Below, in pieces: positions 1 through 64,000 of a stretch of DNA of 64,000 nucleotides (its first letter is position 1; every line of letters starts with the position of its first letter). The translations under genes and the position numbers were made by a program. The notes beneath the pieces were generated by a model. That model was not told the DNA's origin and did not search any database. It worked only from the letters and a program-made list of their open reading frames with translations. This DNA comes from a virus, in the IMG/VR virus record IMGVR_UViG_3300045988_170943, positions 352,001-416,000 of that record, one strand, 5' to 3'.

Positions 1-73
1 GCGGACATGGCTCAGTTGGTAGAGCACCTGGTTCCCATCCAGGAGGTCGCGGGTTCGATCCCCGTTGTCCGCT
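1..73 (+). tRNA. tRNA-Gly (anticodon CCC)
   Basis: Cloverleaf by eye: acceptor gcggaca/tgtccgc, D-arm gctcagttggtagagc, anticodon stem cctgg/ccagg with loop ttCCCat, T-arm gcggg-ttcgatc-cccgt. CCA not encoded. Confidence 0.75.
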
Positions 74-74
74 C

Positions 75-159
75 GCTCAGGTGGCGGAATGGTATACGCG
101 CTGCCTTGAGGTGGCAGTGGGCTGTAAGGTCCATGCAGGTTCGACTCCTGTCCTGAGCA
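75..159 (+). tRNA. tRNA-Leu (anticodon GAG), type II with long variable arm
   Basis: Acceptor gctcagg/cctgagc, anticodon stem ctgcc/ggcag with loop ttGAGgt, 17-nt variable arm, T-arm gcagg-ttcgact-cctgt. Confidence 0.7.
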
Positions 160-165
160 CTTGAC

Positions 166-330
166 AAACCCCAGAAGTGTAGACTTTCTCTTACTTCTTG
201 TGGAATAGGAGAGGACCAGGGTTCGAGTCCCTGGCTGAGAAGGCGAGTCCTTCCAGTGGTGTATCGGGTTAGCACGTTAACGTCAGAGGGGGCCGCTTTT
301 TCTCTGGGGTTTGTCACACAACTCGCCTGA
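166..330 (+). ncRNA. candidate Y RNA (YrlA-like tRNA-like RNA) upstream of Ro60 gene
   Basis: Perfect T-arm mimic (caggg-ttcgagt-ccctg) flanked by an acceptor-like helix (cttctt.../...gagaag), but no D-arm or anticodon arm. A long-range helix pairs ccccaga (172-178) with tctgggg (~303-311). It lies between the tRNA array and the TROVE/vWA (Ro60) gene. Confidence 0.3.
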
Positions 331-604
331 ATCCTCTCACCATTATGTGATCATGTGGTGACACAAGTGAGGAGGGGGCACACTCACACTACGGAACATA
401 TGCTTCCTTGGTGTGGGTGTTTCTGGTTTCGTCGCCAGTTCAGGTACGAAGGCGCAGATGCGTAGTGGTAGGTTACTTCACATTGATTTACACTCAATCC
501 CTAAAACCTGCTGCGGCTGGTTCTCTGCGTCTATAATTTACGAAACGGACTCAACACCAGCCTGGGTCATGAAGCCATCATAGTCTCAAGGAAGGGTGAG
601 CAAA

Positions 605-2197
605 ATGGCAAGGATGAACACGAAGAGCGCTGCTGTAAAGAACAGTGCGTCTTCTCCAGTCAAGACCCGTAAGAGCGGTAAGCGAGTCGCTACGGCCGAA
701 GGTGGGGCCGGGTGGAAGCGCACCGCTAAGAGTGAGTTATTTCTTGCTGCGGTCACAGGCCTGAATGAGGACACGTTCTATGAGTCCGCTGAGAACCGTC
801 AAGAGCGTGTCGCCAAGTTGGTTGCGAAGGTCGCTAAGAATGGCGAGTGGATTCTCGGCCTAGTCGGGTGGCTCCGTCGTGACGCTGGTCTCAGGGCTGT
901 TCCTGTAATGGTTGCTGCTGAGGCTGCCCACTACCGTCTCAGCAAGGGCATGAACGGGCTCAACCGTGAGATTGTTCGTGCATCCATTGGACGCCTGGAT
1001 GAGACCAGTGAGTTCATTGCCTACTGGCTGGAGCGTTTCGGCCGCAAGATCCCGTCCGCTGTCAAGCGCGGTATCAGTGACGCCCTGAACGACCTACTCA
1101 ACGAGGGCTCATACCTGAAGTGGAGCGGTCGCGCATCCCGTGGATCCGTGTCCCTGGGCGACGTCATCAACCTCGTGCACGCTAAGCCGAAGGACAACCA
1201 CCAGTCAGCGCTCTACCAGGCCGTCCTTGACCGCCAGTACGGGGCAAAGGAGGACCTGACTGCACTGCCTGTCATGAAAGCCCGCCAGGACTTTCTGTCT
1301 ATGCCGGTAGACAAGCAGATCAAGGTCCTGTCTGGTAAGAAGGCTGACAGTGTGATCAAGTCAGCGCGCCTCACGCACGAGGTTATCTCCGGGTCTATTG
1401 GCAAGATTCCGGCCGAGGTATGGGAGAACCTGATCCCGCACATGGGGTACACCGCTTTGCGCATGAACCTCAGGCGAATCAGCGAATCCGGTGTCAGCCT
1501 TGACGTAATCGACGAGATCAACAAGGTACTCCGAGACAAGGAGAAGGTCGCCCACGCCAAGGTCATGCCAATTGACTTCCTTCGTGCCTACAGGAATGCT
1601 CCACTAGACTTCCATGCCGCACTCCAACGAGGCGCAAACGGGGTCCTGGACAACATTCCAGCACTCAAGGGACGCACACTAGTCCTACTGGATCGATCAG
1701 GCTCAATGGGAGACCACCTGTCCTCCAAGAGCCAGATCACCAGACAGGACGCAGCCAATGTCTTTGCGGCAGCCCTGGCGCTACGCTGCGAGGATGTTGA
1801 CGTGGTTGCTTTTGACAACGACAGCCAGAGGATCAGCATCACCTCCAAGGATTTGTTGAAGGTTGTTGAGAAGGATATGCCGGATTCTCGTGGTGGTACC
1901 TACACCGCACGAGCATTCAGGGAGCACTACAACAACCACGACAGGGTTATCGTCCTCACAGACGAGCAGACATCCATGTCCTCATACTGGACAGGTGGAG
2001 AGAGTCTTGACGGGGCTCTAGATGCTGGACTGAAGAAGGGTGCAACAGTGTTCACCTGGAACCTTGCTGGGTACACTGCCGCACACAACCAGTCCAAGGA
2101 TCGTCGCTGGACCTTTGGTGGGCTTACTGACAAGGGGTTCCAGATGATCCCGCTACTGGAGAGAGGTGTGTCTCAGTCCTGGCCCTGGGAGAACTGA
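605..2197 (+). CDS. rsr: Ro60/Rsr ortholog (TROVE domain plus C-terminal vWA domain with MIDAS motif DRSGSMGD)
   Basis: The translation has a TROVE-like N-terminal region and a vWA domain (LVLLDRSGSMGD ... VIVLTDEQT). RBS aggaagg lies 8 nt upstream of the ATG at 605. The ORF track starts at GTG 596. Confidence 0.8.
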   Translation: MARMNTKSAAVKNSASSPVKTRKSGKRVATAEGGAGWKRTAKSELFLAAVTGLNEDTFYESAENRQERVAKLVAKVAKNGEWILGLVGWLRRDAGLRAVPVMVAAEAAHYRLSKGMNGLNREIVRASIGRLDETSEFIAYWLERFGRKIPSAVKRGISDALNDLLNEGSYLKWSGRASRGSVSLGDVINLVHAKPKDNHQSALYQAVLDRQYGAKEDLTALPVMKARQDFLSMPVDKQIKVLSGKKADSVIKSARLTHEVISGSIGKIPAEVWENLIPHMGYTALRMNLRRISESGVSLDVIDEINKVLRDKEKVAHAKVMPIDFLRAYRNAPLDFHAALQRGANGVLDNIPALKGRTLVLLDRSGSMGDHLSSKSQITRQDAANVFAAALALRCEDVDVVAFDNDSQRISITSKDLLKVVEKDMPDSRGGTYTARAFREHYNNHDRVIVLTDEQTSMSSYWTGGESLDGALDAGLKKGATVFTWNLAGYTAAHNQSKDRRWTFGGLTDKGFQMIPLLERGVSQSWPWEN

Positions 2198-2350
2198 GAC
2201 AGAAACAGAACGTGACTGCTATCACATCACTGTCAGTTGACATCAGTCTTCTGCTGGTGGTAGAGTAGTCATCATCAAGCCGGTCGGAGAGAACAGGATG
2301 AGGCCAGGCGGGGAACCGAGCAACCCCTTGTTCTCTCTGACCGGTATCAA

Positions 2351-2434
2351 GCCGGAGTGGTGAAATGGTAGACACGCCAGGTTTAGGTCCTGGTGCCTTC
2401 GGGTGTGAGGGTTCGACTCCCTTCTCCGGTACCA
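2351..2434 (+). tRNA. tRNA-Leu (anticodon UAG), type II, CCA encoded
   Basis: Acceptor gccggag/ctccggt, anticodon stem ccagg/cctgg with loop ttTAGgt, variable arm tgccttcgggtgt, T-arm gaggg-ttcgact-ccctt, ends ...a-cca. Confidence 0.75.
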
Positions 2435-2510
2435 AGCGCAACATGTGCTCACAGAATCAGAGGCGTATGCGCTTGAATCACAACTACATAGCGTAAGATG
2501 TAGATTTCAT

Positions 2511-2593
2511 GCTGGATTGGCGTAACGGTAGACGCGCTCGCTTCAGGTGCGAGTGTCCGAAAGGATGTGAGGGTTCGACTCCCTCATCCAGTA
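2511..2593 (+). tRNA. tRNA-Leu (anticodon CAG), type II
   Basis: Acceptor gctggat/atccagt, anticodon stem ctcgc/gcgag with loop ttCAGgt, variable arm tgtccgaaaggatgt, T-arm gaggg-ttcgact-ccctc. Confidence 0.7.
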
Positions 2594-2896
2594 CGATGAT
2601 GAGACCACAGTCACACCAACAAGTGTTGACAAATGTTCACAAGGAACGCTACAATAGGTTTCGTCAAACAGACATGGGAACGAGCGGATCACTCGTTTGC
2701 TTTCGGTTGATCACCGAAAGACGTGCGTAAATCCTCGCACGGTTGTGTACATGGCGTCCGAAATCAAAGGGGGCGGTGGAAGGCCAGCAGGGCTGGTCAC
2801 AAGCCGTCCCTGGAGAAATAAGGGAAGAGGTTCGACTCCTCTTTACACAGCGATGGCAGCACCAACCAAAGGGGCCGCCACAACAATAAATACATC

Positions 2897-2969
2897 TCTC
2901 CGTTCGTCTAGCGGCCAAGGACACTGGACTTTCAATCCAGCGACGCGGGTTCAAATCCCGTACGGAGGA
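2897..2969 (+). tRNA. tRNA-Glu (anticodon UUC)
   Basis: Acceptor tctccgt/acggagg, D-arm gtctagcggccaaggac, anticodon stem ctgga/tccag with loop ctTTCaa, T-arm gcggg-ttcaaat-cccgt. Confidence 0.75.
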
Positions 2970-3046
2970 CCATCTCAACTCAATAGAGAACAACGCCCAC
3001 CAGAACTACTGCCACACAGGATGCTGGCAGCAAGGTGGGAAGCAAT

Positions 3047-3128
3047 GCCCTGGTGGTGGAATGGTAGACACGGCGGCCTCAAAAGTCGCTGCCGCAAGGC
3101 GTGAGGGTTCGACTCCCTCCTGGGGCAC
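3047..3128 (+). tRNA. atypical type II tRNA-like gene (Leu-like, possible anticodon CAA) with oversized anticodon loop
   Basis: Acceptor gccctgg/ctggggc has two wobble pairs. D-arm and T-arm (gaggg-ttcgact-ccctc) match the neighbouring Leu tRNAs. The anticodon region ggcgg-cctcaaaagtcg-ctgcc folds only with a 12-nt loop. Confidence 0.45.
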
Positions 3129-3260
3129 AATGATCCAAAACACAATTGTGAGGCACCATCACGAAAGTGATGCAAGCAACATGGATCAAACTTGACGAGG
3201 CCAACCTGAAGGTGCTACAATATAAGCACAAGATGAGAAAACTTGTCGAGAACAACATGA

Positions 3261-3332
3261 GCCTATGTAGTTCAATGGAAGAATACCACTCTCCTAAAGT
3301 GGGGGTTAAGGGTTCGAGTCCCTTCATAGGCA
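3261..3332 (+). tRNA. tRNA-Arg (anticodon CCU)
   Basis: Acceptor gcctatg/cataggc, anticodon stem ccact/agtgg with loop ctCCTaa, T-arm aaggg-ttcgagt-ccctt. Confidence 0.7.
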
Positions 3333-3382
3333 CTATCTTGACACTGAAACTCTGTGTAGTTTTGTGTCAGGATAAACACGAT

Positions 3383-3454
3383 GCCCCTGTAACTCAATGG
3401 ATAGAGTAGCAGCCTTCTAATCTGCATGTTGTCAGTTCGAGTCTGACCAGGGGT
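3383..3454 (+). tRNA. tRNA-Arg (anticodon UCU)
   Basis: Acceptor gcccctg/caggggt, D-arm actcaatggatagag, anticodon stem gcagc/tctgc (4 bp plus a mismatch) with loop ctTCTaa, T-arm gtcag-ttcgagt-ctgac. Confidence 0.6.
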
Positions 3455-3488
3455 ACTATTCAGAATGTGAGAGGTTCTGAAAATTCAT

Positions 3489-3581
3489 GCCCCCATAGCT
3501 CAGTTGGTTAGAGCAGCGGCCTTATACACCGTTTCGTGCCTGATATGCACAAGGTCCTGGGTTCGAGTCCCAGTGGGGGTA
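3489..3581 (+). tRNA. atypical 93-nt tRNA-like gene with ~20-nt insertion between D-arm and anticodon arm (possible anticodon GAU, Ile)
   Basis: Acceptor gccccca/tgggggt, canonical D-arm tagctcagttggttagagc and T-arm ctggg-ttcgagt-cccag. An extra gcggccttatacaccgtttc precedes the hairpin gtgc-ctGATat-gcac. Confidence 0.4.
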
Positions 3582-3624
3582 CTCGCATCACAAGCCATCT
3601 CAGTCCTGAACCGCAAGGAGCATC

Positions 3625-4176
3625 ATGTCTGACGACCTGACTGCTGAGCAACGCAAGTCTGATCTCAATGTAACCCTGAACGACCTGGTGGCTTCGTATC
3701 ACGGGCGAGTGTTTCGCGCCTCTGACCCTGTGCGCCTGTTGATCAGCCTGATCAAGAATGTTGGTGACTTCGCTGACTGTTGGGAAGAGTCTTCTCGTAA
3801 CCTTGATGACTATTCGCCACGGATTCAGTCCGCGTGCAAGAACCTGGTATACACATGCCTGAACATTACTGAGGCTGACGTTGAGATCGAGTACGACCTG
3901 CACAGTATCGTTGACTCGATTATGGACAAGTCTGACTTCTGGTGGCAAGAAGACATCATGGATGAGTACGAGTATGATCTTGCCATGCCCGCTGTTGACA
4001 GGGTGCAGAGCATGCTTGCATCAGTGGGTGATCTTGCGTCTGTGTGGCCGCACTGCGATCCGCACCCCCGCCCGGATGGCTATGACCTGATTGAGAGAAA
4101 GATGGACGCCCTGGAGTTCGTCATCTATCAGGCTGCATCTGCCCTGGTTGCTGTGCAGCGTGGGGCCCTGGGGTAG
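3625..4176 (+). CDS. hypothetical acidic protein
   Basis: 183-aa ORF with RBS aaggag 6 nt upstream. No recognisable motifs. Confidence 0.5.
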   Translation: MSDDLTAEQRKSDLNVTLNDLVASYHGRVFRASDPVRLLISLIKNVGDFADCWEESSRNLDDYSPRIQSACKNLVYTCLNITEADVEIEYDLHSIVDSIMDKSDFWWQEDIMDEYEYDLAMPAVDRVQSMLASVGDLASVWPHCDPHPRPDGYDLIERKMDALEFVIYQAASALVAVQRGALG

Positions 4177-4262
4177 CCCATGGAGCCTGAGCGAGTATAG
4201 GCCCTGACAACCTAGGTTACCTCCCACGTGCTCTGTTGTGATAAGCGCCACTTGATGCAGTG

Positions 4263-4292
4263 TTGACACAGCGGCCGCGCCTGTCATATACT
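4263..4292 (+). promoter_or_regulatory. sigma70-like promoter (TTGACA-18-TATACT) next to GTGAC..GTCAC palindromes
   Basis: ttgaca at 4263-4268 and tatact at 4287-4292. Inverted repeat gtgacactt-N9-aagtgtcac at 4347-4373 precedes tRNAs 4432 and 4597. Confidence 0.35.
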
Positions 4293-4431
4293 GTAGGTGA
4301 GTAAGGGGCCGGTAAGGACACAGTTACGATTGAACCTTTCAGGTCGCCTCCCACTGTGTGACACTTGATGCCATTAAGTGTCACCAAACCTCTTGTGGAT
4401 GACACTTAAACACTTAAGGTGCCACCACGTT

Positions 4432-4506
4432 GCCCGGCTAGTTTAGTGGTCAAAACGCTTCCTCGGTAAGGAAGAGATGCCAGTTCGATTCTGGTGCTGG
4501 GCTCCA
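4432..4506 (+). tRNA. tRNA-Thr (anticodon GGU), CCA encoded
   Basis: Acceptor gcccggc/gctgggc, anticodon stem cttcc/ggaag with loop tcGGTaa (C at position 33 is unusual), T-arm gccag-ttcgatt-ctggt, ends t-cca. Confidence 0.6.
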
Positions 4507-4596
4507 GTATCTCACCCCCATACACACCCCTGGCCCGCGCGGTCTCATGCCACCTCTTTCCGGGGTAGCAGGCTTTGTGTGGGGTAAAGGTACGCT

Positions 4597-4672
4597 GCCG
4601 GATTAGTTCAACTGGCTAGAACGGTCGTCTCGTAAGCGACAGGAGCGGGTTCGAGTCCCACATTCGGCTCCA
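4597..4672 (+). tRNA. tRNA-Thr (anticodon CGU), CCA encoded
   Basis: Acceptor gccggat/attcggc, D-arm gttcaactggctagaac, anticodon stem gtcgt/gcgac with loop ctCGTaa, T-arm gcggg-ttcgagt-cccac, ends t-cca. Confidence 0.7.
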
Positions 4673-4831
4673 CATTGTTCTCCCGGCCTCTTCATTGTGG
4701 AAGGGCCGGTTTTGTTGTTTCTTGTATTCTCGTGGGCGACATCGGGTTGCTGTTACTGTCTTGCCCGACCTAGCGAAAGTATCGTGTAGAGGCGTCTTGG
4801 GCGCTTAGGTCTTTGCCTGTCTGCTATTCCA

Positions 4832-5647
4832 GTGCGTAAAGCAAGCATGTGGACAGATGGGACACGCCTAGTTATGGATACTGTGAAGCCGGTCAGTTAC
4901 AACGTGACCACCCCAGACAGGTGTGATCTACCGGCATGGTACCTGCCACTGATGCCATACGCTCTGAAGGCGTGTTTTGTTGTATCCAAGCATGAGGACG
5001 TAGACTCGTCGTTCTACTATGTGACAGCACCCGACAGGAACCTCTGGGATCCGGTGTTCTCCACCCTCACTGAGACTGTGGACTTCCTGAGACGTTACGA
5101 CACTGGCTTCTACCTGGACAACTCCTGTGGCAGAAGGGAACAGGGGACCTTCCTGGACTGGTCGGATTATGGGCGCATCCAGGCTGTTCGCCACCGCACC
5201 GCATGGTTCACGCAACGTATTGCCTGCCAGTACGTTATCAACCCGGAGGACTATCGGGCGTCCAGTGACTTTGTAAGGAATCACCCAGCCTTATGGAGGC
5301 TGCGGGCACCATCCACAAGGATCAACACGGTCTCGGCTGTCTCACTCCCCACCGCTGACCCAATCCTCATCCATGAGACCAACGACGGGCTTCATACTGC
5401 GGGTATTACTGAGTTGGCTGCACTGGAGTCGGCGGTGATGCTGGGTAGTGGCCTGTGTGCCAGTGACATACCATCTGGGGTAGGTGTTACCGCTGAGGAT
5501 GCTGTGACAGGTCTAGCGGCAAACATGGCGGCCGTGTTCGACCATGAGGGTAACCTACAGAATGTAGTAGAGGCTCGACCTGTCCACCCCTCTGCTGCCA
5601 GCGGTTTGATGTCAGGATCACGCACAAGGCGACATCAAGTCGGGTAG
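4832..5647 (+). CDS. hypothetical protein
   Basis: 271-aa ORF. Start uncertain between GTG 4832 and ATG 4847. No motifs recognised. Confidence 0.4.
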   Translation: MRKASMWTDGTRLVMDTVKPVSYNVTTPDRCDLPAWYLPLMPYALKACFVVSKHEDVDSSFYYVTAPDRNLWDPVFSTLTETVDFLRRYDTGFYLDNSCGRREQGTFLDWSDYGRIQAVRHRTAWFTQRIACQYVINPEDYRASSDFVRNHPALWRLRAPSTRINTVSAVSLPTADPILIHETNDGLHTAGITELAALESAVMLGSGLCASDIPSGVGVTAEDAVTGLAANMAAVFDHEGNLQNVVEARPVHPSAASGLMSGSRTRRHQVG

Positions 5648-5688
5648 CGGGCGGGCGGTAACAGGAACAAACAAGGTAAGGGGCACAA

Positions 5689-6156
5689 GTGGACGCCAGA
5701 AGAAACGGGGTTATCACCTGGGACCAGATGTTCATGAGGTTCGCTCAGGTCGCTGCGCTGCGATCCAAAGACCCTAGCACACAGGTAGGTGCCTGTATCG
5801 CATCGCCCGATAACCGGGTTCTGTCCATCGGATACAACGGGGCACCAGCCGGGTTCGACGACGAGGACTTCCCCTGGGGTAGAGATGCGGAGGACCCCAT
5901 GTGCACAAAGTACCCGTATGTGGTTCACGCTGAGGCTAACGCCATCCTGAACTTCCGTGGGGCCAGGAGTGAGATTGCTGGTTCTCGACTCTATGTGACT
6001 CACTTCTGCTGCAACGAGTGCGCGAAGATGATCGCTCAGACGGACATTAGTGAGGTCATCTACCTGCACGATCATGCCATGTCGAATGGTCTCACCCCGG
6101 CGACACTCACGATCTTCAAGCGCAAAGGTGTCCAGTACAGGCAGATGCAGTCATAG
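5689..6156 (+). CDS. dCMP/cytidine deaminase (zinc-dependent CDA fold)
   Basis: Signature H-A-E (VVHAEANAI) and PC..C (CCNECAKMI) zinc-ligand motifs. RBS aaggtaagggg upstream. Confidence 0.75.
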   Translation: MDARRNGVITWDQMFMRFAQVAALRSKDPSTQVGACIASPDNRVLSIGYNGAPAGFDDEDFPWGRDAEDPMCTKYPYVVHAEANAILNFRGARSEIAGSRLYVTHFCCNECAKMIAQTDISEVIYLHDHAMSNGLTPATLTIFKRKGVQYRQMQS

Positions 6157-6263
6157 TTGAGACCATGCGGCAGGGTGGCTGCTGGGGCTCGGTATCTTCA
6201 CTGGTGGGGTTGCATTCAGGGTGTCGAGCCGACTTATGTGACAATAGTCACCTCAAGGGCAAG

Positions 6264-6293
6264 TTGACGCCCTAACGCCCCGCATGGTAGGAT
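6264..6293 (+). promoter_or_regulatory. sigma70-like promoter (TTGACG-18-TAGGAT) upstream of tRNA-Ser
   Basis: ttgacg at 6264-6269 and taggat at 6288-6293. Palindrome gtgacaatagtcac at 6238-6251 lies just upstream. Confidence 0.3.
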
Positions 6294-6367
6294 GTAGCCA
6301 CAACGTTGAGAACAGGGTTCTGGCACACTCAGGGCGCTGGGTGATATTCCTGCCTCAACTGAATAAT

Positions 6368-6452
6368 GGATGGTTGCCCGAGCGGCCAAAGGGGACAGCC
6401 TTGAAAACTGTAGTGCTGAAAGGCACCGGGGGTTCGAATCCCTCACCATCCG
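6368..6452 (+). tRNA. tRNA-Ser (anticodon UGA), type II
   Basis: Acceptor ggatggt/accatcc (perfect), Ser-type D-arm cccgagcggccaaaggg, anticodon loop cTTGAaaa, variable arm agtgctgaaaggcac, T-arm ggggg-ttcgaat-ccctc. Confidence 0.7.
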
Positions 6453-6504
6453 CGACCAGGTGAACCCCCACGGACGGGTTTGAGCCGGTGTCACAACCAA
6501 ATAT

Positions 6505-6577
6505 GCCGTTTTAGTTCAATTGGTAGAACGCCTGTCTTGTAAACAGGAGGTCATCGGTTCGATCCCGATAAGCGGCT
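6505..6577 (+). tRNA. tRNA-Thr (anticodon UGU)
   Basis: Acceptor gccgttt/aagcggc, D-arm gttcaattggtagaac, anticodon stem cctgt/acagg with loop ctTGTaa, T-arm atcgg-ttcgatc-ccgat. Confidence 0.75.
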
Positions 6578-6815
6578 CTAGGGCGCACGCTCTCTTTCCT
6601 TCCTTATAGTGTGCGCCCGCCCCCCTTTTTTGGTGTTTCCCCTGGTGTTAAAAGGTGGATAGACTCCCTGCACCCATAACCACCCACACCATATTATGTG
6701 TGATTGTTTTCTCAGTATGGTGCGAGAGTGGAAAAGACAACAGGGTCTTCCTTGTTGGATAAACTAGGTAGCAGCAAATGTCATCTACCACAGAAATCCA
6801 CTAGAGGAGAAACAC

Positions 6816-7355
6816 ATGGCGTCAGATCAGAGCCGCAAGGTTGAAGAGTTCTACAGGGCGTTCCAGCAGGAGCGGTACCTGCCTGACCCTGAAAGCAAGC
6901 CGTCACTAGAAGTCATGGGTGATAGTCGAGTTGACCTTAGGATGAGCCTGATCGTTGAGGAGTTCTGCGAGTTGATTGCAGCAGTCTACAACGAGAAGGC
7001 TGCACAGGAGATGGAGAACACCTGGTGGAACCTTTTCGACGATCATGTCATCACTGAGGAGAACCGCAACTATAATGTGGTTGCTGCCGCAGACGCCACC
7101 GGGGACCTCCGTTACGTCATTGAAGGGCTGGACCTGGAGGCCAATATTCCCTCCGAGGCTATCTTCAATGAGATCCATGTCTCCAACATGTCTAAACTTG
7201 ATGACGAAGGTAACCCGGTCATCTCGGACGGCACAAACAAACCCAAGGGGAAGATCCTCAAGGGTGACAACTACTTCGCGCCAGACCTCAAAGCCATCAT
7301 CGAAGGTCGTACCCCAGACCGCACCCCAGTAAAGTCCAAGAAGGAGAACGCATGA
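6816..7355 (+). CDS. MazG-like nucleotide pyrophosphohydrolase (all-alpha NTP-PPase)
   Basis: EExxEL-type motif (LIVEEFCELIAAV) and downstream D..GDL.YVIEGL. RBS ggagaa. Confidence 0.5.
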   Translation: MASDQSRKVEEFYRAFQQERYLPDPESKPSLEVMGDSRVDLRMSLIVEEFCELIAAVYNEKAAQEMENTWWNLFDDHVITEENRNYNVVAAADATGDLRYVIEGLDLEANIPSEAIFNEIHVSNMSKLDDEGNPVISDGTNKPKGKILKGDNYFAPDLKAIIEGRTPDRTPVKSKKENA

Positions 7356-8110
7356 GACTAGCCAGGAGCCATGGAACAAGGGTAAGAAAGACGATCCTTA
7401 CTGCCGCACTAGGCGTCCTCGTCGCTGGTCTCCTGTCCAGTTGCGGTGGGGCATCCAAGACTAACCCATCATCCACAGTCAGTGCGGGGGTAAACGCCAC
7501 CGCCATCGCAACCACAGGTTCAGGTGCACAGGCCCCAGGCGCGGTAAAGAACGACACCACTGGTGCGGCCCAGTTCGCCAAGTCCTACTATGAGGCATGG
7601 TTCACGTCCAGCAGTGACAGCACCTACAGTGAACTCAGCAACGCCCTGAACGAGGCCACCAAGGACATTGACCGAAACAAGGTCGTCCAGGATGACCCCA
7701 TGAGCGTGTTCAACGCCATGACCGAGGCGCAGCAGAAGAGCATCGCTGAGAAAACCACCCAGATCAACCCCATGTCCGACTACTACGACACTACGGGCAT
7801 GACCGATGCCGAGATCGCCATCCTCAACGTCATCGCCACCGGATTCTCCTCCGGCTACCACACGGACCAGAAGGTTACTGTGGCCGTCAATAAGGACAAG
7901 GTGACAGTAGACGGTAGCACCGGATCGGTCCCCTACACTGCTCTCACTGTGACCGTTGGAGACAAGAGCAACACGCCTACCGGCACCGACTTCACTCTGC
8001 CCCTGATCTACAAGGATGGCAAGTGGAAGGTTGACGGGAAGAAGTTCAGCGCCATGGTGATCAGCAACTACAACACCCACCAGTCCGCAACCGCCACACC
8101 AACACCATAA
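7352..8110 (+). CDS. secreted lipoprotein (lipobox LSSC)
   Basis: Signal peptide MRLARSHGTRVRKTILTAALGVLVAGLLSSCGG with Cys at +1. Start overlaps the upstream stop (ATGA). RBS aaggag. Confidence 0.55.
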   Translation: MRLARSHGTRVRKTILTAALGVLVAGLLSSCGGASKTNPSSTVSAGVNATAIATTGSGAQAPGAVKNDTTGAAQFAKSYYEAWFTSSSDSTYSELSNALNEATKDIDRNKVVQDDPMSVFNAMTEAQQKSIAEKTTQINPMSDYYDTTGMTDAEIAILNVIATGFSSGYHTDQKVTVAVNKDKVTVDGSTGSVPYTALTVTVGDKSNTPTGTDFTLPLIYKDGKWKVDGKKFSAMVISNYNTHQSATATPTP

Positions 8111-8163
8111 CAAACAGTCAGGTAGGTGTGACACTATTCACACAATACGGCCCCTCCCAGGAG

Positions 8164-8193
8164 TTGACATTCGGGAGGGGCTGTTGATATATT
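8164..8193 (+). promoter_or_regulatory. sigma70-like promoter of tmRNA (TTGACA-18-TATATT)
   Basis: ttgaca at 8164-8169 and tatatt at 8188-8193, 13 nt upstream of the predicted mature tmRNA 5' end. A GC-rich hairpin lies just upstream. Confidence 0.5.
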
Positions 8194-8206
8194 AGAGTCA
8201 CGCCTT

Positions 8207-8582
8207 GGGGCAGACAGGTATTCGACATGCGATGCTTGCTTGTGTTGAGTGCGAGCCACCCTTGAACCATGGGTGTCAAACAGGTTCAAACCAACAGTTG
8301 CCAACTCTGACAACTTCGCTCTCGCCGCCTGAGAGCCGCCTGAATCCCACAAGGTAAGGCCCTGCCGGGACTCAATTCAGGTGTTATCGCTAGGGGCTAT
8401 GGTCAAGCGCCTGTCACCTGGGTGCGGGCCGAGAAACTAAACAGGTGACAACCAGGGTTGTGGTAGTCATGCAGGACCATTCCAAACCTTACATGGTTGT
8501 AAAACACTAACGGATCCTGCTACGCTCGTAGAACTTAAAACAGGCACATTCTTGGACGAGGGTTCGATTCCCTCCTGCTCCA
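8207..8582 (+). ncRNA. ssrA: tmRNA (ssrA), tag peptide (A)ANSDNFALAA
   Basis: The 5' end ggggcagacaggtattcgac matches the tmRNA 5' consensus. It pairs with the 3' acceptor ctgctcc. The 3' tRNA-like domain is ggacgagggttcgattccctcctgctcca. An internal tag reading frame gcc aac tct gac aac ttc gct ctc gcc gcc tga runs 8300-8332. Confidence 0.75.
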
Positions 8583-8789
8583 CTATCCAACCGGGGTGCC
8601 GCCAGTGAGTGATGAAACTGGCGGCACCCCGGCTTCCTGCATATGCTCATGCCAATACCACATTAGGTGGCTACCCCTATCCCAGTGTGTCCATACGTTC
8701 TATCTCCTGTAGCAGTCGATACACTATGAGGTAGCACCTGCCATAACCGATGCGGTACCCCATCACGGCGCCCTACCCTGAGGAGAATC

Positions 8790-9980
8790 ATGCTTGACAA
8801 AATAAGAGAGACGGAGTTCTACCAGGAACTTGCAACCGTCATGAAGACTAACAGCACAATGCTGACTGGTTTCGCCGCGATCCTCATCATGGTGTCAGGG
8901 GTCTCTGTCGTTGACCACACTGAACGCTGGTGGGTACCTGTCGTATCCTTAACCGTATTCAGTCTCGTGGTGTTCCTGTTCATGAACTTCAGGGTCATCA
9001 TCAAGGCTATCGGGTCTACTGTCGCCACAGTTATGCTGTCGTCGTTCGCTTTCACAGGCGGGTCGCTGGCAGACCGCTTCGGACTGGGAGGGCTCGTCTG
9101 GGTTGGGATGATCTGGGCGTTGTTCTTCGGCACCCTGGCGTGGTCTTACGGGTTTCAGTCAGGCAGGTCCAGGTGGGCACCCATCATGCTGGCCCAGTTC
9201 GTGTCCTTCTCCGCCACCTACACCCTGATCATGGGGTCTATACCTGTCGCATGGTCCGCCCTGGCTGGTACGACCCTGGGGTTTGTGACGTTCATCGTTG
9301 GGTATACGGTGTTCGGTAGGACCAGGTTCCGAGCGAAGAGCACTCCAGTCAACTTCCTGGACGACGAACTGGCGGCCACCATCGTCGAGGGCGCTGAGAA
9401 CCTTGGCTGGGAGGCCACACCCATGCCAGGTAAGAGCGACACTGGGTCTGTGCTTGTGTGGAACGATGAACGCGCATACCTGCTGCACCCTATCAAGATG
9501 ACGACACCATTCGGCACCATCGGCAAAAGAAGCCAGTCCCTTTCATACCGGCGTAAAAGTATCACCCCATGGTTGAACCACCTGATCTACCACCGGATCC
9601 CGTTGTGGAGGTCCAGGGGCGCTGACATCACGCTCGTGCTAGTGGACCTGAACCGCCGCAACAGTGAATCCATGAAGGTGATTGCCCAGCCTGTGCCTGA
9701 CTCTAACCGGTTCGTGCCTGTGTGTGTGGCACCGATCAGCAGAAAACGTAGCCCCCAGAAGGTTGAACGTATGCTGAAGGACGTGGATTCAACCATGGGG
9801 CCCATGAAACGGCACCTAACAGGGAAGCAACTTAAGGCCCTCGCTGGCATCGGAGCCAAAGATGCCCCAACTGACGAGGCAGACGATGCTGACGAGGAGA
9901 CCACATCCATCACCAACACGACTAGCAGCGAAGACGACACCGGAACCATCGAACACTCGCTGACTAGGTTGGGGTCCTAG
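8790..9980 (+). CDS. integral membrane protein (N-terminal multi-TM region, cytoplasmic C-terminal domain)
   Basis: 396-aa ORF with several hydrophobic helices in the first ~190 aa. RBS gaggag. Confidence 0.45.
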   Translation: MLDKIRETEFYQELATVMKTNSTMLTGFAAILIMVSGVSVVDHTERWWVPVVSLTVFSLVVFLFMNFRVIIKAIGSTVATVMLSSFAFTGGSLADRFGLGGLVWVGMIWALFFGTLAWSYGFQSGRSRWAPIMLAQFVSFSATYTLIMGSIPVAWSALAGTTLGFVTFIVGYTVFGRTRFRAKSTPVNFLDDELAATIVEGAENLGWEATPMPGKSDTGSVLVWNDERAYLLHPIKMTTPFGTIGKRSQSLSYRRKSITPWLNHLIYHRIPLWRSRGADITLVLVDLNRRNSESMKVIAQPVPDSNRFVPVCVAPISRKRSPQKVERMLKDVDSTMGPMKRHLTGKQLKALAGIGAKDAPTDEADDADEETTSITNTTSSEDDTGTIEHSLTRLGS

Positions 9981-10100
9981 CGCACCCCAAAAGAACGCAA
10001 GTAGATGCCCATAGTGTCCCTGGCCTGGAGGTAGAATCCGCCCCAGGGCAACCCGACCCAGGTACCCCAATAGTCAAAACACAACAGCAGTGAGGTAGCC

Positions 10101-11597
10101 ATGCCAGCAGTCAAGGATCAGTTCGTCTCCCTGCACATGCACTCCGACTACTCCCTACTGGACGGCTACGCCAAGCCAGGAGAGTACATCAACAGGGCTA
10201 TCGAACTTGGGCAGCCAGCCATTGGGCTCACAGATCACGGGAACCTTCATGGCATCAAGCAGTTCATTGACCAAACCAGGGACGCTGGCCTCACCCCAGT
10301 ACCCGGTTCCGAGTTCTACATGGCCCCCATCAGTGATGACGGACCATACCCCAAGCATCCTGTCTACTACGGTGAGGGTGGCCGCAAGAACCCTGAGCAT
10401 GACGTGTCCGCTAACGGGACCTACCTGCACCTAACTGTCTGGGCTTACAATGACGCCGGTTTGAGTAACCTGAAGCGCCTGTCCACGCTCGCCTATGCCC
10501 CAGAACGCTACTACCGGAAACCACGCATCGGGTTTGACGACCTGGCGGACCACTCAGACGGACTCATCGTATCCACGGGCTGCCCCTCATCAGAGATCAG
10601 CACCAGGTTACTCATGGGACAGGAGCAAGCAGCCTATGAGTACGCTGGGCGCATGAAGGAAGTGTTCAAGGACCAACTGTTCATGGAGATCATGAACCAT
10701 AACATGAGCATCGACCTTGAACGCAAACTACTGCCTCAGCAGATGCGTCTAGCGAAACGACTCAACCTCCCCCTACTGGCAACCAACGACTGCCACTACG
10801 CCAACTCCGGGGACGCCCAGGGACACAGTGAGATGCTTTGCATCCAGTCAAAGTCCCTCATGAGTGACAAGACCTATGATCAGGGCGGTAAACGGTTCGC
10901 GTTCAACGGCGACCAGTACTACATGAAGTCCGGGGCACAGATGGCGGCACTGTTCCCTGAAGATGACTATCCCGGCGCCCTGTCGAACACGCTACTGATC
11001 GCAGAGATGGCCTCAGACATTAGGATGGTGTTCGACCCCCACCTGAGGCCCGTCCCGTTTGTCCCTGAGGGCACCACGGTAGAGAAGCATCTCCAGCAGA
11101 TGATCAACGACGGATACAAGGCCAAGTATGTGAACCGTGACTACCCAAGCGTGGAGGAGCGCAAACGTGTCCTGAGTGAAGCAAAACGACGCATTCGTGA
11201 AGAGTGGGAGGTCATCTACTCGTCCGCGTTTGACGGGTACATGTTGGTCGTGGAGGACTATCTGAGATATATCCGGGAGAATTACTCGGTGCGAGGCGAG
11301 AACGGGGAGATCCTTGCATCTCCGTTGGGGCCGGGCCGCGGCAGTGTCGGCGGGTGCATCATCGCATACCTGCTGGGCATCTCTGAGATCGACCCTATTG
11401 AGTATGATCTCCTGTTCGAGCGTTTCCTGTCTCCTGGGCGTGGCGCTGTCTGTCGGGTCACTTATGATGACGGCACTACCGAGGACCTTGTGGTGTCCGA
11501 AACCAGAACTGTGCTGGGTGATGATGGTCAGGAGGTAGGCAGATACATTCACCAGATCAACATTGGGGATAAGGTTGTCATTGAAGAGGAGCACTAA
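10101..11597 (+). CDS. dnaE: DNA polymerase III alpha (DnaE)-like N-terminal fragment: PHP domain, truncated before the catalytic PDxDxDF motif, ending in a Cys-initiated Hint-like tail
   Basis: N-terminus VSLHMHSDYSLLDG is the PHP signature. NDCHYAN, GPGRGSVGG and LLFERFLSPGR align to DnaE. Where E. coli DnaE continues VSMPDFDVDF, this ORF reads CRVTYDDGTTEDLVV... (48 aa) and then stops, adjacent to tnpB. Confidence 0.7.
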   Translation: MPAVKDQFVSLHMHSDYSLLDGYAKPGEYINRAIELGQPAIGLTDHGNLHGIKQFIDQTRDAGLTPVPGSEFYMAPISDDGPYPKHPVYYGEGGRKNPEHDVSANGTYLHLTVWAYNDAGLSNLKRLSTLAYAPERYYRKPRIGFDDLADHSDGLIVSTGCPSSEISTRLLMGQEQAAYEYAGRMKEVFKDQLFMEIMNHNMSIDLERKLLPQQMRLAKRLNLPLLATNDCHYANSGDAQGHSEMLCIQSKSLMSDKTYDQGGKRFAFNGDQYYMKSGAQMAALFPEDDYPGALSNTLLIAEMASDIRMVFDPHLRPVPFVPEGTTVEKHLQQMINDGYKAKYVNRDYPSVEERKRVLSEAKRRIREEWEVIYSSAFDGYMLVVEDYLRYIRENYSVRGENGEILASPLGPGRGSVGGCIIAYLLGISEIDPIEYDLLFERFLSPGRGAVCRVTYDDGTTEDLVVSETRTVLGDDGQEVGRYIHQINIGDKVVIEEEH

Positions 11598-13300
11598 AAC
11601 CATCTGAGTACGTATGTGCCACTTCATCTGAACACCTCCCCCTACCTCCTGGAGCAACCGGACCCGTGACTTCTCACGTGTTATTGTGGTTACCATATAG
11701 GGTATGACTATTCCTTAGGATAAACCACATCTACTGTATTTGCAACAGATAGGTCCCTTGTTGGAATTGTCGTGCCGCTGGTTGTCTGAAACCACTCCCT
11801 GTGGTCCACCGCAGAAACCCTAGACTCTGCGGGGCACATCCTTACACTCACCTCCCTCGACTGAAAAGATGGGCGAGTGTGGGTCTTCTTCTGGTTCTGG
11901 GGTGCTTTAGGAGTAGGCCTGTTCTTCGTGCCAGGATGCCTCAGTGGCTTCACACGGCACTTGGATCTTCTGATGCGCTTGGTCTTTGTGGCGTGCCGTC
12001 TCCGTGTCTGGCACGCCTTCTTGACATTCACTCGCTGAGCGATGTTCGCCGCCGCGTTCAAGTCACGATGATGAGTGATGCCACAGGCCGTACAGCGCGG
12101 CTGAGAATAGTCCTGCATGTCCAGGTCAGACTGACACACATGACACCTTCGGGATGTGTGCGCGGCGTTGACCTTCAAGACGCGCCCGCCGTCAGCCTCA
12201 ACCATATCCCGAGTACGCCTGTGGACCTCGCCACGAAACCAGCGGCCGAACTTCATGGTGTTCTTGATGTGAGACAAGTCCTCAAAGGAGACGATGGCAT
12301 TGTCATAACGCCAGGCCGCGTCTGTGATCTCCTGAGCAACGAGGATGCTCAGTTCCTTACGCCGGTTAGACAAGTGACCCCTGTGTGATGCGGCCTCCTC
12401 AGGGCGGTTCTTCCTCTGCAAAGAGGAAACCTGAACCTGAGCCCTCTTAATCTTATTGTTCAAGGACCTGGCACGCTGCCCTAGAAGAGACTGATCAACA
12501 ACCTTTCTGCCCTTGGTATCCCAGACGACGTAAGTGGCCGGGTTAGTCACACCAACATCCACGCCAATAACATAGCGGCTAGAAAACTCGGGACGTCCAG
12601 GATTGGTCTTGCCATGAAAGCCAAACATCACGCGATTCTGATTATCGACCCATATGTCCGGCACGCCAGTCTCACAACCCTTTTCCAGTAATTGGGGTGG
12701 CGTTGGGAAGTGAAGAGTAGTCCATTGGCCTTGAACGACTAGATCCAGGATGATCTTGTCTTCCTGGACATGAATCCTTCTGTACTGGTTGTTTGTTGCA
12801 GAAAGAGAAAGGCGAGGTTGCAGGTCTTTTGGTTTAGAATCCTTGACTGTTCTCTTCCACCCGGCCGAAACATAACCATTATGCGTCCCGTTAGTGGCAT
12901 TGACTCGGGCGGCCCAGGATCTCAGTGTCGAGACCACTCGCTCACGAAACAGCATCTCCAACCGTGAGGCCCCACTCCTGAACCGATTCTTCACCTCACT
13001 GGGAAGAAACAGGCCCATACGCCTACCAGCCTCAGCGGGCTTGAACCTGTCGAAGTAGGTCACCAGGGCAAGATTCTGCTCAGTCAACTCCCGCAGAGCA
13101 TACTCGGCAACCAGTTCAGCATCCGCTCTGATGCCGTCCAGGACCTCATCAAGGTTCAGAGGATCACCAGTCTTACTGAACGCAGCATATGGTGTCCTTG
13201 GGTACGTACGCGACACAGTAGTTCTAGACACCTGGTGAGCCTCCCCCAAGAACTTGACTGGTTGATGGTATGCGTGTATTATAGCACAATATTAGTGGAG
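11550..13300 (-). mobile_element. IS200/IS605-family TnpB-only element (IS1341-like), approximate ends
   Basis: A 513-aa TnpB occupies almost the whole interval. An AT-rich promoter lies at 13250-13440. The predicted right end and omega-RNA region overlaps the 3' end of the DnaE fragment. Boundaries not resolved. Confidence 0.45.
11708..13249 (-). CDS. tnpB: TnpB (IS605 OrfB family, RuvC-like RNA-guided nuclease) with C-terminal zinc finger
   Basis: C-terminal CHVCQ...CTACGITHHRDLNAAANIA (RuvC-III plus Zn finger), preceded by the D...G.N and E motifs typical of TnpB. Confidence 0.8.
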   Translation of the reverse strand: MGEAHQVSRTTVSRTYPRTPYAAFSKTGDPLNLDEVLDGIRADAELVAEYALRELTEQNLALVTYFDRFKPAEAGRRMGLFLPSEVKNRFRSGASRLEMLFRERVVSTLRSWAARVNATNGTHNGYVSAGWKRTVKDSKPKDLQPRLSLSATNNQYRRIHVQEDKIILDLVVQGQWTTLHFPTPPQLLEKGCETGVPDIWVDNQNRVMFGFHGKTNPGRPEFSSRYVIGVDVGVTNPATYVVWDTKGRKVVDQSLLGQRARSLNNKIKRAQVQVSSLQRKNRPEEAASHRGHLSNRRKELSILVAQEITDAAWRYDNAIVSFEDLSHIKNTMKFGRWFRGEVHRRTRDMVEADGGRVLKVNAAHTSRRCHVCQSDLDMQDYSQPRCTACGITHHRDLNAAANIAQRVNVKKACQTRRRHATKTKRIRRSKCRVKPLRHPGTKNRPTPKAPQNQKKTHTRPSFQSREVSVRMCPAESRVSAVDHREWFQTTSGTTIPTRDLSVANTVDVVYPKE

Positions 13301-13448
13301 AATACCAGTAGGAGTAAGGTTAACATAATAATGGTGAACTACAGTGGAATAGGCAGATACAGAACCTATGTCGCGCCTCCACACTAAGAGGACAGACTGG
13401 GATGACAGCATGTGGTGAAACCTTGTACAGGGTGGACGGAGAATACGG

Positions 13449-14537
13449 ATGGCAGATAGAAACAGTGGTAGCGACCCGAAGTTGGAACTCTACAAGCGGT
13501 ACCGGCCCAGCAGGTGGGATGAACTCGTTGGGCAGCAAAAGGTTGCTCACAGTATCCAGGCGGCACTAGCCGCAAATCGGGTCCCTACTGCCTATGGTTT
13601 CTTTGGCCCGCGTGGATGCGGTAAGACTAGCGCCGCATTCATCTTGGCGAAGTCCCTCAACTGCCTCAACATACAGGACGGCCAGAACCCTTGTAATGAG
13701 TGTGACGTGTGCCAGGCTATTGACGACCGCTCCCAGCCGGGCGTCCAGTACATCAGCATGGCGAACCATGGCAGTGTTGACCATATCCGGGAACTTATGC
13801 GTGACTCCAGTCAGGCGACCTACATCAACCGGGCTGTCATCATCATGGACGAGGTGCACAACATCAGCCGCAGCGCATTTGACTCGATGCTGACTACGAT
13901 AGAGGATGAGCACACTCCAGCCCTTATGATCTTCTGCTCCACTGAAGAGGACAAGATCCCCGACACTATCATCTCCCGGCTTCAGGCCCGCACCTTCCGG
14001 CTCGTGAACAGTGATGACATGATTGGTCTCGTATCCCGAATTCTGGACGAGGAGGATGTGTCTGTCAGTGACGAGGCCCTGCTGGAAGTGATTCAGCGTG
14101 GTCGCGGGTCTGTGCGTGACACCTTGTCTGTGTTGGAGGGCCTGATCGTTGGCGGGGACCTGTTGGAGCGTCCTGCCGGGCTGGGGATCCTGGAGGCGTT
14201 GGCTGCCCTGGACGTGCCTGGGTGCTTGAAGGCTGTGAAGGAAGGGTCGGATGCGGGCTACAGTGGACGAACTATGGCTGAGGGTTTGTTCTCGGACCTC
14301 GTGAGCGTCATACAGGCGGTTTCTGGTGTTCGAGGCGTCGTACCTCCAGTGCGGGATGTTCAGGGCTTCTATGACGCCATGGGCGGGTTGCGTGGCCTGT
14401 TCGCGGTGGAGCGCGAGGTGGGGGACGCTATCAATCGTATGTCCATTGGGGCGGACTCTCTGATCCTGTTCCAGATTGCTCTTTTCAACGCTTTGGATAA
14501 GTTGAGGGACATCAGAGATGGTGTAGGCAAGAAGTAG
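13449..14537 (+). CDS. DnaX-like (Pol III gamma/tau family) AAA+ clamp-loader subunit
   Basis: YRPSRWDELVGQ, P-loop GPRGCGKTS, zinc module C..C..C, sensor SRLQARTFRL, and a GS.RD motif. Confidence 0.7.
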   Translation: MADRNSGSDPKLELYKRYRPSRWDELVGQQKVAHSIQAALAANRVPTAYGFFGPRGCGKTSAAFILAKSLNCLNIQDGQNPCNECDVCQAIDDRSQPGVQYISMANHGSVDHIRELMRDSSQATYINRAVIIMDEVHNISRSAFDSMLTTIEDEHTPALMIFCSTEEDKIPDTIISRLQARTFRLVNSDDMIGLVSRILDEEDVSVSDEALLEVIQRGRGSVRDTLSVLEGLIVGGDLLERPAGLGILEALAALDVPGCLKAVKEGSDAGYSGRTMAEGLFSDLVSVIQAVSGVRGVVPPVRDVQGFYDAMGGLRGLFAVEREVGDAINRMSIGADSLILFQIALFNALDKLRDIRDGVGKK

Positions 14538-14590
14538 CGCCTGGAAGAAAACACCTGAGGTCAACATGTGTTGAGTTTTTGGGCATTAAG

Positions 14591-14640
14591 AACGGCGGCC
14601 ATATGTAGAAGTTAAAGCACCTCTACGGCCGCCGTTTTTC
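14591..14640 (+). terminator. rho-independent terminator
   Basis: 10-bp perfect stem aacggcggcc/ggccgccgtt with an internal helix, followed by TTTTT. Confidence 0.6.
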
Positions 14641-14820
14641 GTTGCTTAAGTGTCCTTGCGCACCAATATCAGAAACAATAGCCCTCCAGACGTTGTAACA
14701 GAAAGCCCTGACGCTCAACGGAACAGCCCCAGAAACGGGGTTGAACACAGGTCGTCATATGTGCTACAGTGACATGCTGCATGCCTGAAACCGTTGATAG
14801 AACTGTGAGGATTTAACTAC

Positions 14821-15360
14821 ATGACGTACGCACTCTCAATCGTCCTGGGTCTGGTGGCGTCCGGCCTGCTGGCTGCCATCTCATACTCGTCACGCAACAG
14901 GACGATAACGATCCTGTCTGCGGTCATGTCTGGTATCGTCTGCGGCCAGTACGTCCTGCTCAACCACCCCGGCGCGGCAGTCCTCAGCGCCATCTCCCTC
15001 GTCTTCTCTATCGCATCGCTCTCGCTCAGCAAATCCAGAGCATGGAGACCCAAGGTCGTGCTCGTTACCATGATCCTGTCAATGGTTACCGCCCAATGGA
15101 TCATCAACGGCGTCAGTGTTGGATATGAGACGTTACCACTGGTCGGGTCTGTGCTCATGGCGTCACTGATCTGCATTCACAACCGGGTTGCCATCAAGAC
15201 CATCCAGTTCATCGCTGGGATCGTGTGGATCATCTACCAGGTGCATGTCGGCGCGTGGGGTCAGATGCCAGGAGAGGTCATCTACTTCATCGCATGGTGG
15301 CTGTCAGTCGCACCCAGCAAGTCACGAACTCTAGGTCTGGCGGTCGCTTCTGGCCGCTAG
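14821..15360 (+). CDS. small polytopic membrane protein (possibly PnuC-like transporter)
   Basis: 179 aa, about 6 hydrophobic helices, Trp-rich C-terminus (IAWWLS). The assignment is weak. Confidence 0.35.
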   Translation: MTYALSIVLGLVASGLLAAISYSSRNRTITILSAVMSGIVCGQYVLLNHPGAAVLSAISLVFSIASLSLSKSRAWRPKVVLVTMILSMVTAQWIINGVSVGYETLPLVGSVLMASLICIHNRVAIKTIQFIAGIVWIIYQVHVGAWGQMPGEVIYFIAWWLSVAPSKSRTLGLAVASGR

Positions 15361-15534
15361 AGCCGGAGTGACGTGCCATCCGCATTCTGACACAACATAT
15401 AGTATGGTTGCATCACTGTAAACACCACAGGTAGTGCTTTCGTCCCTACCGTCCAAGAGTCTGTCACGTTAGATACTTACAAGAACCAAAAACGAGACAA
15501 GAACCAAGAAAGACAGCAGGAGGACTGCACAGGT

Positions 15535-17523
15535 ATGAACCTTACCAGCGTGATCGACAACTACTGCGGCCATGACGAGAAGATCATGGACGAGAACGCA
15601 AACAAGGACAGCAAGGTGTTCGCCACCCAGAGAGACCTTCTGGCCGGGGCAATCAGCAAAGAGTACGCACTAGAGAAACTACTCCCCAAGAACGTCGCCG
15701 AAGCACACAAAAAAGGATGGATACACTTCCACGACCTAGACTACGTACTCAATGCCTCCGGGGGCCTGTTCAACTGTATGCTGATCGACTTCCCCGGAAT
15801 GCTCGCCCACGGGTTCACGCTAGGCAACGCGGAGATCGAACCACCCAAGTCCCTCCACACCGCCGGAGAGGTCATCCCCCAAATCGTTGCCAACGTGTCC
15901 AGCAATATGTACGGAGGTGTCTCTGCACACAGGATAGACGAGTTCCTGGAACCATATGCCATCCTGTCCTACCGGAAACACCTCTGCCGTAACCTCGCCA
16001 GAGCCGCCCAGTACACGGGAGTCACCATCACCCCAACCCAGGTGGCTGCCCTCGCCGAGCACTACGTACAGGCGTGCCCACAGACAGACAACGAGTTCAA
16101 GAACGACACCCCAGCCACCACCCCTGTGCCACCAGGGCAGTCCCCCTTACCCCTGGCGGCACAGGACATAGCCGTCAAGGACGCCATCAGCGACACCGGT
16201 AAGGAAGTCGCAGACACGTGCCAGTCATTGGAGTACGAGTGCATGGCACTCTTCAGTGGAAACGGACAAACCCCATTTTTCACCTTTAACCTGGGGTTGG
16301 GGACCGGCAAGTGGGCGCGCGAGATCCAGAAACACATCCTCAAAGTCAGGATCGAAGGACTCGGCCCTGAGAAACGCACCGCCGTCTTCCCGAAACTTGT
16401 CTACACCCTCAAGGAAAGCCACAACCTAAAACCAGGTGACCCCAACTATGACATCAAGAGACTAGCCGTAGAATGCTCCACCAAACGCATCTACCCTGAC
16501 ATCCTCTCCTATGAGAAAGTCATGGAAATCTATGGCACCTTTGTCTCCCCCATGGGGTGCAGGTCATTCCTCAGTGACTACCGGGACAAGGACGGCAACC
16601 ACGTCACCTATGGTCGTCGAAACATTGGGGTCGTCTCCCTCAACCTCCCCAACATCGCCCTCACTGTGAACACTCCCGACGAGTTCATGACCCTACTTGA
16701 TCAGCGTATCCAGGCGGTCAAGGACGGCCTCATGTACCGTTACAACAGGCTCGCCAGCACCACAGCCAGAAACGCGCCCATCCTCTACCAGTACGGGGCG
16801 ACCGGCCACAGGCTTAACTCCGATGAAACCGTGCAACGAATCTTCAATGACGGTGAAGCCACAGCATCCATTGGGTACGTTGGCCTCCACGAGACAGCAA
16901 CAAGATTCTGGGGTAACGACTGGCAGGACAACCCTGAAGCCAAGAACTTCACCATCCAGGTCCTCCGCCGCCTCAACCACTGGAAGGAAAAGTGGGCAGA
17001 AGAGACCGGTATAGCGTTCTCCGTCTACAGCACCCCAGCAGAATCACTCATCTCACGGTTCGCGGAAATCGACAAGGCAACCTTCGGCAGCATCAAGGAC
17101 ATCACAGACAAAGGCTACTACACCAACTCCTTCCACCTGGACGTCCGCAAGCAAGTCACGCCGTTCGAAAAAATCGACTTCGAGGCAGACTACCCGCCAC
17201 TAGCCGCTGGAGGAAACATCTGCTACGTAGAACAGCCATCCCTCATCAAAAACCCCGACGCCCTAGAAGCCATCTGGGACTACATGCACGACCGGGTTCC
17301 GTTCTCCGGTGTCAACACCCCCATCAGCCGATGCTACAAGTGCAACCACGAAGGAGACTTCGACGCTGACGCACGCGGATTCTACTGCCCCCAGTGCGGA
17401 AACCGCGATCCCCAGCAGTGCGAAGTTGTGGAACGGCTCTGCGGCTACCTCGGATCCGTGTCCATGCGTAAACCCATCAGCGGTCGCGTCAAGGAAATGA
17501 AATCCAGAGTCAAACACCAGTAA
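15535..17523 (+). CDS. nrdD: anaerobic ribonucleoside-triphosphate reductase NrdD (class III RNR)
   Basis: C-terminal glycyl-radical motif RLCGYLGS, preceded by the zinc ribbon CYKCNHEG...YCPQCG. Length 662 aa. RBS aggagg. Confidence 0.85.
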   Translation: MNLTSVIDNYCGHDEKIMDENANKDSKVFATQRDLLAGAISKEYALEKLLPKNVAEAHKKGWIHFHDLDYVLNASGGLFNCMLIDFPGMLAHGFTLGNAEIEPPKSLHTAGEVIPQIVANVSSNMYGGVSAHRIDEFLEPYAILSYRKHLCRNLARAAQYTGVTITPTQVAALAEHYVQACPQTDNEFKNDTPATTPVPPGQSPLPLAAQDIAVKDAISDTGKEVADTCQSLEYECMALFSGNGQTPFFTFNLGLGTGKWAREIQKHILKVRIEGLGPEKRTAVFPKLVYTLKESHNLKPGDPNYDIKRLAVECSTKRIYPDILSYEKVMEIYGTFVSPMGCRSFLSDYRDKDGNHVTYGRRNIGVVSLNLPNIALTVNTPDEFMTLLDQRIQAVKDGLMYRYNRLASTTARNAPILYQYGATGHRLNSDETVQRIFNDGEATASIGYVGLHETATRFWGNDWQDNPEAKNFTIQVLRRLNHWKEKWAEETGIAFSVYSTPAESLISRFAEIDKATFGSIKDITDKGYYTNSFHLDVRKQVTPFEKIDFEADYPPLAAGGNICYVEQPSLIKNPDALEAIWDYMHDRVPFSGVNTPISRCYKCNHEGDFDADARGFYCPQCGNRDPQQCEVVERLCGYLGSVSMRKPISGRVKEMKSRVKHQ

Positions 17524-17547
17524 AGCCCCCGACACAGCAACACGCGA

Positions 17548-17600
17548 GTGCGCCCCACCAGAATGCTATCAGGTTTCTGGGTGGGGCGCACTTATTCTCT
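17548..17600. terminator. bidirectional hairpin terminator between convergent nrdD and HNH genes
   Basis: 12-bp stem gtgcgccccacc/ggtggggcgcac with a 19-nt loop, followed by ttattctct. Confidence 0.5.
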
Positions 17601-17618
17601 GATCTGCAAACCTATAAG

Positions 17619-18632
17619 TCACCTCAGGGACTCCCGCAACTTCATGATCTGACTGTTATAGACACCCCGAATACGCCCAGAGGACCTTCGGTCATAGCGC
17701 CCATCTTCCCCAACCTCAAACTGTTTCATGAACCTGTTAATGTAGTCAATAGACTTCGACACCTTCTTAACCTGCTCAGGAGTCATCTCCTTATACAGGG
17801 CAAACCGGCGGAAACTCTCAATCCTTGACAGAACCTCATCCTTCTTATCCTCAGGGACCCTGCTGGTAGACTGCACCCACTCGTTCAAGTCCTTGTTACG
17901 TCGCTCACTGTTGCAGCCAATACACGCCAGGGCCATATTCCCGTAGCGAGTTGTGCCAGGAGGCGGATTCTTCGGGGTCACTGGTGTCAAATGCTCCCCG
18001 GATGCTGCATGCTCATTACCAACACCCGACTGAAACGGCTTGTGGCAGTAGCAGCAGCGGCCACCAAAGAACATAACCGAGGCAACATACCGCTCACGGG
18101 TCATGTCGTTCATCGCAGACGTCAAGATTATCCTTTGAGGCTGATGACGCCTACCATCATTGCGCCACTCAATTGAGGCCGTCATAGACTTGACGTTAGT
18201 AGCAATGATCCTTGAGAACTCCTTCAAATCGACATCATCACCAAGGAACTCCCTCGTCCTCCTGGCGATTGGATCCTTACTTGACAAGAAAGCGTAAATG
18301 TTTCCCTCCGCTCTCTGAAAACGCCTCTGGAGCCTAGGATCATTCAGCCTGTCCTCAAACTTGCTGTAGAAGTCCCGGATAAACGAATAGTCCTCATGAG
18401 AAAACTGCTCCGCCACAGACTCAACCGACTCATGGAACTCCTTCCGAGTCATGCTTCTACCGTAGTACGAGGACACCATGCCAGGAGTCGGTGTCGCCTT
18501 CTTCAAGGCCACCTCAGTGCTCTGCTCGCCTTCTTGCCGAGCCTTGTTCGTCGATGTCGCCAACGCGCCATGAGCCTTCGCCAGAACCTCCTCATTGAAC
18601 GCCCGGATCGTCGCATCACTAGCGTCACTCAT
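17619..18632 (-). CDS. HNH endonuclease-domain protein (free-standing, homing-endonuclease-like)
   Basis: His-Me finger: CCYCHKPF ... EHLTP ... GNMALACIGCNSERRNK. Start placed at internal Met (MSDASD). Confidence 0.55.
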   Translation of the reverse strand: MSDASDATIRAFNEEVLAKAHGALATSTNKARQEGEQSTEVALKKATPTPGMVSSYYGRSMTRKEFHESVESVAEQFSHEDYSFIRDFYSKFEDRLNDPRLQRRFQRAEGNIYAFLSSKDPIARRTREFLGDDVDLKEFSRIIATNVKSMTASIEWRNDGRRHQPQRIILTSAMNDMTRERYVASVMFFGGRCCYCHKPFQSGVGNEHAASGEHLTPVTPKNPPPGTTRYGNMALACIGCNSERRNKDLNEWVQSTSRVPEDKKDEVLSRIESFRRFALYKEMTPEQVKKVSKSIDYINRFMKQFEVGEDGRYDRRSSGRIRGVYNSQIMKLRESLR

Positions 18633-18973
18633 AATGTGCTGGCCGTGCTTACAGCGGCCCTTACCTACATTCTCCGGTTTCGCCCTGCACAAAGACAAGG
18701 TACCATCAGCGTTCTGCCCAAAACGACGCTCAACAGCCACCACGAACCACACTCCCACAAAATCTCAAACCAGCAAACCCTATCACCCTAGGAATAAAGC
18801 CAGCACACTGTACACGACAGTAAACATTCCTACAGGACATATCTAAAACCACTTGTCCAGAACCAGCCGGACAACACTCCAACAAGCGCCCCTAAGAACG
18901 ACAGGCACCAGAAGACCCAGAGTGTCACCCTTCTCATGCCACAAACCTAGAGCAACGGGCGCAAGGAAGGCCC

Positions 18974-20758
18974 CTACCGGTCCTTACGCCACACAAACGA
19001 GCGCACACCACAATCGAACACCTGCACATACCCCTCCATCTGAAGCACGTCAGCATTCGACACCCTAGAACCATCCTCACGAAACCTCGGATAACGCTCA
19101 CCCACCTCAAACCCCAACAGACGATCCGCACCCACACGCCTTGCAGCAGAATCTCGCACATACGCCGGACCCTCACCACCCACCACACGCACCCACATCG
19201 AGTTAGGCCGCCCCGTACGCTCAGCAACCCAACCCGCAAACATTGACTCCGTACGCCCAGTCCCCGTCGCCAAATCCACATACGACACCACCGACACCGG
19301 GTCCACCTCACGGAAAAACACGCTGTCACACCGGCTGAAACCACCCTGCACATGCCACCCCAGCCGCGAACACGACCGAATAGCCTCCCACTCCACATTA
19401 GACCTGAACCGGGCAGGACCATACGACTGCACATGCACCAAATCCCCCCTATAGGTCAGACCCACACAGAACGTCTGACCATTCGCCGCCCCCAACAAGT
19501 GATTCTCCCGGAAAAACCGGTTCGCATCCGCCTGAGACAACGACACAACCTCACACTCACGAGCCCCAACCGAATACGGGCAAACCCCCAACTTCGCCGC
19601 CACCATAGACGCAAAAATACCCTCATCCATCCAGTCAAAATACTGCATCAACGTCACCCCCGCAGACTCCGCCACAAGTGCACGCTCCTGATGGTGACGA
19701 GGCTCAACCGGCAGATGCCTCTTGCGTCCGCACGAACCAGACTCCACAAACTCTGTACACCTGCCCGTCGCATGAGCAAACGACACCGTACTATTATGCG
19801 AGAACGACGGGTTGACATCCACCAACACACCCCCACACCCAAGATCAGCACACCACACGCCGCCACCATCACCAGCAGACCCGAACGCCACCTCAGTATC
19901 AAACCGGTGCCCAGTGACCTCCTCCAAGCGGGCCTTCCACCCCAGATTCACCTTAGACACGCGCCCACCACTAGCAGCAGCACGCTTTTGAACCTCAGGC
20001 AACTGGAAGATGTTCTCAACCCCATACCTCTCCAACATCGTCACCCGGTTACGCTCCGCAAACCCAGGCGCAGTGAACACACACTCAGAACCATACCGCT
20101 CCAACACAGTAGCACGCCCCCTAGCCTGAACCTCTTTGCTCATCATCGGGCTGCGCACCCCAAACCGCTCCATGAACGTCCGCTCACGCTTAGCACGCAC
20201 CTCAGGAGACAACGAAGGATTCGTCACCCCATAGTGAGCCATCAAAGTCTCAGCCTTCTTCGCCTTCACCTCCTCCACCTGAGACACGTTCTTAACACCA
20301 TACCGCTCCATCACCGTCGCATCATGCTTACGCTGACGATCCTCATAGTCAATGAGCCCCCTGGAACACGCCTTCGAGCACGACAAGGAAGGCTGATACA
20401 CATCCACCTCAAACTCCTTCCCGCACACCACACAAGTACGATAATGCGGGCCAGGACAGTACTTCGCCGTACTCCGGTCAGCAGTGAACTCACGACCACA
20501 CCCATCAAACTGGCAAACACACTCCACCACAGGACGATGCGCACGATAATACACGCCAGAACACTTCTTAGAACAGAACCGCAAAATCTTGACCCCAGGC
20601 TTCCGCTGCAACACCTGCCCACCACAAACCTCACACTCAGTATAGTGCGGGCCAGGACAGAACCGGTTAGTCCTCATCTTCGGAGTGAACTCTTTACCAC
20701 AGAACTCACACTGGCGTACAGGCAGATCGACCACGGAACACACCCCAAAATCAACCAA
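18974..20758 (-). CDS. zinc-ribbon-repeat protein with tandem ERYGV-type repeats (putative homing-endonuclease-associated DNA-binding protein)
   Basis: Three copies of C..C-(~17)-C..C (CEFCGKEF...CEVCG) and at least five ~33-aa repeats (MERYGVKNVSQVEEVKAKK...). No catalytic motif recognised. Confidence 0.45.
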   Translation of the reverse strand: MVDFGVCSVVDLPVRQCEFCGKEFTPKMRTNRFCPGPHYTECEVCGGQVLQRKPGVKILRFCSKKCSGVYYRAHRPVVECVCQFDGCGREFTADRSTAKYCPGPHYRTCVVCGKEFEVDVYQPSLSCSKACSRGLIDYEDRQRKHDATVMERYGVKNVSQVEEVKAKKAETLMAHYGVTNPSLSPEVRAKRERTFMERFGVRSPMMSKEVQARGRATVLERYGSECVFTAPGFAERNRVTMLERYGVENIFQLPEVQKRAAASGGRVSKVNLGWKARLEEVTGHRFDTEVAFGSAGDGGGVWCADLGCGGVLVDVNPSFSHNSTVSFAHATGRCTEFVESGSCGRKRHLPVEPRHHQERALVAESAGVTLMQYFDWMDEGIFASMVAAKLGVCPYSVGARECEVVSLSQADANRFFRENHLLGAANGQTFCVGLTYRGDLVHVQSYGPARFRSNVEWEAIRSCSRLGWHVQGGFSRCDSVFFREVDPVSVVSYVDLATGTGRTESMFAGWVAERTGRPNSMWVRVVGGEGPAYVRDSAARRVGADRLLGFEVGERYPRFREDGSRVSNADVLQMEGYVQVFDCGVRSFVWRKDR

Positions 20759-20860
20759 CAGAAACTACCCAAGTATATCCGCGCACACCCCGGAAGTCAA
20801 GGGATATTCCACCGCAGACACCTCACCTACCACACCAAGACGGAAGAGGCAACACAACCA

Positions 20861-20980
20861 ATGCGCGTCACCTCCATCAAAAAGATAGACCCCAAGCCAT
20901 CACGCTGCATCGAAGTCACCGGAGAAGACCGACTTTTCGCAGCAGGAGGCCAAAACGGCCACTCCATCGTCTCCCACAAC
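20861..20980 (+). other. split intein C-terminal fragment (IntC, 40 aa) with Cys at block F position 4
   Basis: IEVTGEDRLFAA and SIVSHN with +1 Ser parallel gp41-1 (IDIEVSGNHLFYANDILTHN) and Npu DnaE IntC. F-block RCIEV resembles the WCLEV and QCIQV of the two class 3 inteins in this window. Confidence 0.6.
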
Positions 20981-21955
20981 AGCGTTACACAGCGCATCAT
21001 CATTAACAGCGTCATCATGCGCCCCGACAGGTGGCGACTCCTCGGCATCGACCTGAAAAAAGTCGAGTTATCGCGCTACCGCAAATACAGTAACGTCGTC
21101 CTCGGAGTAGCCACCGAGATGGAGGATGCCGTAACAATCCTCAAGTTCGCGCATCAGACCATGATGAAGCGTTACTCAGAGATGGAACAGTTGGGAATCA
21201 ACAACTTCGTCAACCTCCCTGAGCCTGGTTTTTCTCTCATGATCCTAGCCGACGAGATCGGTGAGCTCTTCGGGGCGTCTGGTAATAAATCCGATGAAGG
21301 CAAGGCTAAGGACGCGATGGCTAGCGAGTGTCAGTTCATCGCCGGATCTATTCTTCGTCTAGGCCGTGCTGCGGGTGTTCACATGATTCAGGCTACGCAG
21401 CGCCCTGACGCGAAGTTGATCCCTGGTGAGTCTAAGGCTAACCTGGCAGTTCGCATCAACTGTGGCCGCACAGATTCGACAGCCTCCAGCATGATTCTAG
21501 ACAATAGTGAGGGGACTCGCGTACGCGGCTACCCTCGTGGTCGCTTGTGGTTGCAGATTAATGGCGTGGGGAATCATGCTCAGGGGTTTTGGGCTGATGA
21601 GGACTGGTTGGATGAGTGGTTGGCGTCTAAGGGGCTGAATGCTGATGGTTCGCCTGTGGGTTCTGGGGGGCAGTCTCGTCTTGCTCATTTGGCGAATATG
21701 GGCGATTTTGATGGGACGGATTTGGATACTCAGTCGGGTGTGGATAATGCGTCTGTGATTGAGCGTATTCGTGAGGAGGATGAGTGGGGGTTTGATGATG
21801 AGGAGGGTGAGAGTGATCCTGCTCCAGCGTATGATGATGGCCCTATGGGGCGGCCTGAGTTGGGGTCTGTTGGTAAGGGTAGGGGGGATGCTGTGCGTGG
21901 TGATGGGGAGTGGGATCCGTTGATGCAGTTTGTTGCGGGCGAGAATAATGCCTGA
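20861..21955 (+). CDS. FtsK/SpoIIIE-family ATPase C-terminal half with N-terminal split-intein C-fragment (IntC); Walker A half absent from window
   Basis: Residues 41 onward align to FtsK immediately after the P-loop: IDLKKVEL; Walker B FSLMILADEIG; GVHMIQATQRP; arginine-finger region. The first 40 aa, MRVTSIKKIDPKPSRCIEVTGEDRLFAAGGQNGHSIVSHN followed by S, match IntC of split inteins (blocks F and G, terminal HN). Confidence 0.65.
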   Translation: MRVTSIKKIDPKPSRCIEVTGEDRLFAAGGQNGHSIVSHNSVTQRIIINSVIMRPDRWRLLGIDLKKVELSRYRKYSNVVLGVATEMEDAVTILKFAHQTMMKRYSEMEQLGINNFVNLPEPGFSLMILADEIGELFGASGNKSDEGKAKDAMASECQFIAGSILRLGRAAGVHMIQATQRPDAKLIPGESKANLAVRINCGRTDSTASSMILDNSEGTRVRGYPRGRLWLQINGVGNHAQGFWADEDWLDEWLASKGLNADGSPVGSGGQSRLAHLANMGDFDGTDLDTQSGVDNASVIERIREEDEWGFDDEEGESDPAPAYDDGPMGRPELGSVGKGRGDAVRGDGEWDPLMQFVAGENNA

Positions 21956-22191
21956 GTTATTTGTGGTGGTCTAGAGCTTTGCCTGAGGTAGTGCCTGTCG
22001 GCTTGTGGGGCGTGTTCTATAGGCTGGCGGGCGCCTTCCTTTCGCCTTGAGTGTGTAGGGTGCGTCTTCTGGGGTGTAGGTGCGCGCGGCTGCCATCAAG
22101 GGTCGCGGGGTGTCTGTGATTCTGGCCAGGGGTTGGGGTGTTTGTGTGTCTGGTGGCGGTTTTCCTTCCCCTTTGCTTGTGTTGCTCCTTG

Positions 22192-22220
22192 TTGACTTTG
22201 TGGTGGTTTGATGGTAGTGT
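22192..22220 (+). promoter_or_regulatory. sigma70-like promoter (TTGACT-17-TAGTGT)
   Basis: Located in the GT-rich intergenic region upstream of the Cas4-like gene. Confidence 0.35.
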
Positions 22221-22287
22221 GTTGGGCGGTTTAGTGTAGTGTGCGCCCTGTCTTGGCGTGCTGGCTTGGAGGTTTGTGGTGTCTGAG

Positions 22288-24243
22288 ATGTTGCAGGGGC
22301 CGTTGTTTGAGCAGGGTCTTGTTGCGATGACTGATGCGGGTCTGCGTATTGAGGATGAGGAGATCAGTGCGGCGTTTGACCGTAAGTCGTTGAGCCCGTC
22401 ACTGGTGTCGTCTGTTGTGGATGAGAATGCGTGTATGGCTCGTATGCTGGCTTCGTCGTTTGTGGTTGATCGACTGGTGACGCCTCCGGTGGATACGGAT
22501 GCGTCTAGGGGGTCGATGTTTCATAAGGTGATGGAGGAGTTTTTCTCTCTTCCTCCTGAGGGGCGCACGAATGAGGGTATGAATCAGGCGTTCCGGGAGG
22601 TGTTGGCGTCGGATAAGTTCAGGGACCTTGGGGGCATCCCGGATGCGCGGGACTGGCTTGTGCGGGCTGTTCAGGGCTATTTCAAGATGGGGTCTAAGCC
22701 TGATAGGGTGCGGGTGGCTGAACTGGATGTGGGGCATGGTGCGCGCCCTGGCCTTGAGGTTTTTGTGAAGGGGCAGATTGGTGCAGCGTCTCGCCCTACT
22801 TTGGGGTTTGTTGACCGCGTGACTGTGGACCCTAGGGATGGTAAGTCTTTGGTGGTGGAAGACTATAAGGGGCTGGCTCTGGATACTCCGATCCCTACTC
22901 CTTATGGCTGGTCAACAATGGGAAGTCTCAGGGTGGGGGATTTTGTGTTGGGGACGACTGGGGCCTGTAGGGTGACGGTGAAGTCGAGTGTGCATTATGG
23001 TCGGCCTTGCTTCCGGGTGGGGACTGCTGATGGTGGGGCCTTGGTGGCGGATAATGTGCACTTGTGGTATGTGGCTCTCGTTCCGCCGGGAGGTTTTGGT
23101 GGTGGCGTGGTTGAGTATGCGGTCATCAGCACTGAGCGTATGGCTGAGTTTGTGCGTGCAGGATACCTGGTGTTTGTTCCTTCCCCTGACCCGTGGGAGC
23201 CTAAGGCTACTGTTGGCGGTGGCACTGTGAACAGTGTTAGTGGCGGCAGTGTTGACGGTGGGCGCTCTGTGGGGTTCTACTATGGCATGTCGCTGGGGCT
23301 CATGGACAGTGGTAACCTTGACCGGTATATTCAGGCTCACGGCAGTGCGGGCGGCGAGTTCTCCATGATTGAGGTGGCGGACCGTGCACTGGCTGGCACC
23401 ATGGATAACATTTTCGTGATCCCAGCCAATATACGGCGGGACATCATTGACGGCATTATTCACGTGTCCACCATAGAGGCGCCAGCGGACACTCCAGCAG
23501 GGTTGCGTGGTTTCAGGTGGCTGCGGTTCAATGAGTCACCTGACGGGCCTAAGGCTATTTCCACGATCCTTCTTGATCTCATGTACTTGTCTGGGATGTC
23601 CCCCATGCGCGTATTCGACCGCTCCCTAGATGACGGTAGGGGTGTGACTGAGATTGTGGTACGGGACGACCTGTACGCGCACCCACTAGGCATGGAACCT
23701 GGCTGGTGCATGGATGATGGCCTGGACGGTGGCTGGCGTGAGATCACCGTGGTTGAGGCTGTTGACTCTGTGCCCACCCAGTGCATCCAGGTGGACTCCC
23801 CCGACAGCCTCTATCTTGCTGGGCGCACCATGATCACCACACACAACACGGGCAAGGTGAAGAGGTGGAAACCAAACACGAAGGGCGACAAGGGTCTGGC
23901 TGAGCAGCGGCAGCAGACCATCTACTCAATGCTTCTGGAACAGCACGGATTCGAGGTGTCAGCAGCCAGACTCATCTACCCCGTCTATGGCGAGATCGTG
24001 AACGTCAACAAGAATGACGAATGGCTACGCAACCGGGTCGTGGAAGACATTGAACGGGCCGACGTCCTCATGAAGGCGTGCCGGGACGAGAACCTGTTCG
24101 AGTACTCACCATCATTCCTTTGCGCATGGTGCCCGCTAGCAAAACTGTGCCCCGTCGCAGACATCAAAGGCGGAAAATGCCAGGTAGCCTTCCAGAAGCA
24201 GCCAGAGCCAGAACAACTACTTGCGGGGATCAAGATTCGATGA
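22288..24243 (+). CDS. Cas4/RecB-family PD-(D/E)XK nuclease with 4Fe-4S cysteines, interrupted by a class 3 intein
   Basis: Exteins carry GFVDRVTVD (motif II), VVEDYK-TGK (motif III, restored after removing the insert), QQTIY (Q..Y) and C-terminal CAWCPLAKLCP plus an N-terminal Cys. Start is probably ATG 22288 (RBS ggagg). The ORF track starts at GTG 22258. Confidence 0.65.
   Translation: MLQGPLFEQGLVAMTDAGLRIEDEEISAAFDRKSLSPSLVSSVVDENACMARMLASSFVVDRLVTPPVDTDASRGSMFHKVMEEFFSLPPEGRTNEGMNQAFREVLASDKFRDLGGIPDARDWLVRAVQGYFKMGSKPDRVRVAELDVGHGARPGLEVFVKGQIGAASRPTLGFVDRVTVDPRDGKSLVVEDYKGLALDTPIPTPYGWSTMGSLRVGDFVLGTTGACRVTVKSSVHYGRPCFRVGTADGGALVADNVHLWYVALVPPGGFGGGVVEYAVISTERMAEFVRAGYLVFVPSPDPWEPKATVGGGTVNSVSGGSVDGGRSVGFYYGMSLGLMDSGNLDRYIQAHGSAGGEFSMIEVADRALAGTMDNIFVIPANIRRDIIDGIIHVSTIEAPADTPAGLRGFRWLRFNESPDGPKAISTILLDLMYLSGMSPMRVFDRSLDDGRGVTEIVVRDDLYAHPLGMEPGWCMDDGLDGGWREITVVEAVDSVPTQCIQVDSPDSLYLAGRTMITTHNTGKVKRWKPNTKGDKGLAEQRQQTIYSMLLEQHGFEVSAARLIYPVYGEIVNVNKNDEWLRNRVVEDIERADVLMKACRDENLFEYSPSFLCAWCPLAKLCPVADIKGGKCQVAFQKQPEPEQLLAGIKIR
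22870..23847 (+). other. class 3 intein (326 aa, WCT signature, Gly at position 1)
   Basis: Block A GLALDTPI; block B ADNVHLW (Trp at B12); block F TQCIQVDSPDSLYLAG (Cys at F4); block G MITTHN with +1 Thr (Thr at G5). Confidence 0.65.
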
Positions 24244-24836
24244 GGAAAGCAAAAACAGTTGAAGTGCCAGACCGTGAACTCACCTTCGACGAGTTTGAGA
24301 AACTACGCAAGCACGCCCTGAACTCGGCCACCTGGTATGTGGACAGGTACCAGTGGTCCAGGAACAGGGTCAGACAGCGGCTCGCCGAGAAGGGCTACAC
24401 CACGGAACCAGTCACCTACCGGGACCCAGGTGGCACCACCCACACGTGCGACATCATTGAGGAGACCCTGGCTGCGCTACCCTCCAAAGGTGTCCTGGAT
24501 GACACTGACATCGCATCAAGCCGGGTCTGGTCACTCATGGACTCGGGGAAGAGCGCGCGATTCGTCACCACAAGGCTCAGACAGCGCGGATTCATGGACT
24601 CCGACATTCAGGCCGCCATCAACGACTACCTGGGCCACAACCCAGGCCACGATGAGGATGTTGTGGACCGTGCCGCCACGAAGTACGTCAACCGGTCGGC
24701 TTTCCGGGGTGAGCCTGACATGTACAGGCGGGCCCAAAAACTGAAAGCCCACATGATGTCCAAGAGTATCGACCTGGACAGTGTTGACACCTGGATCGCA
24801 GAGCACCCAGAGTACTTCACAGAGGACAACAACTAG
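24240..24836 (+). CDS. recX: RecX-like regulatory protein
   Basis: Repeated helical RecX motifs (L..KG..dD..fA......G..I...L..KGi). ATGA start/stop overlap with the upstream gene. Confidence 0.5.
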   Translation: MRKAKTVEVPDRELTFDEFEKLRKHALNSATWYVDRYQWSRNRVRQRLAEKGYTTEPVTYRDPGGTTHTCDIIEETLAALPSKGVLDDTDIASSRVWSLMDSGKSARFVTTRLRQRGFMDSDIQAAINDYLGHNPGHDEDVVDRAATKYVNRSAFRGEPDMYRRAQKLKAHMMSKSIDLDSVDTWIAEHPEYFTEDNN

Positions 24837-25089
24837 AACAAGGAAGCGGCCGCACCCACCCCGCCTACTCTCCTGTGTAGTGGGCCATAGTGCGTCACTT
24901 ACGCTGTCACCCCCACCCTGCCATGTGCGCCCCAACACCCCGGTTCTGCGGCCTGTGAACCTGCTGGCTGATAATGCCCACACCAGGCACTCTAAAACCC
25001 AGCGGGGGTTCCGCTACCCCTGCTGTCGGTAGAATCCGCACGCTGACAAAGAAATACACCCACAGGGGAAGGGATTGAACACTCGCTGA

Positions 25090-26619
25090 CTAGGTTGGAG
25101 ATCCTCTAGAATCTAGGGTTTCCCTCACCATCATCAGCGTCGCCTCGGTTTTTCTTTCCGAGGTACCAGTGTGTCCCTGGATTCCACTCAGGGCAGTGAC
25201 CGGTTTCGACTGTCGCGTAACAGTCGAACTTCGCTCTAGCGCCCTCTGGCGAAGCAGAGAACGCATTCTATCACGGTTTCTCGTGCTTGAGATAGCACGC
25301 AAGGCAATCTCTCTAGATGCCGAGATGTCACGATCCAGTGAGAAACCACAGGTAGTGCAGGTACCGACCCTACTCTTCGAGTTGTTCGATACCTTACCAC
25401 CGCAGCGAGAGCAGGTCTTTGAGGTGTTCTTGGCGCTCACCTTGGTTACTTTAATCCCGTAGCGCTTAGCAGTTTTCTCTATCCTGTGCTGTATCTCAGC
25501 ATGAGGCCACCTACCACCCAAAGCGTCAAGCCAGGACAGGTTCTCCAGAGACAGATGAGCATCGCTCTTATTAGCGATTTCCACTACCTGGCTGGCGATA
25601 CACTGACTGATCTCATGCTTTATCCTGGTAGCCTTAGCACCGACTCGCTTCGCCTCAGTCCTGAGAATCTGAGCACGCTGGGCTCGGTTGTATCTCTCAC
25701 AGAGGTCCGCTCGTTCGTACAGATGAGCAGATAAATCACGACGTTTCTTCTCTGCCCTAACTAGAGAACCGAGCCACCTCTTGTAACTAACGTAATACGG
25801 AGCAGACCTGTACTTAGCCTCAGGATCTATGACGGTAGTGACGAACGGCTCTACCTTACCCAGGTCAACGCCTACAATCTTGTTGGTGTCTCGCTGATGC
25901 ACCTTGCGCTCGATAGCGATGTCAAAGACAACCTGGCCCTTGTCGTTCAGTCTGATAGTTGGGCGACATACCTTACCATCACCAAAGCGTGACTCATTAT
26001 CTGGAAGTCTGAAGTAGAGTCTAGTAAGACCGTTACTTGGCGTCTTGACCTGAACGATGACACTCAACGGATCGCTGTCGTCTCGAACTGCCTTAGGTGC
26101 GAAGTAGGTGTCACACACAGCCAGGTTCAGTTTGGCGTTCACTCCAGGTAGAGACGCCTTCCTCTCGCCTTTGACGTGATAGCGCCTCAGGTGAGCGCGG
26201 ATCATTCCACTGGTCGGCTGCGGAGCATCAGGATAAGCGACCTTGTAGCAGGAGAGGATCTTTTCTGGCTTGGTCTCCTTAGGGTGAGTGTTCATTACCT
26301 GAAACAGGCCAACTGAGACAGCATAAGACTCTAGAGCGCCAACTATATTGGTGATCAGCATCTCATTCATGTTGTGCTTCTGAAACTCAAAGTCGTAACG
26401 ACTAAGGCGTTTACGACCCCAGGAGTTCAGAGAACCGGTCGGCCTGCCACCCCGTAGAACTTTCACTGCCAGGTCATGAAACTCTGAACCGGCAAGCACC
26501 TCCTGCTCAGCCTGAGCCATCCAAGCAACCATCTGAGCCAGATCAGCACTCACTGAGTCAGCGTCAACTCCATCGTCAGTGGTGAACCTGTGCCTAGTCA
26601 CAGCGTCATAGTACTTCAC
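25090..26619 (-). CDS. tnpB: TnpB (IS605 OrfB family) second, divergent copy
   Basis: VGVDLG (RuvC-I) and SKTCSRCGG...CTTCGFSLDRDISASREIALRA (RuvC-III plus zinc finger). Confidence 0.8.
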   Translation of the reverse strand: MKYYDAVTRHRFTTDDGVDADSVSADLAQMVAWMAQAEQEVLAGSEFHDLAVKVLRGGRPTGSLNSWGRKRLSRYDFEFQKHNMNEMLITNIVGALESYAVSVGLFQVMNTHPKETKPEKILSCYKVAYPDAPQPTSGMIRAHLRRYHVKGERKASLPGVNAKLNLAVCDTYFAPKAVRDDSDPLSVIVQVKTPSNGLTRLYFRLPDNESRFGDGKVCRPTIRLNDKGQVVFDIAIERKVHQRDTNKIVGVDLGKVEPFVTTVIDPEAKYRSAPYYVSYKRWLGSLVRAEKKRRDLSAHLYERADLCERYNRAQRAQILRTEAKRVGAKATRIKHEISQCIASQVVEIANKSDAHLSLENLSWLDALGGRWPHAEIQHRIEKTAKRYGIKVTKVSAKNTSKTCSRCGGKVSNNSKSRVGTCTTCGFSLDRDISASREIALRAISSTRNRDRMRSLLRQRALERSSTVTRQSKPVTALSGIQGHTGTSERKTEATLMMVRETLDSRGSPT

Positions 26620-26762
26620 AGGTTCACCTCCCTTGGGTTGACTAGCATAGATGTGTGTATTGTAACATAGAGTGAGCGATGCTACAAGTCAAGGAATTAG
26701 CGCGACTGCGGGCGACGGTCAGCGTTTTCAATGGCCACTATTCCCAGCAAGTGACCCTTCCA

Positions 26763-27650
26763 CTACTTGAGTTGCGGCACCCCAAACCATGCCATGTGGC
26801 CGACAGACACGAGAATCACCAGCATCAGGATCCCAGTCACAAGCCACTTCTCTGCGTCTCCTCCCGCCTCCATCTTCGTAAACCGTGTCGTCCACCAGAA
26901 CTTGCCAAACAGGATCGCCGACAAGGGGAAGAACAGAGGGTCACCATAGGTGGTGAATGCGTCCCCAATGTCGTGGATGAGCATACCGGCGAACAGGGAT
27001 ATACCAAGCCACCTGAAGTCAGTGACACCAGATGAGATGATCAAAGACCCTGTACCAACAGCACACAGGGCAACGAGCATGACTGCACCCACAATGGGAG
27101 TCTTCTTCATCTTGTCAGTTTGCTTCTTCAGCAAAGTGGAGACAGTCAGGATCACAAGGACGGTGGACAGGAACCAGGCAAACAGCACCCCATAGGTTAA
27201 CTTCCCGACACCAGGGACGTTAACCATGCTAGATGCTTTTGTCGCCAAGTACACGAGGTAGGAGACGACCGCCGCGAGGAATGGCGTGTGCCAGACTCCA
27301 CGGTGAGGGTTCGGGTCGGGGTCGTCACGCCTAGTGCGGATCACTGTCTGAAGTATCTTAGAGGACCAACGGAAGAACAGGCTCAGGACGTTACCAAGGA
27401 TACCTAGGTCATTGATGGCTCTGGCGCTCGTATTGTCCAGGTCGGGGACGAGTGTAGCCCCAATCGTGCACAGGAACGCTAACGTAAGGATGGCGACGCT
27501 ACCAGTTCCGAGGGTGGAGACTAGACTGGTGGGCGCGAATGCGAGGATAGCGGCCATGGCAGCCAGGCCACTGAGAGCGTGTGTAAAACCCATAAACCCG
27601 TGGTCGTTGCAGTGGTTTCGGGTTCTAAGTGCCTGAGTCCAGCATTCCAT
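26763..27650 (-). CDS. polytopic membrane protein (possibly membrane-bound metal-dependent hydrolase family)
   Basis: 295 aa with about 7 hydrophobic segments. The hydrolase guess rests only on scattered His and Asp residues. Confidence 0.35.
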   Translation of the reverse strand: MECWTQALRTRNHCNDHGFMGFTHALSGLAAMAAILAFAPTSLVSTLGTGSVAILTLAFLCTIGATLVPDLDNTSARAINDLGILGNVLSLFFRWSSKILQTVIRTRRDDPDPNPHRGVWHTPFLAAVVSYLVYLATKASSMVNVPGVGKLTYGVLFAWFLSTVLVILTVSTLLKKQTDKMKKTPIVGAVMLVALCAVGTGSLIISSGVTDFRWLGISLFAGMLIHDIGDAFTTYGDPLFFPLSAILFGKFWWTTRFTKMEAGGDAEKWLVTGILMLVILVSVGHMAWFGVPQLK

Positions 27651-27821
27651 TGGTGGCTCATTCCTGTTGTCGTAAGAAAAGTGTTTACTGGCGGGAATAT
27701 CTTGGGGGATTCCCTTCTCACTCTGTTCTCAGTGCCCACCCTGTACCTGTAGAAGGGAGGGTGGGCACTGAATGTGCGTTCGTGAGTCACATGTGTCTAT
27801 GGGTGCGTGACTCATGGACAC

Positions 27822-30335
27822 CTACTTGGAGGCGCCCAACATGATCTTCTCGCCGATCTCGGTGCCGCGTGCTGACCTCTTCGCCACCTCCGGCAGGGCA
27901 ACAACCATGTGGGTCCCCGTGGTCTTGCATGCGACTGGGGCTGGTCCAGTGTAGGCGACGGAGAGGTGATCCTCACCCTTGCGGAACAACTGGGCTGCGA
28001 CTCCCTGCCCGCCGCGACCCTTCCTGGGGATGTCAGCCAGTAGGGTTTGTTTAACACTGGCCCCAGTGCTGGTAACCACCATGTTACCATCCTCATCTGG
28101 GTTACGTAGCCAGTTGAAGTGGATCACCCTATCTTCATTGCCCTTCAACTGGACACCCTTGACTCCACCGGCCTTTGACCCGGTTGGGTTCACTGCTGCG
28201 GCGTCAAACAAGAGAACATTGCCGCCACTGGTCACCATGGAGAACAGGGTACCGCCCGTATCTTGGTCAACCCACCTGGACCCAACAATCTCGTCACCGT
28301 CCTTCAGGGAGATCACAGGGAACTCGTCGAAACTGGTGGGAAAGTCGGTGCGGGCGACCTTCACCACGCCCCCCTTAGTGCCTATCGCCAGCCCCACCTC
28401 ACCATCACCTGACTGCACCTTACTGATGCCGACAACACGCACACCAGTCGGGGCCTTTACACCTAGTTTCTCCGAAGTGGTGGGTGCGTCATCGGTCAGA
28501 TAATTCACTGGGATCTTGTGGCCAGTGCCATCACTGTGAACAATCACGAAACTATCCTGACTCATCACCTGGATCTGGTCCAGGATCGGCGTATACTGTA
28601 CCTTCCTCGGGCCGTCACCATAGGTGAAGGCATCCATGGTACGGGTCAGGGTGCCATCCTGGAACAAAGTCACGTAACAAGGAGTGTTACTGGAGGCTGC
28701 TTTAATCTCCTGTCGGACTGCCTGACGGTCCTCCTTGAACTGGTCTTTCGTGATCCCGTTGATGACGGTACGCCTGGGGCTGCTGATGATTTTCTTCACC
28801 GCCACCAGGTCGGCCTCCACCACCCGATCCAATTCGGCCGGGTCTTCAAGGATCTGCTCCATGCGTGCCCGCTCCTTCACAAGGTCGCTCTTCTCTCGCT
28901 GGATGGCAATAGAGTCCGACCGTGTGAGCCGCCTAAGCCTCATCGACAGAATGAAATCAGCCTGACCAGCGTCAATGCGGAACGCCTTCATCAACTTACG
29001 TCTGGCTACATCCGTGTCCTTCGACTCACGAATGATGGCGACGGCCTTGTCAATGTCGATCAGGACTGCGAGGATGCCGTCAAGGCGGTGCAGGCGGGCG
29101 TCAATCTGGGTGATTCGGTGGCGGCTTCTCGCAGCAGTGCAGTCACGACGGAGATCCACAAAGTTCCGCAGCATTTCTAGGACACTGATACGCTGCGGGA
29201 CGGACTGGTTGATGACTGTGCAGTTCACGGAGAACGACGTCTGAAGGTCCGTCTCATTGAACAGTTCGTTTAACAGGGCCTTGTAGTTGCCCCCCTTCGT
29301 GGTAGTAACAACGAACCTGAGACCGTGACGTTTATCGGACAGATCCTTCGCCTCAGACAGGTTCCTGGCGACCACTGGGTTCGCTTTCGTCGTCTCCTTG
29401 TGTTTCTTCCCGTTCCGGGTGACCTCCCGCACCCTGTCAACCCGAATCTGGTTGATCTTTTCCAGCACGGACTCCGCAGACACCATGTAAGGCAACTCAA
29501 AGAAACTGATCTCGGTGCGTCCTCTGGGTAGTTGCTCCACCTTGTAACGGGCACGCGTCAGGAACGACCCCCTGCCCGTGGTGTAGTAGTCGCGTATCCC
29601 GTCCACACCGATCACTTCACCACCAGTGGGCAGATCCGGGCCGGGCATGATCTTCATGAGTTCATCCACCCCCAGGTCCGGGTTATGTAGAGTGGCGATA
29701 GCGGCATCGATTACCTCGTCAGGGTTATGGGCCGGGATCTTGGACGCGAAACCCACAGCAATACCAACAGTGCCGTTCACCAGGTCGTTCGGCCACCTGA
29801 CAGGAAGAATCTTCGGGATCTGCTCAGTGCCATCATAGTTGGGGATCATCTCGACAGCCCCCTCCCCGGCCTCCTTGAGAAGTTCCATCGCCGCCTTCGT
29901 GAGCCTGGCCTCCCAGTACCGGGGTGCGGCAGGCTGGTCCCCATAGGTGTGGCCCACGGACCCGGATTTGTCGATCAGGGGCACCCTCAATGAGAATGTC
30001 TGCGCCATACGCGCCAAGGCGTCCGAGATAGAGGAGTCACCATGCGGGTGGAACCGGCCCATGGTACTGCCCACGATCCTAGATGCCTTCGTGAACCCTG
30101 ACGTGGGCAGGTTGTTGTTCGTGAACATGTCCCACAGGATACGCCGGTTCACTGGCTTCAGGCCGTCCGCCTCCAGTAGGGCGCGGTGGAACACGGCGTA
30201 CTGGCCGTAAACAATGTACTCGCTCTTCAGCCACCTGTGCGCCGGAGTACGGTTGATCTGTGCGGCGATCTTGTCAATGACAGCGGGGTTGATCATACTA
30301 CCTTGGCCTTCTTCACCGTTGTTAGAATTGGTCAT
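27822..30335 (-). CDS. gyrA: type II topoisomerase A subunit (GyrA/ParC-like) with C-terminal beta-pinwheel
   Basis: RILWDM, SRIVGSTMGRFHPHGDSSISDALARMAQTFSLRVPLID and the active-site Tyr in AAPRYWEARL. Start uncertain (30296, 30335 or 30404). No GyrB partner within the window. Confidence 0.75.
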   Translation of the reverse strand: MTNSNNGEEGQGSMINPAVIDKIAAQINRTPAHRWLKSEYIVYGQYAVFHRALLEADGLKPVNRRILWDMFTNNNLPTSGFTKASRIVGSTMGRFHPHGDSSISDALARMAQTFSLRVPLIDKSGSVGHTYGDQPAAPRYWEARLTKAAMELLKEAGEGAVEMIPNYDGTEQIPKILPVRWPNDLVNGTVGIAVGFASKIPAHNPDEVIDAAIATLHNPDLGVDELMKIMPGPDLPTGGEVIGVDGIRDYYTTGRGSFLTRARYKVEQLPRGRTEISFFELPYMVSAESVLEKINQIRVDRVREVTRNGKKHKETTKANPVVARNLSEAKDLSDKRHGLRFVVTTTKGGNYKALLNELFNETDLQTSFSVNCTVINQSVPQRISVLEMLRNFVDLRRDCTAARSRHRITQIDARLHRLDGILAVLIDIDKAVAIIRESKDTDVARRKLMKAFRIDAGQADFILSMRLRRLTRSDSIAIQREKSDLVKERARMEQILEDPAELDRVVEADLVAVKKIISSPRRTVINGITKDQFKEDRQAVRQEIKAASSNTPCYVTLFQDGTLTRTMDAFTYGDGPRKVQYTPILDQIQVMSQDSFVIVHSDGTGHKIPVNYLTDDAPTTSEKLGVKAPTGVRVVGISKVQSGDGEVGLAIGTKGGVVKVARTDFPTSFDEFPVISLKDGDEIVGSRWVDQDTGGTLFSMVTSGGNVLLFDAAAVNPTGSKAGGVKGVQLKGNEDRVIHFNWLRNPDEDGNMVVTSTGASVKQTLLADIPRKGRGGQGVAAQLFRKGEDHLSVAYTGPAPVACKTTGTHMVVALPEVAKRSARGTEIGEKIMLGASK

Positions 30336-30384
30336 AGGATACATTACCCTATGACCAATTCTCTTATCTGGTGGGGCGGTAGTA

Positions 30385-30894
30385 GTGACATACCACATCA
30401 ACAACGATCACGAGGTAGGCGAGTGCAGTGCAAAGAACCTTACTGACTGCCCGTTCTACAACCCTGTCCTGGGGGACGCGAACCACTATACGACCGAAGA
30501 GCAAGCCAATGAGGCCGCTGAACTTCTCCGCGCCGGGAAGTACCCCATGTTCAGCATCCAGAGCACAAGGTCCATCAAGAACCAGGACAAGATCCTGAAC
30601 ACACTTAACACCCTTAATATTGTACTTAAAGACGGGAAGATGTCGCTCGTCACCAGTGAAACCGACATCATCAGCAAGTGGTTCAATGGCAACAGCGAGA
30701 ACTACAGGAGATTCCTCAACATGAGCAACAGCAGTGACCTTAAGCCCATTGCGCAACGGGATATCGCCAAGATGCTCACCAGCGGCCTGAATGTTCGTAT
30801 CGTAGACAGCCTGGACGAGGCAGAAGATACTAAGGATGGGGAAAGTGACGTGGTTCTTCTGTCCGAGAAGACGGCAGGTATGAGCATCACCTGA
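30385..30894 (+). CDS. hypothetical protein, locally lower-GC gene
   Basis: 169-aa ORF with Asn/Lys/Ile-rich composition, visibly more AT-rich than its neighbours. Confidence 0.35.
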   Translation: MTYHINNDHEVGECSAKNLTDCPFYNPVLGDANHYTTEEQANEAAELLRAGKYPMFSIQSTRSIKNQDKILNTLNTLNIVLKDGKMSLVTSETDIISKWFNGNSENYRRFLNMSNSSDLKPIAQRDIAKMLTSGLNVRIVDSLDEAEDTKDGESDVVLLSEKTAGMSIT

Positions 30895-30953
30895 CATCCT
30901 CCCGCACACAAAACCCCTAGATGATCCTGTGTGTGGGAGGTAGAATAGGGGCC

Positions 30954-32348
30954 ATGAGTAACGGACCCAAGTATGTGTGCACAGTCTGCGGCCGAGGATA
31001 CCCGAAACAACCCATTGGAGGGTGTCGCCAGTGCGGAGGGGAAGACACTGTACATCTCGCATCAGAGATGAACACCCAGGAGAAGGCTAAGTCCGGCAGG
31101 TCTGGGCTCAAGTCTTCCGCTGCCGTCAAACCCACCAGCAGAGCACAGACACTCACCAGCATACGGGCAACACCTGTAGACCGGATCGTGACCGGTATCA
31201 GCGAACTCGACCGGGTACTGGGCGGCGGGTTCGTGGAGGGTGAGGTTATTCTCTTGTCTGGCGCACCAGGAGCAGGCAAGTCCACCCTCACTCTCAGGGT
31301 TGCAGACATGCTCGCCAACCAAGGGATGCGGGTACTGTACACCTCCGGTGAGGAATCAGAGCAGCAGATCGGGCTACGTGCCACCCGCATGAACGTCACC
31401 TCCGACCAGATCAGGGTCGTCTCGGAGACGAACCTGGAGACAGTACTGGGACACATTGAGGTTGAGGACCCTGACGTCCTTATTATTGACTCACTACAAA
31501 CTGTTGCCAGTTCTGAGATCAGTGGCTCAGTTGGCTCCGTCCAGCAGTCCAAGGAAGCCGCCCACACGCTCACCCGCGTCGCCAAGCAGAAAAGCATCAT
31601 CGCCATACTCATCTCCCAGGTCGTGAAATCAGGCGATTTCAGTGGTTCTGAGTCCATCCAGCATATTGTTGACGCCACCATCATGCTGGAGTCCAGCCCA
31701 GACACACCCTTGAAGTTCCTCAGGGCTACTAAGAACCGGTTCGGAGACACCACAGAGGTAGGCGTGTTCCAGCACTCTGAGACCGGCCTGGAAGAAGTCA
31801 AGGACCCATCCGGCGTCCTCATGGGCGATCAAGATGAGAAGATCGTGTCCGGCACATCCCTCACATTCACCAGTGAAGGTATACGGCAGATCCCTGTCGA
31901 GGTGCAGGCACTCGTCTCCAACTCTAACCTGCCCACGCCAAGACGCCAGTTCAACGGTATTCAGTTCAACCGGGGCCAGATCGTGTGCGCGATCCTTGAC
32001 AAGTTCTGCCGGGCAGGCTTGTACGACCGTGATGTCTTCATCAACACGGTCAGCGGCATCAAGGTCAACGACCCATTGGCTGATCTGTCGATAGCGGCAG
32101 CCGTCCTGTCCTCCATTCACGGCACCGTCCTGGGGGAGAGGGTCGCTTTCGTTGGGGAGCTTTCCCTCACTGGTCAGGTCAGGGGTACCCACATGATCGA
32201 GGCGAAAGTTCGAGAGGCCGCACGCATGGGATTTGACACTGTTGTTATCCCGAAGACGGCAGCCAAGACGATACGACACAAAGGCATCAAAATCCGGGGC
32301 GTGTCACTTGTCTACGAAATCCAGGAAATGTTCAAGAGACAGAGGTAA
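30954..32348 (+). CDS. radA: RadA/Sms DNA repair protein (zinc finger, RecA-like ATPase, Lon-like C-terminal domain)
   Basis: YVCTVCG...CRQCG; Walker A GAPGAGKSTL; KNRFG motif; C-terminal Lon-protease-like region. Confidence 0.8.
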   Translation: MSNGPKYVCTVCGRGYPKQPIGGCRQCGGEDTVHLASEMNTQEKAKSGRSGLKSSAAVKPTSRAQTLTSIRATPVDRIVTGISELDRVLGGGFVEGEVILLSGAPGAGKSTLTLRVADMLANQGMRVLYTSGEESEQQIGLRATRMNVTSDQIRVVSETNLETVLGHIEVEDPDVLIIDSLQTVASSEISGSVGSVQQSKEAAHTLTRVAKQKSIIAILISQVVKSGDFSGSESIQHIVDATIMLESSPDTPLKFLRATKNRFGDTTEVGVFQHSETGLEEVKDPSGVLMGDQDEKIVSGTSLTFTSEGIRQIPVEVQALVSNSNLPTPRRQFNGIQFNRGQIVCAILDKFCRAGLYDRDVFINTVSGIKVNDPLADLSIAAAVLSSIHGTVLGERVAFVGELSLTGQVRGTHMIEAKVREAARMGFDTVVIPKTAAKTIRHKGIKIRGVSLVYEIQEMFKRQR

Positions 32349-32423
32349 CAAAACAGCGGACGGCAAGATATTCCCGACTCAACCACCCACAGGTTCTTTT
32401 CTACCACGGAGAGGCACAGGCAC

Positions 32424-33149
32424 ATGGCTACACCAACAGGACACAATGAGCCAGGCCGCCCACCAGCGAACAGGGTACGCCCCAGGATAAACGCTCCTCA
32501 GTCGGCGGGCGTGCCACTCATACGCCCTCGCCCAGTATCCATCGGAGGCAACCTCAGGCCCTCAGATGGAGTGCCTGCCCGCACACAAGTCCCACAACGC
32601 GAATCTGCACCCAACCATACTCCAGCCGTGCGGCCTCCACAAGCCGGAGACCAGCCACACGTACCCGTTGCACCTCGGGAACGTGCCCGCCGCAACCCCC
32701 GGCAAGAGCAAGCACCACAACATCCCAGGCCACGGAGATCAGTCAGTACCCCACCACGTAAGATACAGGAGCCCCACCAGCAGGCCGAAGATGACAGGTG
32801 GGTCGTTGACAAGAAGACCGGTGTCAAATACAAGGCTATGCACCAGACCACGGCAGCCGAGTTGAAGGATATGAAACGCGCCCTCAGGAACGGGATCCAC
32901 GGCGTCTCAGATGCAGACATTCTCCCGCGCGAGGAAGAGTTCGAGGGTATTGACGCCTTCAGCGGTAGCGGCATGGACAAGGCGGCCAAGACACTCCTGG
33001 CCCACCTTCAGGTTCCCCCAAGCCAGGAGGAGATAGAGCGTATGCGCAAGGAGTACGCAGCCAGACAGAAGAAGGCCGCAGAGGAGTACAAGGATATACA
33101 GGGGCAGATCACCAAGACCCGTGGCGACGACGAGACCACGTACTTCTAA
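32424..33149 (+). CDS. hypothetical protein with Pro-rich N-terminus
   Basis: 241-aa ORF. No motifs recognised. Confidence 0.3.
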   Translation: MATPTGHNEPGRPPANRVRPRINAPQSAGVPLIRPRPVSIGGNLRPSDGVPARTQVPQRESAPNHTPAVRPPQAGDQPHVPVAPRERARRNPRQEQAPQHPRPRRSVSTPPRKIQEPHQQAEDDRWVVDKKTGVKYKAMHQTTAAELKDMKRALRNGIHGVSDADILPREEEFEGIDAFSGSGMDKAAKTLLAHLQVPPSQEEIERMRKEYAARQKKAAEEYKDIQGQITKTRGDDETTYF

Positions 33150-33250
33150 ACCTCCCCCAGGTATAGAAACAAACCAAAGACCACTAAACACTACCACAGG
33201 GCACTCGGCGACACTTTGCGCCCTGAAACAAGACAACGGGAGATAAACCA

Positions 33251-33445
33251 GTGCTAAAGTTCATTGGCAAGATGTTCATAGGTGGAATCATCATTGGTGT
33301 TCTCCTAGCCATCCTCAGTTTCTTCGACTATAACCCACTCGCCCTCCTCGGCTGGATCTGGAACAGCATCATCGTGCCGTTCGTCACATGGGTCGCTAAC
33401 CTGACCCGCAACACAGACTGGATTCGTGAGATCTTCCAGAGATAG
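33251..33445 (+). CDS. small membrane protein
   Basis: 64 aa with two hydrophobic helices. GTG start. Confidence 0.3.
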   Translation: MLKFIGKMFIGGIIIGVLLAILSFFDYNPLALLGWIWNSIIVPFVTWVANLTRNTDWIREIFQR

Positions 33446-33593
33446 AGCACCCTAACCACAACCCCTGTACGCATCCGCCTTTCGGCCTGTTCTCAACGAT
33501 CTTCTGAGGGCAGGCCGACATGCTTCATGATAGAATATGTGCGAGAGCAAGAACATCAAGGGCAGCAAGCCCACGCGCACCGAGGAGCCGCAC

Positions 33594-34568
33594 ATGAGCG
33601 ACCAACTCTTCACCAAAGCCCCCTTCATCAGCCATGACGGCCCGGACGCCCAAGGGGTGCGGGCGGAGGTCAAAGTATATACTGGGCACTCAACCATCAA
33701 GGAGTTCGAGGACGGGGAGAAGAGTCTCAAGATCAGTTTCCTGAACCCGAAGTCCAAGTACCTGACTAACGGGTACCTGTGGAAGCGAGACGAGAAACTA
33801 GTCGAGATATTTCAGCGGGCACAGCAAGATGAGACCCCGCTGTGGTTCCGTATCGAGCAGCCAAGGAAGGACGGAATTGACCGGTCTACCCCTATCTCCG
33901 AACTTCTCCCGCCAGGAGACACTAAGGCCGCCCGCGATAACTCTCACCGTCGTGTCGCCGCACTGAAGATCAACGAGGGTGACGAATGGACGTTCAGTTC
34001 TATGGCTCTAACAAACCCGGCCGAAGATCCAGTGGTGGACGGAGTATACAGTGCTCTGAACTACACACCCCCTGCCTCAACTTCCGCTCCAGCAGCCAGC
34101 GACCGGTATGCGTCACAACGTCTTGAGAACCCCCCATATATGACGCTCAACCCGGACGGTACGATCAACCCTGGCGGCCCGCTCGTTGCGTCACTACTGA
34201 GTCTCGCTAACTTCTTGTTCGAGTGGAACCGCGATCATGACGACATATCCTTAAACGAGGGTCAGGTCCGGTATTTGTCCTGCAAGATGCTTGAAATTGC
34301 GAATAGATTGCAACTGATGATCTACCGTGGCGCGATGGTCAAGCCAGACTACTCAATCGGATCCCACACGCGCGCTAAAGCAGCCATTTACGACACAATC
34401 CGTAACTACCATCCGATCACAGCAGAGTCCCTGAAAAGCAAGGATTCGGTTGCTGAGTGGCTACAAAATGTTGAGGAAACAGCAGGAGAATGTTTCGTCT
34501 GGGCTATGAGTATGGCTGAGACGTTCCACCCCAACGCCAGCCATAGCGAAAGCCGCAGCGAGTTGTAA
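33594..34568 (+). CDS. hypothetical protein
   Basis: Start placed at MSDQLFTK, which has a strong RBS gaggag. The ORF track extends to 33537. Confidence 0.45.
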   Translation: MSDQLFTKAPFISHDGPDAQGVRAEVKVYTGHSTIKEFEDGEKSLKISFLNPKSKYLTNGYLWKRDEKLVEIFQRAQQDETPLWFRIEQPRKDGIDRSTPISELLPPGDTKAARDNSHRRVAALKINEGDEWTFSSMALTNPAEDPVVDGVYSALNYTPPASTSAPAASDRYASQRLENPPYMTLNPDGTINPGGPLVASLLSLANFLFEWNRDHDDISLNEGQVRYLSCKMLEIANRLQLMIYRGAMVKPDYSIGSHTRAKAAIYDTIRNYHPITAESLKSKDSVAEWLQNVEETAGECFVWAMSMAETFHPNASHSESRSEL

Positions 34569-34584
34569 ACGTTATCAACTCGGG

Positions 34585-34630
34585 GCGCCCCAGAAAGTTT
34601 TATCGGACTTTCTGGGGCGCTCTTAGTTTT
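34585..34630 (+). terminator. rho-independent terminator
   Basis: 14-bp stem gcgccccagaaagt/actttctggggcgc, followed by tcttagtttt. Confidence 0.6.
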
Positions 34631-34724
34631 GCCGTAAAACGCCCGATATTGGCAGGCGACTTTACTGGCACAACTGATGACGATATAGAAAACCGCGGCA
34701 TCAGAACGTTTCTAGGTGATGTAA

Positions 34725-35027
34725 ATGACATTCGTTGACAACATTCGTACCGTCTTCTCTGCTGATGTTGCGGACGATCCAGATCGTGGTGACTTGGTTC
34801 AGACAATCATCATCACGGCAGGTTTCGCTCTTGCTGGATACCTGATGATTAGCTGGATTTCAACCGCTATCCTCAACAAGGGTGCAGACATTGCCTCCTG
34901 TATCGAGGGCTCCAGTTCGTCGGCTGGCGCTAAGGCTAACAGTGCCGCTTGCGCTAAGAACCACGCATCCGAGAAGTCGAACTCCTTCAGTAAGTCTGAC
35001 GGTTACAAGGGCCGCTACGGGAACTGA
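34725..35027 (+). CDS. small membrane protein, possible Flp/Tad-type pilin-like subunit
   Basis: 100 aa. A charged leader is followed by the hydrophobic segment DLVQTIIITAGFALAGYLMISWISTAI. It sits directly upstream of the Tad-like secretion genes. Confidence 0.3.
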   Translation: MTFVDNIRTVFSADVADDPDRGDLVQTIIITAGFALAGYLMISWISTAILNKGADIASCIEGSSSSAGAKANSAACAKNHASEKSNSFSKSDGYKGRYGN

Positions 35028-35238
35028 CCTAAGCGAACCCGAACTCATCGACTACACAAGAGGGGCACCTGGTTGGTTTTACTGCCACCAGGTGCCCCTC
35101 TTGTTGCAGCAACCTCTCAATAAACACTGTGTCAGCACACCTTCAAAGCACATTAAACAACCAGATATAGAAATAGCCCCTGGGTTTTCGCTGATATTCC
35201 GCCGGTATTCCTGATGTTTTCGCAAGTAGAGGACCGGC

Positions 35239-36147
35239 ATGAACATAGATAATCCAGTGACGCTATCTGTCCTGTTCACACTTTTTGTCGGCCTCATCGT
35301 GTATGACCGTCTCATCCCTAAATCAGGTAGACGGTTCTCTGACGGCACTGGTGACGCTTCCAGGCGCAATCCCTTCCTGAAGTTCGTCACTGCTATGGGT
35401 GACGACATCTACGCGGCCATGCCAGCCTCTCTTGACAAGGGAAGGGAACAGAGACAGTACCCCAGGATCGAGTCGCTACTGAAACGATCCGGCAACCCGT
35501 GGGGGCTGACCCCCAGGGAGTTCGTGTCACTGAAGTTCGTTGCCGGAATCCTCGGGTTTGTCATCAGTTGGCCACTATGGCTGGGACTGAACGCCATGAC
35601 CGGACTCCCATGGTGGGTCGTCGTCATTGTCGTACCAGCGTTCTGCTACATGATCCCCACCATCAAGCACACTGAACTGGCGAAGACACGAGACCTGGAG
35701 TTCAAACGACAGTTGCCAGAGGCCCTGGACCTCATCACCATTACCCTGTCCGGTGGTAGTACTCTATCCCAGGCAATCCGTGACGTCATCCCCACTATGC
35801 AGAAAGGTATCCTCAAGGGTGAGTTCATCAACATGGTGCGTATCATGGACGCTGGAGGTACACTCAAGGAGGCTCTAGACGAGTTCGCCAACCGCGCCCC
35901 CAGTGATGGGATCCTGACATTCGTGCGTTCCGTCCAGTCGGCCGCCGAGGTCAACGCGCCCATGAACGAGATTCTTGAGGCCCGAGCCGAGGCGTCTAGG
36001 CAGGAGTTCTTCGCCCTCGTGCATGAGAAGGCAGCCCAGTTGGAGTCCAAGATCTGGATCATCCTGTCGCCAACCATGCTACCGGCCCTCATCATCATCT
36101 CTGTGGCCCCGTCCGTCAACGCTATCATCGAGATGCTAGGACAGTAA
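35239..36147 (+). CDS. TadC/GspF-domain inner-membrane platform protein
   Basis: N-terminal TM, cytoplasmic GspF-like domain (LDLITITLSGGSTLSQAIRDV...), C-terminal TMs. Confidence 0.5.
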   Translation: MNIDNPVTLSVLFTLFVGLIVYDRLIPKSGRRFSDGTGDASRRNPFLKFVTAMGDDIYAAMPASLDKGREQRQYPRIESLLKRSGNPWGLTPREFVSLKFVAGILGFVISWPLWLGLNAMTGLPWWVVVIVVPAFCYMIPTIKHTELAKTRDLEFKRQLPEALDLITITLSGGSTLSQAIRDVIPTMQKGILKGEFINMVRIMDAGGTLKEALDEFANRAPSDGILTFVRSVQSAAEVNAPMNEILEARAEASRQEFFALVHEKAAQLESKIWIILSPTMLPALIIISVAPSVNAIIEMLGQ

Positions 36148-36216
36148 GACACCACGCCAACCCCACAAAGACTGCAACAACCAGCACAAGGCTACACCAC
36201 TACCACAGGAGCCCAG

Positions 36217-37935
36217 TTGTCACTCATCAGCACACCACTCACCAGCACCAGCAGGCCGGATGCTGGGCGAGCCTCCATGCCTGGCCGACAGCGCATCACC
36301 CGCCCCACAGGAATGGGCCCAAAGCCAGCATTCTTCGCCCAATCTTCAGCGGACATGGCAGACGCCAGCGACCGCATGTTCAGTGACCTCATAGCCGACG
36401 ACGAACTCACCACCAGCCACAACCCCACACAGTACACGACCGGCAACGACCCATACTCCCGCACTCTGGACGCATTTGACAACCGACGCAAGCAAATCAT
36501 CCAGGAAGACCCCTCAGGCGGCATCAAGACCTACTGGTTCATGACAACACGCGACCTCATGGACGCCCCAGCAGACTTCTTTGACAAGTATGCGCCAGCA
36601 GTCGAGGCCGGGATCACATTCGTGCGCAACCGACTCACCGACACCGGCCAGTCCGACCTCGTGAGACAGGCACAGGACCACCCCACAGACGAGAGCAAAC
36701 AGAACCAAGCATTCTACGCAGTGCACTCGCTCGCCTCCGAGTCCCTGGCGAACTCCTCCTGGAGAAACATCCACCGGTCCATCGTCATCAGCCTCATCAT
36801 CGCAGAAGTCATCGGTTTCGGTGTCCTTGACCCACTATGGCGCGACAGCACAGTCACCGAGATCATGTGCAACGGCCCCAAGGACGTGCAGGTCGAGATC
36901 GCCGGTGAGGTCTACAAGGTGCCCTGCCTGACATTCCGGGACAGCAACCACCTCAACGACCTCATTGAACGCCTGTACCGCTCCATTGGTAAAGTCCTGT
37001 CCCAGTCCACCCCTAGAGTCAAGGGGCGCCTACACGACAAGTCCAGAATGTTCGCCGTCCACACATCAGTAGCCCCCGACGGCCCGAACCTCAACATCAG
37101 GCGACACCCCGAAGGTTTCTGGACCCCTGAGGCCATGGTGCATCGCGGGGCGGCCAGCCAGGAAATGATGACCTACATTGGGAACCTCATCCACAAGGGC
37201 GCATCCTGTTTCGTCGTCGGATCCACGTCGTCCGGTAAGACATCCATGTTGAACGCCTTCACCGGGTTCTACGCACCGAACGCCAGGATCCTCACCCTTG
37301 AGGACAACCTGGAGATGAAACCCAACCCGAAAAAGTTCCTCGCTGCCGCCATGGAATGCCGTATCCCCAGCACGACAGACAGTGCGACAGCAGGAACCAG
37401 CATGCGTGACCTCGTGCACGCAGCCATGCAGATGCGACCCAACGCCATCATCGTGGGTGAGGTCACTGACAGCGCCGCCTATGACCTCTGCCAAGCCCTC
37501 AACACCGGCCACATGGGCATGAGCACGTTCCACGCTAACTCATCCCAACTATCCATCACCCGTATCTGCTCTCTCGTATCCCAGTCCGGCCTAACCACCA
37601 TCGAGGGAGCCACAGACCTCGTTGCGGCCGCCTTCGACTTCATCGTCAACGTCCGCCACTTCCCTGTGGACGGCTCCCGCCGCATCGTATCCGTCGATGA
37701 GGTCGGTATGGAACCCATCGAGATCAACGGCCGCCTCACCCTCCCAGTACGCCAGTTGTGGAGGTTCGTTGACGAAGGCACCAACCACGAAGGGAAAGTC
37801 ACAGGCCACTGGGAGCAGGTTGGAGACATCTCCCCTGAGCGCAGACACGCGAAGATGCTTGACCTGGAACGGGACCTGACATGGCCACAGTTGAAGGACC
37901 TGAGCAGCCTACCTGAAGGAGCACTAGAAGCATGA
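36217..37935 (+). CDS. CpaF/TadA-type secretion ATPase (VirB11/GspE superfamily)
   Basis: Walker A GSTSSGKTS, ILTLEDNLEM, an Asp box, a His box (TGHMGMSTFHANS) and IIVGEV. TTG start with RBS aggag. Gln/Pro-rich N-terminal extension. Confidence 0.7.
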   Translation: MSLISTPLTSTSRPDAGRASMPGRQRITRPTGMGPKPAFFAQSSADMADASDRMFSDLIADDELTTSHNPTQYTTGNDPYSRTLDAFDNRRKQIIQEDPSGGIKTYWFMTTRDLMDAPADFFDKYAPAVEAGITFVRNRLTDTGQSDLVRQAQDHPTDESKQNQAFYAVHSLASESLANSSWRNIHRSIVISLIIAEVIGFGVLDPLWRDSTVTEIMCNGPKDVQVEIAGEVYKVPCLTFRDSNHLNDLIERLYRSIGKVLSQSTPRVKGRLHDKSRMFAVHTSVAPDGPNLNIRRHPEGFWTPEAMVHRGAASQEMMTYIGNLIHKGASCFVVGSTSSGKTSMLNAFTGFYAPNARILTLEDNLEMKPNPKKFLAAAMECRIPSTTDSATAGTSMRDLVHAAMQMRPNAIIVGEVTDSAAYDLCQALNTGHMGMSTFHANSSQLSITRICSLVSQSGLTTIEGATDLVAAAFDFIVNVRHFPVDGSRRIVSVDEVGMEPIEINGRLTLPVRQLWRFVDEGTNHEGKVTGHWEQVGDISPERRHAKMLDLERDLTWPQLKDLSSLPEGALEA

Positions 37936-38891
37936 CCATCTCAACTATCTTCCCCTACCTGGTGGCGTTGGGCCTGACCACCTCCATCGGCATCATCGGG
38001 CTCATCGTCTATCTCGTGTGGCGCACCAGCCACAACGATGAAGAGTACGACTCCCAGTTGGCTGAACTTCTCAGCGACGACGTGGAAAGCGAACTGGGCA
38101 ACTCCTCCACGAACGTCACCTACTGGTCCAGATGGTGTGACTACTGGTCCCAGACGCTCCGTGGTGCGGGCGTGGACCGGTACTCCGTTGACGCCACCAC
38201 AGCGGGCCGAGATGTCACCGTACTTCTGGCTACGATTGGTGTGATTGTCGGCGTCATCGCCAACAACATAATCCTGGGGGTGATCGCCACCGTCGTGGCT
38301 GGTACGGGGCTCTCCATGCTCATGAGGTACCGCTACAACAACAAGAACGAGGATCTGAACTTGCAGATCCCTGGGTTCCTGTACTCCCTGAAGGCAAACA
38401 TCCAGGCTGCGGACACGAACGAGCGGGCACTGCTGAAAATCATCCCGTCCATCCCTTCCCCCTTGTATGATGACCTGAAGGTTGCTGAGTCAGTTCTCCA
38501 GTCTGGTGACACGTTCAAGGAGGCGATGGAGACAATGAGCGCGAAAACCACGTCCAGGGATCTTCAGTTCCTCTGCGCGTGCATGATCCAGGCGTCCGCC
38601 AGCGGCTCTAGCATGGTCACCCAGATTGACAGCATCCAAAGGGTCCTTGAATCTCGTCGTAAAGTATCCGATGAGATCAACCGGTCTGTGAAAGCGGTAC
38701 AGCCAGCCATCTGGCTCGCCTCCGTCATTATCCCAGCCCTGTTCCTGGGCTCTTACTTCAGTGACTCTGCCGCACAGGGTTTCTGGTTCGTAACCCCCAT
38801 GTCATGGGCGGCGCTAGCCTTAACGGCCATCCTGTACGCTATTGGCCTGGTGATGACGAAGCGGCAGGTTGACAAGATCAGAAACATGTGA
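37932..38891 (+). CDS. TadB/GspF-domain inner-membrane platform protein (second copy)
   Basis: N-terminal TMs, central GspF-like domain, C-terminal TMs. Start overlaps the CpaF stop. Confidence 0.5.
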   Translation: MTISTIFPYLVALGLTTSIGIIGLIVYLVWRTSHNDEEYDSQLAELLSDDVESELGNSSTNVTYWSRWCDYWSQTLRGAGVDRYSVDATTAGRDVTVLLATIGVIVGVIANNIILGVIATVVAGTGLSMLMRYRYNNKNEDLNLQIPGFLYSLKANIQAADTNERALLKIIPSIPSPLYDDLKVAESVLQSGDTFKEAMETMSAKTTSRDLQFLCACMIQASASGSSMVTQIDSIQRVLESRRKVSDEINRSVKAVQPAIWLASVIIPALFLGSYFSDSAAQGFWFVTPMSWAALALTAILYAIGLVMTKRQVDKIRNM

Positions 38892-39086
38892 CCTACCCCC
38901 AGCCATCAACATGTGTTGAACCTGAGTGGTTAATACAAACACCTCAGCCGTTGCTCTTACAGACAAGGCTGGGGTGTTTCTGTTGCCTCTTTGTAGGCAG
39001 AATAAGGGCGTCGATATGTGTGCGCACGACATCACGTGCACAACTCTACAGACATGCGAACTTCACACTAAAGAACGGACACAACT

Positions 39087-39704
39087 ATGACAACAGGTGT
39101 TGGCAAAAACAGGGTAGGGACCCACAGGAGACTGGAGTTCACCGTGGGACAGAAAAGCATCTTCAACACCAACATGAACATCAAGCACTACATGCAGAAA
39201 GCAAAACTGGTTGACACTATCCGCGCCATGGGAGCCAAAGCCGGTGCAGAAGCACACCCAGACAGAGAGACGGTAGAAGCCAGGCTTGATGCGTTACGAC
39301 AGGAGCGACGCCTCGCTGCACGTAAGACCAGCACCATGAAGAAAATGATGAAACGAGGCGCCAGTCAGGAGGAGATCGACAAGGAGATGCAGGAGATTAC
39401 CGAGTCCCTGTCGCCCTCCAAGCCCAGTAGTCGCATCCAGGCAACCCCACTATTCACCACATTCAAGATAACCATGACCGTCCACCCGCCGACACGCAGA
39501 CGACTGGACCCACCCAACCTGTCCCCCACCCTCAAAGCCCTCGTAGACGGGCTCACAGACGCCTGCTGGTGGGACGACGACGACTACCGGCACCTTGTTG
39601 AGACCTCATTCCGTTACGGCGGCCTATCTGGTACCCCCGGAGAGTGGAGAATCGTCCTGGACGTGGAAGAAGTAGACCCCAGCGGATACGTCACCAGCAA
39701 CTAG
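39087..39704 (+). CDS. RusA-like Holliday-junction resolvase domain protein
   Basis: C-terminal half aligns with RusA: RRRLDPPNL..LKALVDGLTDACWWDDDDY versus [29 protein letters not shown]. Confidence 0.45.
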   Translation: MTTGVGKNRVGTHRRLEFTVGQKSIFNTNMNIKHYMQKAKLVDTIRAMGAKAGAEAHPDRETVEARLDALRQERRLAARKTSTMKKMMKRGASQEEIDKEMQEITESLSPSKPSSRIQATPLFTTFKITMTVHPPTRRRLDPPNLSPTLKALVDGLTDACWWDDDDYRHLVETSFRYGGLSGTPGEWRIVLDVEEVDPSGYVTSN

Positions 39705-39857
39705 AGTCAAAACACCTACCCCAAGAAACAGGGATGCAACCCACCCACACTTCCAAGGCAGGGGATAGATTATCGACTGCTGCCAGACGGAAGGATATTG
39801 AAAACCTATGAGAAACTACCACGATTCGCTTACTAGATGTGACGAAAGAAGGTCGCC

Positions 39858-40313
39858 ATGGGTGGAATAGTCGTCGCAAACTTCACGAACATGTTCAAGC
39901 GACGCATCCTTCTGTACTCGCTCGGTGATCTTAGGCTCAACGCCCCCATATCCCTGAAGAAGGTCGGATACATCATCTTCTTCATTGTCATATACACGGC
40001 ACCCATCATCTACTTCAACGGGATCGTGCTCAAACCATGGTTCCTGTTACTAGTGTTTGTGCCGCCGCTCCTCCTAGGTAACTACGCGGCCGAACCGATC
40101 TGGGCAGGAAGAAACCTCCTGGACTTCACCACAGTGTACATAAAGTTCGCCACCTCCCCAAAGTACTGGTGCGACCTGAAAGCATGCGACGACCTCATGG
40201 TCAACCAGAAGGACAAGAGTGGTACCAGTGAGCCAGTCCACTACGAGATCTGGGTAAGCCGACGTCGCGAGATCGCTGAACTGAAAGCACTCTACGCCGA
40301 AGAGAACCTGTAA
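39858..40313 (+). CDS. small membrane protein
   Basis: 151 aa with two hydrophobic segments. Confidence 0.3.
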   Translation: MGGIVVANFTNMFKRRILLYSLGDLRLNAPISLKKVGYIIFFIVIYTAPIIYFNGIVLKPWFLLLVFVPPLLLGNYAAEPIWAGRNLLDFTTVYIKFATSPKYWCDLKACDDLMVNQKDKSGTSEPVHYEIWVSRRREIAELKALYAEENL

Positions 40314-40380
40314 TAGCCTCCAGGGGTCTCAAAACTTTCATCGCACACTACCACACTGACTGCATGGAGCAAACACTTAC

Positions 40381-41586
40381 ATGGCATACAAGTATAACTC
40401 ATCACTGTTTCTGGGCGAGACGCTTGGGGGAAAACCCAGCCCAGTGTTCTTCGATCCGCACACATGCATCCTGAATAACCGACCGCCCACGACAGTCATC
40501 ACAGGCGGCCCTGGCTCCGGAAAGACCTACATGCTGTTGAACCTGGTGGCCCAGTCTGCCATCCTCGGCAAGGCGTGCGTCTTTTTGGACCCTAAAGGTG
40601 ACGCCCTCGGTCTTCAGGCGCTTTCCAAGGATCTCGGCAACCTGAAGTTCTGGAACCTCGCCGGACGAGGACAGAAAGGCATCCTAGACCCGTTCCAGAT
40701 GCCCATTGATCATGAGAGCCAGCGGCTCGAACTCATCATCAATACTGTGGAGATGTTCGTCGGAAACATCACTGAAGACCAGAGAACAAGGCTCGGAGCC
40801 ATCGTTGAAGACGTCATGCGCGAGCAGGTACCATCCCTGCTGCGTGTCGTTGAAGTCATGATCATGCACCGAGAGAGAGACGTCCGTAACCTTGGGAACC
40901 GGCTGAGCCTGATCTCAAAGATGAAGTTCGCCAACTTGTGCTTCGCCCCTGGCCGTAAGGGATTCAAGCCGCTCAGCCTGGACAGTGGTGTCACCATCGT
41001 CACCATGCCCGGCCTGAAACTCACAGTAGACAGCAAGGACGGCATGTCGGGTGAGGAGCGAATCTCAGCCACCATATTCTTCCTTCTGACCAGCATGATC
41101 AACGGGATGCTCTACTCCTCTGACGTGTCTATGCGCAAGATCCTGATCATCGACGAGGCGTGGGCAATCGCTGGTAACTCTGCTGGGTCCAAGGTCATTA
41201 AGGCGGTAGCAAAACTGGGGCGATCCAAGAACATGGCTGTCATACTCGCCAGCCAGAACCAGAGTGACCTCATGGGGGAGGACATTGATACCACCATATC
41301 CACACGATTCGCGTTCGCTACCGACTACAAGGAGGCCGCGAACATCACAAAGGCTATGCGACTCCCCACAGGGCAAGGGTTCGAACAAATCCTGACCTCT
41401 CTGAGCCCGGGCGAGTGCCTGATGGAGGAGAGTACCAGCGATGATGGGCGCAGTCGTTACTCCACAATGAAAGCCGTTGTCATCTCCCCCAGGTGGGACG
41501 AGGCTTTCAGAACCAACCCTGAAGACGTGCGCGCAAGAGAAAAGAAGAGACGCAAACAGGCGGCAGCAAAAAAGAATCCTACCTAA
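40381..41586 (+). CDS. P-loop NTPase, VirB4/HerA (DUF87)-like
   Basis: Walker A GGPGSGKTY and Walker B ILIIDEAWAI, about 400 aa. Confidence 0.45.
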   Translation: MAYKYNSSLFLGETLGGKPSPVFFDPHTCILNNRPPTTVITGGPGSGKTYMLLNLVAQSAILGKACVFLDPKGDALGLQALSKDLGNLKFWNLAGRGQKGILDPFQMPIDHESQRLELIINTVEMFVGNITEDQRTRLGAIVEDVMREQVPSLLRVVEVMIMHRERDVRNLGNRLSLISKMKFANLCFAPGRKGFKPLSLDSGVTIVTMPGLKLTVDSKDGMSGEERISATIFFLLTSMINGMLYSSDVSMRKILIIDEAWAIAGNSAGSKVIKAVAKLGRSKNMAVILASQNQSDLMGEDIDTTISTRFAFATDYKEAANITKAMRLPTGQGFEQILTSLSPGECLMEESTSDDGRSRYSTMKAVVISPRWDEAFRTNPEDVRAREKKRRKQAAAKKNPT

Positions 41587-41612
41587 AAATAGGATCGACA
41601 TAACTGCTACAC

Positions 41613-41652
41613 AATCCTGAGGAATCCCCGATATTCCTCAGGATTTTATTTC
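41613..41652 (+). terminator. rho-independent terminator
   Basis: 13-bp stem aatcctgaggaat/attcctcaggatt with loop ccccgat, followed by ttttattt. Confidence 0.6.
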
Positions 41653-41677
41653 GCCTGACACAGAAGGAAGCGCCCCG

Positions 41678-42523
41678 ATGGCCGCAATCAGCAAAGTGAA
41701 CAGAAGGAAGAAGACTAACCGTTTTCTCACTGGAATGGTAGTCGTCGTACTAGCGCTCATACTGGTCGGCTCATCCATGATCATGCGTAAGTTCTTCGAG
41801 ACAGAAACCTACTACACGTTGAAACAGGACATCCCAGCACACACCCAGATCACCCCGGACATGCTGGAGCCAAAACAAGCACCCACCGGGTCTATCCCCT
41901 TCGAAAATTTAGTCACCCTCGCAAAAGTCCAATCAGACGACCCTAAGGATGCAGTATTCTCCTCAGTTGCCCTCAAGGCCGGGGACATGGTGCCAAATTC
42001 AGTCGTTACCACCGGAAGTGAAGACCTCAAAAAGCAAATCCCTGAGGGCTGGGTCATCACCAACTTCAGTGTCAGCGCAGACAACGCCGTCGGCGGGCGC
42101 ATCAAGAACGGTTCATACTTTGACATCCTTGTCGCCACATCAGATGGCGCATTCTACCCGTTCCTCAACGTGAAGGCCCTCGACACCACTGTTGACCTGT
42201 CCAACGCCTCCTCATCTGACGCTGTTGATACTGAGGAGGCGCACGCCGGGCAGACCACGCAGTACACGGTTGGGCTCACACCGGAGAACGCATCCAAACT
42301 CCAGTCCATCATGAGCCAGTACAACGGCAACGTCAAACTGGTTCTGTCCAATGGTGTCAGCGACCCTGCCACTCACCAGCCGACAGGATCATTCGCCGGT
42401 AACGCCCCCGCCCCACTGTCAGTCAGCCCTGACACCGACAATGGCGGCCAGGCCCCAGCATCCCAGCAGCAGGAAAAGCCCTCCGCGTCAGGGAATCAAG
42501 ACCAGCGGGCCGAGAACAAGTAA
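41678..42523 (+). CDS. CpaB/RcpC-like pilus assembly protein (N-terminal TM plus SAF-like domain)
   Basis: Membrane anchor after a K/R-rich start. Domain with GGRIKNGSYFDILVATSDG, like the CpaB beta-clip. Confidence 0.5.
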   Translation: MAAISKVNRRKKTNRFLTGMVVVVLALILVGSSMIMRKFFETETYYTLKQDIPAHTQITPDMLEPKQAPTGSIPFENLVTLAKVQSDDPKDAVFSSVALKAGDMVPNSVVTTGSEDLKKQIPEGWVITNFSVSADNAVGGRIKNGSYFDILVATSDGAFYPFLNVKALDTTVDLSNASSSDAVDTEEAHAGQTTQYTVGLTPENASKLQSIMSQYNGNVKLVLSNGVSDPATHQPTGSFAGNAPAPLSVSPDTDNGGQAPASQQQEKPSASGNQDQRAENK

Positions 42524-42547
42524 CTAGGGATCTCCTGAGTCGATATA

Positions 42548-42597
42548 GTAAGGGTACCGAAAGTTGCAAAACAATCGGTACCCTTACACTTTTCTAC
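42548..42597 (+). terminator. hairpin terminator
   Basis: 12-bp stem gtaagggtaccg/cggtacccttac, followed by acttttct. Confidence 0.45.
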
Positions 42598-42649
42598 CAC
42601 CAAATGTCAACACCCCAATAGTGTTGATCGTTGAAAGCAAGGGATACTA

Positions 42650-44077
42650 TTGGCTACTAGTATTATGCGCCCAAGAGCCATGTTTGTTGGACCAGAGCAG
42701 GTCTCAAACGTCATCAGGGACCACGCATGCCCCGACTGGGACTGGTACCGGGTAGACACACTACAGGACGTTATAGCGGGATCACGAGACGGCGACGACT
42801 ACTCCGACATCAACATGATCATTCTTGTTGACAGAATGTTCGAGAAGGAGTTCAACCCGGAACGCGAGTTCGAGACCATCGTCGCCTCATTCGGCACCAG
42901 CAAAATCGTAACTATCCTCCAATACAACAGCAGTCTCCAGTACAACATTGAGAACTCAGTGGCCGCCTATGCGAAAGACAAGGGGATCGGCGATGTCTCC
43001 ATGAACTTCGTTGGAGCGGACTACGAATCGGCCATACCCCGCATCATCCACAACTACGTCAACGACCCCTATGCTGACGACTGGAACAAGGCAGTCATCA
43101 GCAACCGTGTCACCATCGACGAGAACGGCCAGGTTGTCAGCATCGCAGCCGACGAAACTACCGGTGAGGAGTGGGACGACGGCAGCAACTACTTCGAGGA
43201 GCAGGTAGACGACACCCAGTACCTCGGCCAGATCATCGCCGTCACCTCCAGCAAAGGCGGGTCAGGTAAGTCCACCGTCGCCGTCACTCTAGCCTCCTAC
43301 CTGGCACACTCGTCCATGAGGTCAGTGGAGACCGGGGCGGTTGACAGGCCCCTGAAAGTCGCTATCCTCGACCTAGACATTGAAGACGGCCAGATCGGGT
43401 TCATTGCGGGCAGCATCCAGCCGACCATCCTGAACATGCGCACCCGGGGTATCTCGCAAGCCGCGTTTGAGGACACTGTTATCAAGAGCAAGCGGCTTGG
43501 TGTTGACCTCATCCTAGCCCCCAAGCGGCCACGCTCCAGTGCTGACACGCCACCTCAGTTCTACCGCGAGGTGATCGACTTCCTCAAGCAGCGGTACGAT
43601 TACGTGATTCTGGACACTTCTGTACGCTACATGGATCCCCTTCTGGAGCAGGTGGCGTACCCCATGGCTGACGCCATAGTTTTTGTTACCGACATTGTGA
43701 TCCAGTCCGTGATGTCTATGACACGGTGGGTGCAGGAGGTGACCTGGCCGGTAGAGAAGAACGGCATGGGGATCCCGGCATCCAAGATCGGTCTCGTGGT
43801 CAATAAGGCCATCGCTGATGTGCACATGAACGGGACTCGTATCGCTAAAGCCGCTCCGGGCGTCGCCGTCGTTTCTGTGATCCCCAATAATGCGAAACTG
43901 ATGGCTCACGCCGCTAACCTTCAGGCAATGCAGGTTGTTTTGAATCATCCAGAGATCCGCAAGTCATACAAGCGAATAGCAGATGCCATCATGGGTAAAC
44001 GTTACGACAAGCACCTAGTGGATACCACCAAGGGCGAACGCTACAAGTTAAGTGACGACTTCAAGGTCACCACATAA
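42650..44077 (+). CDS. CpaE/TadZ-like ParA/MinD-family ATPase with N-terminal receiver-like domain
   Basis: Deviant Walker A IAVTSSKGGSGKSTVAV with a ParA-like fold. The N-terminal ~180 aa resemble a pseudo-receiver. TTG start is uncertain. Confidence 0.55.
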   Translation: MATSIMRPRAMFVGPEQVSNVIRDHACPDWDWYRVDTLQDVIAGSRDGDDYSDINMIILVDRMFEKEFNPEREFETIVASFGTSKIVTILQYNSSLQYNIENSVAAYAKDKGIGDVSMNFVGADYESAIPRIIHNYVNDPYADDWNKAVISNRVTIDENGQVVSIAADETTGEEWDDGSNYFEEQVDDTQYLGQIIAVTSSKGGSGKSTVAVTLASYLAHSSMRSVETGAVDRPLKVAILDLDIEDGQIGFIAGSIQPTILNMRTRGISQAAFEDTVIKSKRLGVDLILAPKRPRSSADTPPQFYREVIDFLKQRYDYVILDTSVRYMDPLLEQVAYPMADAIVFVTDIVIQSVMSMTRWVQEVTWPVEKNGMGIPASKIGLVVNKAIADVHMNGTRIAKAAPGVAVVSVIPNNAKLMAHAANLQAMQVVLNHPEIRKSYKRIADAIMGKRYDKHLVDTTKGERYKLSDDFKVTT

Positions 44078-44461
44078 TAGAAGTAGCGCAACATGTAAGA
44101 CCTTCCCGCCCCTTTAGTGTGCGGCCTGGAACTCTCTTCTGCTGGCATGGTGCCTGTCTGGTGAAGATACCATGCGAAGCGGCAAGTAATGTTGCCTTGT
44201 GTGTTGAGGTGAACATGCGGCAGGAGAGCCAGCCAGGGCTGTAGTGAGGGGTTAGGGAACATGAAGGGTCTGGCCGGGATGCCTAGTGGTAGGGGCTCCC
44301 GGCCAGACCTGTTTCTTCGTGTAACAAGGTGCTAAATGTTGAGGCTTCGCTGATTGTGTGCCTTAAACTAGAGCGTTATCACACAACGGCTTGTGCTGTT
44401 TTCTGTTGCGTTGGTGTGCTCAACTTAGACGCCATGTCATGATCGCACCCCAAGGTAGACG

Positions 44462-44508
44462 AGTACTGCCTGCAATTACACTTCAATGCCGTCATTGCAG
44501 GCAGTACT
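44462..44508. terminator. bidirectional hairpin between convergent cpaE-like and pilT-like genes
   Basis: Perfect 15-bp inverted repeat agtactgcctgcaat/attgcaggcagtact with a 17-nt loop. Confidence 0.45.
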
Positions 44509-44523
44509 TCAGCCAGGACCGGC

Positions 44524-47385
44524 CTATGCGATAGTGATCTTGTCCTTACCCAGTAGACCCTTGAAGTATACGAGGTCGGCGGCGTGCCTCATACCCTCCT
44601 CCACAGTGCACCTCCCCTGCTCTACAGCATTAACGATCTGCCGCTCAATAGTCAGGTCATTGTCGCGCATATAGTCCTCAATGCCGTGGTCGTCGCCCGC
44701 GCCGATCATTTCCTGTACTTCACGAGTAATCTCAAGGACAGAGAACAGGGCGAACCGGCTCTTACCGTCAACAGTCTTCAAGAGTTCCTGGTTAGCGAGC
44801 CCACGAATGTTTGTCTGAAGCGTTGACAGTATACGCCTCTGATCCTCACCATCATACAGCGACTTGATACGGTTCAACGTGACGGCAGGCGTGTTTGAGT
44901 GGATCGTCGTCATCGTGAGGTGCCCTGACTCGGCTGCACGAAGAAACTCGTCAACCTCTTCCTGGTCTCGAACCTCACCCACCAGAATCGTGTCCGGGTC
45001 CTCACGCATAGCAGCCTTCAGCGCGTTCGAGAACGAGTGTGTGTCACTGCCCACCTCACGTGGAGTCAGCAAAGTAATGCCATCGTCAGGGTAGATGTAC
45101 TCGATGGGCTTCTCAATAGTGACGATCCTCTGGTTACTGTTCTTCTGAAGGTTACGGATCAGAGATGCGAACGTTGTCGTGTTATGGGTTGGCACATAGT
45201 CCCTTGTGCACAGGAACAGGTGTGACGGGGAGTCCACCTCAAGGCACCAGAACTCCGACTGGGAGGCGTGCACCTCCTCCATGTACTCGATCTCAACAAT
45301 GTTCCCCCCGTCTATTGTGGCGCTTGCGTGCGAGCCTCTAAAGTCATCGTTCAGGTAATCCCGCACACCAGTAATGCTCAAACGGTCACCCATAGTCTCA
45401 GTGGCGTGCATCCCCAGTGAGCGAGCCACACGAGCCACACCCTCCCTGTGCTCATCATCCGGGATGCTGACTGTCGTGTCGCTGGAGTCTGCTGGCCCCT
45501 GAACCAGTAGTGCCCCCAACAGCATCAGCCGATCCGACACGCTCCAGGAGACCGCCTCAGCAAGAACCTCACGTACCCCATCCTGCCCCTCTGTAAGGCC
45601 CGTGACAGCGGCCGCAAGCGCCACTGGCAACACGGTAGGGGCGGGGGGCTCAGGTACCTCCACAGGCCCCCTGAGTCCCCTGATAACGGGGTTGTAGCCG
45701 AACCTCTGGCACACCTCGAACATTTGCTGCGTCGTCACCGTGCGCGGCCCCTCAACGCGGCCCATCAGTGATTCCTGGGAGTGCAACTCCAGCAGGTGGG
45801 CGCACGACTTACCGACCAGGATCCCGTCACCAGTGTCACGGAACGTCCGAGAAAGAACACCAGCCACCATGTCTGCCATGTCGCCCGTGAGCCCAGCCCG
45901 GCGGGTGATCTCGTGGGCAGGCAGCCGTTCACCGTCTCTGGCAGCAACAACCATGTCCAGGAGGGCAGCAACAGACCTCTTCGGCAGGATGATACGGCAG
46001 TAATTGTCACAAGGGAACTCCGCGACCCACAGGTGGTTCCCCCCAGCCAGGACAGTCTCACTAAGGCCACGGAACTTGATGTGGAAGAACCTCTCCGACC
46101 CTCCGGGGTGCTTTCTCACCACTTTGCATGTGCTGCCGTTCTCGTCATACACGATGTCACCGACCTGCACGTCCCCAAGCCTGATGAACCCGCCAGGATA
46201 GTTCGGGCCAGGTATCAACGTGTCCTCGTGAAGATCCTTACCGGAGCCAGTAATACCCCCCAGGATGATGCCGCCCTTACCGAACTTCGTCCACTCAATC
46301 AGGCGCGGGTCCACGTTCAGTTCCTCAGGAGACGGGATGACATCACTGATGATACGGAACGTCATAGCATTGTGCCCAAGAGTGCGCGCAACATTCAACC
46401 TGGTGCGCCTCCCCGCGTGCATACTGGAACGCAACTCATAAGAGGTGTCCAGTTCCCAGTGCTCATGATAGTCAGTCTGGTTATCCTTGGTGACAATGTC
46501 CATGAAGATACGGCTCGTGACATCATAGGGGATAGGCCCGAACTTCTCGTCGCGCACAATGTCTCCATTGACCCTGTACGCGATACGCTTGTCTGGGTCG
46601 ATATGGACGTCAGAAGCACCCATGTCGATACCTTGTGCGATTACGGCGTCGATGTCGAAGCCTTTAAACGGATCCTCTTCCGCCTCCTCCTCTTCAATGC
46701 CGATCCCGTCTATGACGTCAAGAACCCCATCCAATGGGTCATCGTCATAATCGTCGTCATAGTCCTCATCATCGTACCCGGCGTAAGGGTCCTCATACTC
46801 TGGATACTCATCATCCATAGGGGAGAACGGGTCCTCATCCTCCCCGTCAACACTCCCCTCACTGGTGTCGCCCGCGTCCATGTTGTCACTGTCAGCAGCA
46901 ATGTCTGCACTGACGGCAACATAGTCTGCGTCACCATAGAGATCACCGTCACCACTACTTGCAGACAGGCCGCTAGCAGCCCCCAGGGCCTCAGGAGCAC
47001 TACCTGCACTGTACTCAGAAACACCAAAATCTGTGACCGGTTCATCACCGTCAGCACCCAAACTAGCGTTCACAGGATCATCATAGTCGCCGTCGAGCAC
47101 GCCATCATACTCAACACCTTCGTCGCTATCGCCCCACAGGCGCTCACTGTACCCATTATCTGGAACCTGGGTGGGCGCGTTCATATAGTCGGCGTCAACA
47201 GGTGTCGTTACCACGTCATCCTCGCCCGGCTCATCATAGCCGCCAGGAATAGTAGTCTCCTCCATGTGCGGCTGCGTGACCGGGGCGGCATGACCGGGCA
47301 CATACTCATCATCCCCGTCACCCTGAAGGAACGGGTTGTAGTCCTCATCCCAGGCCTCAGCAGTAAGGTCAATACGGTCAGACAT
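44524..47385 (-). CDS. PilT/PilU-like secretion ATPase with acidic N-terminal extension, interrupted in its P-loop by a class 3 intein
   Basis: Exteins carry ASDVHIDP...RVNGDI (PilT N-terminus), GGITGSGK joined to TTTFASLI (Walker A restored), RIVTIEKPIEY, EDPDTILVGEVRD and AAESGHLTMTTIHSN. An Asp/Glu-rich N-terminal region of about 250 aa precedes these. Confidence 0.7.
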   Translation of the reverse strand: MSDRIDLTAEAWDEDYNPFLQGDGDDEYVPGHAAPVTQPHMEETTIPGGYDEPGEDDVVTTPVDADYMNAPTQVPDNGYSERLWGDSDEGVEYDGVLDGDYDDPVNASLGADGDEPVTDFGVSEYSAGSAPEALGAASGLSASSGDGDLYGDADYVAVSADIAADSDNMDAGDTSEGSVDGEDEDPFSPMDDEYPEYEDPYAGYDDEDYDDDYDDDPLDGVLDVIDGIGIEEEEAEEDPFKGFDIDAVIAQGIDMGASDVHIDPDKRIAYRVNGDIVRDEKFGPIPYDVTSRIFMDIVTKDNQTDYHEHWELDTSYELRSSMHAGRRTRLNVARTLGHNAMTFRIISDVIPSPEELNVDPRLIEWTKFGKGGIILGGITGSGKDLHEDTLIPGPNYPGGFIRLGDVQVGDIVYDENGSTCKVVRKHPGGSERFFHIKFRGLSETVLAGGNHLWVAEFPCDNYCRIILPKRSVAALLDMVVAARDGERLPAHEITRRAGLTGDMADMVAGVLSRTFRDTGDGILVGKSCAHLLELHSQESLMGRVEGPRTVTTQQMFEVCQRFGYNPVIRGLRGPVEVPEPPAPTVLPVALAAAVTGLTEGQDGVREVLAEAVSWSVSDRLMLLGALLVQGPADSSDTTVSIPDDEHREGVARVARSLGMHATETMGDRLSITGVRDYLNDDFRGSHASATIDGGNIVEIEYMEEVHASQSEFWCLEVDSPSHLFLCTRDYVPTHNTTTFASLIRNLQKNSNQRIVTIEKPIEYIYPDDGITLLTPREVGSDTHSFSNALKAAMREDPDTILVGEVRDQEEVDEFLRAAESGHLTMTTIHSNTPAVTLNRIKSLYDGEDQRRILSTLQTNIRGLANQELLKTVDGKSRFALFSVLEITREVQEMIGAGDDHGIEDYMRDNDLTIERQIVNAVEQGRCTVEEGMRHAADLVYFKGLLGKDKITIA
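45181..46236 (-). other. class 3 intein (352 aa, WCT signature, Asp at position 1, large central insert)
   Basis: Block A DLHEDTLI (GAT codon verified on the reverse complement); block B GGNHLW (Trp at B12); block F EFWCLEVDSPSHLFLC (Cys at F4); block G YVPTHN with +1 Thr (Thr at G5). A central ~200 aa may be a degenerate endonuclease. Confidence 0.65.
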
Positions 47386-47658
47386 GCGATGTTACTCTCT
47401 TCCAAGAGGGGTGGTAGCGGTAGCCAGGGAACGCGAACGACGGTACATCCAGCAACAGAATCATACCAATAAAACGTAAATCTCTGGTCTGAAGGAATAT
47501 CCCGGGACGAAGCCACAACTACACTAACACGCGAGAAACAGGCCAGCCAGTACCCCGCACAGCAGAGCCCACACACGTATTCACCTCCCAGAGAGACCGC
47601 CCCAAAGCCTGTAATCGCAAAAGTATGGTAAGCACCACGTTAGGGCACTGTCCCTCCC

Positions 47659-50070
47659 CTACACGGCGACCTGAGTCAGTTCCAAAGGCTTACCATCCAT
47701 ACCCATAATGCGCTCAACCTTCACCGCATCCCTGAGGAAGGCCGCCCCCGACTTGAAGAACCCCCTGTCCCGAGGATTAGGTTCACGCTTCGCCCGGTTC
47801 TCAAACTCTACAGCCACAGACTCCACACACTCACTGATGAACCTGCCCAAAGAGTCAGACACCACCAGGTAGCGGACCTCCCCATACGCGAACCACCCCG
47901 ACCAGGCATAGTTTCTGAGCACCTTCTTCAACGCGCTACCCTGTTTACGAGTCAACTCGATCTCATATGCGATAGACCTAGCCCGACCATTCTTGTCCCG
48001 CACATCATAACGCATAATAAGGTCTGGCTGATGGTACGACGAGTACTTATCCTTCTCATCATCCTTCGCGCACGGTACCCACAGCATCGGATACTTCTCC
48101 ATGATGCCGTCACGTAACCCACTCGACAAGTCCTGGTATGCGTCAAGCATCTGCTCACGATACCTCACCAGACGTTCATCTCTCGACAAGGTGACACCAG
48201 AGCAGTTGCGCTCCATCCACCGCTCATTCACAAAGAACGCGGGCATAAACCCATGCAACTTACACTCGCGGGCAACAGTGTACGAAACCATAGCATTATG
48301 TGCGCCACGCTCAGTCATACGCGCACCCTTACGGGCACTACGCACCTTAATGTTGTCAAAATCCACGCCAGACCTGTTATCCCGGAGCACCTGAAGACCC
48401 TTGCTCTTCAACCGGTAAATACTCTTACCACCAAGGAACACGGTATCACTGATAATCAGGCCCATCTCCGCCAAACCAAGAAGACGCTTCGGCGCAGACT
48501 TCGGAGCCTTCAAACCCAGAATCGTCTGCACACTCCTAGCAGTAGCGGAACCAGACACAGCAATCAGTTCCAGCACCAACAAATCCTTCTGAGTGATCTT
48601 TGACCGATGATACTTCTTTCTCGGATTCCGCTTCTTCCTACCTGAGACAGTCTCGCCACGACGCTGCCTGTGCCGCAGATCCGCCTCCTGAGCCTTACTA
48701 CGCACAGGGAACTTCACATCAGGAGCGAACTCCTGCCGCATGTACTCGCCAGTGTCAGAAGGAAGCGGCTGCAACCCCTGACCAGGCTTCTTCGGCGGAG
48801 GACGGTACCCCTTCATAAACGGCTTATTCTCAGGATTCAGGATATGCGGGTCAGTGACACCAACCAGATTCGGGTCAACTGGTTTCTTAGGTCGAGGCCG
48901 CTTAGGCTTCTGATACTGAACCACATACTTGCGATCCTCCAACACGTTCACATCATCAGTACCCAGACCAGCAGGCTCAGGACGCGACTCGCCACCACTG
49001 AGAGACAAGCCCCCGCCAGTAGACACACCGCCGGATCGCCCCCCGTCGTTTACTCCACTACGAGATTGCGCACCATTAGCATCTCCTCGACCACTACTGT
49101 CACGACGGAACCCACCCGAACCAAGACCAGCACCCACAGTGAGACCAGCAGTTACAGCAGGTTCCTGTGGGCTTCCCTGAACGCCACCACGACCATCACC
49201 CGCGCCACTGCCCGCAGCGCGCACACGACCCGAACCTTGCACCTCACCATCAGGAGAAACGGGCCGCCTATCAGACGTTGAGCGGCCACCCGAGGCTACA
49301 CTACCAGTGGGACGACGGCCTTCCCCCAACTGCGGGCGACCACCGCCCTGAACCCCACCTACTGGCCTCTCATGATGTATAGCAGGCCTCGAAGCGCCTT
49401 CGCCCCCACCCGAGGTGCCCACGCCAGCACCATTACCAGCAGTCCCATGAGGAGCAGTGCGACGCTCAGGGTAAGAGTGACGAGAACTTCCCCCGTCCCC
49501 TACAACACCACCCTGAGCCCTCACGGGGCGGGCACCGCCAGCAGGAGATGCAGGGCGAGAGCCACCTCCCATGCCAGAGGTAACACCCTGCCTGACAACA
49601 GGTCCACCACCAGCCATACGACTTCCGCCACCCTGTGACTGTCGGACACCCATTGGGGCGACACCACCATGCGGTAGATCGCGGCCACGCACACTGTCAC
49701 CCTTCACCACACCACGGGCGCTGTCGTTACCCCCAGGGTTGGACCTACCAAGAGACCCCACACCCCTAGGATGACCGCCTCCCCCACGCGACGGCACCAC
49801 ACCAACACCAGCCCCAGTAGGTCGCCCAGCGCCTCTTGCGTCACCCTGTGGCCGGGTGGGGGAAGCCTCGTCGTCACTGAGCAGGTCACTCATCATGTCA
49901 TCGAGAAGATCATGCTCCACCTCAGCAGGCACGCCAACAGTACTACGTGCCGGGCCGCCATTAGTGCCAGAGACAGTCGGGCGCATGGGGCGGCTCACCC
50001 GGCTACGGTCACGGAAACTATTACGTGCGCCATCACGGCCAGGCTCATCAGTCACAAGCACACCCTCCAA
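47659..50070 (-). CDS. DNA-binding protein with ~430-aa Gly/Arg/Pro/Ser-rich disordered N-terminus and a C-terminal wHTH plus replication-relaxation-like domain
   Basis: C-terminal ~370 aa are well-composed (LLVLELIAVSGSATARSVQTIL...). The N-terminal low-complexity part could be over-called. Confidence 0.35.
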   Translation of the reverse strand: MEGVLVTDEPGRDGARNSFRDRSRVSRPMRPTVSGTNGGPARSTVGVPAEVEHDLLDDMMSDLLSDDEASPTRPQGDARGAGRPTGAGVGVVPSRGGGGHPRGVGSLGRSNPGGNDSARGVVKGDSVRGRDLPHGGVAPMGVRQSQGGGSRMAGGGPVVRQGVTSGMGGGSRPASPAGGARPVRAQGGVVGDGGSSRHSYPERRTAPHGTAGNGAGVGTSGGGEGASRPAIHHERPVGGVQGGGRPQLGEGRRPTGSVASGGRSTSDRRPVSPDGEVQGSGRVRAAGSGAGDGRGGVQGSPQEPAVTAGLTVGAGLGSGGFRRDSSGRGDANGAQSRSGVNDGGRSGGVSTGGGLSLSGGESRPEPAGLGTDDVNVLEDRKYVVQYQKPKRPRPKKPVDPNLVGVTDPHILNPENKPFMKGYRPPPKKPGQGLQPLPSDTGEYMRQEFAPDVKFPVRSKAQEADLRHRQRRGETVSGRKKRNPRKKYHRSKITQKDLLVLELIAVSGSATARSVQTILGLKAPKSAPKRLLGLAEMGLIISDTVFLGGKSIYRLKSKGLQVLRDNRSGVDFDNIKVRSARKGARMTERGAHNAMVSYTVARECKLHGFMPAFFVNERWMERNCSGVTLSRDERLVRYREQMLDAYQDLSSGLRDGIMEKYPMLWVPCAKDDEKDKYSSYHQPDLIMRYDVRDKNGRARSIAYEIELTRKQGSALKKVLRNYAWSGWFAYGEVRYLVVSDSLGRFISECVESVAVEFENRAKREPNPRDRGFFKSGAAFLRDAVKVERIMGMDGKPLELTQVAV

Positions 50071-50361
50071 GAGTTAAGAAAACAAGCGGGCAACAATCCA
50101 GACATTCTACACTATATTACCCCAAAACGCCAGCGGCACAAGAAAAGAAGCCCAAGCGACGACACCGCGACCCAACATCACGTACACTCCCGGTCACAAG
50201 AAAACCAAACCCATAGCACCCAGCCACGCACCATACAGAACCCGTAAAGGAACCCACCCCTGTGCCCCATATCACACGGCACTGGCTTGACCAATGACGA
50301 TCACGCGGCATACGATCAGGCCAGATCCAAACAAGCCAACCCCAAGCAAGGAAGTTACGCC

Positions 50362-50784
50362 ATGTGTAGCACAGACAACTACGACCTCATGATCCTCAAG
50401 ATGTCCCAGTACTTCATGCGTCGAGCACGTGGCAAGTCCTACCGGGTGCCAGACGAACTGAGCCTGATTTGCATGAAGGAAGACAACCCTGAAGAATGGG
50501 GCGACCTGATCCACGACCTCATCAACGAGGCACACCCATTCACTGACGAAGACGGAACATGGACCACCACCCACATGGGTAAGGAGGTCACCCACACCAT
50601 CGGCTCCGACGAGGTTATGGCTGCCGCACGCTACGCACGAACCATGCTGGAGATGGCAAACCGGGGAGACTACGCCCTCCTCCACCTCACGTCCGACACC
50701 TTGAGCAAGGCGCTGGACGACCTGTACAAGAAAGGCCGCCAGGACGCCCGCACAGCCCTAGCAGCAGAACAGGGACTCATCTAA
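50362..50784 (+). CDS. hypothetical protein
   Basis: Start placed at MCSTDNYD. Normal composition. Confidence 0.35.
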   Translation: MCSTDNYDLMILKMSQYFMRRARGKSYRVPDELSLICMKEDNPEEWGDLIHDLINEAHPFTDEDGTWTTTHMGKEVTHTIGSDEVMAAARYARTMLEMANRGDYALLHLTSDTLSKALDDLYKKGRQDARTALAAEQGLI

Positions 50785-50973
50785 AAGAACCAAACGAAAA
50801 CACACAGGCCCACATACCAGGTGAAACCACTAACCCCCGGCATGCGGGCCACAAGTATGTTCAAGAACCAGCAGGAACACAAACACCACACCTCACACCA
50901 TGGGTGACACGCCAAGGCACTGCGCAACCAAGGCCACCTGCCCGCACAAAACGATGGGGCGCACAGTTAACGC

Positions 50974-51381
50974 CTAGAGTGGAAAAGACTCAGAAATCCT
51001 CATCCAGGTACATGTTTCCAAGTACATGTGACCCACCCCGTCATTGAAGTGCTTCACCCTGAGCATACGAGACTCACAAGACGGGACGCGGATCAGCACC
51101 TCACCATACACTACACCAGCAGGGTCGGGGTTAAACAGGAGTGTGTCACACAAGATCCCCTCCAGACGATCAGGGAGACTCCCGCTATAGTCCGCAAAGG
51201 AGAAGCGGACAGCAACCACCCCGTCGTCAACCTCCACAATACAGAGGTTCGTCCCATTCGGGTTAACCTCATTCACCCGCCCCACAAGCCACTCAGCACG
51301 CTTCACAGCCTCACTCTCAGGTAACCCAGACACGTACCCATCAACCGACACTGGACGGTCAATCAACTCAACACTTCCCAT
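50974..51381 (-). CDS. hypothetical protein
   Basis: Start placed at MGSVELIDRP (cat at 51379-51381). Normal codon usage. Confidence 0.4.
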   Translation of the reverse strand: MGSVELIDRPVSVDGYVSGLPESEAVKRAEWLVGRVNEVNPNGTNLCIVEVDDGVVAVRFSFADYSGSLPDRLEGILCDTLLFNPDPAGVVYGEVLIRVPSCESRMLRVKHFNDGVGHMYLETCTWMRISESFPL

Positions 51382-51399
51382 AACAGTGTCTCCCTTCCA

Positions 51400-52660
51400 G
51401 ACGGAACCCAGTCCGTCCCAGGCAATCTCTTGCTTCGCTGGCAGTCCACTCGATCTACAGCACACCACCACCCACCAATATACAGGACAATACACCCAGA
51501 ACACAACCACCCCAGACCATGCCATACCACCCCTGGCAAACCCGACCGCCAGTGGCACACAAACAGCCCCAGGAAGACGCCCTCTGAGCAAGGCCACCCC
51601 ATGCACTCACACCAACCCGAGCACAAACCAGGCGGCAGGAGCCACGAGAAAAACCAGGCTCACCTACAAGCCCCGCACGCACAACACCAAACATGCCCAC
51701 CACCCAGAGTGGGAACATGCGCCTAACCCCCTGACGCCACCTCCCCGTGTTCCCATGCCCCTGTAAGAGTGAACCAGACAAACGTTACCGCTACTATCAT
51801 TGTTTACGACTAATCCGCACCCCCAAGAAACAAGCCACGCCCACACCAATTGAAACACCATGCTCACCCCATAGTTTCACGCTTGCCGCAACCAACCGGA
51901 ACACCATCAGCACAGAAAAGCGGCAGAGACGAAAACGGACGCAAGCCACAACAGCCACCGACCAGGAAAGGGGTCTAAACCCCTGTGCCGCAACACCCCA
52001 TATACACACCACCCAGCACCATTCCCCCAAACAGAGTAAACAGGGGTAAGAACACGACCCAGGATCGCAAGAAGCCGCATCCGGTAACCCAATCACGGTC
52101 ACGGCCCCACCCTATAGAGATCGACACCGAACCCGCCTCATGAGAATCACCCCCCTTGCGGCCACCTCAAAACAAACACAGGCCACGCACACGAACCCCA
52201 CTCAACACGACAATACACCACCATACGCCATCACAAGAACATCAGGCAATAGTCCCGCACATGAACGCCCACCCCAAAGGCGACACAAATAACCAACCAG
52301 CACGCATGACAAGAACACTTGACACCCAGCCAGGAAGACATCACATACATCCAAACAAGCCCGCAAACACACAAGACGAAGCAGCACCAAGACACAACAC
52401 GCAGACATGCGCAAAGACAAGCACACTTTACACACCTACCACATACCTGCACACCTCTCAAAAGGCATAGTCACCCAGGCAGCACACCGCCCCGCACAAA
52501 CAATAGACACACACCCAGAAACAGGCACACAACAAACCCCAAGACCAACCCCCAAAACACCCATACACCCAGAACGCACAACCAAAAACCACAAAACCGC
52601 GCCATTCCAACGAAAAGTCCCAATAACATGTGAAGAAGGGGTTTCCTATACGGGTACCAA
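51400..52660. repeat. low-complexity C/A-rich (on + strand) arm of a skewed ORF-poor region
   Basis: The + strand is almost devoid of G and T (cacaccaaccc... style) for about 1.26 kb. All frames are open because stop codons are depleted. Confidence 0.7.
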
Positions 52661-53085
52661 ACCCCAAAATTTCCGCCAAGCAAAACCCACCCACTTGGTG
52701 TCTCGCGCTGCTGTCGCTGTTGTGGTGCTCGTCTCTGTCGTGTTTGTTGGTGGGTTTGTGCTTGCCTGCACGGGCGTTCGCTGGGGCTCTCTGTGCAGGG
52801 TGGGGGTTGGTCTTGGGGTTGGGTGTGGTGGTGTGCGCTTACTGTCGTGATGAAGAGGCAGTGAGCGTGAGTGTGCGCATACTGTTTGGCTGTGTGGTGG
52901 ATGGGTGTGCGCACATAGTGTCTGGGCGACTACTGCGCAACAGGGGGCCAAACAGCCACAGGGGGTAAGGGGTTCAAGACAAAGGAGGAGGACGTAACCG
53001 TGCGCGTGGGGGTTGGGGGACTATTAACCCCTGACGGGTGCATAGGCGTGTGGCGGTACCTGGAGTGGTCACCTGCTACCTACCG

Positions 53086-53368
53086 GCTGCGTTCACTGCG
53101 TTCACTTCGCCTGGTTCCGGCATCGTGTTGGTTTGGGTTGTGGGTGGAGTCCTGGGTTGGGTTGTGGTTCTTGTGAGCAGTGTGTGGACAGTGTGGTGGC
53201 AGGTGTGCGCACATGGTGGCGGCATGGGGTGTGCGTGTGGGGTGGAGTGAAGCGTCAGCGGAGCGGAACCCCCTCCTGGGGTGAGAGAGTGTGCGTGTGC
53301 GGCACCCATAGGGGTGGTGGGGGGTTTGGTGAGCAAAGGCGGGGCAGAGTGAACGCAGTGAACGCAGC
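53086..53368. repeat. inverted-repeat pair (gctgcgttcactgcgttcact ... agtgaacgcagtgaacgcagc) flanking ~240 bp
   Basis: Exact ~21-nt reverse-complementary copies at 53086-53106 and 53348-53368. The motif family gtgaRgcgtcagcgRa recurs at 53253, 53528, 53583 and 53775. Confidence 0.6.
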
Positions 53369-54600
53369 CCCCTTCTTGGGGTGCTGGTGGATTCTTTGGG
53401 AGGGAGTGTGGGCCCGGACTGGTACCCAAGGCAGAGGGGAGCCCTGGCGGGGCGGCCCCTTGGTGTGCGGTCAGGGTGTCAACAGGGGGGGCATGCGTGG
53501 GTGTGCGCACGGTAGCCTCATGGGGGCGTGTGAGCGTCAGCGAGCGCGCGGCCTGGGGTCGGGTGGAGCGGGACCGGAGGGTGTAGTGAAGCGTCAGCGG
53601 AGCGGAGCCCGTAGTGTTCCGTGGGGGAGGCCCTGGTGTTGTTATCGGTTGGGGACAGACCTGTTGGCATGTGATCCCTGGGCGGGGTCTCCTGGTGGGC
53701 CCGGGGTGTGGGTGCCTTGCCTAGGGGTGCAGGGTGGTGTGGTAAGGGATGCAGAGTTGAGCATGGGGTGGGTTGAGTGAGCGTCAGCGAACGAAACCCC
53801 TAAGGTGAGTGTGGTAGCGTGGGGTGGGTGGAGGCCTGTGGGGCTGGTAGGTGAGCACGTGGGGTGAAGTGAATGGAGTATTCGGGTAGCGAGGAGAGCC
53901 TGGGTGTGTTGGGTGGCTGGGTGTCAGTGGGGTTGGGGGGCGACCTTCTGTAGGCATGGGTATAGGGTGTGGGTGTCTGGTGGTGTTGTCTGTGGGGGTG
54001 AGTGGTTGAGGTTGGGTTGGGTCTTTGGGGTGTTGGTGGTGTGAGGGTGGCTGGTGTTGGGGGTTGTGTGTGGGGTGGGACTGGTTGGGGGTGTATTTTT
54101 TTGTTTGGGGTGTGGGGTGTGGGTTTCACTGGGGCGCTTGGGGTGGGGTGTTATTTGTGTGTGATGTCCGCCTGGGGTTTGGGTGGGGAGGTTGTTGAAG
54201 CGTATTTGGGTGCGGCCTGTTTTGGTGGTGGTGAGGTAGGTGCCTTGGTTGATGCTGTTGATTCGTTTGCTGGTGAGGGGTTTGGGTGGTTGTGGCAGGC
54301 GTGTTTTGGGTGAAGTGGGTCATAGTGGGGTGGTCTGGGGTTTTGGTGGTGCCAGTATTGGGGGTGGGACGGCAATAGTGGGGTGTGGGGTTCTTGCTGC
54401 GTGTGTTGTGTTCTTGCTGGGGCGGGTGGTGTGGTTCTGGCCGCGAGTGCTGTGGTTGTCTGTGTTCGCATGTCTTGGGGTGTCGTGTGGCATGGTTCAC
54501 TCGTCTGGGGGTTGTGTTGGTGTGGTGGTCTGGGTTAGGGTTGGGTCAACAGGCCGGGAGGCAGAGGGCCCCTGGCATGAACCCGAGAAAGGGGATTAGG

Positions 54601-54954
54601 ATGTTTGATCTGCACGCTGCTGAGGCTCAGGTTCGTGAGGCTGCTGAGGCTGTTCGTACGATTGTTGGTATGCCTGTCACACAGGTGGATGTCCATCAGG
54701 TACTTCAGGTGGAGGAGAATGTTGCCACTCAGGTGGTGATTACTGGGCGGTACACGAAGGATGTTTTTGTTAGCGGCGCTGTCTTTGGGTACGGGAACCC
54801 GGTTCTGGTGGGGCGGCAGGTTGACCGGGTTGAGGAGTCGTCGGTTTTTGCGGGTGGTGCCTTTTACTGGTCTGTGAAGGCTTTTGATGCTCAGGGGGAT
54901 CTTGTTTTTGAGATTTCTGGTGAGGGTGTTGACTGGGAGGTGCGTTCTCGCTGA
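54601..54954 (+). CDS. hypothetical protein (T-ending codon usage)
   Basis: 118 aa from MFDLHAAEAQ. Well-composed protein inside the GT-rich arm. Confidence 0.4.
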   Translation: MFDLHAAEAQVREAAEAVRTIVGMPVTQVDVHQVLQVEENVATQVVITGRYTKDVFVSGAVFGYGNPVLVGRQVDRVEESSVFAGGAFYWSVKAFDAQGDLVFEISGEGVDWEVRSR

Positions 54955-55264
54955 GTCTCTGGGTTTTGGTTGGGGCCTACTGGGGTGTTGGATCCTGGTG
55001 GGTCCCAGTCTTTGTTGTCTGTTGGGGTGCTTGCTTGTTGTGTGGTGTTGGGCTGTCTGGTTAATTTGGGTGGGGTGTGTGTTGCTGTGCTCCTTCGGTC
55101 TGGTGCTGTGTTGGGTTATGGTGCGGCCTGGGATCTGGGGCTGTGCTCGTGGAGGTGTGTGGTGTACTTCATGTTTTTGGTGGTGTTGTGGTAGGTGGCT
55201 GGTGGTGTAGTGTTGAGCCGGTGCCGGGCCAGTCGGGCCGGGCAATGAACCTTGGGAGGGCTCT

Positions 55265-55720
55265 GTGATGTGTGTGTCTGATGATGTGGCTGTTGGGGTT
55301 GCGTCTGGTGTGGTTGGGGGTGTGCCTTCTGGGGGTGTGGTTTTTGATCCTGCTGACGTTGGTGGGGGTAACACGGCTGTGAGGGGCGCCTATTCTGTTG
55401 TTCGTCGTTGGCTGCCCTGGTATGCCAGTGTCAGTGGCCGGTGGGGTGGTGATTGGTGTGTTCTTCGTTCTGACGTGGGGAAGGATGAGGGGGTGGACAA
55501 CTCTGCTTCTGTTACTGTTGCCAGCCGGTGGGATGGTCGGGTGTTTCACTGGGATGTTGTTGCTGTGCACCGTGGTTGTGAGGCTTGTTGTTCTGGGTCG
55601 GGTGACTGGCATGCTATGCGGGTTGCTGTCTTTGGCACGGTGAACAGGGCGGTGGTGGCCTACTTGTCGTCACCCTTGGATTTTGATTGTGATGAGTGTC
55701 GGGAGGCTGGCTGGGTGTGA
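55265..55720 (+). CDS. hypothetical protein (GT-rich codons)
   Basis: 151-aa ORF with a diverse amino-acid composition, but an artefact of stop depletion cannot be excluded. Confidence 0.25.
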   Translation: MMCVSDDVAVGVASGVVGGVPSGGVVFDPADVGGGNTAVRGAYSVVRRWLPWYASVSGRWGGDWCVLRSDVGKDEGVDNSASVTVASRWDGRVFHWDVVAVHRGCEACCSGSGDWHAMRVAVFGTVNRAVVAYLSSPLDFDCDECREAGWV

Positions 55721-56883
55721 CCGGCCAGGGGGTGGTCTCTTGTGGTGGCGGGGCTGCCTCTAGCCTGCTTGTTGGTTGGGTGTGTTGGGTGCTTCCAGGT
55801 TGGGTGGGGTGGTCTTGGTGTGCTGTGTTAGGGTTGTGAGGTGGGGTTGGTTGGGGTAGATGGTAGGGACGCCATATGGTGGGGTGGTTGGGTGGTTTCA
55901 TGCTGGTGTGCGGCCTTGGGGTTTGAGTGCCTTGTTGCTTGCTGTGGGTTTCCCCTGTCCTCTGGGTCTTGTTGGGGTGCGGCCTCTGTGTGTGGGTGGT
56001 TTTCCTGGGGCTGGTGGCGGGTTGGGTCTGATGCCTGTTGGTCGGGCTGGTTGAGTTGCGTGTCTGTGTCGTGGGGTGGTTTCCTATGGCGTTGGCTGTC
56101 TGGCTTTGCCTGCCCGGTTGGAGGTCTCCTTGTGGGGCGTCTCCTTGGAGTGGTGGCGGGTTGTTCCTTGTTGGCCTCAGGTGGTGTGTGTGAAGGTGGG
56201 TGTCACTCAGGTTGTGTGAAGGCGCGAAGATGTGCCACCCAGGGTGCGGGTATTGGGGTCCGCACCCTGGGTGGTTTTGTTTGCCTGTGCTTTTCTTCTT
56301 TGGCCTGTCCGTCTGGTGCGTGCTGGGGCTTCCTGGGCTTGCTGGGTGCCTGAGTGTGGGACCCTTGTCTGGGCTCGTGGTGGATAGTGGGGACACCAGG
56401 ATAGGGGTTGGGTGGCGATTTCGTGGAGGGTGTGGTAGCCCGTGTCTTGTTTCTGGTGCATGTTAATGATGTCGTTCACTTGGGCCGCAAGAACTTGGTG
56501 TCGTCTTCTTGTGGTCTTGGCTGTTGTGGGTGGGGGTGAGGGCTTCGCTGTCTTCTTTGTTGCGTGGGGTGTCCTCGGAGAGGGGGCTGGTGATCTGGAC
56601 TAGGGGTGGGTGCGGCCTCGATGGCGTGGGTGGTAGTTGGCGGCCGGGTCGGAGAGGGTGGCGCAGCCTGAGATTCTGTGGCGGGTCAGGTTCTCGTTCT
56701 GGTTTGTTGGGTGGGGTACTGTTGCTCTGGGTTCAGGAGGTCGCGCATGTCCTGGTTGGTGGATTGGATGCGGTAGGCGGCGCCTGGGTGGTGGCCATGG
56801 TTGCTCACCCCTCTTTTGTGGGTCTGGGTGATGTGGGGCTTGTTTGTCTTGTGGCCTGGCGGCGGTGTTGGGGTCTGGTGGGG

Positions 56884-57240
56884 TTAGAACAGGGTGACGG
56901 ATAGGGTGTCATAGCCTTCGCCCATGATCGTGAGAGGGCGGTCACGGATGTCGTCTCCGCGGATCCAGATCTCCCACAGGGTGTCCGTGCCTGCCTCGGA
57001 CTCGTACCAGCAGCAGTTGGGTTCGCCAATGGTGAGCCCTTCCAGGTTGGTGGTGGTCTTGAAGACTACACCCTCGATCAGCAAGCGGCGTCCTGGGGTG
57101 GTGTCGATGACGATGTTGTTCCACCCGTCAGGGCGTGTCTCCCATGTGGCGGTCTCGATGGTCTGGCCCTTGACCTCTTTGAGGATCTGGGTGGCGGCCA
57201 GTACCTTGTCGTGGCCTTGGTGGCTGTTGGTGCTGAGCAT
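56884..57240 (-). CDS. hypothetical protein
   Basis: 118 aa on the minus strand. Local composition is normal, unlike the flanks. Confidence 0.4.
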   Translation of the reverse strand: MLSTNSHQGHDKVLAATQILKEVKGQTIETATWETRPDGWNNIVIDTTPGRRLLIEGVVFKTTTNLEGLTIGEPNCCWYESEAGTDTLWEIWIRGDDIRDRPLTIMGEGYDTLSVTLF

Positions 57241-58531
57241 GGCTGCCTCCCTACAGGTTGACGGGTCTGGTTCTGTCTTGTAGTGGCTCGCGCCCTGTCG
57301 GCGGAGCCCTTATCTGTGGTTACAGCATAGGCGTGTGCTGGGTGTGTCCGCAACCCTTGGGCGTGTGAACTGGGGCACAGTCAGTGCGGGTGTGCTTGTG
57401 GTCTGTTGGGGCTTCTTGGGGTTTGTTCTGTTCTGCTGGGGTGGATCCATGGGTGTGGGTGCTCGGTTGGGAGTGCTTGGGCACTGGGGTGGGTGCGTGG
57501 TTGGTTCGGCCCGACTTTCTGTCTTGTGGTCGTTGGTCGCCTGCCTGAACTGCTGCCCGTGGAGGGGTGTGCTGCTGGTGCGGTGGTCTGGGGTTGCGTG
57601 TACGGGATGCGGAGGGGTGGGGTGCCTGTTGTGTGCGAAACCTGGGTGAGGCTGGGACTTTTCGTTGTTATTCCAGTGGTAAAGTCCGTGCAGGCAAGGT
57701 CGTGTACTCTCGTTCGTTCCTGTTGTCGGGGTCGCCTTGTCTGCTCCTCCCTGAATCTGTCCCGCTGAGTGTCTGGTGGTGTCCCTTGTTTGGGGCTTGT
57801 TTTGTTGTGGTAGTAGGGGAAGGTGGCTGTGGGTGGGCTGGTCGTCCAGGTGGATGGGCCCGTGCAGGCAAGGGGGTTTTGAACGTACACCATATGAAAA
57901 AGAGATCTTGTATTACCAGGGAACGCTGCACGGGGTACCCGCCATTGTCACCTGACAGTTCCTCATCGTTTGTGTCCGCTGACTTGTGGGGGCGGGGCGT
58001 GTTGCTGGTTGAGGGTGTGATCGGGTTGGTGGTCTGTTTGGGTGTGGCTGCGACTGGTGGAGGGGTGACGCTGGGTGGGTTGCCTCAGCCTGCTGCTGGG
58101 GGTGGGGGTGGCGGAGAACCCTCTGGAAGAGCGTGTAAGCCACGCTGAGGCGTTTTTGGGGATGTACTGGTACCCTGGATAGGGTGCGGTGGCTCTAGGC
58201 CGTTAGGGGCGCTGTGACGACTCCTTGGGTGCTTGTCGCTCACATGTCCTGCCTTGCCCTTTACTTTCCGGCTGGGCTGGAGGTACGTATGGGGGTGTGG
58301 GGCTTAGGTTGTCCAGTGAATGGGTGGGGAGGGGTGGTAGAGGTAGGGCCGTGCTTGCTTTGGCCGGGTGTTTGTTTATGTGGGTGTTCTTCTGGGTGGG
58401 CATATTGTGTTAGGGGTGAATGGATTCTGTCACCCTGTCCACGGTTTGTCCTCGTTTCAGGGTTGACGGCCGGGGAGTGAGGGTGTTAAGGTTGTGAGAA
58501 TTCCTGATTTGGATGAGAGTGAGAGCAAGGT

Positions 58532-59320
58532 ATGAGTGAGCGACTTGGTGGGGAGCCATCGGATCTGTTGGGGGAGTCTGGTGTGCCTGTTTCAGTGCCC
58601 CGTCCTGAATCGGCAGCCATAGTGGATGCTGTGCCTGCTGGTGGTTCCGCTGTTGCGGGTTCTTTTGTGTCTCGTGTGGCTCCGCTTCGGGAGGATGGGG
58701 AGGTTCTGCCTCTGCCGACGGTTGAGGGTGGTTTCAGGACGGTGCTGGCTGATCCGCCGTGGCGTTTCCGGAACCGTACTGGGAAGGTGGCCCCTGAGCA
58801 CCGTCGTCTGGACAGGTACTCCACCATGACGTTGGAGGACATCAAGGGTATCCCTGTGGATGGTGTGACTGCTGAAAATGCGCACTGCTATCTGTGGGTG
58901 CCGAACGCTCTGCTTCCTGAGGGGCTGGAGGTTTTGCGGGCCTGGGGGTTCCGGTACGTGTCGAACCTGGTGTGGGCGAAGCGGCGTAAGGATGGTGGTC
59001 CGGATGGTCGTGGGGTGGGGTTCTACTTCAGGAACGTCACTGAACTGATTCTTTTCGGGGTCAAGGGGTCTATGAGGACGCTATCTCCGGCCCGTAGTCA
59101 GGTGAACATGATCGAGACCCGAAAGAGGGAGCACTCGCGTAAGCCGGATGAGCAGTACCCGTTGATTGAGGCGTGTTCTCCGGGACCCTATCTGGAGATG
59201 TTTGCCCGCTATGGTCGCCCTGGCTGGGTGGCGTGGGGGGATGAGTCCGCGGATGATGTCACCCCCAGGGGTGGTGTGCACAGGGGGTACGCGGGTGGGG
59301 AGATCGTTCCCAGAGTGTGA
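58532..59320 (+). CDS. MT-A70-family N6-adenine DNA methyltransferase
   Basis: DPPW catalytic motif (VLADPPWRF) and an MT-A70-like core (CYLWVPNALL, RYVSNLVWAK). Confidence 0.7.
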   Translation: MSERLGGEPSDLLGESGVPVSVPRPESAAIVDAVPAGGSAVAGSFVSRVAPLREDGEVLPLPTVEGGFRTVLADPPWRFRNRTGKVAPEHRRLDRYSTMTLEDIKGIPVDGVTAENAHCYLWVPNALLPEGLEVLRAWGFRYVSNLVWAKRRKDGGPDGRGVGFYFRNVTELILFGVKGSMRTLSPARSQVNMIETRKREHSRKPDEQYPLIEACSPGPYLEMFARYGRPGWVAWGDESADDVTPRGGVHRGYAGGEIVPRV

Positions 59321-59655
59321 GACAGGACTGTAGGTGGTGGGGCTGGTTGCCTGGGGTGGCGTGCCCTCTGAGTGCGGGATGCGGCTGCCAGGGGTGCAGG
59401 GTGGTGTGGGGTCGGGTGCTTGCTGGGTGTGGTGGGTCTCAGGGTAGGTTGGGTCCAGTGTGGGCTGCGCCCGGTGTGCTTGGTGCCAGCATGTTGGCGT
59501 GGGTGGCATTGTTGGGACTTGTTGCGAGGGTGGCGGCTAGTGCTGCATGTGGCCCAGTTCACTCACACTGGGGTTGCGTGGTGCTGGTGGCTGGGGTACG
59601 CTTGAGTCATCAGCCGGAGGGAAGAGCCTGACGGCGTGACCTTAGAGGAGTCAAA

Positions 59656-60183
59656 ATGACTGAGTGCGGAGACGTTAAGGGTTTCACCTGCCCTGGCGAT
59701 GAGCGCAATGCCCGCGTATTCGTGGAGGTAATTGAGGGTCTACTGAAGGGGGCAGTGATTGACTCTATCAAGACCTGCTTCCGTAAGAACATGACTGTCC
59801 TCACGGAGAACCTTACTGAGGATGACGAGACGGATGACGTCATTGTCATCGAGGGTCGGAAGTATGGTGAGCCTTTTACGCTGAGTATTGTTGGGGTGTC
59901 ATTCCCTATCCATGACACCACTACATGTTTCAAGATTGTGGAGGCGTCTAACTCACTGGGGGAGGTCAAGGGCGTATCCATCATGGATCCGTCGCACGAG
60001 TTCTACAACGACTGGGAGTTTTCTCTTTTTTACACTATTTTGATTAGTCGTGGGTGCGAGGGGGACGTTAAGATCCTGGTCGATGTAAGTGGTGACGGAC
60101 AGTTGTCTCTCCCCTTCATGGTGTACAATAAGACTCACATGTCGTTCTTCAACGGGGAGGTCAGTACCTGGGAGATCGAGTAG
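59656..60183 (+). CDS. hypothetical protein
   Basis: 175-aa ORF with normal composition. Confidence 0.4.
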   Translation: MTECGDVKGFTCPGDERNARVFVEVIEGLLKGAVIDSIKTCFRKNMTVLTENLTEDDETDDVIVIEGRKYGEPFTLSIVGVSFPIHDTTTCFKIVEASNSLGEVKGVSIMDPSHEFYNDWEFSLFYTILISRGCEGDVKILVDVSGDGQLSLPFMVYNKTHMSFFNGEVSTWEIE

Positions 60184-61173
60184 TCATAGCCGCCTTTGTA
60201 GCAGACGGGACCAGTCTCAACCAGGGGGCTGGTCCCGTCTGCTATCTGTGTGTGCATGGTTTAGTGGTGCCACTGAAGTCCTTCCCGCTCTCACCCGAAG
60301 GGGTCCCTTGGTTGTTCTGAGACGTTGGACGCACTGGTACCTCTGTCATCTACTTCTTCTGCTGGTGCCGTTGAGGTCTCACACTTTCTTAGCCCTGCCT
60401 TTCGGGGCCCCTGCTGACGACCTTTTGGTAGGTGGCAGGCTACTGAGCCCGAGCACACCTGTAGCGGGGCGGAAACGGATGCGCGTATTCTGTACTGGTG
60501 TCGTTTCCTCCCTGAGGGCATGTGCGCCTGGCCTCGGGTTTCTTTTTCGCTAGGACTGCCTTTTCTACTCTTCACAGGTGGATCCTTCTAGAGTGGAAAC
60601 GACGCTTCCGCAGTGCGGTTTCTTGGTGTGCCTGCCGTCATCTTTTGTCAAGGGGTGTGCATGTTCACGGCAACTGAGTGTATCTGGCATTACCCCGCCC
60701 GCGCCTGTGATACTAGGTGAGTCTAAGGCTGCCGGAAGTCGGGTACTGGGTGGTTGTGTCGCTCTCGGGTGGGTTGAAGTGCTTTTCGGTGAGTGCGTTT
60801 CTGGCTAGTACGTCAGGGGTGGGTGGCTTCTGTCAGCAATGCTTCTGCCTGTCTCACAAGGGGGACGCCAGAATAGGGTCGCTGCTCGTGTTCTTGCCGC
60901 CACCGTCGCTCACAGTGTATGCGCGTGGATCCTGTCTGCACCCTGTACTGCGGCCAGGGGAGGAACGTGTAGGTGGGCAGAGAGATGCTGGAGGTGCTGC
61001 TACAGGGGCGTCATGTTAGATGCGGTTGCTCGGGCGATGCATGTTCACGACACACTGGCTCTGGATCGTGCGCATGAGACTAAGGGCAAGATGGTGGCAC
61101 GCTGATCATAAAGCACTGGTGGGGCCAGCCGGGAGAGGATCCCAGCCAGCCCCACCAGGGGATGGATTGGTTG

Positions 61174-61533
61174 TCAGATACCTGAGGCCAGGCCCTTACA
61201 TCCGATGATGGCTCCCTTGTCATCGCGGACAACGCGGTCCGGCGATACGAAATCGGTGCGTCCGACACTGACAGCGTAGTCCGCGAGCGCCTTGGACACG
61301 ATGTACAGCACTCCGTCCTCCTGGGGAGGAAGCGACTGCCCATCAACGAGTTCGTCGAGGAACTTAAAGCCCCCCGACAAGGGAATGCTGACCCCGTCCA
61401 CGTCAATCTGGCTTGAGGTTCCCTTGAAGGTCTTAAGACGAGGGGCCTCAGCGGCAGGCTTGATGGTCTTGAGGACGTTTCCGTCCTCATCCATGAAGTT
61501 GACGTTGTGGGGGGTGAGGTTAACGAGTTCCAT
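61174..61533 (-). CDS. hypothetical protein
   Basis: Start placed at MELVNLTPHN (cat at 61531-61533). The ORF-track N-terminal extension looks non-coding. Confidence 0.4.
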   Translation of the reverse strand: MELVNLTPHNVNFMDEDGNVLKTIKPAAEAPRLKTFKGTSSQIDVDGVSIPLSGGFKFLDELVDGQSLPPQEDGVLYIVSKALADYAVSVGRTDFVSPDRVVRDDKGAIIGCKGLASGI

Positions 61534-61828
61534 TGTAATCTCCTTGGGGTTTGTGCCGTTGCCCCTTTGGCTCTGGCGATGACTTAACCTTAGCGCGTCT
61601 GTTGGGTGTAACGCAACCCGGTTTGGTGTGATCTGGCGCACACGGGTTTCTGCTTGCTGATGGGTCGTAGTGGGGTGCCCTGAGGGGCGGATAGCGGTAA
61701 CCCCATCAGAGAGACGAACCCGCTCCCCTGGTGGGGTTTTGTGGCTGCTCTGGTGGGGTCTTGACGTAGCAGGGTGTGTGTTAGTCGTGTTCTGGCGTGC
61801 CCACGCGACTAGCACAACGCACCTTGTG

Positions 61829-62248
61829 TCAAGGTCGCTTTACAATGCTGGTGCTCATGGCGGCTGCCAGCGCCTCCAGTACCTTGGTGGTGTCGTAATC
61901 GCCTAGTTCCAGGTGGGCGACAACCTCAGCAATGGTGTACATGGGGGACAGGTGCACGCCGACACCGCCCCAGTTCTGGTCGTTGGTGATTTCGACGACC
62001 ACTCCTCCGGGGGTGTAGATGAGAAGGGACCTGCCCTCATGGTCCCATGCGAAGATCTGTGCCGTGTCGTCAGGTGAACTGATCGTGCGGGCTACGGCGG
62101 GCAGGCTGTCACCGGCCATCTCTTCGTCGTTGAGCAAACGGCAGATCTGACTCTCAAGGGCCTCCAGGGTGTCGATGTCTGCTCCTAGGCGGGCGTTGGA
62201 CACCTCGGGGCTGATGGATAGTGCTTCCCACTGGATCCTCTGGCTCAT
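61829..62248 (-). CDS. hypothetical protein
   Basis: Start placed at MSQRIQWE (cat at 62246-62248). The upstream extension is low-complexity. Confidence 0.35.
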   Translation of the reverse strand: MSQRIQWEALSISPEVSNARLGADIDTLEALESQICRLLNDEEMAGDSLPAVARTISSPDDTAQIFAWDHEGRSLLIYTPGGVVVEITNDQNWGGVGVHLSPMYTIAEVVAHLELGDYDTTKVLEALAAAMSTSIVKRP

Positions 62249-62712
62249 GATGACACCTTCCTTGTCTTGTTTGCGGCTTGGTTTCTCTAAGGAGTATTCA
62301 ACCATGCTTGTTGCTGTGTCGCCACTCAAGAACGTGTGATGTGAGTCCCTTATCCCCTTATTGGGCTTGCACCAGGGGCGGCAGGCTGGTTCAAGGCGGG
62401 CCTGTGCGTTGGCGTGGTTGGTTTTCTCATCCATCTGAGCACCCTGTCCTGTTCTTGTGTTTCTAGTACTGGTGCAATGGTGTCCCCAGTGATTGAGGTG
62501 CTTTCGTCTGCCGCACTGGGTGAGGGGTGCCTCTGGGGGTGTTAGTGTGAGGCAAGGCTGGGGCGTGGTCTTGGTGGTGCGGTCCGCCATGGTTCTCCTG
62601 TTGCGTCAGGTGCTTTTCTCGTGTATCATGTCGGTAGTGGTGTGTCCGCCTGTGCCTGTGGCGGGGCGGTTAAGAATGACCCACACCTGAACTCTATGAA
62701 GGAGAAGAATGC

Positions 62713-63381
62713 GTGTGTGCGTCTGAGAAGGTTGATGACGTGCCGACCCTGGATTCTGATGGGCCTCGCCCTACTGGGGTGGAGGCTGTCAGGCGTGTCC
62801 TTGCTGGCCTGGGTGTGCCCGATAGCGTCACCCCTTTCACTGTCACCCCTGAGGTGCCGGAGTCTGGTGTTTTCGTGATGGCTGCCGTCGTCATGAAATC
62901 AGTGGGGGCGGTAGAGTCAGATCTTGCTGTCGCTGTCGTCTGCTACCTGAGGGACGGCCAGGAGACGGCCAGTGACATGTACATCCAGGTCCTAGCCGGG
63001 GAGGATCCGCTGGTGGTGTCCTTCCCGAGGGTGTGGAGCGAGACCCTGGACAGTGCGGGAGTCAGTGCCCTGGAGGCCGCTAGTGTCGTCCTGGACATTA
63101 AGACACTCTTCCCTGGTTGCGAGGGCGACAGCAGTGGTCTTACGGTCCCGGTGGAGGGTGAGGGTTCCTTCATCCTGGCTGTGCGTGGAGGCCCTGAGGC
63201 TGGGCGCGTGGATGTCATCTTTCGCCATGGTTGGGAGCATGCTGAGACGATAGTGGACGCCCTGGGCAGAGATCGTGTCCTGTCTGTGATCCCTCAGGGT
63301 GACTGGTGGGCTGAAGTCCTGTGTACTCGGGTTCTCACAGTCGGCGATTTCAAAGCCCCAGTGTTCGTGAAGAAGGCTTGA
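62713..63381 (+). CDS. hypothetical acidic protein
   Basis: 222-aa ORF with T-ending codon usage. Confidence 0.4.
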   Translation: MCASEKVDDVPTLDSDGPRPTGVEAVRRVLAGLGVPDSVTPFTVTPEVPESGVFVMAAVVMKSVGAVESDLAVAVVCYLRDGQETASDMYIQVLAGEDPLVVSFPRVWSETLDSAGVSALEAASVVLDIKTLFPGCEGDSSGLTVPVEGEGSFILAVRGGPEAGRVDVIFRHGWEHAETIVDALGRDRVLSVIPQGDWWAEVLCTRVLTVGDFKAPVFVKKA

Positions 63382-63478
63382 CGACTATAGGTTCATCTGT
63401 TATGGTATATTCAATGTGAAGGTCTATCTACCTGATATTGGTGTACACCACAGGTAAGCATTACAGGAGGGGTTTGTT

Positions 63479-64000
63479 GTGGGTTGGGTTCGGGTGAAGA
63501 AGGCTGCTGAGATTCTTCGGATGTCTCCAGAGACGGTTCGTCAGTGGTCTAATACTGGGAAGATTGAGTGTCAGAGGTCGGCTGCGGGTCAGCGTGTCTT
63601 TGATGAGGACTACCTGAGGTCTCTGGTTGATCCTGATTCGGAGGTGTCCTCGCCGCAGTGCGTTTTCTATGTTCGTTCATCCAGTGGTCAGGACACTCCT
63701 ATGGAGACTCAGAGGAAGGCTCTGGAGGCGGCATATGGTAAGCCGGTGAAGGTTTTCAGTGACAAGGCGTCAGGGCTGAACGAGCGGCGTAGAGGTCTTA
63801 CTTCCCTGCTGAACTGGGTGAATGAGCATCATGGTACGACTGTCTGTGTGACGGCTAAGGATCGTCTGACACGGTTTGGTTTCACGTATCTGGAGATGCT
63901 TATTCAGGACCGTGGTGGTAAGGTGGTTGTTCTGGATGATGAGGCATTCAAGGAGCCTCATGAGGCTTTGATGGGTGACTTTATGGCTCTGCTTGCGTCT
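63479..64000 (+). CDS. tnpA: IS607-family serine recombinase TnpA (MerR-like HTH plus resolvase catalytic domain), partial; runs off window
   Basis: GTG start. N-terminal HTH (VKKAAEILRMSPETVRQWSNTGKIECQR) then resolvase motifs (VFYVRSSSGQDT with catalytic Ser, ...DRLTRF). No stop codon before 64000. Confidence 0.6.
   Translation, partial: MGWVRVKKAAEILRMSPETVRQWSNTGKIECQRSAAGQRVFDEDYLRSLVDPDSEVSSPQCVFYVRSSSGQDTPMETQRKALEAAYGKPVKVFSDKASGLNERRRGLTSLLNWVNEHHGTTVCVTAKDRLTRFGFTYLEMLIQDRGGKVVVLDDEAFKEPHEALMGDFMALLAS

Follow-up and report, generated by a model that had tools for sequence, protein, structure and literature searches.

The DNA analysed here is a 64-kb window of a ~400-kb phage-like element from human mouths, and its + strand changes from C/A-rich to G/T-rich across a balanced core of 100 bp. 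The interval 51,382-58,531 is ~83% non-coding, with three real genes embedded in it. The left arm (51,382-52,619) is a non-coding block with 73% C+A on the + strand, which leads into a conserved non-coding core (52,540-52,830) containing the switch (balanced stretch 52,620-52,719; change point 52,694). The right arm starts with a non-coding block of 73% G+T (52,720-54,576), followed by two real genes on the + strand (54,577-54,954 and 55,268-55,720), a further G/T-rich non-coding block with 6.6% A (55,721-56,883), a real gene on the − strand that is transcribed toward the switch (56,884-57,240), and a highly conserved non-coding block with a divergence of 0-2% (57,241-58,531). The next gene, an MT-A70 DNA methyltransferase (58,532-59,320, +; Pfam 4.7e-28), still lies inside the skewed domain. 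To the left of the left arm are two small genes, one transcribed toward the switch (50,362-50,784, +) and one, which is called in relatives, away from it (50,974-51,381, −), as well as a gene for an 803-aa protein (47,659-50,070, −) with type IV secretion/Tad-like genes directly to the left (VirB4-like AAA_10, TcpE, T2SSE, T2SSF and RcpC).

Coding and non-coding DNA in the two arms

The first-pass annotation considered the region to be mostly non-coding, which is supported by indels among relatives whose lengths are not multiples of three and which occur throughout, being 1, 2, 7, 11, 13, 190 and 240 nt in the left arm and 1, 4, 17 and 139 nt in the block at 55,721-56,883. The idea that the biased open reading frames are coding sequences with unusual codon usage was rejected for the same reason (i.e. 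their frames are broken and their translations are junk). An open reading frame that was called by gene finders at 57,381-57,893 (−) is likewise spurious, having a junk translation rich in P/T/H/Q and an equal skew at the three codon positions.

Three embedded genes pass the coding test (frame kept, position-specific substitution). Those at 54,577-54,954 and 55,268-55,720 are free of indels; the former has no family match, has a skew of +0.68 at third codon positions (k3; k1 being that at first positions) and is followed by a strong terminator (54,968-55,010), while the latter has a k1 of +0.58 and a k3 of +0.67 and encodes a protein of which V/G/W/C/F make up 46%. Another terminator, with an 18-bp stem, lies on the + strand at 56,234-56,275, within non-coding DNA. 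The third gene (56,884-57,240) is C/A-rich at the third positions of its coding strand (k3 −0.41), and its ortholog in the relative L014 is intact in the same frame, with 18/10/30 differences at codon positions 1/2/3. The embedded genes had been taken to be of normal composition, which does not hold, since their third positions share the skew (+0.41 to +0.68 on the + strand). Outside the interval, k3 on the coding strand is +0.54 in the methyltransferase gene, +0.43 in the gene at 50,974-51,381 and −0.36 in that at 50,362-50,784; the coding strand of the last is C/A-rich, its substitutions are enriched at third positions, and V/G/W/C/F account for just 0.12 of its residues.

The mirror skew is found in all of more than 20 related contigs. 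The region is kept in all relatives, and it is therefore not a recent junk insertion, a possibility that had been raised for checking. L014 is without 3 kb of the right arm. Hypervariability among relatives had also been suggested, and this applies to the centre (52.75-53.5 kb, the most variable part of the locus) but not to the rest; positions 51,382-51,750, for example, are very conserved (divergence 1.4-1.7%). Low divergence in the arms is patchy and resembles recent recombination between strains.

Size, extent and strand dependence of the asymmetry

The keto skew of the + strand was computed as (G+T−A−C)/N per 500 bp. At 51.5-52.5 kb it takes values of −0.43 and −0.50, and throughout 53.0-58.5 kb it ranges from +0.34 to +0.68, with a purine skew of around zero. 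The asymmetry is real and far above chance level: its largest absolute value per 500-bp window is 0.70, compared to at most 0.20 in 200 permutations of the 64-kb window. From −0.84 (52,520-52,569) it changes to +0.64 (52,720-52,769) over the ~100-bp balanced core. In terms of composition, the non-coding pieces of the right arm contain only 6-7% A and 15-18% C, and the left arm contains 10% T and 16% G. The cumulative keto walk reaches the minimum of the whole 64-kb window at 52,694, and a cumulative-skew minimum at the switch is also found in L014 and L016. This check, proposed in the first-pass annotation for the whole genome and run here on the 64-kb window, singles out the switch, but it also yields a local minimum at 21,219. 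Equally, the skew is real over the 51.4-58.48 kb originally assigned to it, but the domain is wider, as it continues through genes to ~47 kb (and weakly to ~31 kb) on the left and to ~64 kb on the right. Its highest values are those of non-coding DNA and third codon positions less than ~5 kb from the switch. In the right arm it falls to around zero by 10-12 kb from the switch and then, up to +22 kb, stays between −0.15 and +0.13; the first 15 kb of the window are flat as well.

On both sides the G/T-rich strand runs 5′ to 3′ away from the switch, as first described, a polarity that fits outward DNA synthesis. It does so irrespective of gene direction: each of the 15 genes located no more than 12 kb away has a third-position skew on the + strand that matches the sign of the arm, although seven of these (one of them verified as a real gene) are transcribed toward the switch. 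Second codon positions have a skew of around zero, compared to 0.4-0.9 for non-coding DNA and third positions. Protein composition follows the strand as well, with V/G/W/C/F at 0.31-0.46 in genes that have the outward strand as coding strand, and T/P/H/Q/N/K at ~0.30 in two of the three nearest-switch genes with the opposite coding strand. The bias thus tracks the DNA strand and not gene direction, which, together with the protein composition, points to a positional mutation field instead of coding, codon selection or transcription. The magnitude does differ between gene orientations, mean |k3| being ~0.44 in genes transcribed away from the switch versus ~0.26 in those transcribed toward it. 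Polarised changes in the non-coding DNA of the right arm lean the expected way, comprising more C>T than G>A (0.071 vs 0.024 per site) and more A>G than T>C (0.076 vs 0.052 per site), with the restriction that such spectra near compositional equilibrium are not independent of composition; in the left arm changes are few and without clear asymmetry.

A second, smaller mirror focus is located at 18,500-24,000, 31 kb from the main switch. Its switch, the local minimum at 21,219, lies inside an FtsK-like gene (20,861-21,955, +), between flanking genes at 18,974-20,758 (−) and 22,258-24,243 (+), and the cumulative walk reaches a local maximum at 23,772. The share of G/T at third positions climbs from 17% to 97% along the FtsK-like gene (Fisher p = 7e-23), so that synonymous codon choice flips within one continuous FtsK domain, and in the gene that follows k3 falls steadily from +0.88 to −0.29. 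This site is in coding sequence and has no recognisable conserved non-coding core. It would be comparable in nature to the core at 52.7 kb, but weaker.

The conserved core, its repeats and the neighbouring protein

The six sequences aligned from the window's lineage, with L016 among them, do not differ at positions ~52,590-52,810, and the core motifs are kept in L014, a lineage in which the neighbouring protein is only 63-77% identical. At the switch lies the 19-mer GGGGTTTCCTATACGGGTA (52,638-52,656, +), which occurs once in the window even when three mismatches are allowed and is identical in L014. Used as a query, it retrieved 14 further metagenome relatives, and all 14 have the mirror skew; a possible hairpin of this 19-mer is not conserved. 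The core is bracketed by a 27-nt inverted repeat (52,528-52,554 and 52,801-52,827, together spanning 52,528-52,827), which is probably dispensable, because it is absent from L014. As it is the sole inverted repeat flanking the core, and the arms are not reverse complements of each other, the earlier view that this is not a hairpin-telomere junction stands.

Several repeats follow to the right of the core. The 9-mer GGTGTGCGC occurs at 52,830, 52,904, 53,202 and 53,500 and, with one mismatch, also at 52,870 (all +; span 52,830-53,508), i.e. four exact copies in 700 bp where ~0.1 or fewer are expected from local composition. Its spacing is irregular, several copies are followed by TAnnGT, and the counterpart site in L014 carries four direct copies and one inverted copy. 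These repeats are candidate protein-binding sites or promoter elements. A 32-nt block with ATTAACCCCTGACGGGTG (53,014-53,045, +) is 100% identical in L014, which carries two copies of the motif. The region at 53,085-53,369 holds an invertible segment (inner ~230 bp at 53,112-53,342), bounded by 27-nt inverted repeats that are built from tandem GTGAACGCA units; in the relative L002 the inner segment is reverse-complemented with its flanks in unchanged orientation, and it is here that contig ends cluster. Tandem half-site repeats of the form GTGARCG-N2-3-GCGARCG are present on the + strand at 53,240-53,271, 53,530-53,546, 53,579-53,610 and 53,777-53,793 (span 53,240-53,793), and in L014 in both orientations. 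Finally, CGTGCAGGCAAG has copies at 57,687 and 57,861 and a third, inverted one at 52,761.

No DnaA box (TTWTCCACA) was found at 51-64 kb, even with one mismatch, so that the proposed search for initiator sites did not yield a DnaA-box cluster there. A clear AT-rich unwinding element was not found either, the core being just slightly AT-richer than its surroundings, and neither an RNA family search nor a simple promoter scan gave a (significant) match. The predicted G-quadruplexes are borne out to the extent that the right arm has seven motifs, on its + strand, but they are few and confined to that arm, the left having none.

The C-terminal half of the 803-aa protein consists of a winged helix and a probable PD-(D/E)XK nuclease domain, resembling Replic_Relax/MOBC proteins, while its N-terminal 440 aa are without an assigned domain. 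The protein itself has no Pfam hit above threshold, but 17 of 35 remote homologues match PF13814, a family linked to plasmid replication and MOBC relaxases (PMC3424549, PMC5357655, PMC12857230). The homologues carry a PD-(D/E)XK motif and a winged helix, and the catalytic-type residues are invariant; fold comparison confirmed the winged helix, and the nuclease fold was not retrieved by fold searches. Judged from remote (transitive) homology and position only, the protein is a candidate nickase for the core and likely its site-specific initiator, and the repeated motifs to the right of the core are likely binding sites of this protein or a partner. The gene's own k3 is 0.48 in the window and 0.69 in the L014 ortholog, which lies nearer to the switch; the gradient within the gene is not monotonic.

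Origin of the asymmetry and comparison with known systems

Following these results, the reading to which we give a probability of about one half is that a mutation field, dependent on position and asymmetric between strands, has its centre in this region and is created by a fixed initiation site from which DNA is synthesised outward while the displaced strand stays single-stranded for long. DNA synthesis would be initiated repeatedly at the core and proceed outward in both directions, with synthesis of the complementary strand being delayed (through a D-loop, an R-loop or nick-primed strand displacement). Because of this delay the displaced strand would remain single-stranded for a long time, during which deamination of C to U and of A to hypoxanthine would push it towards G+T. 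On either side of the core the outward 5′ to 3′ strand has indeed lost most C and A, as seen in non-coding DNA, synonymous sites and protein composition, and the loss weakens with distance. The gene poverty would then result from mutation pressure and from the space used by control elements. The theory of deamination is established, as is the mitochondrial example of a gradient linked to replication (PMC3269016, PMC8565317, PMC3269012). As for the bidirectional origin suggested in the first-pass annotation, it is in line with the window-wide minimum at the switch, the conserved core near a Replic_Relax/MOBC-like gene and the independence of skew from gene orientation, the last of which speaks more for a process of replication type than for transcription. 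The locus is not, however, a textbook single origin with replichore-wide skew: a simple theta origin predicts such skew, which is not seen in the 64-kb window or in the right arm out to +22 kb, a DnaA-box cluster is missing, and there is a second focus.

Exposure of single strands could also stem from nicking, with the MOBC-like protein cutting either strand of a roughly symmetric core (an oriT) and a strand being peeled off 5′ end first and exposed during conjugation-like export. The homologues of the neighbouring gene belong to the MOBC relaxase family, the prototype of which, TraX, is a winged-helix protein whose binding sites are direct repeats at 70-120 bp from nic (PMC12857230), and short direct and inverted repeats adjoin the core, with secretion/Tad-like genes immediately to the left and a right arm that resembles plasmid leading regions in its methyltransferase and small uncharacterised genes. 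We nevertheless regard this as unlikely. When transfer starts from a single oriT, one and the same strand is exposed to the left and right of nic, which predicts a jump in magnitude and not the observed change of sign. The mirror image would require both strands to be nicked, and the MOBC family is not known to do this. Moreover, the right-arm genes are on the exposed strand, and hence not transcribable from it, and there is no sign of conjugation by the element, which IMG/VR lists as viral. Slightly less likely still is that divergent transcription from strong outward promoters at the core, through long transcripts and R-loops, leaves the non-template strand deaminated, as happens in immunoglobulin switch regions and similar G-rich R-loop DNA, without any replication start. 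The same polarity would result, skew decay over a few kb resembles a transcription unit, and the stronger skew of genes transcribed away from the switch would fit; the promoter-like GGTGTGCGC-N-TAnnGT repeats all point rightward just past the switch, and the strong + strand terminators in the right arm, one of them in non-coding DNA, imply rightward transcription. The sign of the skew would then have to follow the gene, which it never does: 7 of the 15 nearby genes, among them a 14-kb operon of the + strand (30-44 kb), have C/A-rich coding strands, and the 21,219 switch, 450 bp from the divergent promoter region, is within a gene whose transcription crosses it. The simple promoter scan also speaks against it.

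Selection for a functional G/T-rich strand (G/U-rich non-coding RNAs, G-quadruplexes, RecA/Chi-like sequences, or avoidance of stop codons or restriction sites) would account for arm parts that are more conserved than adjacent genes, such as 57,241-58,531, and for the G-quadruplex motifs of the right arm. It is improbable, given that synonymous sites show the same bias in unrelated genes of either orientation, and that it varies smoothly with position; in addition, arm indels are frequent, the left arm lacks such motifs, no RNA family matches, L014 does without 3 kb of the right arm, and the low divergence looks like inter-strain recombination. Least probable is that the switch represents the joined ends of a linear genome, replicated inward from its termini by strand displacement (phi29/adenovirus type) and assembled in circularly permuted form. 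This predicts the same polarity with a gradient decaying from the ends, and several contigs (one of 248 kb and one of 363 kb among them) do end 0.3-0.9 kb to the right of the switch. However, at least 15 independent assemblies span the switch, the contig ends are scattered over 52.9-54.2 kb (beside the repeats and the invertible segment) instead of at one point, terminal inverted repeats were not found at the locus, and the second focus inside a gene would be left unexplained.

Among known systems, the skew switch at bacterial, plasmid and phage origins shares the G+T-rich outward 5′ to 3′ strand on both sides, the V-shaped cumulative walk and the irrelevance of gene orientation. Typical bacterial skew is at most ~0.1-0.2; here, non-coding DNA has values of 0.5-0.7, and synonymous sites of up to 0.9. 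The present skew is also local, fading over ~10 kb instead of filling a replichore, has two foci 31 kb apart, and is centred on a 6-kb gene desert without DnaA boxes. Ordinary replication origins, where skew is generally put down to deamination of the strand that is more exposed (PMC3269016), have a bias that is far weaker and less local. Plasmid origins of the iteron type have a number of direct repeats that bind the initiator, beside its gene; the locus has four to five irregularly spaced copies of GGTGTGCGC and the tandem GTGARCG half-sites, both conserved in L014, and the candidate initiator gene lies 2.6 kb away. Vertebrate mitochondrial DNA shares a similar magnitude, a G+T excess on the outward strand that is strongest at neutral sites and graded with distance, and a non-coding region at the start point. 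There, the displaced strand accumulates C to T and A to G changes in a bias that grows with exposure, and the control region lies at the start (PMC8565317, PMC3269012), but one strand of the whole circle is affected, in contrast to the mirrored, short-range pattern in a ~400-kb double-stranded element. MOBC/Replic_Relax systems (pAD1 TraX with oriT2, CloDF13 MobC) share a winged-helix and (here putative) PD-(D/E)XK protein beside non-coding DNA with short direct and inverted repeats, and adjacent secretion or transfer genes (PMC12857230, PMC5357655). The protein described here differs in its 803 aa, its position below the Pfam threshold and its extra 440-aa N-terminal half, the locus is without a known nic site, and a mirror-image skew was not found reported for oriT regions in the literature consulted. 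R-loop origins and zones (T4 oriF/oriG, ColE1, immunoglobulin switch regions, skewed CpG-island promoters) likewise have a kb-scale G-rich strand (the non-template strand) downstream of a start point, and a location inside a gene, like that of the second focus, is possible for T4 origins; the present bias, unlike theirs, ignores transcription direction and enriches T as much as G. In mammalian skew N-domains, upward skew jumps mark fixed initiation sites with decay between them, and the profile between 21.2 and 52.7 kb has this same shape, albeit on a scale of kb instead of Mb and with a much larger amplitude.

Extent and strand dependence of the asymmetry

On the + strand, the keto skew, (G+T-A-C)/N in 500-bp windows, ranges from -0.43 to -0.50 at 51.5-52.5 kb (left arm) and from +0.34 to +0.68 at 53.0-58.5 kb (right arm), which bears out the extreme mirror-image asymmetry described in the first-pass annotation. 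Its maximum is 0.70, compared to at most 0.20 in 200 permutations, the purine skew is near zero throughout (500-bp windows), and A makes up 6-7% of the right-arm non-coding pieces. The cumulative walk reaches the minimum of the entire window at 52,694, and the sign flips across a balanced stretch of 100 bp (the switch). Third-position and non-coding skew amount to 0.4-0.7 at less than ~5 kb from the switch and to 0.1-0.3 at 8-12 kb; on the right the skew is ~zero from +12 to +22 kb, and on the left a weak tail (-0.1 to -0.2) extends out to ~31 kb. In the sequence covered (~86 kb of a ~400-kb genome, with the profile extended to +22 kb right of the switch) the field is thus local and graded, with no replichore-wide plateau.

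Tandem or dispersed repeats were considered as the source of the composition and dismissed, since only short motifs are present and the arms are complex sequence. G-quadruplexes were also rejected as the defining feature, with seven motifs on the right arm and zero on the left. Separately, CpG observed/expected is 0.50-0.62 in the skewed arms (52000-58000) versus 0.72-0.96 elsewhere in the window, with no depletion of GpC in the arms; the CpG depletion may hint at a context-dependent loss of C.

The skew was computed by codon position on the compiled gene calls for the whole window. In each of the 15 genes lying no more than 12 kb from the switch, third positions have the sign of their arm; second positions have a skew near zero. 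Seven of the 15 are transcribed towards the switch, with C/A-rich coding strands; genes in this orientation include 50,362-50,784 (+), 56,884-57,240 (-), 61,829-62,590 (-) and part of the operon at 30-44 kb (+). Protein composition also tracks the strand: V, G, W, C and F make up 46% of the product of 55,268-55,720, and T, P, H, Q, N and K are enriched in most genes of the opposite strand. That both skew and protein composition follow the strand rather than gene direction makes it unlikely that codon selection or transcription-coupled mutation is the main cause. A divergence-based selection test gave no usable result, the between-strain divergence being mosaic.

A second mirror-image focus is found at 18500-24000, marked by a local minimum of the cumulative walk at 21,219, with a local maximum following at 23,772. 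Its switch lies inside an FtsK-like gene (20,861-21,955), in which the share of codons ending in G or T is 17% over the first 60 codons and 97% over the last 125 (Fisher p = 7e-23), i.e. the synonymous choice flips from C/A-ending to G/T-ending inside a single conserved ATPase domain. In the gene that follows, third-position skew goes from +0.88 to -0.29 along 2 kb. The promoter-like site of the leftward neighbour (TTGACT-N17-TATACT) is located 450 bp to the left, and the 21,219 switch is therefore not at divergent promoters. More distant huge-phage contigs (G+C 45% and 34%) have a weak mirror of ~-0.2/+0.2 at the same syntenic place. The FtsK-like ORF itself, which has homologues of similar length in other huge contigs, starts with ~40 residues ending in GHSIVSHN and then S (20861-20985), resembling the C-terminal splicing motif of an intein; by its sequence, this start would point to a split gene whose parts are united through trans-splicing.

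Coding content and conservation around the switch

When relatives with 89-100% identity are compared, indels of 1, 2, 4, 7, 11, 13, 17 and more bases break reading frames throughout the region (51.5-54.4, 55.0-55.25, 55.73-56.9 and 58.1-58.3 kb), in agreement with the earlier view that most of it is non-coding. Gene-like stretches without indels are 54,577-54,954 (+), 55,268-55,720 (+) and 56,884-57,240 (-), the last of which is also intact in a distant relative, where the ortholog has 18, 10 and 30 differences at codon positions 1, 2 and 3; the + strand ORF overlapping it had no coding behaviour in the same comparison. As these three are the only such stretches, and a gene-finder call of 170 codons at 57,381-57,893 (-) was found to be spurious (P/T/H/Q-rich product, equal skew at every codon position), the coding density of 51,382-58,531 is ~17%. 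A 57-codon ORF at 53,000 with a strong ribosome-binding site was likewise discarded, its frame not being kept in relatives. The small flanking genes have no Pfam or PHROG match, and Rfam gave no match in 51-59 kb even at E = 1, tRNAs and tmRNA being confined to 1-8.6 kb. A very strong terminator-like hairpin (18-bp stem, then a T-run) is present at 56234-56275 (+), ~500 nt downstream of the closest gene; its position in non-coding DNA implies that either a long 3' untranslated region or a transcript without coding function ends there.

Had the region been a recent insertion, relatives would be expected to lack it, as the first-pass annotation pointed out; instead, the feature occurs in every relative, i.e. 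in eleven loci, in the L016 lineage, in the more distant L014 lineage (neighbouring protein 63-77% identical) and in 14 further metagenome contigs found by the 19-mer at the switch. Hypervariability, which had also been raised, applies to 52.75-53.5 kb, the most variable part. The block of ~52,590-52,810 around the switch is identical in six aligned sequences of the window's lineage, L016 included. Of the sequence in and to the right of the core (the conserved non-coding block at ~52.54-52.83 kb), L014 retains GGGGTTTCCTATACGGGTA followed by AAAATTTCC-CCAAGCAAAAC, a 32-nt block with ATTAACCCCTGACGGGTG, and two candidate motifs: GGTGTGCGC, present four to five times, and the tandem GTGARCG half-sites, which occur in either orientation. 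A hairpin at the switch was rejected, as it is not kept in L014 and its fold z-scores are unremarkable. L014 is without the 3 kb carrying the two + strand genes with their G/T-rich spacers, and arm length is therefore not fixed. The 12-mer CGTGCAGGCAAG has three copies in the window (~0.45 expected by chance), all in the locus: inverted at 52761-52772, near the core, and direct at 57687-57698 and 57861-57872, in a conserved non-coding block at 57.2-58.5 kb.

A segment of ~230 bp between 27-nt inverted repeats (53,085-53,111 and 53,343-53,369) is reverse-oriented in the related locus L002, so that both orientations exist among natural relatives. The repeats are tandem GTGAACGCA units, and because the segment (53085-53369) bears one GGTGTGCGC element, it could be a phase-variable switch. 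Many independent assemblies (L007, L008, L011, L015 and L022-L035), some as long as 248 kb and 363 kb, break off 0.3-1.5 kb to the right of the switch (52900-54220). These ends adjoin repeat motifs and have no single shared end point, and the breaks at 52.9-54.2 kb are most simply explained by variability or inversion heterogeneity there.

The element and its 803-aa protein

The window (G+C 56%) is 99.99-100% identical to human oral metagenome contigs of up to 418,686 bp, and corresponds to ~280.8-344.8 kb of ENA ERZ27262911 k119_16908. It contains 13 tRNA genes and one tmRNA (array within 1-8,585, near a Ro60/TROVE gene at 605-2197), a DNA polymerase III alpha fragment, a clamp-loader subunit, NrdD, GyrA, a Tad-like pilus set, TcpE with a VirB4-like AAA_10 ATPase, the FtsK-like ATPase, several TnpB and an MT-A70 methyltransferase. 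Relatives are catalogued as viral contigs by IMG/VR, and the element is either a huge phage or a phage-like plasmid. Nothing similar was found in the INPHARED phage collection (megablast with the region, tblastn with the 803-aa protein), and among 185,579 species genomes there was neither a relative that would indicate the host nor a match to the tmRNA tag ANSDNFALAA. A literature search in a limited library returned neither this element nor a comparably local extreme skew.

Several of these genes have peculiarities of their own. The DNA polymerase III alpha ORF (10101-13231 region) is only 498 aa long (PHP domain and start of the polymerase core) and is directly followed by a TnpB gene on the opposite strand, the remainder of the polymerase being outside the window. 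An IS607-like pair (serine recombinase and TnpB; 63479-64000 and 14948-17120 of L001) occurs in L001, L003, L004 and L008 and is missing from the otherwise near-identical L002, L005, L006 and L007. Apart from this pair, TnpB genes are located at 11708-13231 and 25090-26619. Short matches to PHROG 'terminase' families in a PD-(D/E)XK nuclease (22258-24243, residues 204-277) and in a 953-aa T2SSE ATPase (44524-47385, residues 698-743) may be inserted inteins rather than terminase homology.

Next to the core, an 803-aa protein (47,659-50,070, -) had no direct family match. A full HMMER scan of 1.84 billion representatives gave 44 relatives, mostly over residues 443-755, and 17 of the 35 aligned members match Pfam PF13814 (Replic_Relax). 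D496, E616, D683, E703, E705 and K709 are invariant in the alignment (PD...E-x-E-L-x-x-K). A MarR-type winged helix precedes the nuclease-like part, as seen both by profile search and in an AlphaFold model of good confidence (pLDDT 84); fold searches returned the winged helix alone and did not retrieve the nuclease part. PF13814 has been placed in the PD-(D/E)XK superfamily, with a link to the replication and relaxation of plasmids (PMC3424549), and is the MOBC relaxase family (PMC5357655). TraX, the prototype of this family, contains a winged helix, and the direct repeats to which it binds are 70-120 bp away from nic (PMC12857230). In ERZ27262911 k119_16908 (L001/L013, 99.99% identical) the gene is called as a 305-aa product, an indication that this assembly contains a frameshift or a sequencing error.

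Initiation of DNA synthesis as the proposed source of the skew

There is good support for a skew of mutational origin that depends on position. It has the polarity expected if the strand running 5' to 3' outward is left single-stranded, this being the lagging-strand template of outgoing forks, the strand that nick-primed synthesis displaces, or, where R-loops extend outward, the non-template strand. Because the skew is independent of gene direction, the versions based on DNA synthesis are favoured. Assuming equilibrium, deamination-type transitions calculated from the right-arm composition are ~3.5 times commoner on the exposed strand than on its partner. A first attempt at polarised substitution spectra was noisy through misalignment; in the second, asymmetry of the expected kind was confined to the right arm, where changes in non-coding DNA have the expected direction, the left arm having too few changes. 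In amplitude the skew is similar to that in vertebrate mitochondrial DNA, whose displaced strand is exposed for long periods and shows a replication-linked gradient as a result (PMC8565317, PMC3269012).

Polarity, independence from gene direction, this mitochondria-like amplitude and the polarised right-arm changes are the reasons for reading the core as a putative fixed site at which outward DNA synthesis starts and DNA stays single-stranded for long. Judged from remote homology and position, its likely machinery would be the adjacent nuclease-like 803-aa protein together with the candidate repeat motifs. Polarity and independence from gene direction speak for the replication origin originally proposed, but a textbook single origin is contradicted by the missing plateau, by the second focus and by the failure to find DnaA boxes between 51 and 64 kb. 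Reading the core as an oriT suits both the protein family of the 803-aa gene (MOBC) and the neighbouring secretion genes, but it predicts the same strand on both sides, as opposed to the mirror image seen here.

A reading that joins these elements, to which we give a probability of roughly one in five, is that of several fixed initiation zones with heavy, self-reinforcing editing of the displaced strand, begun by the MOBC/Replic_Relax nuclease as a bidirectional replication initiator. The G-rich displaced strand would stabilise R-loops or D-loops (hence the self-reinforcement), and editing would leave several kilobases around each zone nearly uninhabitable for genes. Such editing may happen spontaneously, or a single-strand DNA deaminase encoded by the host or by the element may perform it. 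A cytidine/dCMP-deaminase-like gene lies at 5689-6156, and given the deamination-type bias an element-encoded enzyme is worth bearing in mind.

If true, initiation sites of uncultivated giant phages and plasmids could be located from sequence alone, through a footprint much sharper than ordinary GC skew, and single-stranded DNA exposure would be able to locally override selection, here by flipping synonymous choice inside one gene, reshaping protein composition and emptying kilobases of genes. It would also tie a concrete, testable DNA site to the poorly understood Replic_Relax/MOBC nucleases, and provide both a natural setting in which strand-specific deamination can be measured in bacteria and a test for enzymatic editing of mobile-element DNA there. 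In prokaryotes, the self-reinforcing zones of this joint reading would correspond to the mitochondrial control region or to the switch regions of immunoglobulin genes.
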